The notes under the pieces: model-generated
What the model was told of the DNA's origin: nothing
The model's database searches: none
Seen by the model: the letters and a program-made list of their open reading frames with translations, nothing else
Part shown: piece by piece, positions 1 through 38,121 of the stretch
Numbering within the stretch: position 1 is the stretch's first letter
Layout of the letters: each line of letters opens with the position of its first letter
Position numbers and translations under genes: made by a program
Assembly: GCA_003503995.1 (NCBI GenBank)
Contig: DOCA01000090.1
Location: 1-38,121 of the forward strand
DNA length: 38,121 nt
Source: Holosporales bacterium
GTDB taxonomy: Bacteria; Pseudomonadota; Alphaproteobacteria; Caedimonadales; UBA9215
Direction of reading: 5' to 3'

Positions 1-73
1 TGGTGATCCACGGGTTGAATCTTTTTTTTCCCCCAAGACCAATGAGAGAGAGGAATTTTATAATTCTAAAAAA

Positions 74-661
74 ATGCTAGAAATTTGGAACCAACTCGTT
101 CCTGAGAAATTCATCAGCGGAGCCAATAGCTATCTTTCAAAGCAACTGGAAGCAGCCCTTAGGGATCAGCTAGATGAGGATTTATCTTCTTGGAAATCTG
201 TCTGTGAGAATTTCAGTTCTTCGAAGTTTCTTATGGGGGAAGTGGATTCAATCCGCGTTAAGCCTGATTTAAGCTGGCTTGTTGACCCCAAGGAGCCACG
301 GGTTTCTCGTGTTTACCAAAAACAACATTACACTTTTGATGACCGTAGGGTGGAAGCAAAACCAGTTGATTTTGAGGCTGCTGAACAAATCATTGAGTCT
401 TTAGACGAACCAAAGGTTTCAAAGGATGTCCGTTTATTTATTTTTCAGACTAATCCAGGATTTTATAAAAGCTACGTTGAAACCGCCACCGTTCTTAAAA
501 GCGGGGAAGAGCTTTATATTATCGCCCCCAGTAGTTTAGCGCGGGATAAAATTCAAGAGCAATGTTATAACGCCTTGGATGATTTTCTGAAACATAACTA
601 TCAACTTGGTTTAGTGATACAAGCTAAGGAGAAGGAGGCTTCCCATGCCCTCAAAGAATAG
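74..661 (+). CDS. hypothetical protein, possibly 5'-truncated by the window edge
   Basis: 195-aa ORF. I checked the frame and it stays open back to nt 2, so the true start may lie outside the window. No family was recognised with certainty. The C-terminal stretch FIFQTNPGFYKSY...YIIAPSSLARDKIQEQCYNAL weakly resembles a DnaA-N-terminal-like domain by eye. Confidence 0.5.
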   Translation: MLEIWNQLVPEKFISGANSYLSKQLEAALRDQLDEDLSSWKSVCENFSSSKFLMGEVDSIRVKPDLSWLVDPKEPRVSRVYQKQHYTFDDRRVEAKPVDFEAAEQIIESLDEPKVSKDVRLFIFQTNPGFYKSYVETATVLKSGEELYIIAPSSLARDKIQEQCYNALDDFLKHNYQLGLVIQAKEKEASHALKE

Positions 662-676
662 ATTTAATGAAAGAAG

Positions 677-698
677 AATGTTTCATTTTGGAAACATT
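677..698. terminator. 8-bp perfect inverted repeat aatgtttc-N6-gaaacatt; weak terminator or operator
   Basis: Read directly. It starts 16 nt after the stop of the 74..661 ORF. The stem is AT-rich and no U-tract follows immediately, so the call is tentative. Confidence 0.3.
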
Positions 699-737
699 AA
701 TAAGTATTTTGCCATACTGACAATTTAATTTAAATGA

Positions 738-766
738 TTGACAAAATAAGGTTTATTTGTTATGTT
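738..766 (+). promoter_or_regulatory. candidate sigma70-type promoter (TTGACA-17 nt-TATGTT)
   Basis: TTGACA at 738-743, a 17-nt spacer, then TATGTT at 761-766. A TATAAT also occurs at 771-776. It lies in the AT-rich 470-nt gap upstream of the tra operon. A second, weaker candidate is TTGACC at 844-849 with TTATAA/TATAAA at 868-874. Confidence 0.35.
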
Positions 767-919
767 TTACTATAATTAAAAAGAGCGCGGCTTCGCAAGT
801 CAGTCAGAAAAAACAGAGAAATCCCCAACGGATTTTAAAAGTTTTGACCAAGGCTTAAGATGCATTGTTATAAAAATGGAATAAGAGATGATGAAATTTT
901 AAATTAAGAAATAATGAGT

Positions 920-962
920 AGATCAGCAAGGTGTTTTGTCTACCAAAACACCTTGCTGATCT
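920..962. promoter_or_regulatory. perfect 18-bp stem / 7-nt loop hairpin in the operon leader
   Basis: agatcagcaaggtgtttt (920-937), loop gtctacc, then aaaacaccttgctgatct (945-962). The complementarity is perfect. No U-tract follows on the + strand. On the - strand it is followed after 5 nt by a U-rich run (ttatttcttaattt). Confidence 0.6.
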
Positions 963-1090
963 GGACAAACGATAAACGTTCTAGCCGCCCCATTCGGTTG
1001 ATGCAAAACGGAGCAGATATGGATATTATATCACATGTTATAGACCCAATTTCAAGGAAAATCGCAACAGCACCTTTGTGTTGCCGTCAG

Positions 1091-1127
1091 TTTTCCCTCC
1101 TGTTTTCTTTTTTTTCAGGAGGGAAAA
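1091..1127 (+). promoter_or_regulatory. hairpin sequestering the Shine-Dalgarno of the first operon gene
   Basis: ttttccctcctg (1091-1102) pairs perfectly with caggagggaaaa (1116-1127) across a 13-nt U-rich loop. The 3' arm contains the GGAGGG SD for the ATG at 1131. Confidence 0.5.
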
Positions 1128-1130
1128 ACC

Positions 1131-1493
1131 ATGCCTAATCTTTTGATTTCTGTTTTGAGAATAATTCGCCCTAAGGAATACACCGCAATTGTTCTTTCCT
1201 TGTTGGGCATTGCTCTCCTTTCAAGTGTGAACGCTTCCAGCCTTAATGCTGACCTCTTTGAAGGGTCTCAAAATAAAACATCTTTCAGCCTTCTTTCATC
1301 CTGCTCCGTTGAGGCTAATGCCCAAGAGAGCTTAACAAGTTTTGACGTTCAATCTACGCGACGTCAAAAATACAGCCACTCTTTTTATTCCTGTTTTGAG
1401 AGTGGCTGTCTGCTTCCCGGTAACTTGATCACAACATTTTCTTTGGGCCAATCGTCTAAGGCGAATGTTGTGGATTTGGGAGACAAGTGGTGA
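1131..1493 (+). CDS. hypothetical secreted protein with an N-terminal signal peptide
   Basis: Strong SD (GGAGGG) upstream of the ATG. The hydrophobic N-terminus IVLSLLGIALLSSVNAS looks like a signal peptide. Its end overlaps the next ORF's start (GTG 1487). No family recognised. Confidence 0.55.
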   Translation: MPNLLISVLRIIRPKEYTAIVLSLLGIALLSSVNASSLNADLFEGSQNKTSFSLLSSCSVEANAQESLTSFDVQSTRRQKYSHSFYSCFESGCLLPGNLITTFSLGQSSKANVVDLGDKW

Positions 1494-3103
1494 AACGAGA
1501 ACATTTACAGCTGATACCAAAAGTAGAAGTAGATGAAGATCCTTTGTCCTTTCTTAGGAATCACAATGCTCATCTTTATATTCCCTCTGATATTTATGAC
1601 GCTCTGATCTGTGTTTATCGTATTTCAAGACATGATAATCCCCTTGTTAACTGGAAGAAGATGAAAAAGCACATGTTTAATCATCATCTTGTTAACATTT
1701 TAAAAAGAAGCTCACTAGTTTCTTCTAATAAGGTTCGTGACCTTAAAAGAAATAGAAGGAAATACAAGCATCTGTGTTTTGGTGAAATTTCTCATCAATG
1801 GAAACTTGACCCTAAGCTTAGCTCGATTGTGAGTGAGATTATCTACTCTTTTATTTATAAGGATCCGTTCTTTTTCAAAAGAAACCCTAATCTCCTCCGC
1901 AAGGAAAAACATCTTAAAAAGATGGACAAAATCAATAAGAGACTTGCGAATACCCCCGCTCAAGAGAGCGATAAAAAGAACACTACTGTTTTGTGGAATC
2001 CGTTTAAAGGAACTTATATAAAGCCTTACGTTCCCAAGGCAGCTGACGGAAATAACAATTTCTTTATTCTTGGTGAAAATAACGCGGGAAAACATTTCCT
2101 CTGCACCGAAATCATAAAGGACGTTTTGGCCGAGGGTGGCAATGTTCTCGTCTTTGACGATTCAGATAATTATAAAAACCTTTGTGAGTCCGTTGGCGGG
2201 CAATATATCACGGAGGGTAACCTTTCTTTAATAGGCATAGACTTTTTTAAGGTTCTCCCTGAAAAAGGCGTAGAAAATTCTGATCAGTATTACTCACTCT
2301 TTGAAATGTTCTCAACTTTACTTATTTTAATGGCCAGTGATGATCATGCGTTTTGTGATTCTGCCCACAACATGGTCGAATTGGCTTTAGTTTCTGCGTG
2401 GGAGCAAAAAGGACAAGAGGCAAACCTTCTCGATGTCATAAAACATCTTGATCAACAAGAGAATGAGACTGCCTCTAAAATAGCGTTAGGTCTTACTAAA
2501 TTTGATAAACGTTATAATAATTTCTTCAACAAATCCCCACAGAGTCTTTTTGAGAAAAAATTGACGGTTGTGAATTTCAAGGGACTTGATGACCCTTTGC
2601 TTCATACGGTCATAACATCTCTTTTGGTGGGAGTTTCACATCATCAAAAAGAGGGAAAGTGTTCAAAGCCTTTTTTGGTTCTATTTGAAGACACCCGCCT
2701 TCCTGATCCTTGCCCGCTTTTTGAAAGAGTGATTATTAACTTTTCTCGAACTGCACGCTTACAACGTATTTCCTTGGGCAAAGTCTCTAGTCTTCTAGAA
2801 AACATTACTGACTTAGACACAGGAGCGCATTCAATAAATCCTAATTCGCCTTACAGTTGGGCTCATTATTCCAGCCGTTTTGATATGGCTTTTTGGCGGA
2901 ACTCAAGCTGGCATGTTTTTTTCGAGGGAGGATATAGCGGTATGGGTTTTATCGAAAAGGCTCGGAGCCTCTTTTCAAAGGAAGATGTAAAAAAATTACA
3001 TCTTCTTTCGGGACCTAAATCAATTGCCATAAGAGGCCAGATTCAAGACCTCAAAATATACACACTTAAACTTAAAGGAGAAGATTATGCAGCCGCTGCT
3101 TAA
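1487..3103 (+). CDS. TraC/VirB4 ATPase-domain paralog with non-canonical Walker motifs
   Basis: It aligns by eye with the C-terminal half of the window's own TraC. Example: GNNNFFILGENNAGKHFLCTEIIKDVLAEGGNVLVFDDSDNYKNLCESVGGQY versus GNYNFCITGKSGSGKSFLCNEIIENTLSVGGKAFVIDRGESMKDLCEFRGGTH. PFLVLFEDTR matches PFLILIDEAK, and RNSSWHVFFEG matches ENSSWKVVLQQ. The start is uncertain: GTG at 1487 with GGGAGA upstream, and the first in-frame ATG lies much further in. Confidence 0.8.
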   Translation: MVKREHLQLIPKVEVDEDPLSFLRNHNAHLYIPSDIYDALICVYRISRHDNPLVNWKKMKKHMFNHHLVNILKRSSLVSSNKVRDLKRNRRKYKHLCFGEISHQWKLDPKLSSIVSEIIYSFIYKDPFFFKRNPNLLRKEKHLKKMDKINKRLANTPAQESDKKNTTVLWNPFKGTYIKPYVPKAADGNNNFFILGENNAGKHFLCTEIIKDVLAEGGNVLVFDDSDNYKNLCESVGGQYITEGNLSLIGIDFFKVLPEKGVENSDQYYSLFEMFSTLLILMASDDHAFCDSAHNMVELALVSAWEQKGQEANLLDVIKHLDQQENETASKIALGLTKFDKRYNNFFNKSPQSLFEKKLTVVNFKGLDDPLLHTVITSLLVGVSHHQKEGKCSKPFLVLFEDTRLPDPCPLFERVIINFSRTARLQRISLGKVSSLLENITDLDTGAHSINPNSPYSWAHYSSRFDMAFWRNSSWHVFFEGGYSGMGFIEKARSLFSKEDVKKLHLLSGPKSIAIRGQIQDLKIYTLKLKGEDYAAAA

Positions 3104-3551
3104 CGCGAACATCACACAGCCAGATCATTACGTTAAAGGGCGTTCTATAGAGCCTTTGGATGTTATTGAATCTTGGAAGCTCATGCACCATGTGGCTTGT
3201 GCCTTGAAGTATATTTGTAGAGCTGGTCACAAAGATTGCGAAAGGACCGATCTTGAAAAAGCAAATTTTTATTTAGACCGATTTCTACGCATTGGCACGT
3301 CAGCAAGATCTGACTGTTATATGAACAAAAGGAACATCTCCGTTGAGAAAGTAGCCCAAGATTGGCGGCTTAATACGAGCCTTGAGTTGGCAATTATGCA
3401 TATCCATTCAGCGACCCGCTCGACATCCCCTTTTTACATCGAAGAGGCTAAAAAGGCTATCAACATTAGGCTAAAGCAACTCAAGATTATTACTCAACAG
3501 AATGCCGCTAATGAAAACTCTAAATCCTTAGCGAAAGGAAAAAAGAAATGA
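3087..3551 (+). CDS. DUF3310-like protein (phage/plasmid SaV-like N-terminal domain)
   Basis: AAGGAG SD upstream of the ATG. The N-terminus PDHYVKGRSIEPLDVIESW...ACALKYICRAGHKD..RTDLEKANFYL matches the remembered DUF3310 signature (HY..G.EP.DVI...KY..RAG.K....DL.KA..YL). The C-terminal half is unassigned. Confidence 0.6.
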   Translation: MQPLLNANITQPDHYVKGRSIEPLDVIESWKLMHHVACALKYICRAGHKDCERTDLEKANFYLDRFLRIGTSARSDCYMNKRNISVEKVAQDWRLNTSLELAIMHIHSATRSTSPFYIEEAKKAINIRLKQLKIITQQNAANENSKSLAKGKKK

Positions 3552-3913
3552 AACAGAAGCTAACTCTAAAAAGAATCCTCTCCTTGAGTCTTATCCTTGG
3601 CACACCCACAGTTTGTCATGCATCGGCAGATCTGGGACATGAAGTCTTGAGTAATCAGGAGTCAACTCTCTCCCAAGAAGAGGCAGAAATGCAAGCAGAA
3701 AGGGAGGTCGGCCGACTCTGGCTTATAGCAATGCCTCATTTGACTTCTGCAGAAAAGAACGTTGTAACGCAATATCTTCAAGTAGGAATTCAGCGAGATT
3801 ATGAAAAATCACAGCAAGTTGTTGAAAAAATTAATGCAACGAATTTAAACCCTTCCCAACACACTCAACAAATTCTGGACAGTATTGTCAAAGATATAAA
3901 GGAAACAAAATAA
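3548..3913 (+). CDS. hypothetical secreted protein
   Basis: ATGA overlap with the upstream gene. The signal peptide MKQKLTLKRILSLSLILGTPTVCHAS is near-identical in pattern to the leader of the next gene. Confidence 0.6.
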   Translation: MKQKLTLKRILSLSLILGTPTVCHASADLGHEVLSNQESTLSQEEAEMQAEREVGRLWLIAMPHLTSAEKNVVTQYLQVGIQRDYEKSQQVVEKINATNLNPSQHTQQILDSIVKDIKETK

Positions 3914-4557
3914 TGAAAAATAACCTAATAAAAAAGAGTGCAATTTCTCTGAGCCTTATACTTGGCATTTTCACAGTGTGTAATGCTTCGGAAACATCTG
4001 AGGTAAAAGTCACCGCCGTTTTGAAACATGGTCTTGGTGCCTCAACGTCTCCAACTTCAAAGGACAATCCTCGTCCAATTTTGATGCACCTTAATAATTC
4101 TGAAAACATTCCCCTTGAGTGGCAATCTGATTTGAAGAATGCGGCGATGTTAGGAAAGTGCCACGGGGACTTGTCTTCGGAGAAAGTAATTTGCCGTATC
4201 CATGCTCTCACTATTGTGAAAAGCGATGGAAGTATCCTTGAGAGGGAGGTTGACGCTTGGATTGTTGATGAGGATGGCTTACTCGGTCTTCGTGGAAAAG
4301 TTTTTGATCGGGCGAAAAAAGAAAGAAAGGCTTTCCTTGAGGTTATGGATGCCATCAAGGAAAGGAATTTAGGAACGGAGTTTTCAAAAGAAGAGTCTAG
4401 TGCACGAGCGAAGGTTTTCGATTACTGCAAGCAGTATGTGGAATTATTGAGTCCTGTGGTCTCTATTGACGCGGGACAGGTTGTGAACGTTGTTTTTAAG
4501 AACGTCTCAGACTTAGATCCTACTAAAGAACAAAATGAGAAGACTAATGTCCAGTAA
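3913..4557 (+). CDS. secreted paralog of the TraB/VirB10 C-terminal domain
   Basis: Signal peptide MKNNLIKKSAISLSLILGIFTVCNAS. The sequence RPILMHLNNSENIPLEWQSDLKNAAMLGKCHGDLSSEKVICRIHALTIVKSDGSILEREVDAWIVDEDGLLGLRGKVFD aligns with TraB QPIMMRLADHGNLPRGWKSRLKDAVMIGSCYGDLSSERAVCRIHTLSFVERSGRTVEKSVEGWIIGEDGAPGLRGKVVD. The tail SIDAGQVVNVVFKNVSDL matches VVNPGRVVDVVFKKGFDL. Confidence 0.8.
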   Translation: MKNNLIKKSAISLSLILGIFTVCNASETSEVKVTAVLKHGLGASTSPTSKDNPRPILMHLNNSENIPLEWQSDLKNAAMLGKCHGDLSSEKVICRIHALTIVKSDGSILEREVDAWIVDEDGLLGLRGKVFDRAKKERKAFLEVMDAIKERNLGTEFSKEESSARAKVFDYCKQYVELLSPVVSIDAGQVVNVVFKNVSDLDPTKEQNEKTNVQ

Positions 4558-4840
4558 GCACCGCATTGGTTTTAATTTAGACCGTCCTACAAAAATTATG
4601 GGGCTCACGAAGGATGAGTTTGCTTTGCTGATTTTTGGTCTGGCATGCTTTATGTTTTCGCCAAACAAAACTCTTGGTCTTTGCCTTATCGGAATTTGTG
4701 TTGTGTTGCTTGTCGTTGTGAAACGTCTCAAGAAACAAATTGGCGGTTTCAACATTAAGTCCTTTTTATGGTGGTATTTCGGTTTTGAAGGAGGAAATCC
4801 GACATTACCTCCTTCTCATATAAGGAAATGGAATAAATGA
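4535..4840 (+). CDS. traL: type-F conjugative transfer protein TraL (VirB3-like)
   Basis: About 100 aa with a central hydrophobic hairpin. The C-terminal PPSHIRKWNK resembles the F TraL end (..FRQWIK). It sits immediately upstream of traE. An alternative start at 4547 has a better RBS. Confidence 0.8.
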   Translation: MRRLMSSKHRIGFNLDRPTKIMGLTKDEFALLIFGLACFMFSPNKTLGLCLIGICVVLLVVVKRLKKQIGGFNIKSFLWWYFGFEGGNPTLPPSHIRKWNK

Positions 4841-5400
4841 ACATTGATATTAAAAAAAACGTAGCCATTAAATTGCTCCAACAACGTAACTTTTCATATG
4901 TGGTTGTGGTGTTTTTAATGATGGTATGCAGTGTTTTGCTGGTCAGAGTTTTGAATGTCAGCGAGCGTTTGGTTATTGTTCCGTCTTTAAGTGATCCTGA
5001 TAAACGCTATCAAATTGATGGCAGCTTTATCGATGATAGCTATTTCAAGGACTGGGCGGCAAACCTTTTAGGGGATCTATATACCGCCAATCCTAAAACA
5101 GTTCTTCAAAAGAATAAGAGCTTTCTGCATTGGTCTATTAGCACATCTACCCTGAGCAAAGATCTTGAACAGTCAGCGAAAGCTTTGAAGAAAGATCAGA
5201 TAAGCACAGCCTTTTATCCTGAGACTTTTAAAATCTCACGTCAAACAAAAGAAATCTACGTAACGGGGATGTTCCTTACCTTTTTTGGTCGTTCTCAAAA
5301 GCCGGTTACCAGTCAAAAGACATTTATTTTAGGGTGGCAGATTGTCCATGGTGGCTCTGTTGCCATCCGTTCATTGAAGGAGTTAAAAAATGAAAAGTAA
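4837..5400 (+). CDS. traE: type-F conjugative transfer protein TraE
   Basis: ATGA overlap with traL. It has an N-terminal TM (FSYVVVVFLMMVCSVLLV) and the size and architecture of F TraE, in the traL-traE-traK order. Confidence 0.85.
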   Translation: MNIDIKKNVAIKLLQQRNFSYVVVVFLMMVCSVLLVRVLNVSERLVIVPSLSDPDKRYQIDGSFIDDSYFKDWAANLLGDLYTANPKTVLQKNKSFLHWSISTSTLSKDLEQSAKALKKDQISTAFYPETFKISRQTKEIYVTGMFLTFFGRSQKPVTSQKTFILGWQIVHGGSVAIRSLKELKNEK

Positions 5401-6067
5401 TAGCATTCTTAAAACGGCACTTTGTATAAGCCTTGCCCTTGGGGTTTCTCCCTCTTATGGAGCTACGGAAATCAAATCCGATAAGGTGATGCATTTCACA
5501 ATCAGCAATACAGGCCTGACGCGCATTGCGATCGAGGATGAGAGTATTAAATACTTTTTCACCTATCCCGCCACTGTTTCTGAAAGCTTGAATTTGCATG
5601 CGTCTGGAAATCTCTTTGTGGCAACGGCTGGATTGGTCGAGCCCATATTTTTGACGGTGATCTCGAGCAATGGAACAACGCAAGATATGAAGCTGACCTT
5701 TGCTAACAAAACCCCTCAACCTCTTCTCTTGAAAGTGAAAGAGGAAAATATAGCCTCGAGAGAGGAAATTGAGAGATGGATGACTGTTGCTTTAACAGGA
5801 GAGGCTCCACGTCATTTTAAAAGAGAAAGTCCTATAAAAAATAAAATTACAACGTCAAAAACGGTTGCCCATGAATTTGAGCGGTTTTCCAATGGCGTTT
5901 ATTCCCTTTCCCTTTGGCAAATTACGTCCAAGGCGGATAAGCCTGTTCCTTTAACAGCCGATTTATATATCGACAGTACGGAAGCAGGAAAAGTAAGTGA
6001 GAGTACGTTGGTTCCCTATGGAACAGCGCAACTCGTGATTATTTCAAAAAATAAGGAGATTAAATAA
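5390..6067 (+). CDS. traK: type-F conjugative transfer protein TraK (VirB9-like)
   Basis: Signal peptide followed by the FTISNTGLTRIAIEDE... pattern typical of TraK. Syntenic position. Confidence 0.8.
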   Translation: MKSNSILKTALCISLALGVSPSYGATEIKSDKVMHFTISNTGLTRIAIEDESIKYFFTYPATVSESLNLHASGNLFVATAGLVEPIFLTVISSNGTTQDMKLTFANKTPQPLLLKVKEENIASREEIERWMTVALTGEAPRHFKRESPIKNKITTSKTVAHEFERFSNGVYSLSLWQITSKADKPVPLTADLYIDSTEAGKVSESTLVPYGTAQLVIISKNKEIK

Positions 6068-6372
6068 TGAAACAAAAAATAATGGATCACTTTAAGGGGT
6101 CTTGGAAGACCTATGCCGGTCTTGCTGCTTTTAGCGTTTTATCAACAAAAGTAGATGCAACAGCCATTGAAAGAATGGGAACGGCGACTAACGGGCTTTC
6201 CGGTCTTATCAAGGGAACTCTTGGTGAAACGGTTTTGTTTGTCAGTAGTATTGGTGGTGCTGTGGGGGCCTTCATGAAGGGTAATATGTGGCTTGCTGTC
6301 GGTATCTTCTTAGTTGGTATGTTGTTCTCTTGGCATCTTGAGAATATTTCCGCCATGTTCCCAGGAGTGTAA
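6067..6372 (+). CDS. pilin-like protein (TraA/VirB2-type topology)
   Basis: AAGGAG SD. The leader ends ...AFSVLSTKVDA. The mature part of about 70 aa has a polar N-terminus and two hydrophobic helices (TVLFVSSIGGAVGAFM and WLAVGIFLVGMLFSW) separated by KGN, as in F-pilin and T-pilin. The assignment rests on topology only. Confidence 0.5.
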   Translation: MKQKIMDHFKGSWKTYAGLAAFSVLSTKVDATAIERMGTATNGLSGLIKGTLGETVLFVSSIGGAVGAFMKGNMWLAVGIFLVGMLFSWHLENISAMFPGV

Positions 6373-6380
6373 TTAAGCCC

Positions 6381-7631
6381 ATGAAAAAATTCATCGATAA
6401 GATCAAATTTTCTTCTGAAGGCACCGCAGAAAGTATTAAAAAGAAACAACGTATTGCTATTGGTGTGGTCTTTTGCGTTGTGGGTGTTGTGTTCTGGGTT
6501 GCAAAATCAGGGGTAAAGAACGTTGCCACCCTTGAAACTAAGGCTGAAAAACCAAAGAAGGTCGTTGTCTCTGATCTTGTCGATGAACAAGAGACATGGG
6601 TCTCTCGCTTGGAGGAAAAGTCCAATAGCATGACGGCTCAAGTCGCTAACTATAAAAAAGAAAACGATATCCTTGGTAAACGTATAGAGAATCTTGAGGA
6701 AGCTTTAAAAGCTCAAGTAAAGGATTCACACCCCTCAAAACCAAAACCTGAAAAGACCCTCAAGGCCCCATCGTTAGGGGTGGCTCCTTTAGGGCAACCT
6801 TCTTTTCCTCAAACAAAAGAGGTCAGAAATACATTTCCGGTAACTCAAGGAGCGGAACAGGGTTCTTTTAAACCTCTTAAGAAAATTCTCTATGTCAGTG
6901 TTGGGGAGGAAGATGATTTCCATCACGTGAAGAATTATGTGGTTGCGGGAACAAACGCGCGGGCTGTTTTAACATCCGGTGTTGTTGTTTCAACATCAGT
7001 CTCTACCCAAGGAAATCCTCAACCTATTATGATGCGCTTGGCGGATCATGGAAACCTTCCAAGAGGATGGAAATCCCGTTTAAAGGATGCGGTGATGATT
7101 GGTAGTTGTTATGGGGATTTGTCATCGGAAAGAGCGGTTTGTCGAATCCATACTTTGTCTTTTGTTGAGCGTTCCGGCCGAACCGTTGAAAAGTCTGTTG
7201 AAGGCTGGATCATTGGTGAAGATGGCGCACCCGGTCTTCGCGGTAAAGTTGTAGATAAATCTGGCAAGGTTGCCCGAGAAGCCTTTGTGGCAGGCATGTT
7301 ATCAGGCATGAGCAGCTTTGTTAAAAGCTCTGCTCAAAGTTCAGTTTTCCCTGTGAGCCCGTTTGGTCAAACCAATGCTCTTAAAACAGAGGATGTCTTA
7401 AAAAGTAGTGCAGCACAAGGTACGTCAAATGCCCTTGAGAAACTAGCAGACTTTAGCATCAAACGCGCTGAGTCTATGAATCCTGTTCTTGTGGTTAATC
7501 CGGGCCGCGTTGTGGATGTTGTTTTCAAAAAAGGGTTTGATTTAAGCCCTAATCGTCAAAAGGGTCTTCGCCCTGTTCAAGCCACTTCATCTGGCAATCA
7601 AAACTTTGGAGGATCCTCAAATGGATATTAA
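6381..7631 (+). CDS. traB: type-F conjugative transfer protein TraB (VirB10-like)
   Basis: N-terminal TM (IAIGVVFCVVGVVFWVA), a coiled coil, a Pro-rich linker, and a C-terminal TrbI/VirB10-type domain (GDLSSERAVCRIH...GLRGKVVD). Confidence 0.9.
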   Translation: MKKFIDKIKFSSEGTAESIKKKQRIAIGVVFCVVGVVFWVAKSGVKNVATLETKAEKPKKVVVSDLVDEQETWVSRLEEKSNSMTAQVANYKKENDILGKRIENLEEALKAQVKDSHPSKPKPEKTLKAPSLGVAPLGQPSFPQTKEVRNTFPVTQGAEQGSFKPLKKILYVSVGEEDDFHHVKNYVVAGTNARAVLTSGVVVSTSVSTQGNPQPIMMRLADHGNLPRGWKSRLKDAVMIGSCYGDLSSERAVCRIHTLSFVERSGRTVEKSVEGWIIGEDGAPGLRGKVVDKSGKVAREAFVAGMLSGMSSFVKSSAQSSVFPVSPFGQTNALKTEDVLKSSAAQGTSNALEKLADFSIKRAESMNPVLVVNPGRVVDVVFKKGFDLSPNRQKGLRPVQATSSGNQNFGGSSNGY

Positions 7632-7860
7632 ACACATGATGACTGCAATGGGGCTTTTGTCCGTTTCACTTTTAGGGGGCTGTTCTACCTATCAAGAAAG
7701 TTTTGACTGTCCTGTGGGGGAGGGGATTCGTTGTGCCTCTCTCTCAACCATTAATAAAAAGATGGATAAGGATGAGATCGATTTAGGTCTTGAGCCAAGG
7801 TCTGCTCAAGTGACACAAACAACTTTTGGCTCTGATTTTGCCATGGATCTCAGGGGATAA
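7621..7860 (+). CDS. traV: type-F conjugative transfer lipoprotein TraV
   Basis: GGAGGA lies 7 nt upstream of the ATG at 7621. It has the lipobox LLGGC followed by the Cys pattern STYQESFDCPVGEGIRCAS typical of TraV. The track start at 7606 was rejected in favour of the RBS-supported ATG. Confidence 0.8.
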   Translation: MDIKHMMTAMGLLSVSLLGGCSTYQESFDCPVGEGIRCASLSTINKKMDKDEIDLGLEPRSAQVTQTTFGSDFAMDLRG

Positions 7861-7863
7861 GTC

Positions 7864-10437
7864 ATGATTAAAAACCTTGGTTTAAAAATTGCGTCTTTAT
7901 TTGGGGAAGGGTCTCATGGACTGAACCCCCATTATAAACCTTTAAGAGAAGCACCTTCTCTTTGCGGCAGCCTCTTCGAGTATTTGCCTTATGATACCTT
8001 TGATCCAAAAAGCCAATTGTTTTTTAACAAGGGGTCTACGGGGTTTTCTCTCATTGGGACACCTGTTGCAGGAGCAACCTTTAATGATCAAGGGAAGATA
8101 GATAAGTTTTTCAATCAACCAGGAAATTTGCCAGAAGGCTGCTCCATGCAGTTTCTTCTTATTGCTAGCCCTCGCATTGAAGAGAAGCTCAATTATTGGA
8201 AGAGTTACCGTACCAATCCCAAGTTCGCGGGATCAACGCAGAGGCGGTATGACTTTTTAAATGAAAAAGCCTTTGATAAAAGGACCCCTATCCGAGATTT
8301 TAAGGTGATTATTTCCTATACCGTTCCGGGCATTCGTAACACGCCCGTTGAAAAGGATGATTTAGATAATATACGCACGCTCCTGCAAGGAACTCTTTCT
8401 AAGGTTGGGTTACATACGGTTGTCATGGATGATAAGGATCTTATTCGTGAAGTCGGTAATTTAATTAATCATGAGAAAACCACGAAGCAAGATGAATGCT
8501 GGTATTCGGCGGTTGAAGAGATTGCAAAACTCATTCCAGATACCGATATTGATGCTGAAGTAACAAAAGATGGTTTTTATCTGAGGAACGGGAAGTTTAT
8601 TGCCCATAGTTTTATGCCAAAGACTTCACCTAAGTTGTGGGCTCTGGGTCACATGGATAAGCTCTTTGGAGATATCCTAAAGGGCCATGAGACGATCCCT
8701 TGCCCTTTTATGATGCATTATGGATTCACGATTTGTGAGGGACAATCTGGGCAGAAAAAAAGTGCCGAAGTTAAAAGAGAGATGGCCGAAAAGGCATGTC
8801 AAAATGGTCTTTCAAAATGGCAACCTGGTGTTGAAGAGGAATTCTTAGAAGCCACAGAAGTTGTGAAAGAAATCCAAAATGGCGAACGAGTCATTGATGC
8901 GTGTTTTTCAGTGACAACCTTTTGTGAGCCTAAAAAGCTAAGAGACGTTAAAAGTACTATTGAGTCTATTTGGAATGAGTGTGGTTGGTCTACATTATCA
9001 GCCACATTCCTTCATCAGTCTGTTTTCTTGGGAAGCTTGCCAATGATGTGGACAACAGACGAGAAAAGCACAAAATCTTCTCTTGGCTTAAAAAAAGAAG
9101 TTATTGGTGCTGGTCCTACGTTTTCCAATCGAGGTTTGACCCGAAAAACCATTACAAAGGAACCTCAGAATTTATTACCCATTGTTGCGGAGTGGACAGG
9201 ACAAAGAGCTCCCGGCATTCCCCTTGTTGGCAGAAGAGGCCAGTTGGCTTTTTGGTCGCCTTTTGACGGGTGCTTTGTTCCGGGAAAGAGAATGTATAAT
9301 ACAGAGGGAAATTATAACTTTTGTATCACGGGGAAATCTGGTTCCGGTAAAAGCTTTTTGTGCAATGAAATTATTGAAAATACTCTTTCTGTTGGCGGTA
9401 AAGCCTTTGTCATAGATCGAGGAGAATCGATGAAGGATTTATGTGAATTTAGGGGAGGGACTCATGTCAGTTTTGATTTATCTAAGCCCTTTTCTGTCAA
9501 TCCTTTCACCCATATTCCTGAGGGAAATTCCGAGGATGAACAACAAGATAGGGCTGCTCTCTTTGTTGGGCTTCAAAAAATTGTAAGGGAAATGGCTTTC
9601 CGAGACGGTCAAAAAGACGAAGCAGGTTATTTGAACGAGGCCATTCAAACGGTTTGGAAAACCAAGGGATCCAACGGGTCTATTGATTCCATTGCTGATC
9701 TCTTGGCTATAAACCCTGACCCTCGTGCAAAAGATATTGCGCGTTGCCTTTTGAACTTCACGAGCGAAGGACAATATGGTCAGTTTTTTAATCCACCAGC
9801 TAATATTGATATTAGCAGTGATTTTGTTGTGTTTGAAACGGCAGACATGCCTGAGGACCTCAAAGGCGTCATGTTGATGATGATGATGGTTCGGGTTTGG
9901 CAACGGATGATAGCTTCCGATAGAAATGCGCCGTTTTTAATTTTAATCGACGAGGCAAAAATCCTTCTTGATGGTAAAGAGTCATCCGCCTTCATTTCTG
10001 ATGTTGCTAGAAATGCTCGAAAATATCGTTGTGCCCTTGGATTGGCTACTCAATCTCTCAAGGATTTTTTCGGTGGAGATAACAAAGGATCAGAAGATGT
10101 TTGGGAGAACAGTTCTTGGAAGGTCGTTCTACAGCAAGAGCCTGATACAATTTCTGGGCTCAAAAGCCATAAACATCTTCAAGAATTTGTAAAAGACAGC
10201 TATCGAGAAACCATGCTTCGTTCCCTTGGCGGGGCAAGTACTTTCAGCGAAATGATTTTGTTTCATGAAGACGTGCCCTGTGTTCCCTGTCGTTTGTATT
10301 GTGATCCTTATTCAACCATTCTCTACAGCACCACTGCGGACGAAGTAAATAATATGCGGAAACTTCAAGCTTCAGGAAAAACCCTCGAAGAAAGCATTGA
10401 ATTTACCCTTGAACAACGGCAAGGAATAGCGGCATGA
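7864..10437 (+). CDS. traC: type-F conjugative transfer ATPase TraC (VirB4 family)
   Basis: 857 aa. Canonical Walker A GKSGSGKS (9331-9354) and Walker B LILIDEA (DE at 9949-9954). Syntenic between traV and traW. Confidence 0.95.
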   Translation: MIKNLGLKIASLFGEGSHGLNPHYKPLREAPSLCGSLFEYLPYDTFDPKSQLFFNKGSTGFSLIGTPVAGATFNDQGKIDKFFNQPGNLPEGCSMQFLLIASPRIEEKLNYWKSYRTNPKFAGSTQRRYDFLNEKAFDKRTPIRDFKVIISYTVPGIRNTPVEKDDLDNIRTLLQGTLSKVGLHTVVMDDKDLIREVGNLINHEKTTKQDECWYSAVEEIAKLIPDTDIDAEVTKDGFYLRNGKFIAHSFMPKTSPKLWALGHMDKLFGDILKGHETIPCPFMMHYGFTICEGQSGQKKSAEVKREMAEKACQNGLSKWQPGVEEEFLEATEVVKEIQNGERVIDACFSVTTFCEPKKLRDVKSTIESIWNECGWSTLSATFLHQSVFLGSLPMMWTTDEKSTKSSLGLKKEVIGAGPTFSNRGLTRKTITKEPQNLLPIVAEWTGQRAPGIPLVGRRGQLAFWSPFDGCFVPGKRMYNTEGNYNFCITGKSGSGKSFLCNEIIENTLSVGGKAFVIDRGESMKDLCEFRGGTHVSFDLSKPFSVNPFTHIPEGNSEDEQQDRAALFVGLQKIVREMAFRDGQKDEAGYLNEAIQTVWKTKGSNGSIDSIADLLAINPDPRAKDIARCLLNFTSEGQYGQFFNPPANIDISSDFVVFETADMPEDLKGVMLMMMMVRVWQRMIASDRNAPFLILIDEAKILLDGKESSAFISDVARNARKYRCALGLATQSLKDFFGGDNKGSEDVWENSSWKVVLQQEPDTISGLKSHKHLQEFVKDSYRETMLRSLGGASTFSEMILFHEDVPCVPCRLYCDPYSTILYSTTADEVNNMRKLQASGKTLEESIEFTLEQRQGIAA

Positions 10438-11084
10438 GGGGTAATTATTCATTGATATCTAGTCGATATCTTTATTTCGGACTTTGTTCTGTTCTTGCCT
10501 TAGGTGCTCCTCTTCTTGTTGAAGCAAAATCCTTTGCTGACTTGGCAAGCACTTTTGAAATTGAGGAAGAGAGTTTCTTAACCATGATTCAAAGGCGCGT
10601 TGAGCAAGCACGTGTTGACGGCAAATTAGAGGTTTTAGAAGAGGATGTTAAAAAGCGCGTTAAGGAACGGGTCATAACACCTATTCCCGTCCCAGGCCTT
10701 CAGAAAACATATGAAGAGCGGTCTTGGTATTTTGACCCTTCTATTACTCTTGACCATGATATCCGTGACCACAAAAGTAATCTTATTCATCCCAAAGGCA
10801 CAACCTTAAATCCTTTATCTGTTTTGAGTTGGCGGCATCCGATGATTCTCATAGACGGATCCGATGAAGAGCAAGTTTCTTGGGCTGTTTCTCAAGTAAA
10901 ATCTGGCGGCAAAATTGTCCTTATAAAGGGCTCTCCGATTACGCTTTTTCGGAATACAGGCCAGCGGTTTTATTTTGACCAAGGGGGAAAAATAACTCAG
11001 AGGTTTCAGATTAAACAAATTCCCGCGCGTATTACACAAGAGGGTCAGAAACTTCTCATTGAAGAAGTGAGGGGGAATTCATGA
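10434..11084 (+). CDS. traW: type-F conjugative transfer protein TraW
   Basis: Close pattern match to F TraW: PVPGL...ERSWYFDPSITLDHDIRD, ILIDGSDEEQVSWA and FYFDQGGKITQRFQIKQIPARI. Confidence 0.9.
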   Translation: MRGNYSLISSRYLYFGLCSVLALGAPLLVEAKSFADLASTFEIEEESFLTMIQRRVEQARVDGKLEVLEEDVKKRVKERVITPIPVPGLQKTYEERSWYFDPSITLDHDIRDHKSNLIHPKGTTLNPLSVLSWRHPMILIDGSDEEQVSWAVSQVKSGGKIVLIKGSPITLFRNTGQRFYFDQGGKITQRFQIKQIPARITQEGQKLLIEEVRGNS

Positions 11085-11485
11085 GTAAGGCACTTCATCA
11101 AAATAAAGGATTTAAAATGAAGTTTATAAAAGAAAACGAAAAATCGATCATGGTCGTGGTTGGAACTGGTTTTATATTTTGCGCTGGCTACGTAAGCGGT
11201 GGGGTGGTATTGGCTTCAAACCTCTACAAGGATCTCATCCAAGAAGAGATTCATAAGGGTATGACTCCAGTACGTGAATCTTCTGAAAAGCACACAGTTC
11301 CCGCTAAAACCTATGCATCTGGGGCCTTTGATATGGTTTTTTGGGAGAAGGCACATAAAGCGAATTTTGATGCCATCAAATTCCGCTTTAAGAGATTTCA
11401 AGAAAGCCAACAAGTTCTTTTTGAGGAGCATCTTAAGAAACAAGAAACGGGCTCTATTTTCGCTAAACCTGTGATGGAAAATTAG
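11081..11485 (+). CDS. hypothetical single-pass membrane protein
   Basis: ATGA overlap with traW. One TM (IMVVVGTGFIFCAGYVSGGVVLA). Its size and topology resemble F TrbI, but I could not see sequence similarity. Confidence 0.5.
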   Translation: MSKALHQNKGFKMKFIKENEKSIMVVVGTGFIFCAGYVSGGVVLASNLYKDLIQEEIHKGMTPVRESSEKHTVPAKTYASGAFDMVFWEKAHKANFDAIKFRFKRFQESQQVLFEEHLKKQETGSIFAKPVMEN

Positions 11486-11491
11486 GGGTTA

Positions 11492-12481
11492 ATGATGCGC
11501 TGGTTTCTCTTGCTTCTTACTGTTGTCTTCATTGGAAAAGCGGATGCCTCTGTTTGTCAGGGTCGCTTTTTAAATCCCATTAGCGATGTTTGCTGGCGGT
11601 GTATTTTTCCTTTGAAGATTGCAAGTGTAACCATAGTGTCTGGGGATGTTGCTGAGGTAGATAGTAACGTGTCGCCTATTTGCAGTTGTCCCTCGCCCAT
11701 TCCTCCTTATACGAGCTATGGCATTCCTATTTCTTTTTGGGAACCCTCCCGCTTAGTTGATGTAACACGTACTCCTTATTGTCTCGTTAATATGGGAGGT
11801 GTTCATATGCTCAATACAGGCGTTGTGGATCGGGGACACGTGAGTGATCCTGAATCCGATGGATCTGCGAACTCCTTTTATAATGTGCATTGGTATGTTT
11901 ATCCGTTACTCTTTATCTTGGAGGTTTTGACAGATTTTGTGTGTTTGGAAGCGGGTAGTATTGACGTTGCTTATATGACGGAGATTGATCCGTTTTGGAA
12001 TGATGACGAGCTGAGCGGTGTTTTAAACCCTGAAGCTATTTTGTTTGGCAACCCGATTGCACAGGCTGTTTGTGCAGCAGATTGTCTTGCCTCTTCTTTT
12101 AATTACCCCCTAGATATTTTGTTTTGGTGTAATGGTTGCCAAGGCAGTATTTACCCGTTCACCGGAACGGTGAATGATCATACAGGCGGGGTTCAAGCAA
12201 GCCTACTGGTTGCTGGGCGTTTTATGGCCAAGATGCATAGGGAAGGTTTATTAAAAGGCTATATAGGCGTTCAAGGTCTTTGTGGAAAATTCCCCATGCC
12301 TATTATTCGAAAATCCCAGTATCGCACCCAAATGACCTATCCCATTTCACAATCTACCTCTTGCCAAGCTTTTGGGGCAACGTCTGTTCTGTGGCAATCA
12401 GGGCGTGAATATCCTTATGGGGGAGAAGACTTTGGGTATTTGATTTGGCGCAAAAGAGACTGCTGCTTGAGGGCTTATTAA
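11492..12481 (+). CDS. traU: type-F conjugative transfer protein TraU
   Basis: Signal peptide followed by the signature CQGRFLNPISDVCWRCIFPLKI. Cys-rich, 329 aa. Confidence 0.92.
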   Translation: MMRWFLLLLTVVFIGKADASVCQGRFLNPISDVCWRCIFPLKIASVTIVSGDVAEVDSNVSPICSCPSPIPPYTSYGIPISFWEPSRLVDVTRTPYCLVNMGGVHMLNTGVVDRGHVSDPESDGSANSFYNVHWYVYPLLFILEVLTDFVCLEAGSIDVAYMTEIDPFWNDDELSGVLNPEAILFGNPIAQAVCAADCLASSFNYPLDILFWCNGCQGSIYPFTGTVNDHTGGVQASLLVAGRFMAKMHREGLLKGYIGVQGLCGKFPMPIIRKSQYRTQMTYPISQSTSCQAFGATSVLWQSGREYPYGGEDFGYLIWRKRDCCLRAY

Positions 12482-12495
12482 TGAAAAAAGGAAAC

Positions 12496-12774
12496 CTAAT
12501 GGGTATCATAAACATCTTTTCGATGGTCCAAATCAACAGTTGTAATCACAAGTTGAGTATCTTCAATGACACAGATCAGTCGATAGTCACCAATACGATA
12601 ACGCCAAAGGCCAGCAAGGTTACTTTTGAGGGGTTTACCAAACTCTCTTGGGTCACCAGAATCCAAGATTTTCTGAATGTATTTTTGAAAACGCTTTTGA
12701 ATGGGCTTGTCGAGTTTGAGAAATTTCTTCTCTGCATCGCGGGTGAAAGTAAGGCTCCACTTTTTCTTAGTCAT
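12496..12774 (-). CDS. RelE/ParE-family type II toxin
   Basis: 92 aa. GLWRYRIGDYRLICVIEDTQLVITTVDLDHRKDVY is the classic RelE/StbE C-terminal pattern. It overlaps the upstream antitoxin gene by 8 nt. Confidence 0.85.
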   Translation of the reverse strand: MTKKKWSLTFTRDAEKKFLKLDKPIQKRFQKYIQKILDSGDPREFGKPLKSNLAGLWRYRIGDYRLICVIEDTQLVITTVDLDHRKDVYDTH

Positions 12775-12997
12775 CTTCTAAGAGGCCAGCTTTTTTCTGC
12801 ACGTCTTCCCAAGACACGCCTTGGTCACCACTTTTCAAATGCTCTTCATAAAGGGAAACAGCTTTTTGTATTTTTCTTTGCTTCTCGAGGTACTCGCCTA
12901 AAGCTTCTCTCAAGTAGTAGCTTTTGGGGCGATGTGTTTCCTTTGAGAGCCGATTTAGCTCTTTTTCCATGTCCTCAGGGGGGCGAAAGGTAATCAT
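12767..12997 (-). CDS. ribbon-helix-helix antitoxin (RelB/ParD/CopG-like)
   Basis: MITFRPPEDMEKELNRLSKETHRPKSYYLREALGEYL has an RHH beta-strand plus helix pattern, followed by an acidic tail. The start was moved to the internal ATG at 12997; the track start is 13039. Confidence 0.75.
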   Translation of the reverse strand: MITFRPPEDMEKELNRLSKETHRPKSYYLREALGEYLEKQRKIQKAVSLYEEHLKSGDQGVSWEDVQKKAGLLEDD

Positions 12998-13052
12998 GAT
13001 ATTTTCTCCTTTAATAGCAATGTACTCAAAGTATAACATGTATTACAAAATA

Positions 13053-13712
13053 ATGTCAAGTTTGGCTATGTCAATGTGCATTCTCTCGTCTTCGAGTCAT
13101 GGGACAGATTATAAGCGGATGGCAGATTCATTGTTGAGGGACGCTCAACAACAAATGAAAGTTCATGATGGGGAGGTTCGCTCCATTGTTGAAGGCTCAA
13201 AGGAGACCCAAGAGAAGTCTTTCTTTGGGTTTGATGAAACAGAAGAACTTTTCACAGAACGGAAACCTTTAAAGACAGGTAAAATCTGTCATGCCTCAAA
13301 AATGACGCCTCCCAGTGGCCCAAAGGCGAAATATCAAGGGGATTCCGAACTGTTTGTTTTTGTAACATTAGGCATGAGTGATGAAGCCCTTAAAATTCTC
13401 TCAATCCAAGCCCAAGAAGTAGGGGCTGTCCTTGTGATCAGAGGATTGGTTGATAACTCTTTCCAAAAAACCCACCAGCGTTTAAAAGAGCTAGCTATTC
13501 CCATCGACATTGACCCCACTTTATTTGAGAGATTTGAGATCACCCGTGTGCCAACACTTGTTTTGGCTGAAATAAAGGACGGAAAACTTACGGACGTTCA
13601 TGACAAAGTAAGAGGAAATACATCCATCAGATCAGCTTTAGAGCTATTTTCTATGGAGGGTGACCTCTTTGCTCTAGCACAGTCTTATCTTAAGAAGGGG
13701 CAGGGGGCTTAA
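13053..13712 (+). CDS. trbC: type-F pilus assembly protein TrbC
   Basis: Signal peptide MSSLAMSMCILSSSSHG. ELFVFVTLGMSDEALKILSIQAQEVGAVLVIRGL matches the TrbC core pattern. The track start at 12924 overlaps the antitoxin gene and was rejected. Confidence 0.8.
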   Translation: MSSLAMSMCILSSSSHGTDYKRMADSLLRDAQQQMKVHDGEVRSIVEGSKETQEKSFFGFDETEELFTERKPLKTGKICHASKMTPPSGPKAKYQGDSELFVFVTLGMSDEALKILSIQAQEVGAVLVIRGLVDNSFQKTHQRLKELAIPIDIDPTLFERFEITRVPTLVLAEIKDGKLTDVHDKVRGNTSIRSALELFSMEGDLFALAQSYLKKGQGA

Positions 13713-15391
13713 TGTTAATTTTTTTGATTATTCTCTTTGTTTCATTTTCAGCACATGCTGATCAAAACTCCTATGACCAAGGTAAGGCCTTAGCTCAACA
13801 ATTAGATCAGGGTATCCAAGAGGGCATCCCTGAAGGAATAGAGGTGATCAGTCCTGAGAATGTGCCTGAAACCCATTTCAAAGAAAACTTCCACGAGCTA
13901 AGCGAAGCTGCAACATCAGCAACCCATGAGAGTGAGCTGGGGAGTTACGTTCTTGAAAGCCAAAAAACAACTAAGGCTGAAGATTATCGCGTCACGGAAG
14001 ACAGTGAAATTATTCAAAATGCCAATGACATTGTTGCTGACCCCATGAAGTTTATTGGAGGAGAAGAGGAGCATGAAGAAGGGGGCGTGAGAGAGGTTGT
14101 TGAGAGCACACACCTTTGCGAGGAGAGTGCGGAAGAAGCAACCTATACCTGTGACCAAACACGTCACATAAATTTGAAAAAGAAAACTGAACAGCGTTAT
14201 GAGAAAACAGAATATTTTCAAAGAAGTATTTTTGGGCGATCTTATTCCCCTCAGCATTCTAGTTATTCCTATGAAGAGGTAAAACCTTGGTCACGAACGA
14301 CTTATGGTCAAGGAGGATATACTGAGGGACAAACCAATATCTATAAAACTGTTCAAGTTCTAACCTCTGATGCTAATGAAGATTCAATAGAAGATTCTTG
14401 CAACGGATACGAAGAAGAATCCAATAAAGGGCTTTGTCGATATGGAGCTGAAGAAATTATTGAAGGCCCTGAAACCCGTGAATTTTGTGAAGGGGATGAG
14501 TGTATTTCTGTAACGAGGGAGTGGTGGAAGAAACGCCGTACTTATCATTGCAAGTATCCCTCAAAAGATAATTGCGGTCCCTTTCGAGCAGCAGGCTGTG
14601 ATCAGGTTGAGGCACAATGCCTTAAGAAAGTAGGCGGAGTCTGCGTTAATAATCGAAAAACATTCCTGTGTCGTTCTGTTGCCCTTGGAAATGGCCAAGT
14701 TCGTTTTAAGGGCGATGTTCCTTTTTGTATGGATGGCAACTGTGATGAACATAGTTGGGCTGCCAACAAAGACTTTGCCGATGCCATGTCTAAGCTGTCT
14801 ATGTTTCAAGAGATGTCAAAAGACATGGGAAAAAATCCTCTTATCTTTAGGGGAGAGGCGATGAAATGCTCAAAAGCCACGATGAGCTTTCAAGATTGTT
14901 GTGGCAGTGGTGGTTGGGGTCGTTCTGTTGGTTTGGGACAAAACTGCTCAGAATCTGAAAAGAATCTCAAAAAAGAAAGATCAGCTAACAAATGTGTTCG
15001 GGTGGGGACTTATTGTTCAGACAAGCAAGCTGTTACAAACATTTGTCTTACAAAGAAAACGTCCTTTTGTTGTTTTGGATCCAAACTTTCAAAGCTTTTG
15101 CAAGAACAAGGTCGTGCTCAATTAGGGATCGGGTGGGGAGATGCTGAACATCCTGATTGCCGCCCAATGACCATAGATGAAATCAAACGCATAGACTTTT
15201 CTAGGATAGATTTTAGCGTTTTATATGAAGAAATAAGAGCCAAAACAAGTGTGGAAAGTGTCTCAACAGCGGCAACCGGTCTGGGCGGACGTTGGGATGA
15301 AAAAATCAAAGCTGCTCAATCTAAACATGGTGAAAAAATCAAAGCTTCTGAGCTTTACAATACAAAGGAGAATCCCGATGCGTCCCTCTAA
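13712..15391 (+). CDS. traN: type-F mating-pair stabilisation protein TraN
   Basis: 559 aa with a signal peptide. The C-terminal two-thirds is very Cys-rich (FCMDGNCDEH, CCGSGGWG, CCFGSKL), as in TraN. Confidence 0.9.
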   Translation: MLIFLIILFVSFSAHADQNSYDQGKALAQQLDQGIQEGIPEGIEVISPENVPETHFKENFHELSEAATSATHESELGSYVLESQKTTKAEDYRVTEDSEIIQNANDIVADPMKFIGGEEEHEEGGVREVVESTHLCEESAEEATYTCDQTRHINLKKKTEQRYEKTEYFQRSIFGRSYSPQHSSYSYEEVKPWSRTTYGQGGYTEGQTNIYKTVQVLTSDANEDSIEDSCNGYEEESNKGLCRYGAEEIIEGPETREFCEGDECISVTREWWKKRRTYHCKYPSKDNCGPFRAAGCDQVEAQCLKKVGGVCVNNRKTFLCRSVALGNGQVRFKGDVPFCMDGNCDEHSWAANKDFADAMSKLSMFQEMSKDMGKNPLIFRGEAMKCSKATMSFQDCCGSGGWGRSVGLGQNCSESEKNLKKERSANKCVRVGTYCSDKQAVTNICLTKKTSFCCFGSKLSKLLQEQGRAQLGIGWGDAEHPDCRPMTIDEIKRIDFSRIDFSVLYEEIRAKTSVESVSTAATGLGGRWDEKIKAAQSKHGEKIKASELYNTKENPDASL

Positions 15392-16139
15392 ATTTTTAAT
15401 GCTAATCCTTCTACCGATTCAGGCGATGGCCAGTGATGGGAAGCCTACGGGGTGGTTGTGGTATCAAGATCCAGCTCCAGTTATGGAAGAAAAACAGAAA
15501 GAGCCTGAAAAGACATCACAAGCTGAGAGCCAGAAGCCAAAAACGGCCGTTGAAGAAATGGCAGAAAATCGCAAGCATTATGATGAAGTGATGGCAAAGG
15601 GAATCTTATATCCCACAATTGAGAATGTGACCAACGCGCGCCGCGCTCATGATGCAGTTATTTCTCAAGCAGGTAAGTTTCAAGAGAGCTGGACGATTTC
15701 AGAACTCCTTGATCAACAGACCCCTGTGGACATGACAAGTCCAGGAGCGCTAAAGCTTGCGCGGAAAGAAGAAGAAAAATCTCTTGAAGAGGGCTTGAAG
15801 AAGCTTTCTAAAACCTATGGTTTGATTTTTGTCTTTAAAAAGGATTGTCCTTATTGCCATGAGTTTGCGCCTGTTGTTCAGCATTTTGCCCAACAGTACG
15901 ATTTCAATATTGAGGGGTTGAGTGCAGGTGAGGGATGTTTTGAGGGGATGAGTTGCCTTAAAAACAAAGCAGCCGTTGAAACTCTAAACCCAGAAGGGGC
16001 CTATCCGCTTTTATACTTAGCCAATCCTTCAACCAATGAGTTAATTCCCATTGCGAAGGGTTTTATTAGCCAAAGGGCTCTTTTAGAAAACGTCAAATAC
16101 GCCATTAAGTTCTTAGAACAACAGGGAGAACTCTCATGA
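15378..16139 (+). CDS. traF: type-F conjugative transfer protein TraF, thioredoxin fold with an intact CPYC
   Basis: AAGGAG lies 7 nt upstream of the ATG at 15378. Signal peptide, then GWLWYQDP as in F TraF (GWQWYNE). TYGLIFVFKKDCPYCHEFAPVV carries CxxC at 15846-15857. Confidence 0.88.
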   Translation: MRPSKFLMLILLPIQAMASDGKPTGWLWYQDPAPVMEEKQKEPEKTSQAESQKPKTAVEEMAENRKHYDEVMAKGILYPTIENVTNARRAHDAVISQAGKFQESWTISELLDQQTPVDMTSPGALKLARKEEEKSLEEGLKKLSKTYGLIFVFKKDCPYCHEFAPVVQHFAQQYDFNIEGLSAGEGCFEGMSCLKNKAAVETLNPEGAYPLLYLANPSTNELIPIAKGFISQRALLENVKYAIKFLEQQGELS

Positions 16140-17470
16140 GAAAAGGATATTTATTAGCGACAAGCCTTCTTTTAAGCTGCCCTGTTAAGGGAAATAGCTT
16201 AGGGGATATGATTTCTCATTTAGGGAATGCGAGTAATTTTAACCAAGCAGGTTCTTTTCAGGATCAATCAACGGGACATTATACGGCTGGAGGGATGAAA
16301 ATTCGTCAACAGAATAGGTCTGTTAATCCTATTAATATTCGTCTTCCTAATATGGGTGGTTCTTGTGGCAGCTTTGATTTGCGTTTTGGCGGTATTAGTT
16401 TCATGAAAGCTAGTGAGTTTGTGAGGATGTTTAAATCTATGTCACAGGGCATGCCCATTTATGCCATTCAATTGGGGCTTAAAACTTATGTTCCTCAAAT
16501 CGAGCAAACCATGAAAGGTCTTCAATCCTTCTTGCAGCAAGTGAACAATACAATGTTGAACGACTGTCAAGGACGGCAACAGCTTATGGTTGGTCTTTTG
16601 CCAAAGGGCTCTGCCATGCGTGAAACCGCTTGTTTAGATATGAAACAAAGCGGCAATTTTAATAATGATTATACGGGGGCGAGAGAGAGTTGCCTAAGCA
16701 AAGATAAAATCAATGAGGCAGCGGCAGATCTTAAAGAACGTCATAAGGATCTCTTGATTTCAGAGTTCAATCTTGTGTGGAATGTCATGAAGAAAATCCC
16801 TCGCTATAGAGAGGACACGGAACTCGCTCAAATGATCATGTCTCTTGTTGGGACCGTTGTTTCAAAGAAAGAAGGGGAGGATTTTAAGGTAATCTTTTTA
16901 GCCCCCAAAGCCGATGATGAGAAGTTCTTGGATGCCTACTTGACGGGCGGTCAAACAGAAATCTTTGTGTGTGACGAAACCACAAAATGCCTAGGGGTGA
17001 GTAATGCAAAGTATACTATTACGGCTGACCAATCTTTATCTCAACAGATTTTAAAACACGTTCATAGCTTAAGGGTGAAGTATCTAACGGAAGAAGTGTT
17101 TAGTGAGCAGGAGATGGTTTTCTTAAGTGATTCTGTCAATCTTCCGATCTACAAATATATTCAAATTTCAGCGGCGGCCCATGTGAACTATCCCTTGGAG
17201 CGTTCTACCCAGTATCTGGCAATGTCTATTCTCCTGAATCAGTTTGAGGAGATTGCAAAGGAAATCCTAGAGGCTGTTTCAGTCATAGAATCCATTCAAA
17301 TGGATTCCACGATCCCGAAGGATTTTAAAACCCGCCTCGAATTAGCGAGAACACGTCTCCAACGAAAAATGGCAACTCTTGATACCAAAGAACTTTGGAT
17401 GCTTGAGAAAGTCACACGCGCAAAAGAAACAGAAATGCGCGCCAACCACGACCTAGAAGAAGGAATTTAA
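16136..17470 (+). CDS. traH: type-F conjugative transfer protein TraH
   Basis: 444 aa with a signal peptide. ATGA overlap with traF, syntenic between traF and traG, with a coiled-coil C-terminus. Confidence 0.85.
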   Translation: MRKGYLLATSLLLSCPVKGNSLGDMISHLGNASNFNQAGSFQDQSTGHYTAGGMKIRQQNRSVNPINIRLPNMGGSCGSFDLRFGGISFMKASEFVRMFKSMSQGMPIYAIQLGLKTYVPQIEQTMKGLQSFLQQVNNTMLNDCQGRQQLMVGLLPKGSAMRETACLDMKQSGNFNNDYTGARESCLSKDKINEAAADLKERHKDLLISEFNLVWNVMKKIPRYREDTELAQMIMSLVGTVVSKKEGEDFKVIFLAPKADDEKFLDAYLTGGQTEIFVCDETTKCLGVSNAKYTITADQSLSQQILKHVHSLRVKYLTEEVFSEQEMVFLSDSVNLPIYKYIQISAAAHVNYPLERSTQYLAMSILLNQFEEIAKEILEAVSVIESIQMDSTIPKDFKTRLELARTRLQRKMATLDTKELWMLEKVTRAKETEMRANHDLEEGI

Positions 17471-17472
17471 AA

Positions 17473-20376
17473 ATGGATGTCATTCATACCTATGGCGGCG
17501 GGCACATGCTCTACGAAGTATTTAATGTTATTGCAATGATTTGTCAGTCGGACTCTCCTTATTGGACGAGCTTTATGTATCCCGCTCTTTTGGTTGGAGG
17601 CTTATGGGCGGCGGTGACTGCTACTGCTCAAGCCAACCTTGGGATTTTTGCTAAAAAATGGTTTGTGCCAACCTATGCCCTCCTTCTTATTGCTCTTGTG
17701 CCAAAGACACATCTTAATATTATTGATGAGGTAGACCCGACATTTGCATCGGATCGTGTTGATAATATTCCAGCTGGTCTTGCTGTGATTGCAACGGCCA
17801 GTTCTTCTTTATCACGAGGTCTCACAGAAATCATGGAAGATGCTTTTGAGACAACGGATTTAACACGCTTTACGAAGACAGGTTTCGCATTTTCGTCACG
17901 TCTCACCCAAGAAGCTAGAACCATGCGTATTAAGGATACGCGTGTCCGTCAAAATGTTAAGGATTGGGCGGATCAATGCGTTTGGTTGCCTTATCTTAAA
18001 ACAAACATTCGAGGCAAAAGAGAGGCTGTTAGAAAGAGTGAAGATATTTTGACTTGGGTTCAAGCCAACGGTCATCCGTCCTTAGGAACATATTGGAGAA
18101 ACGAAGACGGATCAAGAGAATATAAGACCTGTCGAGCAACAGCTATTGATATTCGAGCTGCCATGGAAGCAGAAGGTGAAAAGGGTTTGAAAACCTTAGG
18201 AGCTCGTTTATTTGGCTTCGCACCATCTGGGGTAGGTGCAGATCATCTAAGACCTATCATGCAAGAAGCTTGGCAGTTGGTTTCTAATTCCACAAGAAAT
18301 GCGTCTCAGCAAGTTCAGCAAATGATGGTTGTGAATGCTCAAAAGGAAGCTTTTGACGATGCGAGAGAGGCCCATCGTTATCCACGTTTACATCCTGAAT
18401 TAGTGTCCGTCAATGCTGCTCGTAATCTTGAATCTCAAGGAATGGCTGGTTTTATGAAAAATGTTGTTGGATCAACAACCATGCCGCTGCTTCAGGGGTT
18501 TTTGTTGGCCTTATTGTCGGTGATGTTTTTGCTTGTCATTCCCTTTGCGTTTATGCCAGGCGGCCTCAAAATCTTTGCTTTATGGGCCAAGATGATGTTT
18601 GCCATTCAAATGTGGCCTGTGTTTTCGACAATTTTAAATGCGTTGTCTTTAATGATGCTTCAACGATCTACTGAAACCGTTATGGATGGGTCAGTTGGAT
18701 TTAGCATTGCGACCACTTCCGGTTTAGCGGATGCCGCCTTTAATGTAGCTGGTTGGGCTGCTGGAATGCAATTAATGGTTCCGTTGTTAGCGTGGGGATT
18801 TGTTTCAGGAGGGCAGTTTGCCATCACACAAATAATGCAAAGTGCAACTGGGGGTATGGATGCGGGAGCAAGTCGTATGGCTGCTGAGGCTGCCGATGGC
18901 AATCTTTCCATGGGGAATCAAAATCTCATGAATGAGACTATTGCGTCTCGCTCCGTTGCCCAACAAAACAATGTTGGAAGTCATAATTACGCGGAAACGC
19001 TTAATACAGGATCACAGGTTATAACCCAAGGAGAGAATGGAGAAATGAAGGTTCAGGAAAACCAAGATACCCTTCGAGAAAACTACTCAAGTTCAGGTCA
19101 ATTAAGTTCCTCCATCGGTAATAGCGTTAGAGATTCTAAGGCCCTTACTGAGCAACAACAAAATAGCTTTAATAAAACCGTTTCTGATACATCTGCGGAA
19201 CTCCTTTCTTTCACAGAGAAGGTCGCTAACGGAACCATTGTGGATGAGGGGGCAACCGCTTCCGAAAGAGCCGCGATGCAAAAAACAGCTGAAGAAACCC
19301 TAAGGCAGTCTAATAACTTTAATCAGTCCCATGGCGTGAGTGCAAAAACAGCAGTTGAAGCTGGTTTGAGAGGAAGCCTCGGAACTGGCGCTATAGGAAG
19401 ACTGGCAGGAATAGAAGTTAACGCACATGGTGCCGTTACGTCAGGTGCTGAAAATAACGAAGCGATGAATAAAGTTTCGAACACTGACGAAGGAAAAGCC
19501 CTTACTAATAATATCTCAAAGATGAAAGATTTTGCCACGAGCAAAAATGCAAAACTCACAGATTCATCTGGTGCGGATGCTGCAACTACCTTGAATCACA
19601 GTTTGAACAGAACGCAATCCACAGGAGAAGCCTATAGTCGTTCTGCTGTGATCTCTAAAAATTGGGAGAAGACCCAAGCTCTTAACGATCAAAATACCGT
19701 TGGAACCAACGCTAATGATAATGATCCATGGCTTTCCTTCTTAGGAGATAAAACAGGTCGATCAAGAGCTGATCTTGTTTCTTATATTAATCAAGGTGGT
19801 TCAGAAGTAGAGGGCTATAAATCGGAATTCTTGGCATCAAAGAAAGCAGCGATTAGGTCCGCTGTTGAAAACAGTGATCATATATTTACGGATCAGGAAG
19901 CACAAAGACATTTGAGCCAAACGCCAGAGATTAACTCCACAGGGCGCGAGACTGTTCAAAGAGCCATTGATACCTCCGGTCTCAAAACACCTCAAAACCT
20001 CAATACACAATTCGAGGCGTATAAGAAGGATGCTAATGATCATCTAAAGCAAAATGATAACAATATTTCTTTGAGGGAACAGTCTATGGGGGATGGGCAC
20101 AAAGCGAATCAAAATAAATTTGAGTATGAAAATAGTAGAACTAATATGGCACGTTCAGACGAGAAAACAATGGGTGATCTAAAAACAAGCGCTGTTGGTA
20201 TTTATGAAGATGCAAAAGATCTTGTGGGTCTTAATACAGTAAATTATGATAATCCTCTGGAAGGCGCTTCCAGCTCATGGAAGTCACAACTCAATAAATC
20301 AACTCTCCAGAAAAAAACTGACTCAATCACTCAAGACCAGAAAGACTTTGATGCGATAAATAAGGGGAAGAAGTAA
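17473..20376 (+). CDS. traG: type-F conjugative transfer protein TraG (pilus assembly / mating-pair stabilisation)
   Basis: 967 aa. The N-terminal half is polytopic membrane and the C-terminal half is a long hydrophilic N/Q/S-rich region. This is the usual TraG_N architecture and position. Confidence 0.88.
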   Translation: MDVIHTYGGGHMLYEVFNVIAMICQSDSPYWTSFMYPALLVGGLWAAVTATAQANLGIFAKKWFVPTYALLLIALVPKTHLNIIDEVDPTFASDRVDNIPAGLAVIATASSSLSRGLTEIMEDAFETTDLTRFTKTGFAFSSRLTQEARTMRIKDTRVRQNVKDWADQCVWLPYLKTNIRGKREAVRKSEDILTWVQANGHPSLGTYWRNEDGSREYKTCRATAIDIRAAMEAEGEKGLKTLGARLFGFAPSGVGADHLRPIMQEAWQLVSNSTRNASQQVQQMMVVNAQKEAFDDAREAHRYPRLHPELVSVNAARNLESQGMAGFMKNVVGSTTMPLLQGFLLALLSVMFLLVIPFAFMPGGLKIFALWAKMMFAIQMWPVFSTILNALSLMMLQRSTETVMDGSVGFSIATTSGLADAAFNVAGWAAGMQLMVPLLAWGFVSGGQFAITQIMQSATGGMDAGASRMAAEAADGNLSMGNQNLMNETIASRSVAQQNNVGSHNYAETLNTGSQVITQGENGEMKVQENQDTLRENYSSSGQLSSSIGNSVRDSKALTEQQQNSFNKTVSDTSAELLSFTEKVANGTIVDEGATASERAAMQKTAEETLRQSNNFNQSHGVSAKTAVEAGLRGSLGTGAIGRLAGIEVNAHGAVTSGAENNEAMNKVSNTDEGKALTNNISKMKDFATSKNAKLTDSSGADAATTLNHSLNRTQSTGEAYSRSAVISKNWEKTQALNDQNTVGTNANDNDPWLSFLGDKTGRSRADLVSYINQGGSEVEGYKSEFLASKKAAIRSAVENSDHIFTDQEAQRHLSQTPEINSTGRETVQRAIDTSGLKTPQNLNTQFEAYKKDANDHLKQNDNNISLREQSMGDGHKANQNKFEYENSRTNMARSDEKTMGDLKTSAVGIYEDAKDLVGLNTVNYDNPLEGASSSWKSQLNKSTLQKKTDSITQDQKDFDAINKGKK

Positions 20377-20381
20377 TGGGT

Positions 20382-20963
20382 CTAGCTAGAAACTCCGCCA
20401 ATGGCTGTTGGAGATCCCGTGTAGACTCCGGCAATATCGTATCCCGCTACGCCATACATCACATTTGTACTAGAAGTTTGAGAGGAATTATAACCATACC
20501 TATCTTCAAAGGAAGGTTTTCTTTTTGTTCTATCTCCAATCCAAGGCTTATACTTTGCGATTCGGGCTATACAAAGCGGTATGAAAAAGCAAAAAATCCC
20601 ATAGTAGAAAATTCCATTTTCGAAAAAGAAAGAGATAATGAAAAAAGCGGCTTTGGAAATCATCAAAAGGTCATTGTAGGTATTCATGCTTTCTACTGTT
20701 GTGGCGAGTCCCTTGAAAGCTTTCTCAGTTTTGTATTTAGACTCCTCCATACCGTTGAAAAAAAACAAAGCATCCGTAATCAAAATACCCAGAGCAAAAG
20801 CTGTAAGGGAATAAAGAGGATTATGGGAAAGCAAGAAGGTAATAAAAAAGGCAAAAATCCCAACAAACCTACTAATGGTCTTCAAGGCATGAATATGATC
20901 ACTGTTCTCAAACTTCTTAAAAAACCAATTCATTTGCTTTTGCGGATGATTGAATGTAGGCAT
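20382..20963 (-). CDS. hypothetical 4-TM inner-membrane protein in the traS/traT position
   Basis: GGGAAG RBS 5 nt upstream of the ATG. Four hydrophobic segments are visible: FVGIFAFFITFLL, LTAFALGILITDALFFF, AAFFIISFFF and IFYYGIFCFFIPLCIA. It converges on traG with a 5-nt gap. The overlapping + strand ORF looks like antisense noise. Confidence 0.6.
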   Translation of the reverse strand: MPTFNHPQKQMNWFFKKFENSDHIHALKTISRFVGIFAFFITFLLSHNPLYSLTAFALGILITDALFFFNGMEESKYKTEKAFKGLATTVESMNTYNDLLMISKAAFFIISFFFENGIFYYGIFCFFIPLCIARIAKYKPWIGDRTKRKPSFEDRYGYNSSQTSSTNVMYGVAGYDIAGVYTGSPTAIGGVSS

Positions 20964-21045
20964 ATTTCTTCCCTGAAAAATCTTATTAATTATACTTATA
21001 GTATAGCATTTTCAACAAATCACGCAAAGTAAAAAGGATATAAAA

Positions 21046-22749
21046 ATGGCTAAAAACTTCGTTCGAGGCGGTCAACTTCACCTTCATAACTTAAGGATGA
21101 TTAAACAAGTTATGACTGTCGGTATTGTTATTTCTCTGTTTATTGGGGGAGGGTTATTTTCTCTTCGTGTAGTGGATAAAGTCCCTTTTTATCTTATTAA
21201 GCAATACTTGGTGAGCTATAAGGCAGAGTATATCTTGCCTTGGAAATCTGAATCTCAAAAGCACCGTTATATTATATCTTGGCCAAATGAACATGGATCA
21301 GAACAAATCAGAGCCACCGATATTCTCAATCATTCTTATACTTCTAATTTAAGAGGCCACGTAGAAACAGAGGTGAGTAAACAACTGGGTTATGGATTAA
21401 AAGCTTTTCTTATTAGCTTGGCAGTGTTGCTTTTGTTCTGGGCTTTAAAGGGACGTGCTAACTTCAAATCAAAACGTCTCAGAGGACAATTCCTAGTTTC
21501 CTCCCGAAAACTTAAGAGAATGATTTTTATCAAACGAAAGGCCTCTGACCTTAAAGTCGAGAACCTTCCTCTTATCAAAAATTCTGAAACAAAACATATT
21601 TTGGCCGTTGGCACAACAGGAGCCGGAAAGACAAATCTTTATAATGATCTATTGCCCCAAATTGAAAAACGCAAAAACAGAGCCCTTGTGATAGATACAA
21701 CGGGGGATATGATTTCAAAATATTACAATCCTGAAAGGGGGGATGTCATTATTAACCCCTTCGATGTGCGCTCCTCTAACTGGGATATTGTGAATGAATG
21801 TCGCTATGAATATCAGTTTGATAACTTGGCGCAATCAATTGTCCCAAAAAACAATGAGCACTCTGATCCTCTTTGGAAAAATGGATCAGCTAAAATATTC
21901 TCCGTTGGTCTTCAAAAGGCAAAAGAACAAGAAATATCTCCGAAAGAACTTCATCGTATTTTGGTCAAATCTTCTTTGAAGGAGTTTGGCGCATTCTTCT
22001 GGGGCACCGATGCTTATCCCTTTGCCGATCCAAAGGGAGAGCGAACAACCCTTAGCTTTCGATCAACCTTAGCCAGTAGTGTTCAGTTTCTAAAGTTCCT
22101 CGGAAAAGGCAAAGATGATTTCTTGCTTTCCCAGTGGGTTCGGGATGGTGAAGCTAAAAATTGGGTCTTTGTAACAGCTAATGAGGATATGATTGCCACT
22201 CTGAATCCTCTTATCTCTGCCTTCTTTAACTCAACCTCAACAATGCTTATGTCCCTTAAAGAATCGTTTGATAGAAGGTTGTGGTTCATTGTGGATGAGC
22301 TCCCTGCCATTCAGAAGCTTCAAGCCCTTCAAGCAATTTTATCAAAGGGCCGCAAGTATGGTGCTTGTTTCTTTGCAGGTCTTCAAGGCATATCACAGTT
22401 TGAAGAAATCTACGGACACCATGGATCAAAAACAATTCTTAATCTCTTTAACACAAAGTTTTTTTTCAGGTGTGAGGAATTACAAGCAACCGAACAGGTT
22501 TCTAAATGGCTTGGGGATGAGGAAATAGAGGAAGCAAAAGAAAGCCTTTCTTATGGTGCCCATCAAATGAGAGACGGTGTGTCAATGAACCACCAAAAGA
22601 GTATAAGGCGGTTGGTTCTTCCAACGGAAGTGGCGCAATTACCCGACCTTACTTGTTACCTTAAATTCCCCGGAAAATTCCCCATTGCAAAACTTAAGAT
22701 GTCTTATAACGACATCAAAAAACACCACGAAGAATTTGAACTAATCTAA
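21046..22749 (+). CDS. traD: type IV coupling protein TraD (F-type, VirD4 family)
   Basis: Two N-terminal TMs, Walker A GTTGAGKTN, Walker B-like WFIVDELP, and a TraD/TraG-type C-terminal domain. Confidence 0.9.
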   Translation: MAKNFVRGGQLHLHNLRMIKQVMTVGIVISLFIGGGLFSLRVVDKVPFYLIKQYLVSYKAEYILPWKSESQKHRYIISWPNEHGSEQIRATDILNHSYTSNLRGHVETEVSKQLGYGLKAFLISLAVLLLFWALKGRANFKSKRLRGQFLVSSRKLKRMIFIKRKASDLKVENLPLIKNSETKHILAVGTTGAGKTNLYNDLLPQIEKRKNRALVIDTTGDMISKYYNPERGDVIINPFDVRSSNWDIVNECRYEYQFDNLAQSIVPKNNEHSDPLWKNGSAKIFSVGLQKAKEQEISPKELHRILVKSSLKEFGAFFWGTDAYPFADPKGERTTLSFRSTLASSVQFLKFLGKGKDDFLLSQWVRDGEAKNWVFVTANEDMIATLNPLISAFFNSTSTMLMSLKESFDRRLWFIVDELPAIQKLQALQAILSKGRKYGACFFAGLQGISQFEEIYGHHGSKTILNLFNTKFFFRCEELQATEQVSKWLGDEEIEEAKESLSYGAHQMRDGVSMNHQKSIRRLVLPTEVAQLPDLTCYLKFPGKFPIAKLKMSYNDIKKHHEEFELI

Positions 22750-22761
22750 AGGAATATTATT

Positions 22762-23337
22762 ATGGAAAACAATGAAGCTCAACACAATCCTTATCTCTAT
22801 GAGGGTTTAAGCGCAGATCTTGCATCAGAAAGAGAAAAACTGGCTAGTATGACAGGCCATCTTTCTCTTGTTGGTGACCGAATAAAAGAAGATATAACTC
22901 AGTTACACAAAGAATTTCAAGACGCAAAATCTTCCTTGGAAGGTCAACTAAGTGAAGGGTTGAGAGCTGCTTCTGAAGATTTGGCCAATCAATCTTTTAA
23001 TATATTTAAAGATAAGGTTCTTTCAAAAACCCAGGAGTCCATGTCAGGTTTAGAAAAACTGGCCAATAGAACTTACTCAAACATAAGCGATTTAACTTCT
23101 GCCTCCAGACTGAGTTTTAGGAAGCTTATTATCCTAATGTCAGTTGGGGGAATTCTTTCGGGAACTATAGGTGCTATGGGATCTGGTTTTTTCTTCAATA
23201 AATTTTTCCAAGTAAATCCCGGAACAAAGCAACATTTAGCTTGGGGAAGTGCCCTTGAAAAATCTTGGCCTGAACTCACAGAGAGAGAGCAAGATAAGTT
23301 AAACAAGCTTTTGAAGGAAAATGCCCCTCCTTGGTGA
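22762..23337 (+). CDS. hypothetical coiled-coil protein with a C-terminal TM segment
   Basis: AAGGA RBS, 12 nt after traD. A coiled-coil N-terminus is followed by LIILMSVGGILSGTIGAMGSGFFF. No family recognised. Confidence 0.5.
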   Translation: MENNEAQHNPYLYEGLSADLASEREKLASMTGHLSLVGDRIKEDITQLHKEFQDAKSSLEGQLSEGLRAASEDLANQSFNIFKDKVLSKTQESMSGLEKLANRTYSNISDLTSASRLSFRKLIILMSVGGILSGTIGAMGSGFFFNKFFQVNPGTKQHLAWGSALEKSWPELTEREQDKLNKLLKENAPPW

Positions 23338-23798
23338 TTTTTCTTGGTATTCGAGAAACAGACGATATGGGGTTGTGTTCGGGAACCTACATATATGCAC
23401 AATCTGAATTAAGAGAAACTATCGATGAAACCGCTAACAAAGTTGAAGCGTATAATGCTTTAAGTGATTGGGCTCGTTTTGGTGCAGAAACAATCACCGC
23501 CAGCAACGATCCAGACGAAATGGAGAAAGCAATAGGATATAATCTCTTGATTTGTAACTCCGTCATAGTTCAGAACATGGTTGATTTGACAGACACAATA
23601 AACAAGCTCCAGAAATCAGGAGTATCTATTGGAAAAGAGGATATTGCGCGTCTAAGCCCCTATTTAACAAGTCATATTAAACGGTTTGGGGGCTATGTTT
23701 TAGATTTAGATACCGTCCCTAAGGACATATCTCAATTGAAATGTAACGCGTTTTTGCAAGAAAAAGAAGAAGAAAGAGGTTGTATTGGACAGGAATGA
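23331..23798 (+). pseudogene. tnpA: Tn3-family transposase, C-terminal remnant only
   Basis: ELRETIDETANKVEAYNALSDWARFG...YNLLICNSVIVQNMVDL...IARLSPYLTSHIKRFGGYVLD parallels the remembered Tn3 TnpA C-terminus ([25 protein letters not shown]...LNLVTAAIVLWNTVYLE...[20 protein letters not shown]). A full TnpA is about 1000 aa; only about 130 aa remain. Confidence 0.75.
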
Positions 23799-23901
23799 GA
23801 GAAAGCCCATTTTACTATAAAATAATTCACTGAAAGCCTTTGATATCAACGATTTATAAAAATATTGCACTCAGGGTGAAAAGATCGGTTCTCAGAAAAA
23901 A

Positions 23902-23944
23902 CTTTGAGCGCAAACCGTTGGTATTAAACGGTTTAAGCGACCCC
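23902..23944 (-). repeat. candidate Tn3-family terminal inverted repeat (outer end GGGGTC)
   Basis: The minus strand reads GGGGTCGCTTAAACCGTTTAATACCAACGGTTTGCGCTCAAAG. It has the GGGGTC outer end and a GCGCT.AAG-like inner end, as in Tn3-family IRs. It lies downstream of the tnpA remnant in the expected orientation. A second GGGGTC is at 23974-23979. Confidence 0.45.
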
Positions 23945-23962
23945 TAGGGCACATTTGGAACG

Positions 23963-24499
23963 TTACGGGATAGGACCCCTTCCAGGTATTTTCAGATGCT
24001 TGGAAAATATTTCATGAGGCCTTTCGTCTATGAGCGAGCTTATCAACTTCATACGTTCTTTAACAGGTTTTTGTCTATCTTTGGTTTCTTTAATGCTCTC
24101 TAGTTCGAGTTCAAGAAGATATGCTGCATACATTTTATCAAATAGATTCTGGGTATAGATTTTAATATCATCTGGCATTTCCAAACGCGCTTGATCCCTT
24201 GCCTGCCAAAAAAGTGCTTTAGATTCTTCAGTTACTCTAGCGCTCTCGAGTACCAAAGTTATAGCATTACTCAATTTATTATAGACGGAATGAAATATTT
24301 TTCTTTCATCAGCGTGTATTTTATATATTTGTTTTTCTTTTTCTTGTTTGGCAATTTGAAGATTGGATTTTGCAATACCGTTAGCGCGAAAAGCTACATA
24401 GAACAGCCCCACACTAATTATAATACTAACAATGGTGTCAAAAACAGATACTACCGCATGGTATTTTACTAATAATTCATTTATTCTAAATATAGTCAT
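23963..24499 (-). CDS. hypothetical N-terminally membrane-anchored helical protein
   Basis: 178 aa. One TM (VVSVFDTIVSIIISVGLFYVAF), then a predicted helical, charged region. The stop lies 18 nt from the candidate Tn3 IR. The gene is AT-rich. Confidence 0.5.
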   Translation of the reverse strand: MTIFRINELLVKYHAVVSVFDTIVSIIISVGLFYVAFRANGIAKSNLQIAKQEKEKQIYKIHADERKIFHSVYNKLSNAITLVLESARVTEESKALFWQARDQARLEMPDDIKIYTQNLFDKMYAAYLLELELESIKETKDRQKPVKERMKLISSLIDERPHEIFSKHLKIPGRGPIP

Positions 24500-24606
24500 G
24501 TTATGATATCCTGATATATTTGTTATACTTCTCTCATCAAATTCATTTTTTCATGAGGTGTAATGCTGTTTTTATAAGAGCAGAGTGTGAGGGAGCGTGT
24601 CACTTT

Positions 24607-25641
24607 CTACATTTGTGCATTAGTTGGTATGTAATTTTTTAGTCTTTCTTCAAATATAAAACCTGCATTCCTTAATGTCTTCAATTCTGGATTATCCGGT
24701 GTTTCCTCACAAAAATCTTGAAAACTAATAAGCCGATTATCTCCGTTGCTTCTAATTATATCTGACAGAAATATATTAAGTTTATTAAATTTACTAAAAG
24801 CTTTTTCAGATAACGAAAGATTCCAATAGGTGATTCTTGATTTATTGAAATAAGTAAGAAGAGATATTAGAACTTCTCGAACAGGGGTATAGTTCCATGC
24901 TTCTGTATTAAATCTTTCATAATATGTATATCTTAGTTTATTATCTGTTACCTTTAAGGTAATATTTATTGGTAAAAGTGCGCTATCATTTTCATTATAG
25001 TCTTTGTAGCTTGAGCTTTTGATTTGATCTGTTGTTTCAGTCGTTGTTAAAATTAAAACTTCGACAATTTTTCCTTTAAGTCGATGATGATTTAATCTTT
25101 CTATTAATTGTTCAGGGTTTTTATACCATAGAGAATCATAGTGACGATTGTATCGCTCATAAATATTATCAGCAACACCCTTCAACCATTTCAAATTAAC
25201 ACTAAATAACTTAGATGTTTGTTCAAAAACCTCTTCAGTCATTTTAGGCAGCAATGAATCGGGGTTCTTAAGATCAGACAAAAGGATATTGCAACCTGGA
25301 ATAAATCTTGGAATGTCCACAGTTGGAATAGAATGAATTTTAAAGACTTCCAAAAATCGCTCAATACATAGATCAATTTCAGTATTAACCTGCGGTAGTG
25401 TAGAGTGCATTACAGACCTTAATGTCATTGTAATGAAATCATGTAGGCTCACACCAAGATTATCAGCTTGAATTTCATAGAACTGTTTTATCTCTGGTTC
25501 TACACGTAAGGTCATTGATAGTTTTTTTGTATCATTTGTTGGCGATATTTTAATATCGTTAATTTCTGCCTTGTTAATTAGTGCGCATAATAGATTGGTT
25601 ACAGAAAGTTTATTTTTATTCATTATTTTATTTCCTTGCAT
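24607..25641 (-). CDS. hypothetical protein with an N-terminal ribbon-helix-helix-like DNA-binding motif
   Basis: 344 aa and very AT-rich. KKLSMTLRVEPEIKQFYEIQADNLGVSLHDFITMTLRS fits an RHH (Arc/CopG) strand-helix-helix pattern. About 260 aa of the C-terminal region are unassigned. An alternative start is at M7. Confidence 0.5.
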   Translation of the reverse strand: MQGNKIMNKNKLSVTNLLCALINKAEINDIKISPTNDTKKLSMTLRVEPEIKQFYEIQADNLGVSLHDFITMTLRSVMHSTLPQVNTEIDLCIERFLEVFKIHSIPTVDIPRFIPGCNILLSDLKNPDSLLPKMTEEVFEQTSKLFSVNLKWLKGVADNIYERYNRHYDSLWYKNPEQLIERLNHHRLKGKIVEVLILTTTETTDQIKSSSYKDYNENDSALLPINITLKVTDNKLRYTYYERFNTEAWNYTPVREVLISLLTYFNKSRITYWNLSLSEKAFSKFNKLNIFLSDIIRSNGDNRLISFQDFCEETPDNPELKTLRNAGFIFEERLKNYIPTNAQM

Positions 25642-25894
25642 AAGATAATATTATATTTACACAAGTTTTTTTTAATCACAATGATTTTTTTAATCAAACT
25701 GAAACAGTTTGCAGTGATATTCTAATCTTTAACCGCTTTACCCACACATGAGGCCTTGCTAAAAGAGTCCACGAGCTATTTTATATAGCGCCATTTCAGA
25801 AATGAAGTGTGTCATTTTGAGAAAGTAGGCCTTCCAGGCAAAAACGCTCCAAAATTCCGAATAGGCATTTGCTCAGTTGTTTATAGCGATTCTC

Positions 25895-27028
25895 TTAACC
25901 AAAAGCTTTTGTCTCAAAGCAATATCTGAAAATATCTGAAACACATTTTTCAGTTTCCTTTGGTGGTATTTTAGTGATGTCATCTATAGATTTGAGATAT
26001 TCAGAAAATATCTTTAAAACTTCTTGTCCACCTGAGTATTCTATTGAAAATGGTAAAGTACCACTGCCTGTCATGATATAATCACCCATATCAAGAACTG
26101 TACATAGAATATAGTTTCCAATGCTTTGTTGCTCATTCATTGTTTTATCAAAGAGGACTCTTTCTTCACTTGTCATCAGGTCACTAACCTTTATGGCACC
26201 ATTTTTATAAATATCTTCGATCTTAAAGATTGTGAAATGACTTTTTAAAAGTACCTCTATAAGTTTTCTCTCTTGAGGTTTGAAAGTAGGCCTCTTTTCC
26301 TCAAAGATTAGCTGTAAAAGAGGGGTACCCTTTATGCTAAAATATAAAAGACAATGCTCAGCGTGCATACTCATTTCTGCGTCATTGCGGATTCTAATAC
26401 TTTCTTCAAATCCAGCTTCATAAATACCAAGAATCTTAGCGGCAGAAAAAGCTTGAGAATCTGTCACCTCTGAAAATAGATTGGTAATGAGCTTCCCTAG
26501 TACCTTTCTATTCTCTTTGTACTCTTTAAATAAGGACGCATCTTTTTCCCCATGGGGTCGTGCAGTTCTTTTGTTTTCTTTTACTTCCTTTTTTTTCAGA
26601 TCTTTTCCTTCAGACAAGGGACTTATATTCCCCATAAGGAAATCAAAGGCCATCTCGATATCATCCTTTTGTAAGATTTTTTCTATGGTTCTGTCTTTAT
26701 AATGATCCATCAGAAAAAGAATACGTTGATTGCTTTTGCGAAGTTCTTTGTAGTTTGATTCACACGCTGTCACTTGCTCTTCTTGCTTAGGAGTAAGGTT
26801 TTCTTTTTTCCACTCCTTGCATTGGTTGATGAAATGAATAATATCTTTATTTTGCTCAGTATAAAGCTTTACACTACGCTCAACGATAGCGTCATCCAAA
26901 ACATGAGGCCTATCCTGTGCTTCTTCAAAATTCTCAAGATTCTCTTGTGACGATTCCAGCATGGTCTTTGAAAGGTCATAAATCATAGGAATCATTGAAA
27001 TCGGCTGAGGTATAAATGACTTGGGCAT
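25895..27028 (-). CDS. hypothetical protein, 377 aa
   Basis: Long intact ORF preceded by an extended -10 (TGTTATAAT on the minus strand, around 27108-27116). No family recognised by eye. Confidence 0.5.
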   Translation of the reverse strand: MPKSFIPQPISMIPMIYDLSKTMLESSQENLENFEEAQDRPHVLDDAIVERSVKLYTEQNKDIIHFINQCKEWKKENLTPKQEEQVTACESNYKELRKSNQRILFLMDHYKDRTIEKILQKDDIEMAFDFLMGNISPLSEGKDLKKKEVKENKRTARPHGEKDASLFKEYKENRKVLGKLITNLFSEVTDSQAFSAAKILGIYEAGFEESIRIRNDAEMSMHAEHCLLYFSIKGTPLLQLIFEEKRPTFKPQERKLIEVLLKSHFTIFKIEDIYKNGAIKVSDLMTSEERVLFDKTMNEQQSIGNYILCTVLDMGDYIMTGSGTLPFSIEYSGGQEVLKIFSEYLKSIDDITKIPPKETEKCVSDIFRYCFETKAFG

Positions 27029-27125
27029 AAATAAGTGACCTTTTAAAAATAATATCAGTGAACTTTTAGGCTCATGAGAAAAGAACTAGCATTTTTGGAG
27101 ATTAACTCGCAAGGATTATAACATT

Positions 27126-27701
27126 TTATTCCTGACTCCTAGCGCGCATGATGGTCTGCCTACTTGTGTTTAATTCACGAGCTATTTCTGAAACAGTCTC
27201 TCCTTTTTGTATTTTCTCTGCGACAGATTGTTTTTGCTCTAATGATAATGTTGGCCGTCTTCCTAAGAGTTTTCCTTGTGATTTGGCCCGTGATAGGCCA
27301 GCTTGTGTACGTTCGATAAGAAGATCCCTCTCGAACTGGGCAACTGTGTTGATAATGTTCATGGTCATTCTTCCAGCTGAACTTGTGAGATCAACGCCCC
27401 CTAAAGCAAGGCAATGAACTCGAACGCCTGTTTTTTCTAAAGCTTCAACTGTCATGCTGACATCAATGGTATCTCTTCCAAGTCGATCAAGCTTGGTCAC
27501 AACAAGCACATCACCTTTCTCCATTTTATCAATCAGTCGGGAAAATCCCTTGCGTTGTTTAATGGCCATGGAACCAGAAATAGTTTCTGAGATTATTCTA
27601 TGGGGTTCAATTCTAAAACCGGCTGCTTCAATTTCAAGGATCTGGTTTTCGGGTACTTGTTCAGTGGTTGAGACACGGACATAAGCAAAAGTTCTAGACA
27701 T
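27126..27701 (-). CDS. serine recombinase (resolvase/invertase family)
   Basis: MSRTFAYVRVSTTEQ holds the catalytic Ser motif. Other matches are VTKLDRLGRD, QFERDLLIERT and a C-terminal HTH (ETVSEIARELNTSRQTIMRA). The track start at 27719 is a TTG; the ATG at 27701 gives the canonical N-terminus. Confidence 0.9.
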   Translation of the reverse strand: MSRTFAYVRVSTTEQVPENQILEIEAAGFRIEPHRIISETISGSMAIKQRKGFSRLIDKMEKGDVLVVTKLDRLGRDTIDVSMTVEALEKTGVRVHCLALGGVDLTSSAGRMTMNIINTVAQFERDLLIERTQAGLSRAKSQGKLLGRRPTLSLEQKQSVAEKIQKGETVSEIARELNTSRQTIMRARSQE

Positions 27702-27743
27702 ATTATCTTTTCTGTTCAAAATGGCTGTACGTAATTATAACAG

Positions 27744-27815
27744 TGTCCTTTATTGTGTAAAGATAATTTATGGACACCATTATTTCCTGTGTCCGAAAAC
27801 GAACCTTTTCGGACA
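27744..27815. promoter_or_regulatory. res-like recombinase binding sites (two TGTCC...GGACA inverted-repeat pairs)
   Basis: GTGTCC (27744-27749) pairs with GGACAC (27772-27777). TGTCCGAAAA (27790-27799) pairs with TTTTCGGACA (27806-27815), perfect 10-bp arms with a 6-bp spacer. They lie directly upstream of the resolvase gene. Confidence 0.55.
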
Positions 27816-27832
27816 GGGGAAGCTATATAAAT

Positions 27833-30800
27833 TTATCTTTCTAAAGAAGGTCCTTTATCAATTTGCGCTTCTTGCTCCTTATTCTTTTCAATAGACCTAG
27901 TTGCTTCAGTTTTAGTTGAAGAATCGGCATAAGCCTTTGCAGAACGTGTGCTCCAATAATCTTTATTATCCCTTTTTGAAGAATGGCTTGTCGGGACTCT
28001 CCCCTCTAATAGATCAGAAATGACCCTGCTTTGTTGCTTTTGTGCATCAATGGCCATCTCAGGATTCTCATCAAACTGCTTCTTAAATAAAGTGTTGTCT
28101 CTGCCAAGTTTTTCTCTGTGCTGCATAATTAAGTCAGCTTGTAATACTAACAATCTATTTTTAGAGGATTCATCATTAAGAGACTGAGTTTGACCGCCTT
28201 CTGCTTTATGTTCTTTATTTTTAGAAAAGCCCTCCTGTGAGGTGAGTGACTTTTCTAAAAACTCAAGGGGTTCCTTAAGTGCTGATAATTGCTGTTTCTG
28301 AGCATCAATAGCTAATTCAGGATTTTCATTGAATTGTTTTTCAAACAACTCGTTATCTCTGCCAAGTCGCCTACGATGATTCATAATGAGATCGGCCTGT
28401 TTTTTGAACAGCTCTTGCTTTAATCTTTTCCCATAAGAAATCGCAGCACTCTGCTCCAAAGGCTTTTCTTGCGTCTTGACGTGTTCTGTTGGACTCCCAG
28501 ACTTAGAGAGATCAGTTGTTGTTTTGTTTGAGGAGATATCATTGATTTTTTCATTAGTCTGCTCGCTTTGGTTTTCCCTGGGCAATAACGATGATGCCAT
28601 TAACCCAGGTACTTGTCTCTCCAAAAGAGACTGTAGGGATTTTACCCCACCACTGGTTAATAAATCGTTAAAATCCAATTTCTTATCGGAATTCTTTGTA
28701 TTCTCTACGGGAAGGATAATTTGAACCCTGTTCCCTTTTTCTTCTAAGATCGTTTTGGCTTTTTCAGTCATCTGCCAAGAAGGCTTATTCTTACTACCAT
28801 CCCAATCACCAGCGATGATAACATCACGGCCTTTAACATCAAGATTATCGATGTTTGCAATGCCAAGAGAACAATAATAACTTCCCTTTAAGCCTGTTTC
28901 TTTAACAGAAAGGGCCGTCTCAACACCTTCGGCTAAAATAATTGGACTCTTGGCATCGCCCTTTTTAAGCTCTACAAAGGCTCCTGTGGGGGAACCGTAT
29001 GTTGCCTTGATGAACTTCTTCCCGTTGTCATCAACACATCTTTTGCCCTCAGAAGTAAGGTACGTCAATTGGATGGCCTTTGTGTCGCCATCCAAGGTTT
29101 TCGCAATGGAAACTAACGCACCCGTCTTCACATAAGGTTTCTTCTCTCCATAGGTGAAGGAGGTCTTAGGCGGAAGATACCTTAGAGACTCAGATAGCTC
29201 TCCCTTAATCCCTCGTTCATTCCTTAGGTAAGCTTCGGCAGGGGTCCCTTTAATAGAAACGCTTTTCATAATACAGGATTGAACACCAGCTGCTTTTTGT
29301 TCAAGATCCTTCTTGTGCTCTAACTCACGTTTCTTATTAAAGGCTTCTTCCGCCGCTTTATGAGCTTTGATTTCCTCAGGGGAACTTTCACGAATCTTCT
29401 TCCCCTTAAGGTAGGACTCAACATCTTGAACCACACTGCCACGGCAATAAGGAAGGATATAAGACAAAGCGCCCTTAAAGTCTAAGCCCTTTTCTTCCCG
29501 AAGTTTTTGGAAGAGTGGTGTTGTCTTTCCAGTCTTATAACAATGAACGCTGCCTTCATATTGCCCCGAAAGGTTATAGATTAATTTTCCATCTCTAAAG
29601 GCAACCGATCTGCTATTTGATCGAGCCTCACTATGACCATACTTTCTAAGAATATCCTTTGATAAACTTACCGTATCAGAAGACTTTAAGGCTCGATCAG
29701 CAAGAGCAAACTTTTCAGTTTTGGTTAAGGGCTTCTGAGCCTCGCTGCGGTTTTTGGTTTTTATAGTTTCAGATTGAGGGATAGAAGAACCTTTCAGCTC
29801 CGTAGCTTCTATCCTAGATCCTTCTTTCTCCTTCGGTGATGAACGGGCTGTCATTGGAGAATCAGAACGATGAGCATGGCTCTCTTTGTTGTCCTGATTT
29901 TTCTCAGGGGCGACACTTGCTAACTTTTTGGCCTCATCCCCCTCTTCCGCAACGCTTTTATCTTTTTTCAAAGAAAGGGATGAAGACCCATCAGAACCTA
30001 TGGTATTCTTATTGTGAAGTTGGGGTTTTCCTTTTGATGATATAGATTTTTCCCCAACTTCAACACTTTTTAAATTTTCTGCCGCTTTCATAGCAATTTC
30101 TTCGGAAGCATATCCTGTATAATACTTATCATTCCGAGCGATATTCCAGTGCCCCCCTCTTTTATATACGGTCGTTTCCAGCGCTGGGTTATACTTATTT
30201 GAATTTTTCAACGTAAGCCAAATTTCTTTGCCGTCACTCTTCGAGTTCCCACTTCTTTTAAAAGCCTTCACCCGATCAGCAATTTCCTTCTTTTCCTCTT
30301 CTGTAAGATTAGCAAAAGAAACAGGCCTAAACTTCTCATCTGCCCGATCAGCTTCTGATCTTAAGTTCTCAGTAATATCCTGCGAAACCCTAATCAGATT
30401 AGTCTCTGGGGTACGCCCTAAGAATTTATCACAAACGGTGCTAAAGGCTCTTTGACCCACATAACCAATAGCTTCAAACTTCTGACCAACTCTCTTTAAA
30501 GAAGAATTGAGATGCTTTTCATCTGATTTCATCAAAGACAGTAATTGATCACCTGAAACATAATCCATCGCGGCTAGCTTATCTTGATGACGATCTAAAC
30601 GCTCAAACACCTTATCTTTTCGCCAGAAATCAACCTTTGAAACAAACATCTGAACATTCTTAGCATGACGCGTCATGGCGACATAGGTTAAGTTCTTGTA
30701 TTGCTCAAAACTGGAAAGAACGAAGGCCCAGTCAACGGTGACACCTTGGTTTTTATGAAGGGTAACAGCCCAACCATTATCAAACCTCTTATAAAGATTT

Positions 30801-33496
30801 GGAGAGAAGGAAACCGTCTTATCTTCACCATCCTTTTTAATTACAGCCTCTATGTTGTCCTTTGATAACGCGGTAACACGCCCAAGTGTTCCGTTCTTAA
30901 CCCCTAGACCCTTCTCAATTTCTGTGAAGACGATCTGATCACCAACACTAAAGCGGCGCTCTTCATTAACAAACTGCTGCTTTCCAAGATCATCCCCTGC
31001 CGTCCGTTCAATGGTATAGATATACTCTTCCTTGCCAAGAACTCCAGCAGCTCGCATCTTATCCCGTGCCATGGCATTTAAATGCTGAACATCCTTATTG
31101 CTATAGGACATCATTGTATGAGTATCTTTTGGATTAAGCTCCGTTGACTTAAACCAAGCTGCAACCATTTCCTTCTTGGTATCTAAACGGGGATCACAAA
31201 GATGCTTTGCCGTACCACGCCAGTCAATGCCAAGTTTCTTCGCAAGTTTATGGGCTTTATCTTCGTCATATCCCTCTAATTCTTTATCATACCCATTATG
31301 TTTGCGGCAGAAGTCAACACCATCAACGCCCAACTCATGCATATGAGAACGGTAAGTTTCTATACCCCTAACCATAATGGTAGAGGCTTCTTTTCTAACA
31401 CCCTGCCACTCACTAAAGAATTCACTATCTTTATGAGCAAAAAACCTCTCCATGTCTGAAGGCTTCTCCTTCTTAGAAGGTTTAATACCCTTCGCCAAAT
31501 TCGCTTGCTCAACCGCCAGCTCTTTAATTTTATCCTTCTCAATATCTTTTCTGATCTCAGAAGAGATATTTCCAGAAACTCGTCTTGAGAGATTATAAAG
31601 ATCCACAACGCCTTTATGGTCCTTCTGATGAACCAAATCACTCACAAAGGTGTTTTGCTGATCAATGCCCTCTAGTTTATGAAACAACGCATTGACGTTA
31701 GCAGGGTTTTTATCAGATACACCTCTCGCACGAATCGTCCTAGAAATCTTGGTGAGCTGAGCCTCAATCGCTATTTTCTGATTCGCAACATCATTGATAG
31801 AAGAATACTTTTCATCAACGGTTTTGATTAACCCTTTATCATCATACCGCTTTAAAGCCTCAGCCGCCCTACCCTCTCCAAAGAGAACAGTAGCCTCCCT
31901 TTGCCACTCAATCTTTTGACGCAAGACCGTTGTTAAATCAGCCTTACCAACTTCTTTAACCGCAATCCTAAAGGGAATACCTGCTTCCACAGGAGACAAT
32001 TGACCAAGGTCACCACTGGCCACAAGCTTTACACCTAGCTTTTCAACGGCCTTAATTAAATCCCCAAAACAGCGCCCATCAACCATTCCCGCTTCATCGA
32101 GCACAATAATAGTCTTGGAATCATACTGGCTACGGCCATTTTCAAAGGATTTTAAGAAACTCTGAACCGTATTGGAGGAAATACCACAATCTGCTAGATT
32201 CTCTGCGGCCTTACCCGTAGGCGCTAAACCAAAGACCTGATAACCACTTTCCTCCCATATCTCCTTCATCACTTTCATGACGGTTGTTTTACCAGCCCCT
32301 GCATAGCCCTCAACAAAACTCAGTTGATCAGGTGAAGCCATGTGCTTAATAGACTTAATTTGGTCTTGGGATAAGGCAGCCTCAGGGTCTTTTTTAGATT
32401 CCCTTAAAGACTCAGTAGCTTTCTGAATAGCTCCCTCAACAACGGAATCCTCTACACCATGGGATTTGTTCTCCTTTAAAGATCTAAGGGTCTCAATAAA
32501 CTTCCCTTCCTCAGCAAGCCGTGTTCGTGTTGTAAAAACACTCCTAGAATAACTGCCGTTGTCTTCTAAACAAACCAACTCCGAAGACTGCTGAAGCTTT
32601 AAACTCAAGCGATTAAATAAAGCTTGATCATCAACGTAACGACCGAGAAGCTTTGCAACATCTCCCCACATAAAAGTTGTTTGTTGTTTTGAAATGGCAT
32701 CTAAGGCTTCTTCAGGGCGATTAATAAGCGTATATAAGTTACGAAGTTTAACCTCTTGATACTCACGCCCTCTCTCCGTCACGGGCGTAGAATGTATATT
32801 CTTTGGGTCCTGCCCTGCTTGCATTTCCATCTTGATAATCTTACTACCAAGCTTGGGTTGAGGCTCAAAGTTAATACCCCGATCCTTATAACTTCGATGA
32901 TCCCAATTAGCTTCAAAACCATTTTTTAAAAGATGATAATTGCCATAAGCCGCTAGCTGAGAACGCCACTGTTCGTGAACTTGTTTTTTATTCCAGTCAC
33001 GCTCCTTCAACCCCAAACCAGTCTCTGTTAAACCACGGGTTAACGCAACAACGTGACAATGGGGATTTGTCTCTCCTGTTTCTTCATTAACATCAAAGTG
33101 GTAATTTTTAAGAGCCGTTATACCAAGGCCACAAACCTGATCTTGGACAAAATCATTTATGAATTCCTTACCTTGTTCCTTGGTGAATTCACGGGGAATA
33201 CTAATACGAAATTCTCTATAAACTTGCGAGTCTTTTCTAGTCTCTGCCCCTTCAACGATATTGCAAAATTCCTGCACGCCTTTCGTGCGGTCTAAGTTAA
33301 TCAACTCTTTCAAATCAACGGCCCATTGAGGGGCGTCTTTTGACAAAGACAACTGAACATCTTCAACTTCTTTAGATTCACGATTAAAGATTTCGCCCGT
33401 CAGAGGACACTCTAGTTTGACACCAGCACGATAGGCAAGGGAATCAACTGTACTCCCCTTACTTCTGCCTATTATACCGATGTGCATGCTGTACAT
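27833..33496 (-). CDS. traA: conjugative relaxase TraA (Ti-type): MobA/MobL relaxase, RecD-like helicase and Toprim/primase-like domain
   Basis: N-terminus MYSMHIGIIGRSKGSTVDSLAYRAG plus EFRISIPREFT and NPHCHVV (MobA/MobL motifs). Helicase Walker A GYAGAGKTT (aa 397-405), IIVLDEAGMV, SGDLGQLSPVEAG and TLHKNQGVT...YVAMTRH. Toprim-like ILAEGVETALSV, VIIAGDWDG and DFNDLL (about aa 1410-1625). Confidence 0.9.
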   Translation of the reverse strand: MYSMHIGIIGRSKGSTVDSLAYRAGVKLECPLTGEIFNRESKEVEDVQLSLSKDAPQWAVDLKELINLDRTKGVQEFCNIVEGAETRKDSQVYREFRISIPREFTKEQGKEFINDFVQDQVCGLGITALKNYHFDVNEETGETNPHCHVVALTRGLTETGLGLKERDWNKKQVHEQWRSQLAAYGNYHLLKNGFEANWDHRSYKDRGINFEPQPKLGSKIIKMEMQAGQDPKNIHSTPVTERGREYQEVKLRNLYTLINRPEEALDAISKQQTTFMWGDVAKLLGRYVDDQALFNRLSLKLQQSSELVCLEDNGSYSRSVFTTRTRLAEEGKFIETLRSLKENKSHGVEDSVVEGAIQKATESLRESKKDPEAALSQDQIKSIKHMASPDQLSFVEGYAGAGKTTVMKVMKEIWEESGYQVFGLAPTGKAAENLADCGISSNTVQSFLKSFENGRSQYDSKTIIVLDEAGMVDGRCFGDLIKAVEKLGVKLVASGDLGQLSPVEAGIPFRIAVKEVGKADLTTVLRQKIEWQREATVLFGEGRAAEALKRYDDKGLIKTVDEKYSSINDVANQKIAIEAQLTKISRTIRARGVSDKNPANVNALFHKLEGIDQQNTFVSDLVHQKDHKGVVDLYNLSRRVSGNISSEIRKDIEKDKIKELAVEQANLAKGIKPSKKEKPSDMERFFAHKDSEFFSEWQGVRKEASTIMVRGIETYRSHMHELGVDGVDFCRKHNGYDKELEGYDEDKAHKLAKKLGIDWRGTAKHLCDPRLDTKKEMVAAWFKSTELNPKDTHTMMSYSNKDVQHLNAMARDKMRAAGVLGKEEYIYTIERTAGDDLGKQQFVNEERRFSVGDQIVFTEIEKGLGVKNGTLGRVTALSKDNIEAVIKKDGEDKTVSFSPNLYKRFDNGWAVTLHKNQGVTVDWAFVLSSFEQYKNLTYVAMTRHAKNVQMFVSKVDFWRKDKVFERLDRHQDKLAAMDYVSGDQLLSLMKSDEKHLNSSLKRVGQKFEAIGYVGQRAFSTVCDKFLGRTPETNLIRVSQDITENLRSEADRADEKFRPVSFANLTEEEKKEIADRVKAFKRSGNSKSDGKEIWLTLKNSNKYNPALETTVYKRGGHWNIARNDKYYTGYASEEIAMKAAENLKSVEVGEKSISSKGKPQLHNKNTIGSDGSSSLSLKKDKSVAEEGDEAKKLASVAPEKNQDNKESHAHRSDSPMTARSSPKEKEGSRIEATELKGSSIPQSETIKTKNRSEAQKPLTKTEKFALADRALKSSDTVSLSKDILRKYGHSEARSNSRSVAFRDGKLIYNLSGQYEGSVHCYKTGKTTPLFQKLREEKGLDFKGALSYILPYCRGSVVQDVESYLKGKKIRESSPEEIKAHKAAEEAFNKKRELEHKKDLEQKAAGVQSCIMKSVSIKGTPAEAYLRNERGIKGELSESLRYLPPKTSFTYGEKKPYVKTGALVSIAKTLDGDTKAIQLTYLTSEGKRCVDDNGKKFIKATYGSPTGAFVELKKGDAKSPIILAEGVETALSVKETGLKGSYYCSLGIANIDNLDVKGRDVIIAGDWDGSKNKPSWQMTEKAKTILEEKGNRVQIILPVENTKNSDKKLDFNDLLTSGGVKSLQSLLERQVPGLMASSLLPRENQSEQTNEKINDISSNKTTTDLSKSGSPTEHVKTQEKPLEQSAAISYGKRLKQELFKKQADLIMNHRRRLGRDNELFEKQFNENPELAIDAQKQQLSALKEPLEFLEKSLTSQEGFSKNKEHKAEGGQTQSLNDESSKNRLLVLQADLIMQHREKLGRDNTLFKKQFDENPEMAIDAQKQQSRVISDLLEGRVPTSHSSKRDNKDYWSTRSAKAYADSSTKTEATRSIEKNKEQEAQIDKGPSLER

Positions 33497-33551
33497 GTCA
33501 AAACCTTATATTCTTAAAACTGAATTACCTTGTAACCCGTTCTGGGTTTAA

Positions 33552-33603
33552 GGTGCTTGCACCGAAGCGTATAGTTGCAGTATGCAACGTATGAGCGCGC
33601 TTG
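33552..33603. other. candidate oriT core (inverted repeats plus MobQ-like nick region)
   Basis: It lies between divergent traA and traC/traD-like genes. GGTGC-TT-GCACC is at 33552-33563 and GTTGCA-gta-TGCAAC at 33574-33588. GTATGAGCGCGCTTG (33589-33603) follows, resembling the remembered RSF1010/Ti nick region (GTAAGTGCG|CCCT; CGTATAATTGCG|CCCT). Confidence 0.4.
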
Positions 33604-33742
33604 TCTAGCATTTACAATGCATCCAAGACACTTCGATTATTTTTTTCTTTACATTCCCCTCAAGTTTATTATTCTAGTCATAGGAATAATATTAATGGGT
33701 ACGGGAAGCTCAAGTTTCAATCACAACCTGAAAGGAATAGCT

Positions 33743-34045
33743 ATGTCTGTAACTCTAAAATCATTTGATGATAAAATTGATGATCTAAAACGTAAGAAAA
33801 AAGAACTTGAAGCAAAACAAGCTCAACAACTTTTTAAAGCTGCGTCCTATATCATCGGTGGTTCATACTCTCCACAATTAGCGGCCTGCATTATTGACGA
33901 CTCATGGAAAAATGCGACTGAAACCAAAAAGGGGGAATGGATTAAATCCTCTAAGAAATTTCAATTCACCCGACCTCGAAAAGCTAAAGCACCAGCTAAG
34001 CAGAATTCAAAAAAAGATGGCCAAAGTAGAACAGCAGAAATATAA
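33743..34045 (+). CDS. small relaxosome accessory protein candidate (TraC_Ti-like position)
   Basis: AAGGA RBS 7 nt upstream of the ATG at 33743. About 100 aa, with a coiled-coil N-terminus (DDKIDDLKRKKKELEAKQAQQ) and a basic tail. Its position next to oriT, divergent from traA, matches Ti traC. The upstream extension of the track ORF was rejected. Confidence 0.45.
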   Translation: MSVTLKSFDDKIDDLKRKKKELEAKQAQQLFKAASYIIGGSYSPQLAACIIDDSWKNATETKKGEWIKSSKKFQFTRPRKAKAPAKQNSKKDGQSRTAEI

Positions 34046-34325
34046 AATGCTTTCTCAAACAACTCCCAATAATACCCCCTACCGCAAAGCAAGAACGCGA
34101 ACGTTGATTCAGCTGGGGGGGCTTATTGAGAAATCCGGCCTTTTGGAAAACTTTGATATTGTCATTGGTGATAACCTCCAAACTGACCTTGAGAAAAAAG
34201 ACCAGGTGTTTGCTCTCCTTGGGGGACTTTTAGAACTCAATGACATGATGACTCAAGGAGAATACCCCCTTGCCCTCCTTTCGCAAAAAGGGGCAAAGTC
34301 CTTCCACGCGGATAAGGAAAAATGA
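34017..34325 (+). CDS. TraD(Ti)-like small conjugal transfer protein
   Basis: YRKARTRTLIQLGGLIEKSGLL matches the remembered small TraD family motif (R..DTR.KI.LGGL..KAGL). The start is uncertain: the frame is open from 33894, and any choice of start overlaps the preceding ORF. Confidence 0.6.
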   Translation: MAKVEQQKYKMLSQTTPNNTPYRKARTRTLIQLGGLIEKSGLLENFDIVIGDNLQTDLEKKDQVFALLGGLLELNDMMTQGEYPLALLSQKGAKSFHADKEK

Positions 34326-34356
34326 GAGAGAAGAATTTTTATAAAAGGTTTAAAAA

Positions 34357-34578
34357 ATGACAACCCAAATTCCTGACACTGACCTTAAAGCTCTGCGCAA
34401 AAAACTTGGGTTAACACAAAGAGAATTTGCAGAAAAATATTATATGGAGATTGAAACATTAAAAAGCTGGGAACAAGGAAAAAGATCCCCTACCGATGCG
34501 GTTAAATTACTATTATTCTTAATAGAAAATATGCCGTTAGATATAGAAAAAACACTAGAAAAGTACAACATTTCTTAG
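34357..34578 (+). CDS. XRE/MqsA-like helix-turn-helix protein
   Basis: 73 aa. LRKKLGLTQREFAEKY....ETLKSWEQGKRSPTDAVKLLL is the typical COG2944-type HTH pattern often seen in antitoxins and regulators. Confidence 0.75.
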   Translation: MTTQIPDTDLKALRKKLGLTQREFAEKYYMEIETLKSWEQGKRSPTDAVKLLLFLIENMPLDIEKTLEKYNIS

Positions 34579-34586
34579 TTTCCCCC

Positions 34587-34615
34587 TTGACTAAAAGGGG
34601 ACAATGTCCTACTAT
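34587..34615 (+). promoter_or_regulatory. candidate promoter (TTGACT-17 nt-TACTAT) overlapping a small CCCCTT/AAGGGG hairpin
   Basis: Read directly. It lies about 50 nt upstream of the 34664 ATG. Confidence 0.3.
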
Positions 34616-34663
34616 ATAAATATGAAAGAGCGATAGTGCTCGTATTTAAATAGGAAGAAAAAA

Positions 34664-34921
34664 ATGTCATTTAACTCAGAAAAACACCTTATGGATTTGA
34701 AATCAGAACTAGCCAGAACGGAAGCAGTTCTTAAATCCCCCGAATATATCAAAAGAGAAAAAGAATATGACTTAAAGCTCGGTATCGCTGTTAAAAGGGA
34801 AGTCGCGGAAAAAGGCTATACAACCATCCAAAACATTGAATCTGAGGAGTCTCTTCATGCTTGCGATCTTCAGGATCAAATATGGGAATTAGAGGCAGAG
34901 CTACGCAGTAATTGTGCATAA
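34664..34921 (+). CDS. hypothetical small protein, 85 aa
   Basis: AGGAAG RBS. Helical and charged. No family recognised. Confidence 0.45.
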   Translation: MSFNSEKHLMDLKSELARTEAVLKSPEYIKREKEYDLKLGIAVKREVAEKGYTTIQNIESEESLHACDLQDQIWELEAELRSNCA

Positions 34922-34943
34922 TAGGTTATTAGGGAGAAGATCG

Positions 34944-35306
34944 ATGATTTATATTAGTGAAGAGAGCGTTGCAACGATGCGAAAGCTTATTAAGGAAACC
35001 TTCCCAGATTTTAAGTTAAGTGTCACTAGGGTTAACCAAGCCTGCGTCAACGTAACTCTTTTGGAAGGCCCACTTGATTTCGGGATGACTTATTGCCAAA
35101 TAAACCCTTATACATATAAAAAAACTTGGAAAGACAATGGAATCGCACTCAAAATGTTTAATAAAATCATTTCTATAATGAATAGCGTTGAAGAAAAAGT
35201 GAATGTCTTTTTAGACAGTGAGAGTGGTTCAGTACCAAGCTATTTTCAGCACATAGATATAGGAAAATATAACAGTAAATATATTTTAAATAGTGACTAC
35301 TATTAA
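34944..35306 (+). CDS. hypothetical protein of a type common on conjugative elements
   Basis: GGGAGAAG RBS upstream of the ATG at 34944. ISEESVATMRKLIKETFPDFKLSVTRVNQACVNVTLLEGP resembles, from memory, the small 'polyvalent-protein-associated' domains of plasmid leading regions (..VAK.IRK.LK..FP..KFSV.....S..V.W.DGP). Not verified. Confidence 0.45.
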   Translation: MIYISEESVATMRKLIKETFPDFKLSVTRVNQACVNVTLLEGPLDFGMTYCQINPYTYKKTWKDNGIALKMFNKIISIMNSVEEKVNVFLDSESGSVPSYFQHIDIGKYNSKYILNSDYY

Positions 35307-35326
35307 AAAGTAACATATAAACAAAT

Positions 35327-35389
35327 AAGGGTTCAGGCTTATATTATAAATCAACAGATTCATCATCGAACGAAATAGCCTGAACCCTT
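35327..35389. repeat. 13-bp perfect inverted repeat with a 37-nt spacer
   Basis: aagggttcaggct (35327-35339) pairs with agcctgaaccctt (35377-35389). It lies between the 34944 gene and nuc, ending 21 nt before the nuc ATG. Confidence 0.6.
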
Positions 35390-35410
35390 CTAACCGTAAA
35401 GACATTTTTC

Positions 35411-35995
35411 ATGACCAAGCTACAGAAAAGAAAGCATCGAGGTAAAGGCCTGACTTTACCTATAACCAAGACACCCCTTCTCACTCTGATAATCTTTGCC
35501 ATTGGTTTTGGAGCTGGCTACTTTTATTATGAAGATCAATTGCCCGCTGTCTTTTCTTCTGAAACCGAAGCGCCAAAAATCAACATTTGCTTTTCTCCTG
35601 AAGGGCAATGTGAAAAACTGGCCCTCTTTGCCATCAATCAAGCCAAGAAAGAAATATTGGTACAATGCTACTCCTTCACGTCAAAGCCTATCGCTAATGC
35701 TTTAATTGAAGCCTCAAGGCGCGGTGTTTCTGTGAAGGTTCTTTTTGATAGAAGCCAACTCAAAGCCCCCTACTCCCAGATCCATAACCTGACCAAATCA
35801 GGTATCAAAACGAAGGTCGATTATGTCCAAGGAATTGCCCATAACAAGGTCATTATAGTGGATCAGTCCAAGTTGATTAGTGGCAGCTATAATTTTTCAG
35901 CAGCTGCCAATACCAAGAATTCAGAAAATATGTTGGTGCGACACGAGGTCGCTGAATGGAATGTTTCTAACAAAAGAAAGGAGTTGAATGTATAG
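35411..35995 (+). CDS. nuc: PLD-superfamily endonuclease Nuc (HKD motif)
   Basis: N-terminal TM/signal, then ICFSPEGQCEKL, YSFTSKPIANALIEASRRGVSVKVLFD and HNKVIIVDQSKLISGSYNFSAAANTKNSEN. These parallel plasmid pKM101 Nuc (GFSPEG..., HDKVIIVD...GSFNFTKAAETKNSEN). Confidence 0.85.
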   Translation: MTKLQKRKHRGKGLTLPITKTPLLTLIIFAIGFGAGYFYYEDQLPAVFSSETEAPKINICFSPEGQCEKLALFAINQAKKEILVQCYSFTSKPIANALIEASRRGVSVKVLFDRSQLKAPYSQIHNLTKSGIKTKVDYVQGIAHNKVIIVDQSKLISGSYNFSAAANTKNSENMLVRHEVAEWNVSNKRKELNV

Positions 35996-36564
35996 AAAAA
36001 AAATATGAATAGTTAGAAACCAGTTGTTCCGTCAACTGTCCCCTACTTAAGCGTGCGATGAGGGCAACGTCATGGTGCGAAGCCTTAAGGACAACTGTAA
36101 CCACAACGATGTCTTGTAAAAGATATCAAACTGCCAGCCAACGGCGGTGAGGTGCATGGGATGGTGGTATGGTTAACATATGTGAATCTTCGTAACTGCC
36201 GTGATTTCTAAGGAGCGAAAGGGCTGATACGCTCTAACCAAAACGGTACCATAGCTTGGATATTGATTTAGCATTGCGATATCACGGACACATAAGCTAT
36301 CGGCAGAAAGAAGGAACCTAACCCATCAATATCTATTCAGAGAAACGTGTAAACTCTGTAGAACTCCTCTTCAAAATTGAAAAGGACAGAAAATCGTGAG
36401 GTTTTCCTATGGTTCTGCAGGGATAGGAGGTTGGAAGAAGCGAATGTCGATTTGTAATGGATCGAATACGATTTTAAATGTTACTCGGCACGAAAGTGAG
36501 CCCACGTCCAACTGGTCTTTAATCGTAAGAAGGTTTGAGGAACCGACATAATGGAGGAAAGCAA

Positions 36565-38013
36565 ATGACAACAATGGCTCTGCCAATGATTGGTGCACCT
36601 TCAGCACGCGCTTCTGCTTGGGAGGACATTCAATGGCCTTCTGTGGAAAAGCATGTAAGACGGCTTCAAATGCGTATTGCGAAGGCCATAAGGTCAGACC
36701 GTGTTGGAAAGGCTAAGGCCTTACAACGTATTCTGACACACTCGTTTTATGGTAAATGTCTTGCTGTTAGACGGGTTGTTCTTAACAAAGGAGCTAAGAC
36801 CTCTGGAGTTGATAAAGTTCTTTGGAGCTCATCGCAACTAAAGATGAAAGGCGCAATGGCGTTGAAACGGAAAGGGTACAAACCTCAACCGCTAAAACGC
36901 ATTTATATCCCAAAGAAAGGAGGTAAATTAAGACCTTTGTCTATCCCCACAATGAAGGATAGAGCGATGCAATCCTTATGGAAGATTGCTCTTGAGCCTA
37001 TTTGTGAAGAGAAGGCAGATCCAAATAGCTATGGGTTTCGACCTAAGCGGAGCACAGCCGATGCCATAAAACAATGCTTTACTGTTCTGTCATGGAAGCG
37101 GTCAGCTCCTTGGATTTTGGAAGGGGATATAAAATCTTGCTTCGATAAGATAAGCCATGACTGGCTTTTAAAGACCATTCCAATGGATAAAACGATCCTA
37201 CGGAAATTCTTAAAGGCCGGATTCATGGAAAATGGCAGTTATTTTCCAACCCTAGATGGAACACCACAAGGGGGAATTATTTCTCCAACTTTAGCCGTAA
37301 TGACTTTGAGCGGCCTTGAAGCAGAATTAAAGAAATGTTTCAAAGCAGGCTCAAAAGTTAATATTGTCTCTTACGCTGATGATTTCATCATTACAGGAAA
37401 GAATCGAGAGATGTTAAAGTCGGAGGTTCAACCTTTTGTGGAAGCCTTCCTGAATAAGAGAGGCCTTGAACTATCACTGGAGAAGACAAATATCTGTCAT
37501 ATCGATGAAGGATTTGATTTTCTAGGATTTAATATCCGAAAGTATAAAGGAACCCTTTTATGCCAACCTTCAAAGGAAAGCATTAAAAGATTCTTGACGG
37601 GTGCCCGCGAAAACATTAAATCTTTGAGAGGATGCAGTGCTGATAAATTGATATTCACCCTGAATCCCAAAATCAGAGGCTGGTGCAATTATTATCGCCA
37701 TGCTTGCTCTTCAAAAGCTTATCAATATATTGACTACCAAATTTATGAGTCTCTTGCTCAATGGATACGAAGGAAACACCCTCATAAAAGCCGCGTCTGG
37801 GCGTTTAAGAAATACTTTAAGTCAGTCGGACAACGTAATTGGGTGTTTAGCGCGCCAATAAAGGTGGATAACGAAACGAAAGTAGTCCACCTACAAAGCG
37901 CCTCGAGTACCAAAATAAAGAGACACATAAAAATAAAAGGTAAAGCTCATCCCTTTGACCCAGAATTTAATGACTATTTTAAAAGACGGATAGGGAATAA
38001 AATAAGAACATGA
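36565..38013 (+). CDS. group II intron reverse transcriptase/maturase (no HNH endonuclease domain)
   Basis: GGAGGA lies 6 nt upstream of the ATG at 36565. RT motifs: IPKKGGKLRPLSIPTMKDRAMQ, YGFRPKRSTADAI, GDIKSCFDKISH, GTPQGGIISPTLA and SYADDFIITG. Maturase X motif RGWCNYYRHA. The short C-terminus ends ..HPFDPEFNDYFKRR, with no En domain. Confidence 0.93.
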   Translation: MTTMALPMIGAPSARASAWEDIQWPSVEKHVRRLQMRIAKAIRSDRVGKAKALQRILTHSFYGKCLAVRRVVLNKGAKTSGVDKVLWSSSQLKMKGAMALKRKGYKPQPLKRIYIPKKGGKLRPLSIPTMKDRAMQSLWKIALEPICEEKADPNSYGFRPKRSTADAIKQCFTVLSWKRSAPWILEGDIKSCFDKISHDWLLKTIPMDKTILRKFLKAGFMENGSYFPTLDGTPQGGIISPTLAVMTLSGLEAELKKCFKAGSKVNIVSYADDFIITGKNREMLKSEVQPFVEAFLNKRGLELSLEKTNICHIDEGFDFLGFNIRKYKGTLLCQPSKESIKRFLTGARENIKSLRGCSADKLIFTLNPKIRGWCNYYRHACSSKAYQYIDYQIYESLAQWIRRKHPHKSRVWAFKKYFKSVGQRNWVFSAPIKVDNETKVVHLQSASSTKIKRHIKIKGKAHPFDPEFNDYFKRRIGNKIRT

Positions 38014-38045
38014 CTGGGCAGAGATAATCTGCCTTATAAAGGCTT

Positions 38046-38079
38046 GAGCGGAGTGCGGTGAAAGTCGCACGCTCCGTTC
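38046..38079 (+). ncRNA. group II intron domain V (catalytic hairpin)
   Basis: gagcggagtgcg-gtgaaag-tcgcacgctccgttc is a 34-nt hairpin with the AGC triad at the 5' end, matching the DV consensus shape. Confidence 0.85.
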
Positions 38080-38082
38080 TTA

Positions 38083-38117
38083 GGAGAGGGAAAGACAGAA
38101 ATGTCTTTCTCTTATCC
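38083..38117 (+). ncRNA. group II intron domain VI with branch-point A at 38114
   Basis: The stem 38083-38097 pairs with 38102-38117 around a GAAA tetraloop, with a single bulged A at 38114. That A lies 7 nt from the predicted 3' end (ATCCGAC). Confidence 0.75.
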
Positions 38118-38121
38118 GACT

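Follow-up and report, generated by a model that had tools for sequence, protein, structure and literature searches.

Why should a locus for F-type conjugation keep, besides a canonical TraC gene, a second TraC-like gene with degenerate ATPase motifs? The locus lies on a conjugative plasmid of an uncultured Holosporales bacterium (GCA_003503995.1), in contig DOCA01000090.1, of which positions 1-38,121 of the forward strand were analysed; this whole stretch of 38,121 nt is referred to below as the window. Its transfer genes are of the F type (TraL, E, K, B, V, C, W, U, TrbC, N, F, H and G). The second TraC-like gene is called here the paralog, or TraC-II.

Extent, homology and predicted fold of the paralog

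The list of ORFs in the window contains an uninterrupted frame of 538 aa at 1487..3103, which the sequence-only reading had taken as the gene. The open frame stands, but translation probably begins at its second GTG (position 1490), because the orthologs begin with MKREH, and the product is then 537 aa long. Read in this way, the paralog (1490..3103, plus strand) has a basic extension at its N-terminus (residues 1-165), which is followed by a C-terminal domain with the ATPase fold of the VirB4/TraC type (residues 166-537). Its NCBI record is HBN22245.1, hypothetical protein DD412_03310, Holosporales bacterium. The frame was also thought to be translationally coupled to its neighbours, and this was borne out on both sides. 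The start overlaps the stop codon of the upstream gene orfS (1131..1493) as GTGA, with GGGAGA located 7-12 nt upstream of the GTG, while the ATG of the downstream DUF3310 gene lies at 3087, inside the 3' end of the paralog and 17 nt before its stop, and is preceded by AAGGAG.

The canonical TraC of the window (857 aa; 7864..10437, plus strand) matches PF11130 (2.8e-63) and TIGR02746 (1.5e-151). Its motifs are intact (GKSGSGKS, FLILIDE and ARKYR...ATQS), and from its sequence this full-length protein is presumed to be a functional ATPase. A formal alignment supported the proposed homology between the paralog and the ATPase half of TraC: the BLASTP match is significant (E=2e-23, 23% identity over 398 columns) and collinear, with residues 93-480 of the paralog facing residues 384-757 of TraC. 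The profile and structure searches agree with this. The paralog matches Pfam PF19044 with 5e-9, which exceeds the gathering score, and the NCBIfam model TIGR02746 (TraC-F-type) with 1e-29; the latter match is partial (model positions 427-629), and its 103 bits fall well short of the 567 set as the family threshold. For the AF2 model of the paralog, the best Foldseek match was the VirB4 C-terminal domain 4ag5 (E=1.5e-11, TM 0.66-0.69), and TrwK (8rtd) was also among the top matches; the fold is common to the HerA/FtsK DNA translocases. Paralog and TraC share the motif order Walker A, motif C, Walker B, motif D arginine and NSSW, the last being found in the paralog as WRNSSW at 2894-2911.

The N-terminal half of TraC is missing, as had been supposed. 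No Pfam match to the TraC N-domain PF11130 (residues 39-396 of TraC) was found in the paralog, and comparison of its residues 1-165 with the TraC profile by hhalign revealed no similarity (probability 0.3). An FGE.SH likeness between this region and the N-terminus of TraC was discarded as not significant (E=0.24). The 165-aa extension (1490..1984, plus strand) has a net charge of +18 and is predicted, at low confidence, to be helical (pLDDT <50 over most of residues 1-165 in the AF2 model). No homolog of it was detected, and it has no match in Pfam, PHROGs or NCBIfam; in the distant members P0014, P0015, P0016 and L015 it is missing. The paralog itself has no match in PHROGs. A reading of the paralog as a defence gene was also dropped, PADLOC giving merely a marginal HerA match (7e-4).

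Sequence and model comparisons together point to a VirB4/TraC C-terminal ATPase fold without the TraC N-domain. The paralog resembles F-type TraC (TIGR02746 / PF11130 and PF19044) in its C-terminal P-loop NTPase fold, in its collinear motifs and in its location at an F-type tra locus. It differs in the lack of the TraC_F_IV N-domain, in its low score with the family model, in the unrelated basic extension, in a shorter C-terminal tail and in the active-site replacements described below.

Active-site degeneracy and purifying selection

Two degenerate motifs had been named in the sequence-only reading, and the coordinates of both proved exact. Walker A reads GENNAGKH (2072..2095, plus strand) where TraC has GKSGSGKS (9331-9354), and does not conform to GxxGxGK[ST]. 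The Walker B-like strand FLVLFED (2672..2692, plus strand) has ED (2687-2692) where FLILIDE of TraC (9934-9954) has DE. The degeneracy extends well past these two motifs. At TraC-invariant positions we found the changes G493 to N, K496 to K or Q and S497 to H in Walker A, G520 to S in motif C, and further E658 to N, R687 to C, D696/E697 to E/D and Q730 to S, with motif E reading SS in place of TQ. The TraC Walker B pattern R....hhhhDE.W reads C....FLVLFED.R in the window paralog, W699 being replaced by R or L.

Among the orthologs, P-loops such as GEKGTGQR, GEKNAGQH, SEKSAGKH and GEKSAGQH were found. Three close-family sequences of alignment A1 (P0002, P0003 and P0005) have Q for the Walker A lysine, and P0006 from locus L001 has lost the loop by an in-frame deletion. 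In L009, which has GNPGCSQD together with YMILLKGN, and in L015, the P-loop is beyond recognition while the rest of the protein is conserved. The variability of the P-loop as such was not retained as stand-alone evidence, since its enrichment is marginal (6/8 columns vary, compared to 44% across the remaining domain; Fisher p=0.08).

On the other hand, the window copy retains G-x4-G-K, a canonical GxxGSGK[ST] is found in P0014 and P0015, two distant members, and the invariance of FLVLFED within the close family, with F[LV][VI][LV]FED retained in P0014, P0015 and L015, suggests that the acidic pair is constrained. These observations would fit a protein which is still an NTPase or a nucleotide-binding switch, working with a non-canonical P-loop and an ED-type Walker B. 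We consider this very improbable in view of the glutamine at the lysine position and the loss of the P-loop from otherwise conserved proteins. In addition, E658, R687 and Q730 are replaced in every member, including those with intact P-loops. According to its sequence, the paralog is a predicted pseudo-ATPase, in which the fold is kept and the residues for binding and hydrolysis of ATP are lost.

Of motif D-E (R...G.....TQ), the arginine is present in the paralog as R423 (2756..2758, plus strand), which aligns with R719 of TraC. It is retained in 6/7 paralog lineages, and the matching Arg is found in 100% of the TraCs sampled. In TrwB the residue named as arginine finger is Arg375 (PMC9886983), located in the motif KGRKAG...AGLQS. 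From the alignment of these motifs we infer that R423 and TraC R719 correspond to this arginine finger.

Truncated architecture and lost motifs could also be expected of a decaying TraC remnant, a pseudogene which is still open by chance, and this explanation would additionally be in line with the damage to the gene and its surroundings in L001 and with the comparison of dN/dS values. The latter are 0.24-0.42 for the paralog across orthologs (dS 0.1-0.8), uniform along the gene and 0.26 for the N-terminal extension; they lie above those of Rep (0.10-0.19) and of the DUF3310 gene (0.05-0.14), while orfS has 0.56-0.82. However, the same values of 0.24-0.42 argue against decay, and so do the recovered copies: about ten intact relatives of the paralog were found, and at 13-20% DNA divergence the frame is open in every recovered copy lying wholly within its contig. 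Under neutral mutation at the observed divergence, no more than 0.05% of the simulations stay free of stops. Further, position and partner genes are kept down to 28-31% protein identity. The pseudogene explanation is thus largely refuted, and we give it hardly any credence. The paralog is under purifying selection and not decaying. The sequence-only reading, which regarded the gene as maintained, was right in this respect, and disruption in all relatives was not seen.

The conserved head block and the history of the paralog

The paralog is part of a conserved head block (window 1-3554) that begins with the 3' part of a gene for a Rep-like replication initiator (1..661, plus strand; cut by the contig start, with the frame open from nt 2). 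Its full-length homolog in L004 (383 aa) matches PHROG families of DnaD-like helicase loaders and replication initiation proteins (2.6e-29). The window Rep is 83% identical to that of L004 and 43% identical to that of L009. In the leader region, a sigma-70-like promoter candidate for an orfS-paralog-DUF3310 transcript is located at 738..766 on the plus strand (TTGACA-17-TATGTT with TG, 10/12 matches; a consensus match only), and its sequence is conserved in L004, L005 and L006. It is followed by a perfect 19-bp inverted repeat at 920..962, the stem of which is kept with compensatory changes in L004, L005 and L003, and by a 12-bp hairpin, inverted repeat I3, at 1091..1127 (plus strand; arms TTTTCCCTCCTG and CAGGAGGGAAAA). 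The 3' arm of I3 holds the Shine-Dalgarno sequence of the ORF starting at 1131, and the hairpin is conserved in L005 and L006. A search of Rfam found nothing in this leader.

The gene orfS (1131..1493, plus strand, 120 aa) is a small membrane ORF with an N-terminal hydrophobic segment and has no family match in Pfam, PHROGs or NCBIfam. Its homologs lie directly upstream of the paralog in L004, L005, L001, L015 and L014, and a small ORF occupies the same position in L009. The DUF3310 protein (3087..3551, plus strand, 154 aa; PF11753, 3.5e-12) is encoded after the paralog in the window, L002, L004-L007, L009 and L015, and its gene is present with a frameshift in L001. Its AF2 model is all-helical (pLDDT 82) without a fold match in the PDB (best E=0.6), and the literature on DUF3310 consists of phage annotation only. 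Since position and DUF3310 pairing hold even in L009 and L015, where the paralog shares only 28-31% identity with the window copy, the gene order points to orfS, paralog and DUF3310 gene as a conserved cassette beside Rep. The frameshifted DUF3310 gene and deleted P-loop of L001 suggest that some lineages may be able to do without the cassette or may be losing it.

In the neighbor-joining tree the paralogs form a clade with 100% bootstrap support. The clade is fast-evolving and sits on a long branch, and its root is not placed by this tree. By this sequence comparison the paralog belongs to an old monophyletic family and does not stem from a recent duplication of the TraC gene next to it. A canonical TraC is present wherever the contig reaches it, namely in the window, L004/L006, L005 and L009, while L001 and L007 hold the N-terminal part only. 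The close relative L011 has a TraC with 60% identity to that of the window and no paralog; on the gene content of this locus, the paralog is accessory and not universal. L011 was one of only two loci, and the only informative one, recovered by scanning GTDB genomes with the window-type TraC. A scan of the GTDB genomes with the paralog profile found no relative. Among PLSDB plasmids a search retrieved genuine TraCs only, at 25-28% identity, and no paralog; the window TraC itself has at most about 30% identity to any PLSDB entry.

Rep and cassette have a history of their own. Window positions 1-3554 share 86% DNA identity with L004, and this similarity ends sharply at the end of the DUF3310 gene. 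Rep and the cassette are 83-87% identical between window and L004 while the TraCs of the two share 31%, and L009 shows the reverse pattern. Protein identities in the head block follow Rep and not the tra genes. As judged from these identities, the history of Rep plus cassette is decoupled from that of the tra genes, and these symbiont plasmids exchange their replication/cassette block separately from their mating-apparatus operon, each as a module.

Inheritance of Rep and paralog as one block with such an abrupt boundary raises the possibility that the cassette serves the replicon. The dead ATPase domain and the basic extension would then form a DNA-binding or ring-forming accessory in replication, establishment or maintenance, and adjacency to tra would be merely positional. 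The charge of +18 and the fold shared with HerA/FtsK translocases would suit such a task. We regard it as unlikely, considering that the closest sequence relatives of the paralog are specifically F-type TraCs and that four distant members lack the basic extension. Moreover, the DUF3310 gene of L011 is a member of the tra operon, where it is flanked by the TraW-like gene and TraU. (The 134-aa ORF at the corresponding place in the window was checked as a DUF3310 relative, and no relationship was found.) Finally, an independent copy of the C-terminal domain (CTD) of TraC, likewise degenerate, lies directly after TraC inside the tra operon of L013, with no Rep nearby on the contig.

The L013 copy is 50% identical to its neighbouring TraC, compared to about 32% identity to other TraCs. 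Another degenerate CTD-only copy, P0017, is located at the operon head in L010 and has the derived states E658N and R687C, as does the paralog clade. P0017 may originate from this clade or may represent a third independent origin. Sequence comparison thus indicates that degenerate CTD-only copies of TraC arose at least two times in related plasmids. The window contains, in addition, a second partial tra paralog, a 214-aa copy of the C-terminal domain of the VirB10-like TraB (3913..4557, plus strand). It matches residues 210-395 of the window TraB with an internal deletion (BLASTP E=8e-41, 37% identity) and the NCBIfam TraB model with 2.5e-9.

Possible role and comparison with other degenerate ATPases

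The reading we favour, tentatively and at somewhat less than even confidence, is that the paralog is a TraC-derived pseudo-ATPase which assists or regulates the conjugation machine as a non-catalytic subunit. Its link to the type IV secretion system (T4SS) is drawn from the co-occurrence with canonical TraC, from the DUF3310 gene in the tra operon of L011 and from the L013 and L010 copies. We infer that it binds to the T4SS, as well as its binding partner and the direction of any effect, along the following lines. The three genes of the cassette, between the Rep gene and the tra operon, would be co-expressed, and the paralog would dock on the ring of the TraC-type ATPase or on partners of this ring. 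The basic extension and the DUF3310 partner would give specific contacts, the retained arginine finger would possibly be supplied in trans, and the paralog would modulate pilus or DNA-transfer activity instead of powering transfer. The second partial paralog, that of TraB, in the same window supports an accessory subunit. The identity of the cassette between window and L004 despite the divergence of their TraCs counts against it, since a subunit which has to fit one specific TraC ring should co-evolve with it, and the patterns of window/L004 and L009 differ from this. The N-domain of VirB4 anchors the protein to the membrane complex, and its lack in the paralog also speaks against this reading, as does the existence of the T4SS gene set of L011 without a paralog. 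The damaged cassette of L001 and the marginal excess of P-loop variability over the domain average weigh on the same side.

Alternatively, a TraC fragment of this kind could be dominant-negative, poisoning or capping the rings of co-resident plasmids, or throttling the transfer of its own plasmid and thereby easing the cost to the intracellular host. VirB4 Walker A mutants have been reported to be trans-dominant, and a fragment reduced to the CTD, in which the active site is dead and the inter-subunit arginine is kept, would be suited for interference. These plasmids meet and recombine, as shown by their mosaics, and the accessory nature of the paralog fits as well. However, in the window the paralog appears to share a transcript with its own tra genes, which it precedes and to which it is coupled, and it coexists with TraCs of 31% mutual identity with neither gene obviously lost. 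We hold fertility inhibition or interference to be distinctly unlikely.

A close known parallel to the paralog is found in the rickettsial rvh system, in which RvhB4-II is a second VirB4 copy without conserved ATPase active sites, similar in size to VirB4, faster-evolving and conserved (PMC4676284). These degenerate duplicates have been known for years, and their function is still unsettled (PMC4676284). Like RvhB4-II, the paralog comes from an alphaproteobacterial lineage of intracellular bacteria, occurs together with a canonical ATPase of the VirB4 family and is conserved although its active sites are lost, and the partial TraB copy echoes RvhB8-II/RvhB9-II as a second defective scaffold paralog. 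In contrast to RvhB4-II, which is full length, chromosomal and part of a P-type effector-secreting system, the paralog is CTD-only, plasmid-borne, part of an F-type conjugation system and tied to a Rep-orfS-DUF3310 cassette. Best matches to TraC-F-type models, the F-type locus and the Holosporales host indicate that it is not an ortholog of RvhB4-II; the VirB4_CagE model was not among its NCBIfam matches at E<=0.01.

Degenerate FtsK/HerA-type ATPase domains also stand beside an active one in EccC/EssC of type VII secretion systems, where they are thought to be regulatory or substrate-recognising. The likeness is one of membership in the same ATPase superfamily. The impaired and active copies of EccC/EssC are domains of a single polypeptide in another secretion system. 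Mobile-element modules with extra copies of mating-apparatus subunits are known too: SGI1 encodes homologs of TraN, TraH and TraG as replacement T4SS subunits (PMC5389848) that could reshape a conjugation machine. They are full-length functional substitutes for other subunits, unlike the paralog as a dead ATPase fragment. In the searchable literature, no equivalent degenerate TraC copy was found described for F-type systems.

Based on these observations it is tempting to speculate, though with considerable doubt, that dead CTD-only TraC copies are a recurrent class of T4SS components, which insert into or cap the TraC/VirB4 assembly, donate an arginine finger though no active site, gate F-type conjugation, and which together with the TraB copy would represent the F-type counterpart of the Rvh-II scaffold paralogs. 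If such a class exists, 'duplicate and disable' would seem to be a general mode of regulating secretion machines in intracellular bacteria. The recurrence of disabled ATPase copies is an argument for some useful function of the disabled domain. Compared with rvh, the idea takes a simpler and more easily transferred shape here, namely a dead TraC copy of a single domain, carried by a plasmid and with DUF3310 as its fixed partner. A cassette as compact as this lends itself to transfer into a model F-like plasmid, in which the effect of a non-catalytic subunit on a VirB4 motor could be tested.

The ORF, its fold and the element that carries it

The ORF was called at 1487..3103 on the plus strand and corresponds to the NCBI record HBN22245.1 (hypothetical protein DD412_03310). 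Since the orthologs start with MKREH, the second GTG at position 1490 is the probable start of the paralog (537 aa). Its start overlaps the stop of the preceding ORF as GTGA, with a GGGAGA ribosome-binding site upstream, and the DUF3310 ORF (3087-3551) begins 17 nt inside the paralog 3' end and is preceded by AAGGAG. BLASTP aligned the protein collinearly with residues 384-757 of the TraC encoded in the window (E=2e-23), and it scored above the gathering score of Pfam P-loop_TraG. The NCBIfam model TraC-F-type was matched with E 1e-29, yet with 103 bits, far under the 567-bit cut-off, and by most membership criteria the protein falls outside TraC. The AlphaFold2 model is confident across residues 166-527; in the PDB it matches best the C-terminal domain of VirB4 (4ag5; E 1.5e-11, TM 0.66-0.69), R388 TrwK and HerA. 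The TraC N-domain is absent; residues 1-165 form a basic extension (net +18), predicted to be helical at low confidence, and a search for its relatives detected none. Thus, the sequence-only reading was right that this is a real frame coupled to its neighbours, homologous to the ATPase half of TraC and without the N-terminal half.

The contig of 38,121 bp, all of which is spanned by the window, stems from a metagenome-assembled "Holosporales bacterium". It carries a complete F-type mating apparatus with TraL (4535), TraE (4837), a probable TraK (5390), TraB (6381), TraC (7864), TraU (11492), TrbC (12924), TraN (13712), TraF (15249), TraH (16136) and TraG (17473), followed by the TraD coupling protein (21046) and, on the minus strand, a TraA_Ti-type relaxase-helicase-primase (27833-33496). 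The accessory part comprises a Tn3-family transposase fragment (23331-23798), a serine resolvase (27126-27719, minus strand) and a PLD-family nuclease (35411-35995); at 24-26 kb the GC content goes down to 0.32. The contig starts inside a Rep-like gene (1-661, frame open from nt 2), the full-length homolog of which in the related locus L004 matches PHROG replication-initiator families (2.6e-29). As ParA and ParB are in addition present on related contigs, the element is most likely a conjugative plasmid. At the contig end there is a group II intron (RT ORF 36535-38013; Rfam RF02012 at 36020-36155 and RF00029 at 38044-38120). The plasmid is probably circular, and its assembly may have been broken at this point by the intron or its repeats.

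The active site of the paralog

An alignment of the paralogs with 28 TraC sequences served to pick out the positions that show at least 85% conservation in TraC. At nearly all catalytic positions among them the paralog deviates. In TraC numbering, G493 of Walker A is replaced by N, K496 is K or Q, and S497 is replaced by H; G520 of motif C is S, E658 is N, and the extended Walker B arginine R687 is C. The Walker B acidic pair D696/E697 appears as E/D and T729/Q730 of motif E as S/S. Every motif coordinate of the earlier reading proved exact. The P-loops of the close orthologs are GENNAGKH, GEKGTGQR, GEKNAGQH, SEKSAGKH and GEKSAGQH, and in the ortholog P0006 (locus L001) the P-loop was lost through an in-frame deletion of approximately 28 aa. 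Distant members have GNPGCSQD with YMILLKGN (L009) or GKNCPQKS (L015). Two others, P0014 and P0015, retain the canonical GxxxSGK[ST]; they are degenerate too, since FED is present and E658, R687 and Q730 are lost. P-loop variability is marginally above the domain average (6/8 columns vs 44%, p=0.08), and the FLVLFED strand does not vary in the close family. That the paralog retains residual nucleotide binding or hydrolysis is improbable.

The motif-D arginine R423 (R719 of TraC) is retained in 6/7 paralog lineages. When the common [GA]RK..G....Q motif is aligned, it coincides with Arg375 of TrwB, which in that coupling protein is the arginine finger acting in trans (PMC9886983). Because this comparison is based on a motif alignment, we only infer that the two residues are equivalent.

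A selected cassette that moves independently of the tra operon

A search of 5.8 billion proteins yielded seven close relatives of the paralog (68-97% identity), and when 1.84 billion cluster representatives were searched exhaustively with a profile, distant short relatives were added. Pairwise dN/dS (Nei-Gojobori) was 0.24-0.42 over dS 0.1-0.8 and even along the protein (N-terminal extension 0.26, ATPase domain 0.27); elsewhere in the head block it was 0.10-0.19 for Rep, 0.05-0.14 for DUF3310 and 0.56-0.82 for the small upstream ORF. When random substitutions were simulated at the observed DNA divergence of 13-20%, the paralog frame remained stop-free in at most 0.05% of the trials. On both grounds we rejected the idea of a pseudogene, which is extremely improbable, and the earlier view that the gene is maintained rather than decaying holds. 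The finding is real, its first interpretation is supported and extended, and the paralog is a TraC C-domain protein that is conserved, under selection and catalytically disabled.

In all contigs that are long enough (the window, L001, L002, L004-L007, L005, L009 and L015) the paralog has the same neighbours: before it come a Rep-like gene and a small ORF whose product is hydrophobic at the N-terminus (1131-1493 in the window), and after it the DUF3310 gene, the start of which overlaps the paralog 3' end. Variable genes and then TraL-TraE-TraK-TraB-TraV-TraC follow, the contig of L015 ending just past the DUF3310 gene. In L001 (6817-8790, TARA Oceans) a frameshift splits the DUF3310 gene, besides the P-loop deletion, and Rep is separated from the small ORF by an inserted F-box-like ORF; this may be decay of the cassette or else the result of assembly errors. 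The cassette is preceded by a structured leader (662-1130), which had no match in Rfam. It harbours a promoter-like site (738-766), a perfect 19-bp inverted repeat (920-962) kept intact in related loci through compensatory changes, and a 12-bp hairpin (1091-1127) with the Shine-Dalgarno sequence of ORF 1131 hidden inside.

The locus L011 (Alphaproteobacteria bacterium CG_2015-10_43_21; 53% identity to the window in Rep and 60% in TraC) does not contain the paralog, and its Rep is directly followed by TraL. Its DUF3310 gene lies within the tra operon (12574-13595), between a TraW-like gene and TraU, and is translationally coupled by overlapping start and stop. This makes the paralog an accessory gene and assigns its conserved partner to the tra operon. 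The paralog is co-expressed with a membrane protein and the DUF3310 protein, beside an otherwise complete F-type system. The position in the window that matches the DUF3310 gene of L011 is occupied by an unrelated 134-aa ORF (11081-11485).

Window 1-3554 shares 86% DNA identity with L004, and the similarity stops sharply where the DUF3310 gene ends: the head-block proteins are 82-87% identical, the tra proteins only 25-37% (TraC 31%, TraE 25%). With L009 the pattern is reversed, with low identity in the head block (paralog 28%, DUF3310 39%, Rep 43%) and high identity in the tra proteins (TraC 69%, TraE 78%, TraU 83%). Thus, the histories of the Rep-orfS-paralog-DUF3310 block and the tra operon are incongruent (window vs L004, L005 and L009), and the two were exchanged as modules independent of each other. 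Mosaicism also occurs within the paralog (nt 1801-2100). Since the cassette travels with Rep, a replicon-linked function of the paralog could be considered, which we regard as rather unlikely.

Recurrent degenerate copies and the proposed role

The neighbour-joining tree built from the ATPase domain unites the paralogs (window type, P0014, P0015 and L009) in one clade with 100% bootstrap on a long branch, and the window copy is therefore not a recent duplicate of the adjacent TraC. P0017 (460 aa, GSSGSGKK, LLNES), which in L010 holds the same head position behind a Rep-like gene, shares 41-47% identity with the C-domains of window-type TraC and has the derived states E658N and R687C in common with the paralog clade. 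P0022 (483 aa) also consists of the C-terminal domain only, has lost Walker A and shows LIDN in place of Walker B. In L013 (921-4926) it immediately follows a full-length TraC (854 aa) and precedes TraW. It is 50% identical to the C-terminal domain of this TraC vs approximately 32% to other TraCs, which indicates an independent tandem duplication; P0021 and P0024 group with it. Degenerate TraC copies reduced to the C-terminal domain thus arose at least twice.

At 3913-4557 on the plus strand the window encodes a second, incomplete tra paralog of 214 aa, which copies the C-terminal domain of the VirB10-like TraB (E=8e-41 vs TraB). It lacks the N-terminal and coiled-coil parts, is 37% identical to residues 210-395 of the window TraB and has an internal deletion of approximately 24 aa. 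It is also found in L005 (43% identity) and, frameshifted, in L002. Another tra-gene duplication in this plasmid group is seen in L010 (3750-5111), with two TraE-family genes (174 and 190 aa) and a 90-aa ORF between them. Further, nearly all paralogs and TraCs of the plasmid clade end with Ala-Ala (YAAAA, GIAA, RKAA, INAA; window 3089-3103 and 10423-10437, L004, L005, L009, P0014-P0022). Part of this pattern is due to overlapping downstream starts; another possible reason is a C-terminal signal common to these proteins, e.g. a protease tag.

As the most likely of the readings compared, we tentatively propose that the paralog is a non-catalytic accessory or regulatory subunit which would contact the T4SS ATPase centre and may donate R423 in trans. 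Its partner gene is affiliated with the T4SS, and similar copies originated independently beside TraC, both of which support this view. The chief problem is that the cassette functions next to TraCs sharing only 31% identity with each other; this agrees more readily with a partner inside the cassette, or a conserved target, than with a ring interface in tight co-evolution. That the protein acts instead in interference or fertility inhibition is unlikely.

Among known systems the paralog most resembles RvhB4-II in its way of working. RvhB4-II, from the rvh system of Rickettsiales, is a VirB4 duplicate of unknown function that is conserved, evolves fast and has no ATPase active sites (PMC4676284), in line with the motif-degenerate duplicates mentioned in the sequence-only reading. 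However, it falls outside the RvhB4-II group, because it is restricted to the C-terminal domain, F-type, plasmid-borne and related to TraC and not to P-type VirB4. In the limited literature searched we found no description of such paralogs in F-type systems, which is no proof of novelty. The paralog shows that a secretion ATPase copy can be disabled, recurrent and under selection, and its location in a portable cassette makes the question of degenerate VirB4 paralogs approachable by experiment.

Follow-up and report, generated by a model that had tools for sequence, protein, structure and literature searches.

The gene at positions 3913 to 4557 of the analyzed DNA (hereafter the window, 38,121 nucleotides in total, with an F-type conjugation cluster of an uncultured endosymbiont-like bacterium) encodes a stand-alone copy, with a predicted Sec signal peptide, of the beta-barrel of TraB, the F-type VirB10. 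The encoded protein is most likely an accessory modulator of the DNA-transfer machine. [quoted passage not shown] Among the T4SS subunits only VirB10/TraB crosses both membranes, and to our knowledge its antenna has been described as conserved in every system that was solved or modelled. The relevant features are the following.

3548 to 3913, forward strand: gene of a small secreted protein of 121 aa, with a stop/start overlap with the short gene
3899 to 3906, forward strand: Shine-Dalgarno-like sequence AAGGAAAC, 6 nt before the ATG of the short gene
3913 to 4557, forward strand: short gene (stand-alone TraB/VirB10 barrel paralog), 214 aa, stop codon at 4555-4557
3913 to 3987, forward strand: signal peptide of the short protein (aa 1-25, MKNNLIKKSAISLSLILGIFTVCNA), as read from the sequence
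4003 to 4311, forward strand: N-terminal part of the beta-barrel (aa 31-133), with the motifs CxGDLSSE..CRIH and EDGxxGLRGK in common with TraB
4312 to 4446, forward strand: shortened hydrophilic helical hairpin (aa 134-178), in place of the TraB antenna projection
4314 to 4330, forward strand: purine tract GAAAAAAGAAAGAAAGG, site of a 4-nt insertion in the related locus L001
4447 to 4554, forward strand: last strands of the barrel (aa 179-197, ..SPVVSIDAGQVVNVVFK), then a C-terminal tail of low conservation (aa 198-214)
4547 to 4840, forward strand: traL, which opens the canonical gene set of the F-type tra operon, directly downstream and overlapping
6381 to 7631, forward strand: cognate full-length traB (416 aa), with TM helix, coiled coil, Pro-rich linker, barrel and full antenna
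7606 to 7860, forward strand: traV, lipoprotein with lipobox LLGGC, N-terminal part only (74-84 aa according to which start is chosen)

Homology and fold

A preliminary description of the sequence had proposed that the short gene specifies a secreted, stand-alone paralog of the TraB/VirB10 C-terminal domain, and the results of BLASTP, phmmer, the profile search against the PDB and Foldseek agree on this identity, the signal peptide having been read from the sequence. BLASTP aligned residues 50-208 with residues 210-395 of the TraB of the window at 37% identity (E 8e-41), and across the barrel columns the identity to the cognate TraB is about 43%. The tblastn matches obtained against plasmids were exclusively TraB/VirB10 genes, and a phmmer search of 1.84 billion representatives recovered 581 proteins at E<=1e-10, essentially all of them TraB-sized, with matches to TraB representatives down to E 1.6e-29. 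The profile search against the PDB recovered pED208 TraB (E 2e-21) and the NCBIfam TraB model matched with E 2.5e-9; the Pfam TrbI model (PF03743) alone remained sub-threshold (25.8 bits vs a GA cut-off of 35). The AF2 model (pLDDT 85, pTM 0.74) displays the VirB10-type beta-barrel fold. Its best Foldseek matches were TraB in the C17 central cone (7spj, 7spc, 7okn; E 2e-11 to 4e-10), and the top 17 matches in the PDB were all VirB10-family chains (TraB, followed by DotG, TrwE, Xanthomonas VirB10, CagY and pKM101 TraF). Both the profile and the fold searches thus back the similarity to the TrbI/VirB10/TraB C-terminal domain, and a protein without TrbI/VirB10 homology, an outcome for which the preliminary description had allowed, is not what was found.

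The sequence motifs that had been quoted in support of the relationship were recovered as well: GDLSSEKVICRIH vs GDLSSERAVCRIH, GLRGKV in both proteins, and GQVVNVVFK vs GRVVDVVFK. In comparison with the F-type TraB proteins (PF03743 TrbI; pED208/F OMCC structures 7SPB, 7SPC, 7SPJ and 7OKN), the short protein has the same fold, two Cys residues and the elements GEDGxxGxRG and AGRxVxVVFK in common, and in both a helical hairpin interrupts the barrel at the equivalent position.

Reading frame, export signal and operon setting

The short gene has an ATG start codon, which overlaps with the stop of the upstream gene as TAATG, an arrangement that suggests translational coupling to the gene of the 121-aa protein. 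The block AAAGGAAACAAAATA plus ATG is the same in four loci (the window, L001, L011 and L012). In L004 a single base of it differs, whereas L005, L007 and L010 match it more loosely, and the ribosome-binding block is kept even where a different gene is located upstream. Scans for promoters and terminators yielded scores no better than those of shuffled sequence. On the other side, the final 11-23 nt of the short gene overlap the start of traL, and the two are thus presumably co-transcribed. The short gene is found at the head of the tra operon, directly before traL, in the window, L001, L007-L009 and L012; one to five small genes lie in between in L005 and L004, and the contig of L011 ends before traL. 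A full-length traB was present alongside the short gene wherever the contig extended far enough.

Homologs of the 121-aa protein adjoin the short gene or traL in L004, L005, L007, L016 and L017. The signal peptide of the 121-aa protein of the window resembles that of the short protein, and the latter is homologous to the signal peptide of the small secreted neighbour in L017. Nevertheless, the two genes do not constitute an obligatory pair, since L012 and L001 possess the short gene without the neighbour, L017 possesses the neighbour without the short gene, no short gene lies between the neighbour and traL in L016, and the order is reversed in L005. Neither do the paralogs of TraB and TraC represent one module, as had been put forward: according to tblastn the TraC paralog is confined to the element of the window itself and does not accompany the short gene elsewhere, being missing from L005, L010 and L017 (the last of which also lacks the short gene).

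The N-terminus of the short protein, MKNNLIKKSAISLSLILGIFTVCNA followed by SE, reads as the n/h/c layout of a Sec signal peptide (MK..KK, then SAISLSLILGIFTV, then CNA before S). This layout is conserved in all seven members of the short family, and the AF2 model shows a pLDDT of 53-56 across residues 1-30. Judged from the layout, signal peptidase I likely cleaves after CNA. At the same time, Cys23 is invariant in seven out of seven members and a Cys also occurs in the signal peptide of the L017 neighbour (..LGLSASC, then GA), and VirB10-type barrels form rings in all solved OMCCs. These observations could point to an outer-membrane lipoprotein subunit, in which a lipidated Cys23 would replace the antenna as the anchor and the barrels would constitute an extra ring or cap beneath the outer membrane, within an expanded core. 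We consider such a role very unlikely, given that the residues ahead of Cys23 (FTV, STI, SNT) deviate from the canonical lipobox [LVI][ASTVI][GAS]C, to which LLGGC in the TraV of the same element conforms, and that the signal peptidase I site fits instead. Moreover, the sister elements that lost it are 91-100% identical in their remaining tra genes, and a structural subunit would not be expected to disappear among such close relatives.

Loss of the antenna and of other channel features

The preliminary description had the short protein align along its length with the C-terminal barrel of TraB. The homology stands, yet the alignment is not unbroken, as the antenna hairpin is ~24-27 residues shorter. 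In the AF2 models the hairpin of the short protein counts 45 aa (helices 134-152 and 161-178, of 19 and 18 residues, with an 8-residue loop), vs 72 aa for the antenna of the TraB of the window (helices 294-320 and 336-365, with a 15-residue loop). Within the short family the segment spans 51-56 aa, against 70-86 aa (mode 78) in 41 TraBs, and it is far more hydrophilic, with a GRAVY of -0.73 vs -0.09, a best 15-residue hydrophobic window of 0.21 vs 1.29 and 36% vs 19% of charged residues. Both the shortening (~24 residues) and the hydrophilicity had been overlooked in the first reading. In addition, the glycines of helix alpha1 (G305, invariant in TraB, and G309, 90%) and the loop residues P324 and G329 (85-90% conserved in TraB) are gone from the short family, the hairpin of which is highly charged and devoid of the conserved SVFPVSPFGQTN loop. 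In TraB, alpha1 forms a hydrophobic rim that is embedded in the outer membrane (PMC8617172).

The N-terminal elements that the short protein was said to lack could be located in the AF2 model of the TraB of the window, as a TM helix (16-42), a coiled coil (69-115) and a disordered Pro-rich stretch (119-168). Ahead of the barrel of the short protein there is only the 25-residue signal peptide, which thus stands in place of the inner-membrane anchor, the coiled coil and the Pro-rich linker. The mature N-terminus maps to around residue 197 of pED208 TraB in the PDB profile alignment. The modelled barrel of the latter begins at K194 (PMC8770708) and its TraK-binding strand comprises residues 176-186 (PMC8617172, PMC8770708), so that the short protein has no counterpart of this strand.

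The attributes of a functional channel subunit, namely the antenna, the membrane anchor plus linker and the TraK/VirB9-binding strand, were therefore not found in the short protein, and considering that the remaining antenna is short and hydrophilic it should be unable to form a pore or to substitute for TraB. The homology to a channel-forming domain could by itself suggest a subunit that replaces TraB in a second channel state, as had been speculated. However, besides the missing elements, antenna-less TraB (the delta-AP variant) of pED208 supports neither transfer nor pili, which illustrates the effect of a barrel without antenna, and replacement of the antenna loop (APL) by five Gly residues uncouples transfer from piliation (PMC10939261). 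An alternative channel subunit is thus extremely improbable, and this role, like that of a redundant TraB, was rejected. It should be kept in mind that the pED208 mutants are full-length, membrane-anchored replacements of TraB, whereas the short protein would be a free periplasmic domain beside wild-type TraB.

Of the near-invariant TraB barrel positions, 71% are kept in the short family, a degree of retention that would be compatible with binding of the short protein to TraV or to the barrel. The TraB-invariant S248, E250 and G279 (TraB numbering) are degenerate, as is the SSER element, and some ancestral contacts may thus be lost. The short hydrophilic antenna and the absence of the TraK strand would favour that end of the earlier speculation in which the protein caps, or competes for, the outer-membrane core.

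Family, phylogeny and selection

The short family comprises seven proteins of 209-229 aa with a common signal peptide and the same antenna deletion. It was monophyletic in 198 of 200 bootstraps of an NJ tree, in which it appeared as sister to the TraB clade of this element lineage. One identical protein (P0154) was recovered on four contigs from four samples. A scan of the GTDB genomes for the family returned the L005 contig only, a metagenome scan with the family patterns gave no match, and a word-index search with a single short protein returned itself and one fragment. Three short TrbI-domain matches from the representative search (P0038, P0089 and P0096) were rejected as family members, as these are N-terminally cut TraB fragments, two of which (P0038 and P0096) retain the full antenna and one of which (P0089) stops ahead of it.

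The four sub-groups of short proteins are 41-51% identical, against 90-95% for their cognate TraB barrels. The short barrels share 42-48% identity with the cognate TraB barrel (60% in the case of P0004), with saturated dS. Between the window and L007 the identity is 99% for TraE, 77% for TraL and 47% for the short protein. In three independent close pairs, the dN/dS of the short gene was 0.32, 0.26 and 0.29. Neutrality was rejected in the two pairs that were formally tested (p 1e-5 to 4e-5), and the third pair showed a similar synonymous excess. The values are 3-8 times above those of traL, traE, traK and traB. On these estimates the short gene is under purifying selection, yet it evolves much faster than TraB.

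The elevated rate could also be taken as a sign that the gene is a functionless remnant, i.e. a partial traB duplicate that is decaying and still open by chance. Such a reading would find support in the L001 locus, an 88%-identical relative in which a 4-nt insertion results in (GAAA)4 and a frameshift, in the deletion of the barrel in L010, L013 and L014 (P0165 of L010 being a deletion chimera), in the degeneration of several TraB-invariant motifs, and in the frequency with which RAGE-type elements carry truncated tra genes (PMC10732058). We nevertheless regard it as unlikely. Six of the seven members have an undamaged reading frame, and without selection one would not expect ORFs of 209-229 aa to stay open across at least four sub-lineages that have diverged as far as stated above. 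The dN/dS is well below the ~1 that, together with disrupted relatives, would characterize a pseudogene, and omega is 0.28 even downstream of the L001 frameshift. Furthermore, conservation extends to the signal peptide, the ribosome-binding site and the location of the gene, the domain boundary is precise and the AF2 fold is confident. The one frameshifted relative and the one barrel-less lineage do imply that selection on the short gene is weak or conditional. For the same reasons little is left of the alternative, raised in the preliminary description, of a recent partial duplication with frameshifts in relatives: disrupted relatives do exist, as described for L001 and for L010, L013 and L014, but the duplication is old, the ORF has stayed open under purifying selection in at least five divergent lineages, and the low identity to the cognate barrels, together with the deep divergence within the short family, rules out a recent origin.

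Proposed origin and mechanism

From the alignments and trees we infer that the short gene originated in a domain-precise partial duplication of traB within this F-type, RAGE-like element lineage, the full-length traB at 6381 to 7631 being the source lineage of the duplicated domain, and that the barrel was fused to a signal peptide which is homologous to the one on the small secreted neighbour. The soluble periplasmic barrel would then dock on the outer-membrane core by its retained barrel surface, for which the N-terminal tether of the lipoprotein TraV and/or the adjacent TraB barrels in the central cone, where packing is loose, are likely sites. Once docked as a decoy subunit, in sub-stoichiometric amount or in competition, it would adjust how the T4SS assembles, how it is gated or which partners it accepts. 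TraV is the proposed partner because the N-terminal domain of its pED208 homolog binds the TraB barrels (PMC8770708, PMC10939261). Inter-barrel contacts in pED208 are sparse, and cones with differing barrel numbers assemble in vivo (PMC8770708). As TraV is only ~74-84 aa long here, the stoichiometry argument derived from pED208 (spare TraV N-termini) may not transfer.

The short gene is accessory and not core: it moves between elements as a cassette, and sister elements have lost it. The high divergence of the short protein relative to the near-constant TraB barrel would not be expected of a tightly co-evolving partner. This rate asymmetry is one argument for a different function, in which the hypervariable, antenna-less barrel would be a periplasmic decoy that docks on the outer-membrane core through the TraV tether or the central cone and decides whether or with whom the machine works, and thus a specificity, exclusion or interference determinant passed as a cassette between competing mobile elements of intracellular bacteria. 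Directed against the T4SS of related competitors, which may be co-resident or may be met when the host is the recipient, the barrel would serve as a decoy or a poison subunit, yet would have diverged enough to spare its own machine. The logic would be analogous to that of fertility-inhibition or entry-exclusion genes. Other arguments are the cassette-like exchange, with recombination breakpoints between the short gene, traL and traE, and the dispensability of the gene, which was lost in L010 and L013 and is absent from L017. In addition, the TraB barrels of F and pED208 are not interchangeable, which makes the barrel contacts system-specific (PMC10939261). We nonetheless judge an interference or exclusion determinant to be unlikely. 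The pairwise dN/dS values are below 1 and positive selection was not seen, and with the short gene presumably transcribed together with its own tra operon, the element would need some way not to poison itself. Exclusion in F-type systems works via TraS/TraT and TraG and not via the cone, and we know of no exclusion or fertility-inhibition protein that is derived from VirB10. A modulator or decoy of the T4SS cone remains our preferred reading.

Relation to known systems

Beyond the losses described above, the short protein differs from F-type TraB in being dispensable and in its rate of evolution, which is several times higher. A parallel is provided by the P-type rvh T4SS of the Rickettsiales, in which paralogs of virB2, virB4, virB6, virB8 and virB9, partly truncated, occur beside a functional copy. 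These scaffold duplicates of obligate intracellular Alphaproteobacteria have been proposed to be specialised or regulatory (bioRxiv 10.1101/2025.08.29.673095 and references therein). The rvh system belongs to another T4SS class, however, and virB10 is not among its listed duplicates (bioRxiv 10.1101/2025.08.29.673095). Moreover, unlike the rvh duplicates, the short gene is part of the F-type system of a mobile element and has acquired a signal peptide. Fertility-inhibition and entry-exclusion proteins are likewise accessory and variable, are encoded in or near transfer operons and modulate the T4SS, but they have no sequence or fold relation to the short protein and the analogy is functional only.

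As a conserved natural protein that consists of the barrel only, with a trimmed antenna, and is presumably exported by itself, the short protein constitutes a natural domain dissection of TraB. The existence of the family suggests that the barrel surface may have a task separate from forming the channel, for which docking to TraV or the cone is a candidate, and the combination of a signal peptide with a short-antenna barrel would be a design for a trans-acting modulator or inhibitor of conjugation. The habit of intracellular Alphaproteobacteria to keep truncated T4SS paralogs thereby extends to the F-type systems of mobile elements, and to VirB10 in particular. If the proposal of a hypervariable decoy is true, this would be the first T4SS regulator known to derive from VirB10 itself.

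Locus and operon context

The plus-strand genes from position 1131 to past 12,000 abut or overlap one another, from which we infer that the short gene is part of the tra operon. The stop codon of the preceding gene overlaps the start codon of the short gene (TAATG), and the 3' end of the short gene shares 11-23 nt with the start of traL.

3913-4557, plus strand: short gene, ORF with an ATG start, 214 aa
6 nt 5' of this ATG, plus strand: Shine-Dalgarno-like sequence AAGGAAAC
1487-3103, plus strand: TraC paralog, 538 aa, diverged copy of the TraC/VirB4 ATPase domain

A scan of the region for consensus promoters and terminators gave nothing above shuffled sequence. Just 3' of the best promoter-like site of the region (738-766) lies an inverted repeat with a 19-bp stem (AGATCAGCAAGGTGTTTTG...CAAAACACCTTGCTGATCT, 920-962), which may serve as operator or terminator. 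Of a 431-aa protein with a weak DnaA_N-like match in the related locus L005 (768-2063), the first ORF of the window (74-661, plus strand) has a counterpart to just the C-terminal 195 aa; it may be truncated, or interrupted near the contig ends.

The window is an entire contig (38,121 nt) from a MAG with the label 'Holosporales bacterium', and the F-type transfer set on it is complete. TraL, TraE, TraB, TraC, TraW, TraU, TrbC, TraN, TraF, TraH, TraG and TraD were recognized by Pfam, NCBIfam or precomputed matches, TraK and TraV by sub-threshold matches only. Between traK and traB, an unannotated ORF of 101 aa (6067-6372, plus strand), whose N-terminus is leader-like (..KVDATA) and which has two hydrophobic segments, resembles, judging from its sequence, the TraA-type pilin that is otherwise missing; it matched no model in Pfam or NCBIfam, and its counterpart in L005 consists of two separate ORFs. 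A ParE-toxin/RHH-antitoxin pair (12496-13039, minus strand) is situated inside the operon between traU and trbC, on the opposite strand, and is conserved in this position in L002, L003 and L005. The cargo and processing region (23331-38013) contains:

23331-23798: Tn3 transposase remnant
27126-27719, minus strand: resolvase
27833-33496, minus strand: MobA/MobL + AAA_30 helicase + Toprim relaxase-primase, 1887 aa
35411-35995: PLD-family nuclease
36535-38013: group II intron reverse transcriptase, near the contig end

An F-type T4SS combined with a Ti-type relaxase is the characteristic layout of Rickettsiales amplified genetic elements (RAGE). The gene set found here resembles this layout (for background on RAGE see PMC10732058). 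TraB fragments close to that of the window (P0155, P0158) come from MAGs labelled Simkaniaceae (Chlamydiota) and more diverged ones (P0156, P0157) from MAGs labelled Caedimonadaceae, which suggests either binning errors or a spread of the element across phyla, among endosymbionts of protists.

Homology and fold of the short protein

The preliminary description had taken the short protein for a TraB/VirB10 C-terminal barrel paralog with its own signal peptide, and this is confirmed. Residues 50-208 align with residues 210-395 of the cognate TraB at 37% identity (BLASTP, E 8e-41), and every motif then quoted as shared is present in both proteins. A tblastn search of 72,556 plasmids recovered annotated TraB/VirB10 genes only, and a phmmer search of 1.84 billion representatives recovered 581 proteins at E<=1e-10, nearly all of them TraBs of 350-500 aa that aligned in their C-terminal halves. 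The match to Pfam TrbI (25.8 bits, below the gathering score of 35) is inconclusive by itself; the other tests are not. The AlphaFold2 model, made from an 82-sequence alignment (mean pLDDT 85, pTM 0.74), comprises a beta-barrel and one helical hairpin. Both routes suggested earlier, profile and Foldseek searches, led to TraB: pED208 TraB was the only PDB sequence matched by profile (E 2e-21), and TraB of the F/pED208 outer-membrane core complex (7spj, 7spc, 7okn) ranked first in the PDB by fold (E 2e-11 to 4e-10), followed by DotG, TrwE, Xanthomonas VirB10, CagY and pKM101 TraF. By homology and fold the short protein, whose family members bear the label 'hypothetical protein' or 'TraB' in databases, belongs to the VirB10/TrbI superfamily.

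Judging from the sequence, residues 1-25 (MKNNLIKKSAISLSLILGIFTVCNA|SE) are laid out like a Sec signal peptide, and the protein looks exported. The invariant Cys23 makes a lipid-anchored structural ring possible, although the lipobox is non-canonical when compared to the LLGGC in TraV of the same element. This TraV (7606-7860, plus strand) is only about 74-84 aa long, against 204 aa in pED208, and appears to represent the N-terminal barrel-binding part, without the C-terminal domain, which together with TraK makes up the outer ring.

A barrel without a membrane antenna

In the model of the cognate TraB a TM helix (16-42), a coiled coil (69-115) and a disordered Pro-rich stretch (119-168) can be discerned, all of which the short protein lacks, as had been noted before. 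The alignment along the length of the barrel stands as homology, but it is broken by a single consistent gap, at the antenna projection inserted in the barrel. In the model of the cognate TraB, the antenna helices (294-320 and 336-365) are joined by a loop of 15 residues; in that of the short protein, the hairpin helices span 134-152 and 161-178, with 8 residues in the loop. The short family lacks both the conserved alpha1 glycines and the SVFPVSPFGQTN loop of TraB.

Antenna segment in seven short proteins and 41 full-length TraBs
Property; short family; TraB
Length; 51-56 aa; 70-86 aa (mode 78)
GRAVY; -0.73; -0.09
Most hydrophobic 15-residue window; 0.21; 1.29
Charged residues; 36%; 19%

In the solved F-type complex, alpha1 of TraB forms a hydrophobic rim in the outer membrane and 17 hairpins make up the pore (PMC8617172, PMC8770708). 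When the antenna is deleted, transfer and pili are both lost (PMC10939261), and according to a recent preprint the antenna is conserved across all T4SS architectures (10.1101/2025.08.29.673095). In the profile search the mature N-terminus of the short protein aligned around residue 197 of pED208 TraB, in which the TraK-binding strand comprises residues 176-186 and the modelled barrel starts at K194 (PMC8770708). Since the mature protein begins just past this strand, at the modelled barrel start, it is a domain-precise barrel minus the channel-forming and ring-coupling elements. Three features that define a functional VirB10/TraB are missing: an N-terminus that spans the envelope, the contact with VirB9/TraK, and the antenna in the outer membrane. 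The lack of anchor, linker, TraK strand and membrane-competent antenna rules out a second channel subunit and argues against the alternative channel state proposed earlier.

A family under selection

Exhaustive and profile searches yielded related short proteins of 209 aa (P0003, P0152), 229 aa (P0004), 215 aa (P0153) and 219 aa (P0154), as well as P0002, which is frameshifted. A neighbour-joining tree built on the barrel columns recovered the short proteins as monophyletic in 198 of 200 bootstraps, with the TraB clade of the same element lineage as sister group. The signal peptide (MK.NLI..SA.SLSL.LG....C.A) and the identical antenna deletion that are common to all members support this grouping independently.

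Three independent close pairs of short genes gave dN/dS values of 0.32, 0.26 and 0.29, and neutrality was formally rejected for two of them (p about 1e-5 to 4e-5). The values for the core genes traL, traE, traK and traB were 0.03-0.15; the short gene is thus under purifying but relaxed selection. An identical P0154 was found on four contigs from four samples. Wherever the contig extends far enough, the short gene is located upstream of traL at the head of the F-type operon (the L011 contig stops before traL), and wherever that region is covered a full-length traB follows downstream. Family, tree, dN/dS, the unchanged P0154 and the conserved position together exclude a recent duplication, the case that could have undone the preliminary description, as well as a neutrally decaying fragment. 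A functionless remnant is unlikely.

The genes listed in the same preprint as occurring in duplicated or truncated form in Rickettsiales are virB2, virB4, virB6, virB8 and virB9; virB10 is not on this list (10.1101/2025.08.29.673095). A term search of a 2025 nomenclature review gave no VirB10 paralog, and a literature search of limited scope revealed no account of a VirB10 barrel that is secreted and stands alone.

Exchange and origin at the operon head

The TraB and TraC paralogs had been regarded as one module. Matches of the TraC paralog (23% identity to TraC 384-757, E 2e-23) in tblastn were confined to the element of the window itself (L002, L003); it was absent from L005, L010 and L017, which rules out a conserved pair. 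With GENNAGKH as Walker A and LVLFED at the Walker B position, it may not hydrolyse ATP.

The short gene itself is accessory and exchanged among elements. Identity between its four sub-groups is 41-51%, versus 90-95% for the cognate TraB barrels. Between the window and L007, TraE is 99%, TraL 77% and the short protein 47% identical, and for L007 versus L012 the values are 88% for the short protein but only 53% for TraL. Given such sharp differences within the same locus pairs, the operon head (3913-5400, compared with L001, L007 and L012) reads as a recombination mosaic, with breakpoints between neighbouring genes. In L010, L013 and L014 the barrel is deleted, leaving a 115-aa chimera of signal peptide and ~30 barrel residues joined to the domain of the neighbouring small protein, in an operon otherwise 91% identical in DNA. 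In L017, which is more distant, DUF3310, the small secreted protein and traL are present and the short gene is not. In L001 (88% identical) the ORF is split by 4 extra nucleotides within a GAAA tract (window 4314-4330); as dN/dS 3' of them is still 0.28, the frameshift either arose recently or reflects an assembly error or, possibly, slippage.

The neighbouring gene encodes a small secreted protein of 94-167 aa with a conserved core (AEREVGRLWLIALPHLT..YLQxGIQRDY) and no Pfam or NCBIfam match:

Window 3548-3913, plus strand
L005 4486-4770
L007 1574-1945
L016 1-402
L017 5211-5714

It is regular at the heads of these operons and more widespread than the short TraB copy; in L005 the order of the two genes is swapped, and in L004 it has an in-frame TGA where its relatives have Trp. 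Its signal peptide in L017, MKQLLSKTGLSLTVLLGLSASCGAVE, is clearly related to that of the short family, MKHNLIKNSAISLSLILGISTVCNASE; that in the window is of the same type, and those in L005, L007 and L016 are of a different type. In the simplest history, a copy of the 3' half of traB would have been placed after this signal sequence, at the head of the operon, with ongoing recombination between the 5' ends of both genes probably following.

Possible role

The hypervariability and cassette behaviour of the short protein make interference with, or exclusion of, related elements a serious rival to the main reading given here. The free periplasmic barrel retains 71% of the near-invariant TraB barrel positions, and most likely, we infer, it would bind the partners of TraB barrels. 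[quoted passage not shown] Candidate docking sites would thus be the TraV N-terminal domain and adjacent TraB barrels. The short proteins constitute a real, small and previously undescribed sub-family of clear anatomy; as to their putative function, they may act as sub-stoichiometric or competing subunits that would tune the assembly, gating or specificity of the T4SS.
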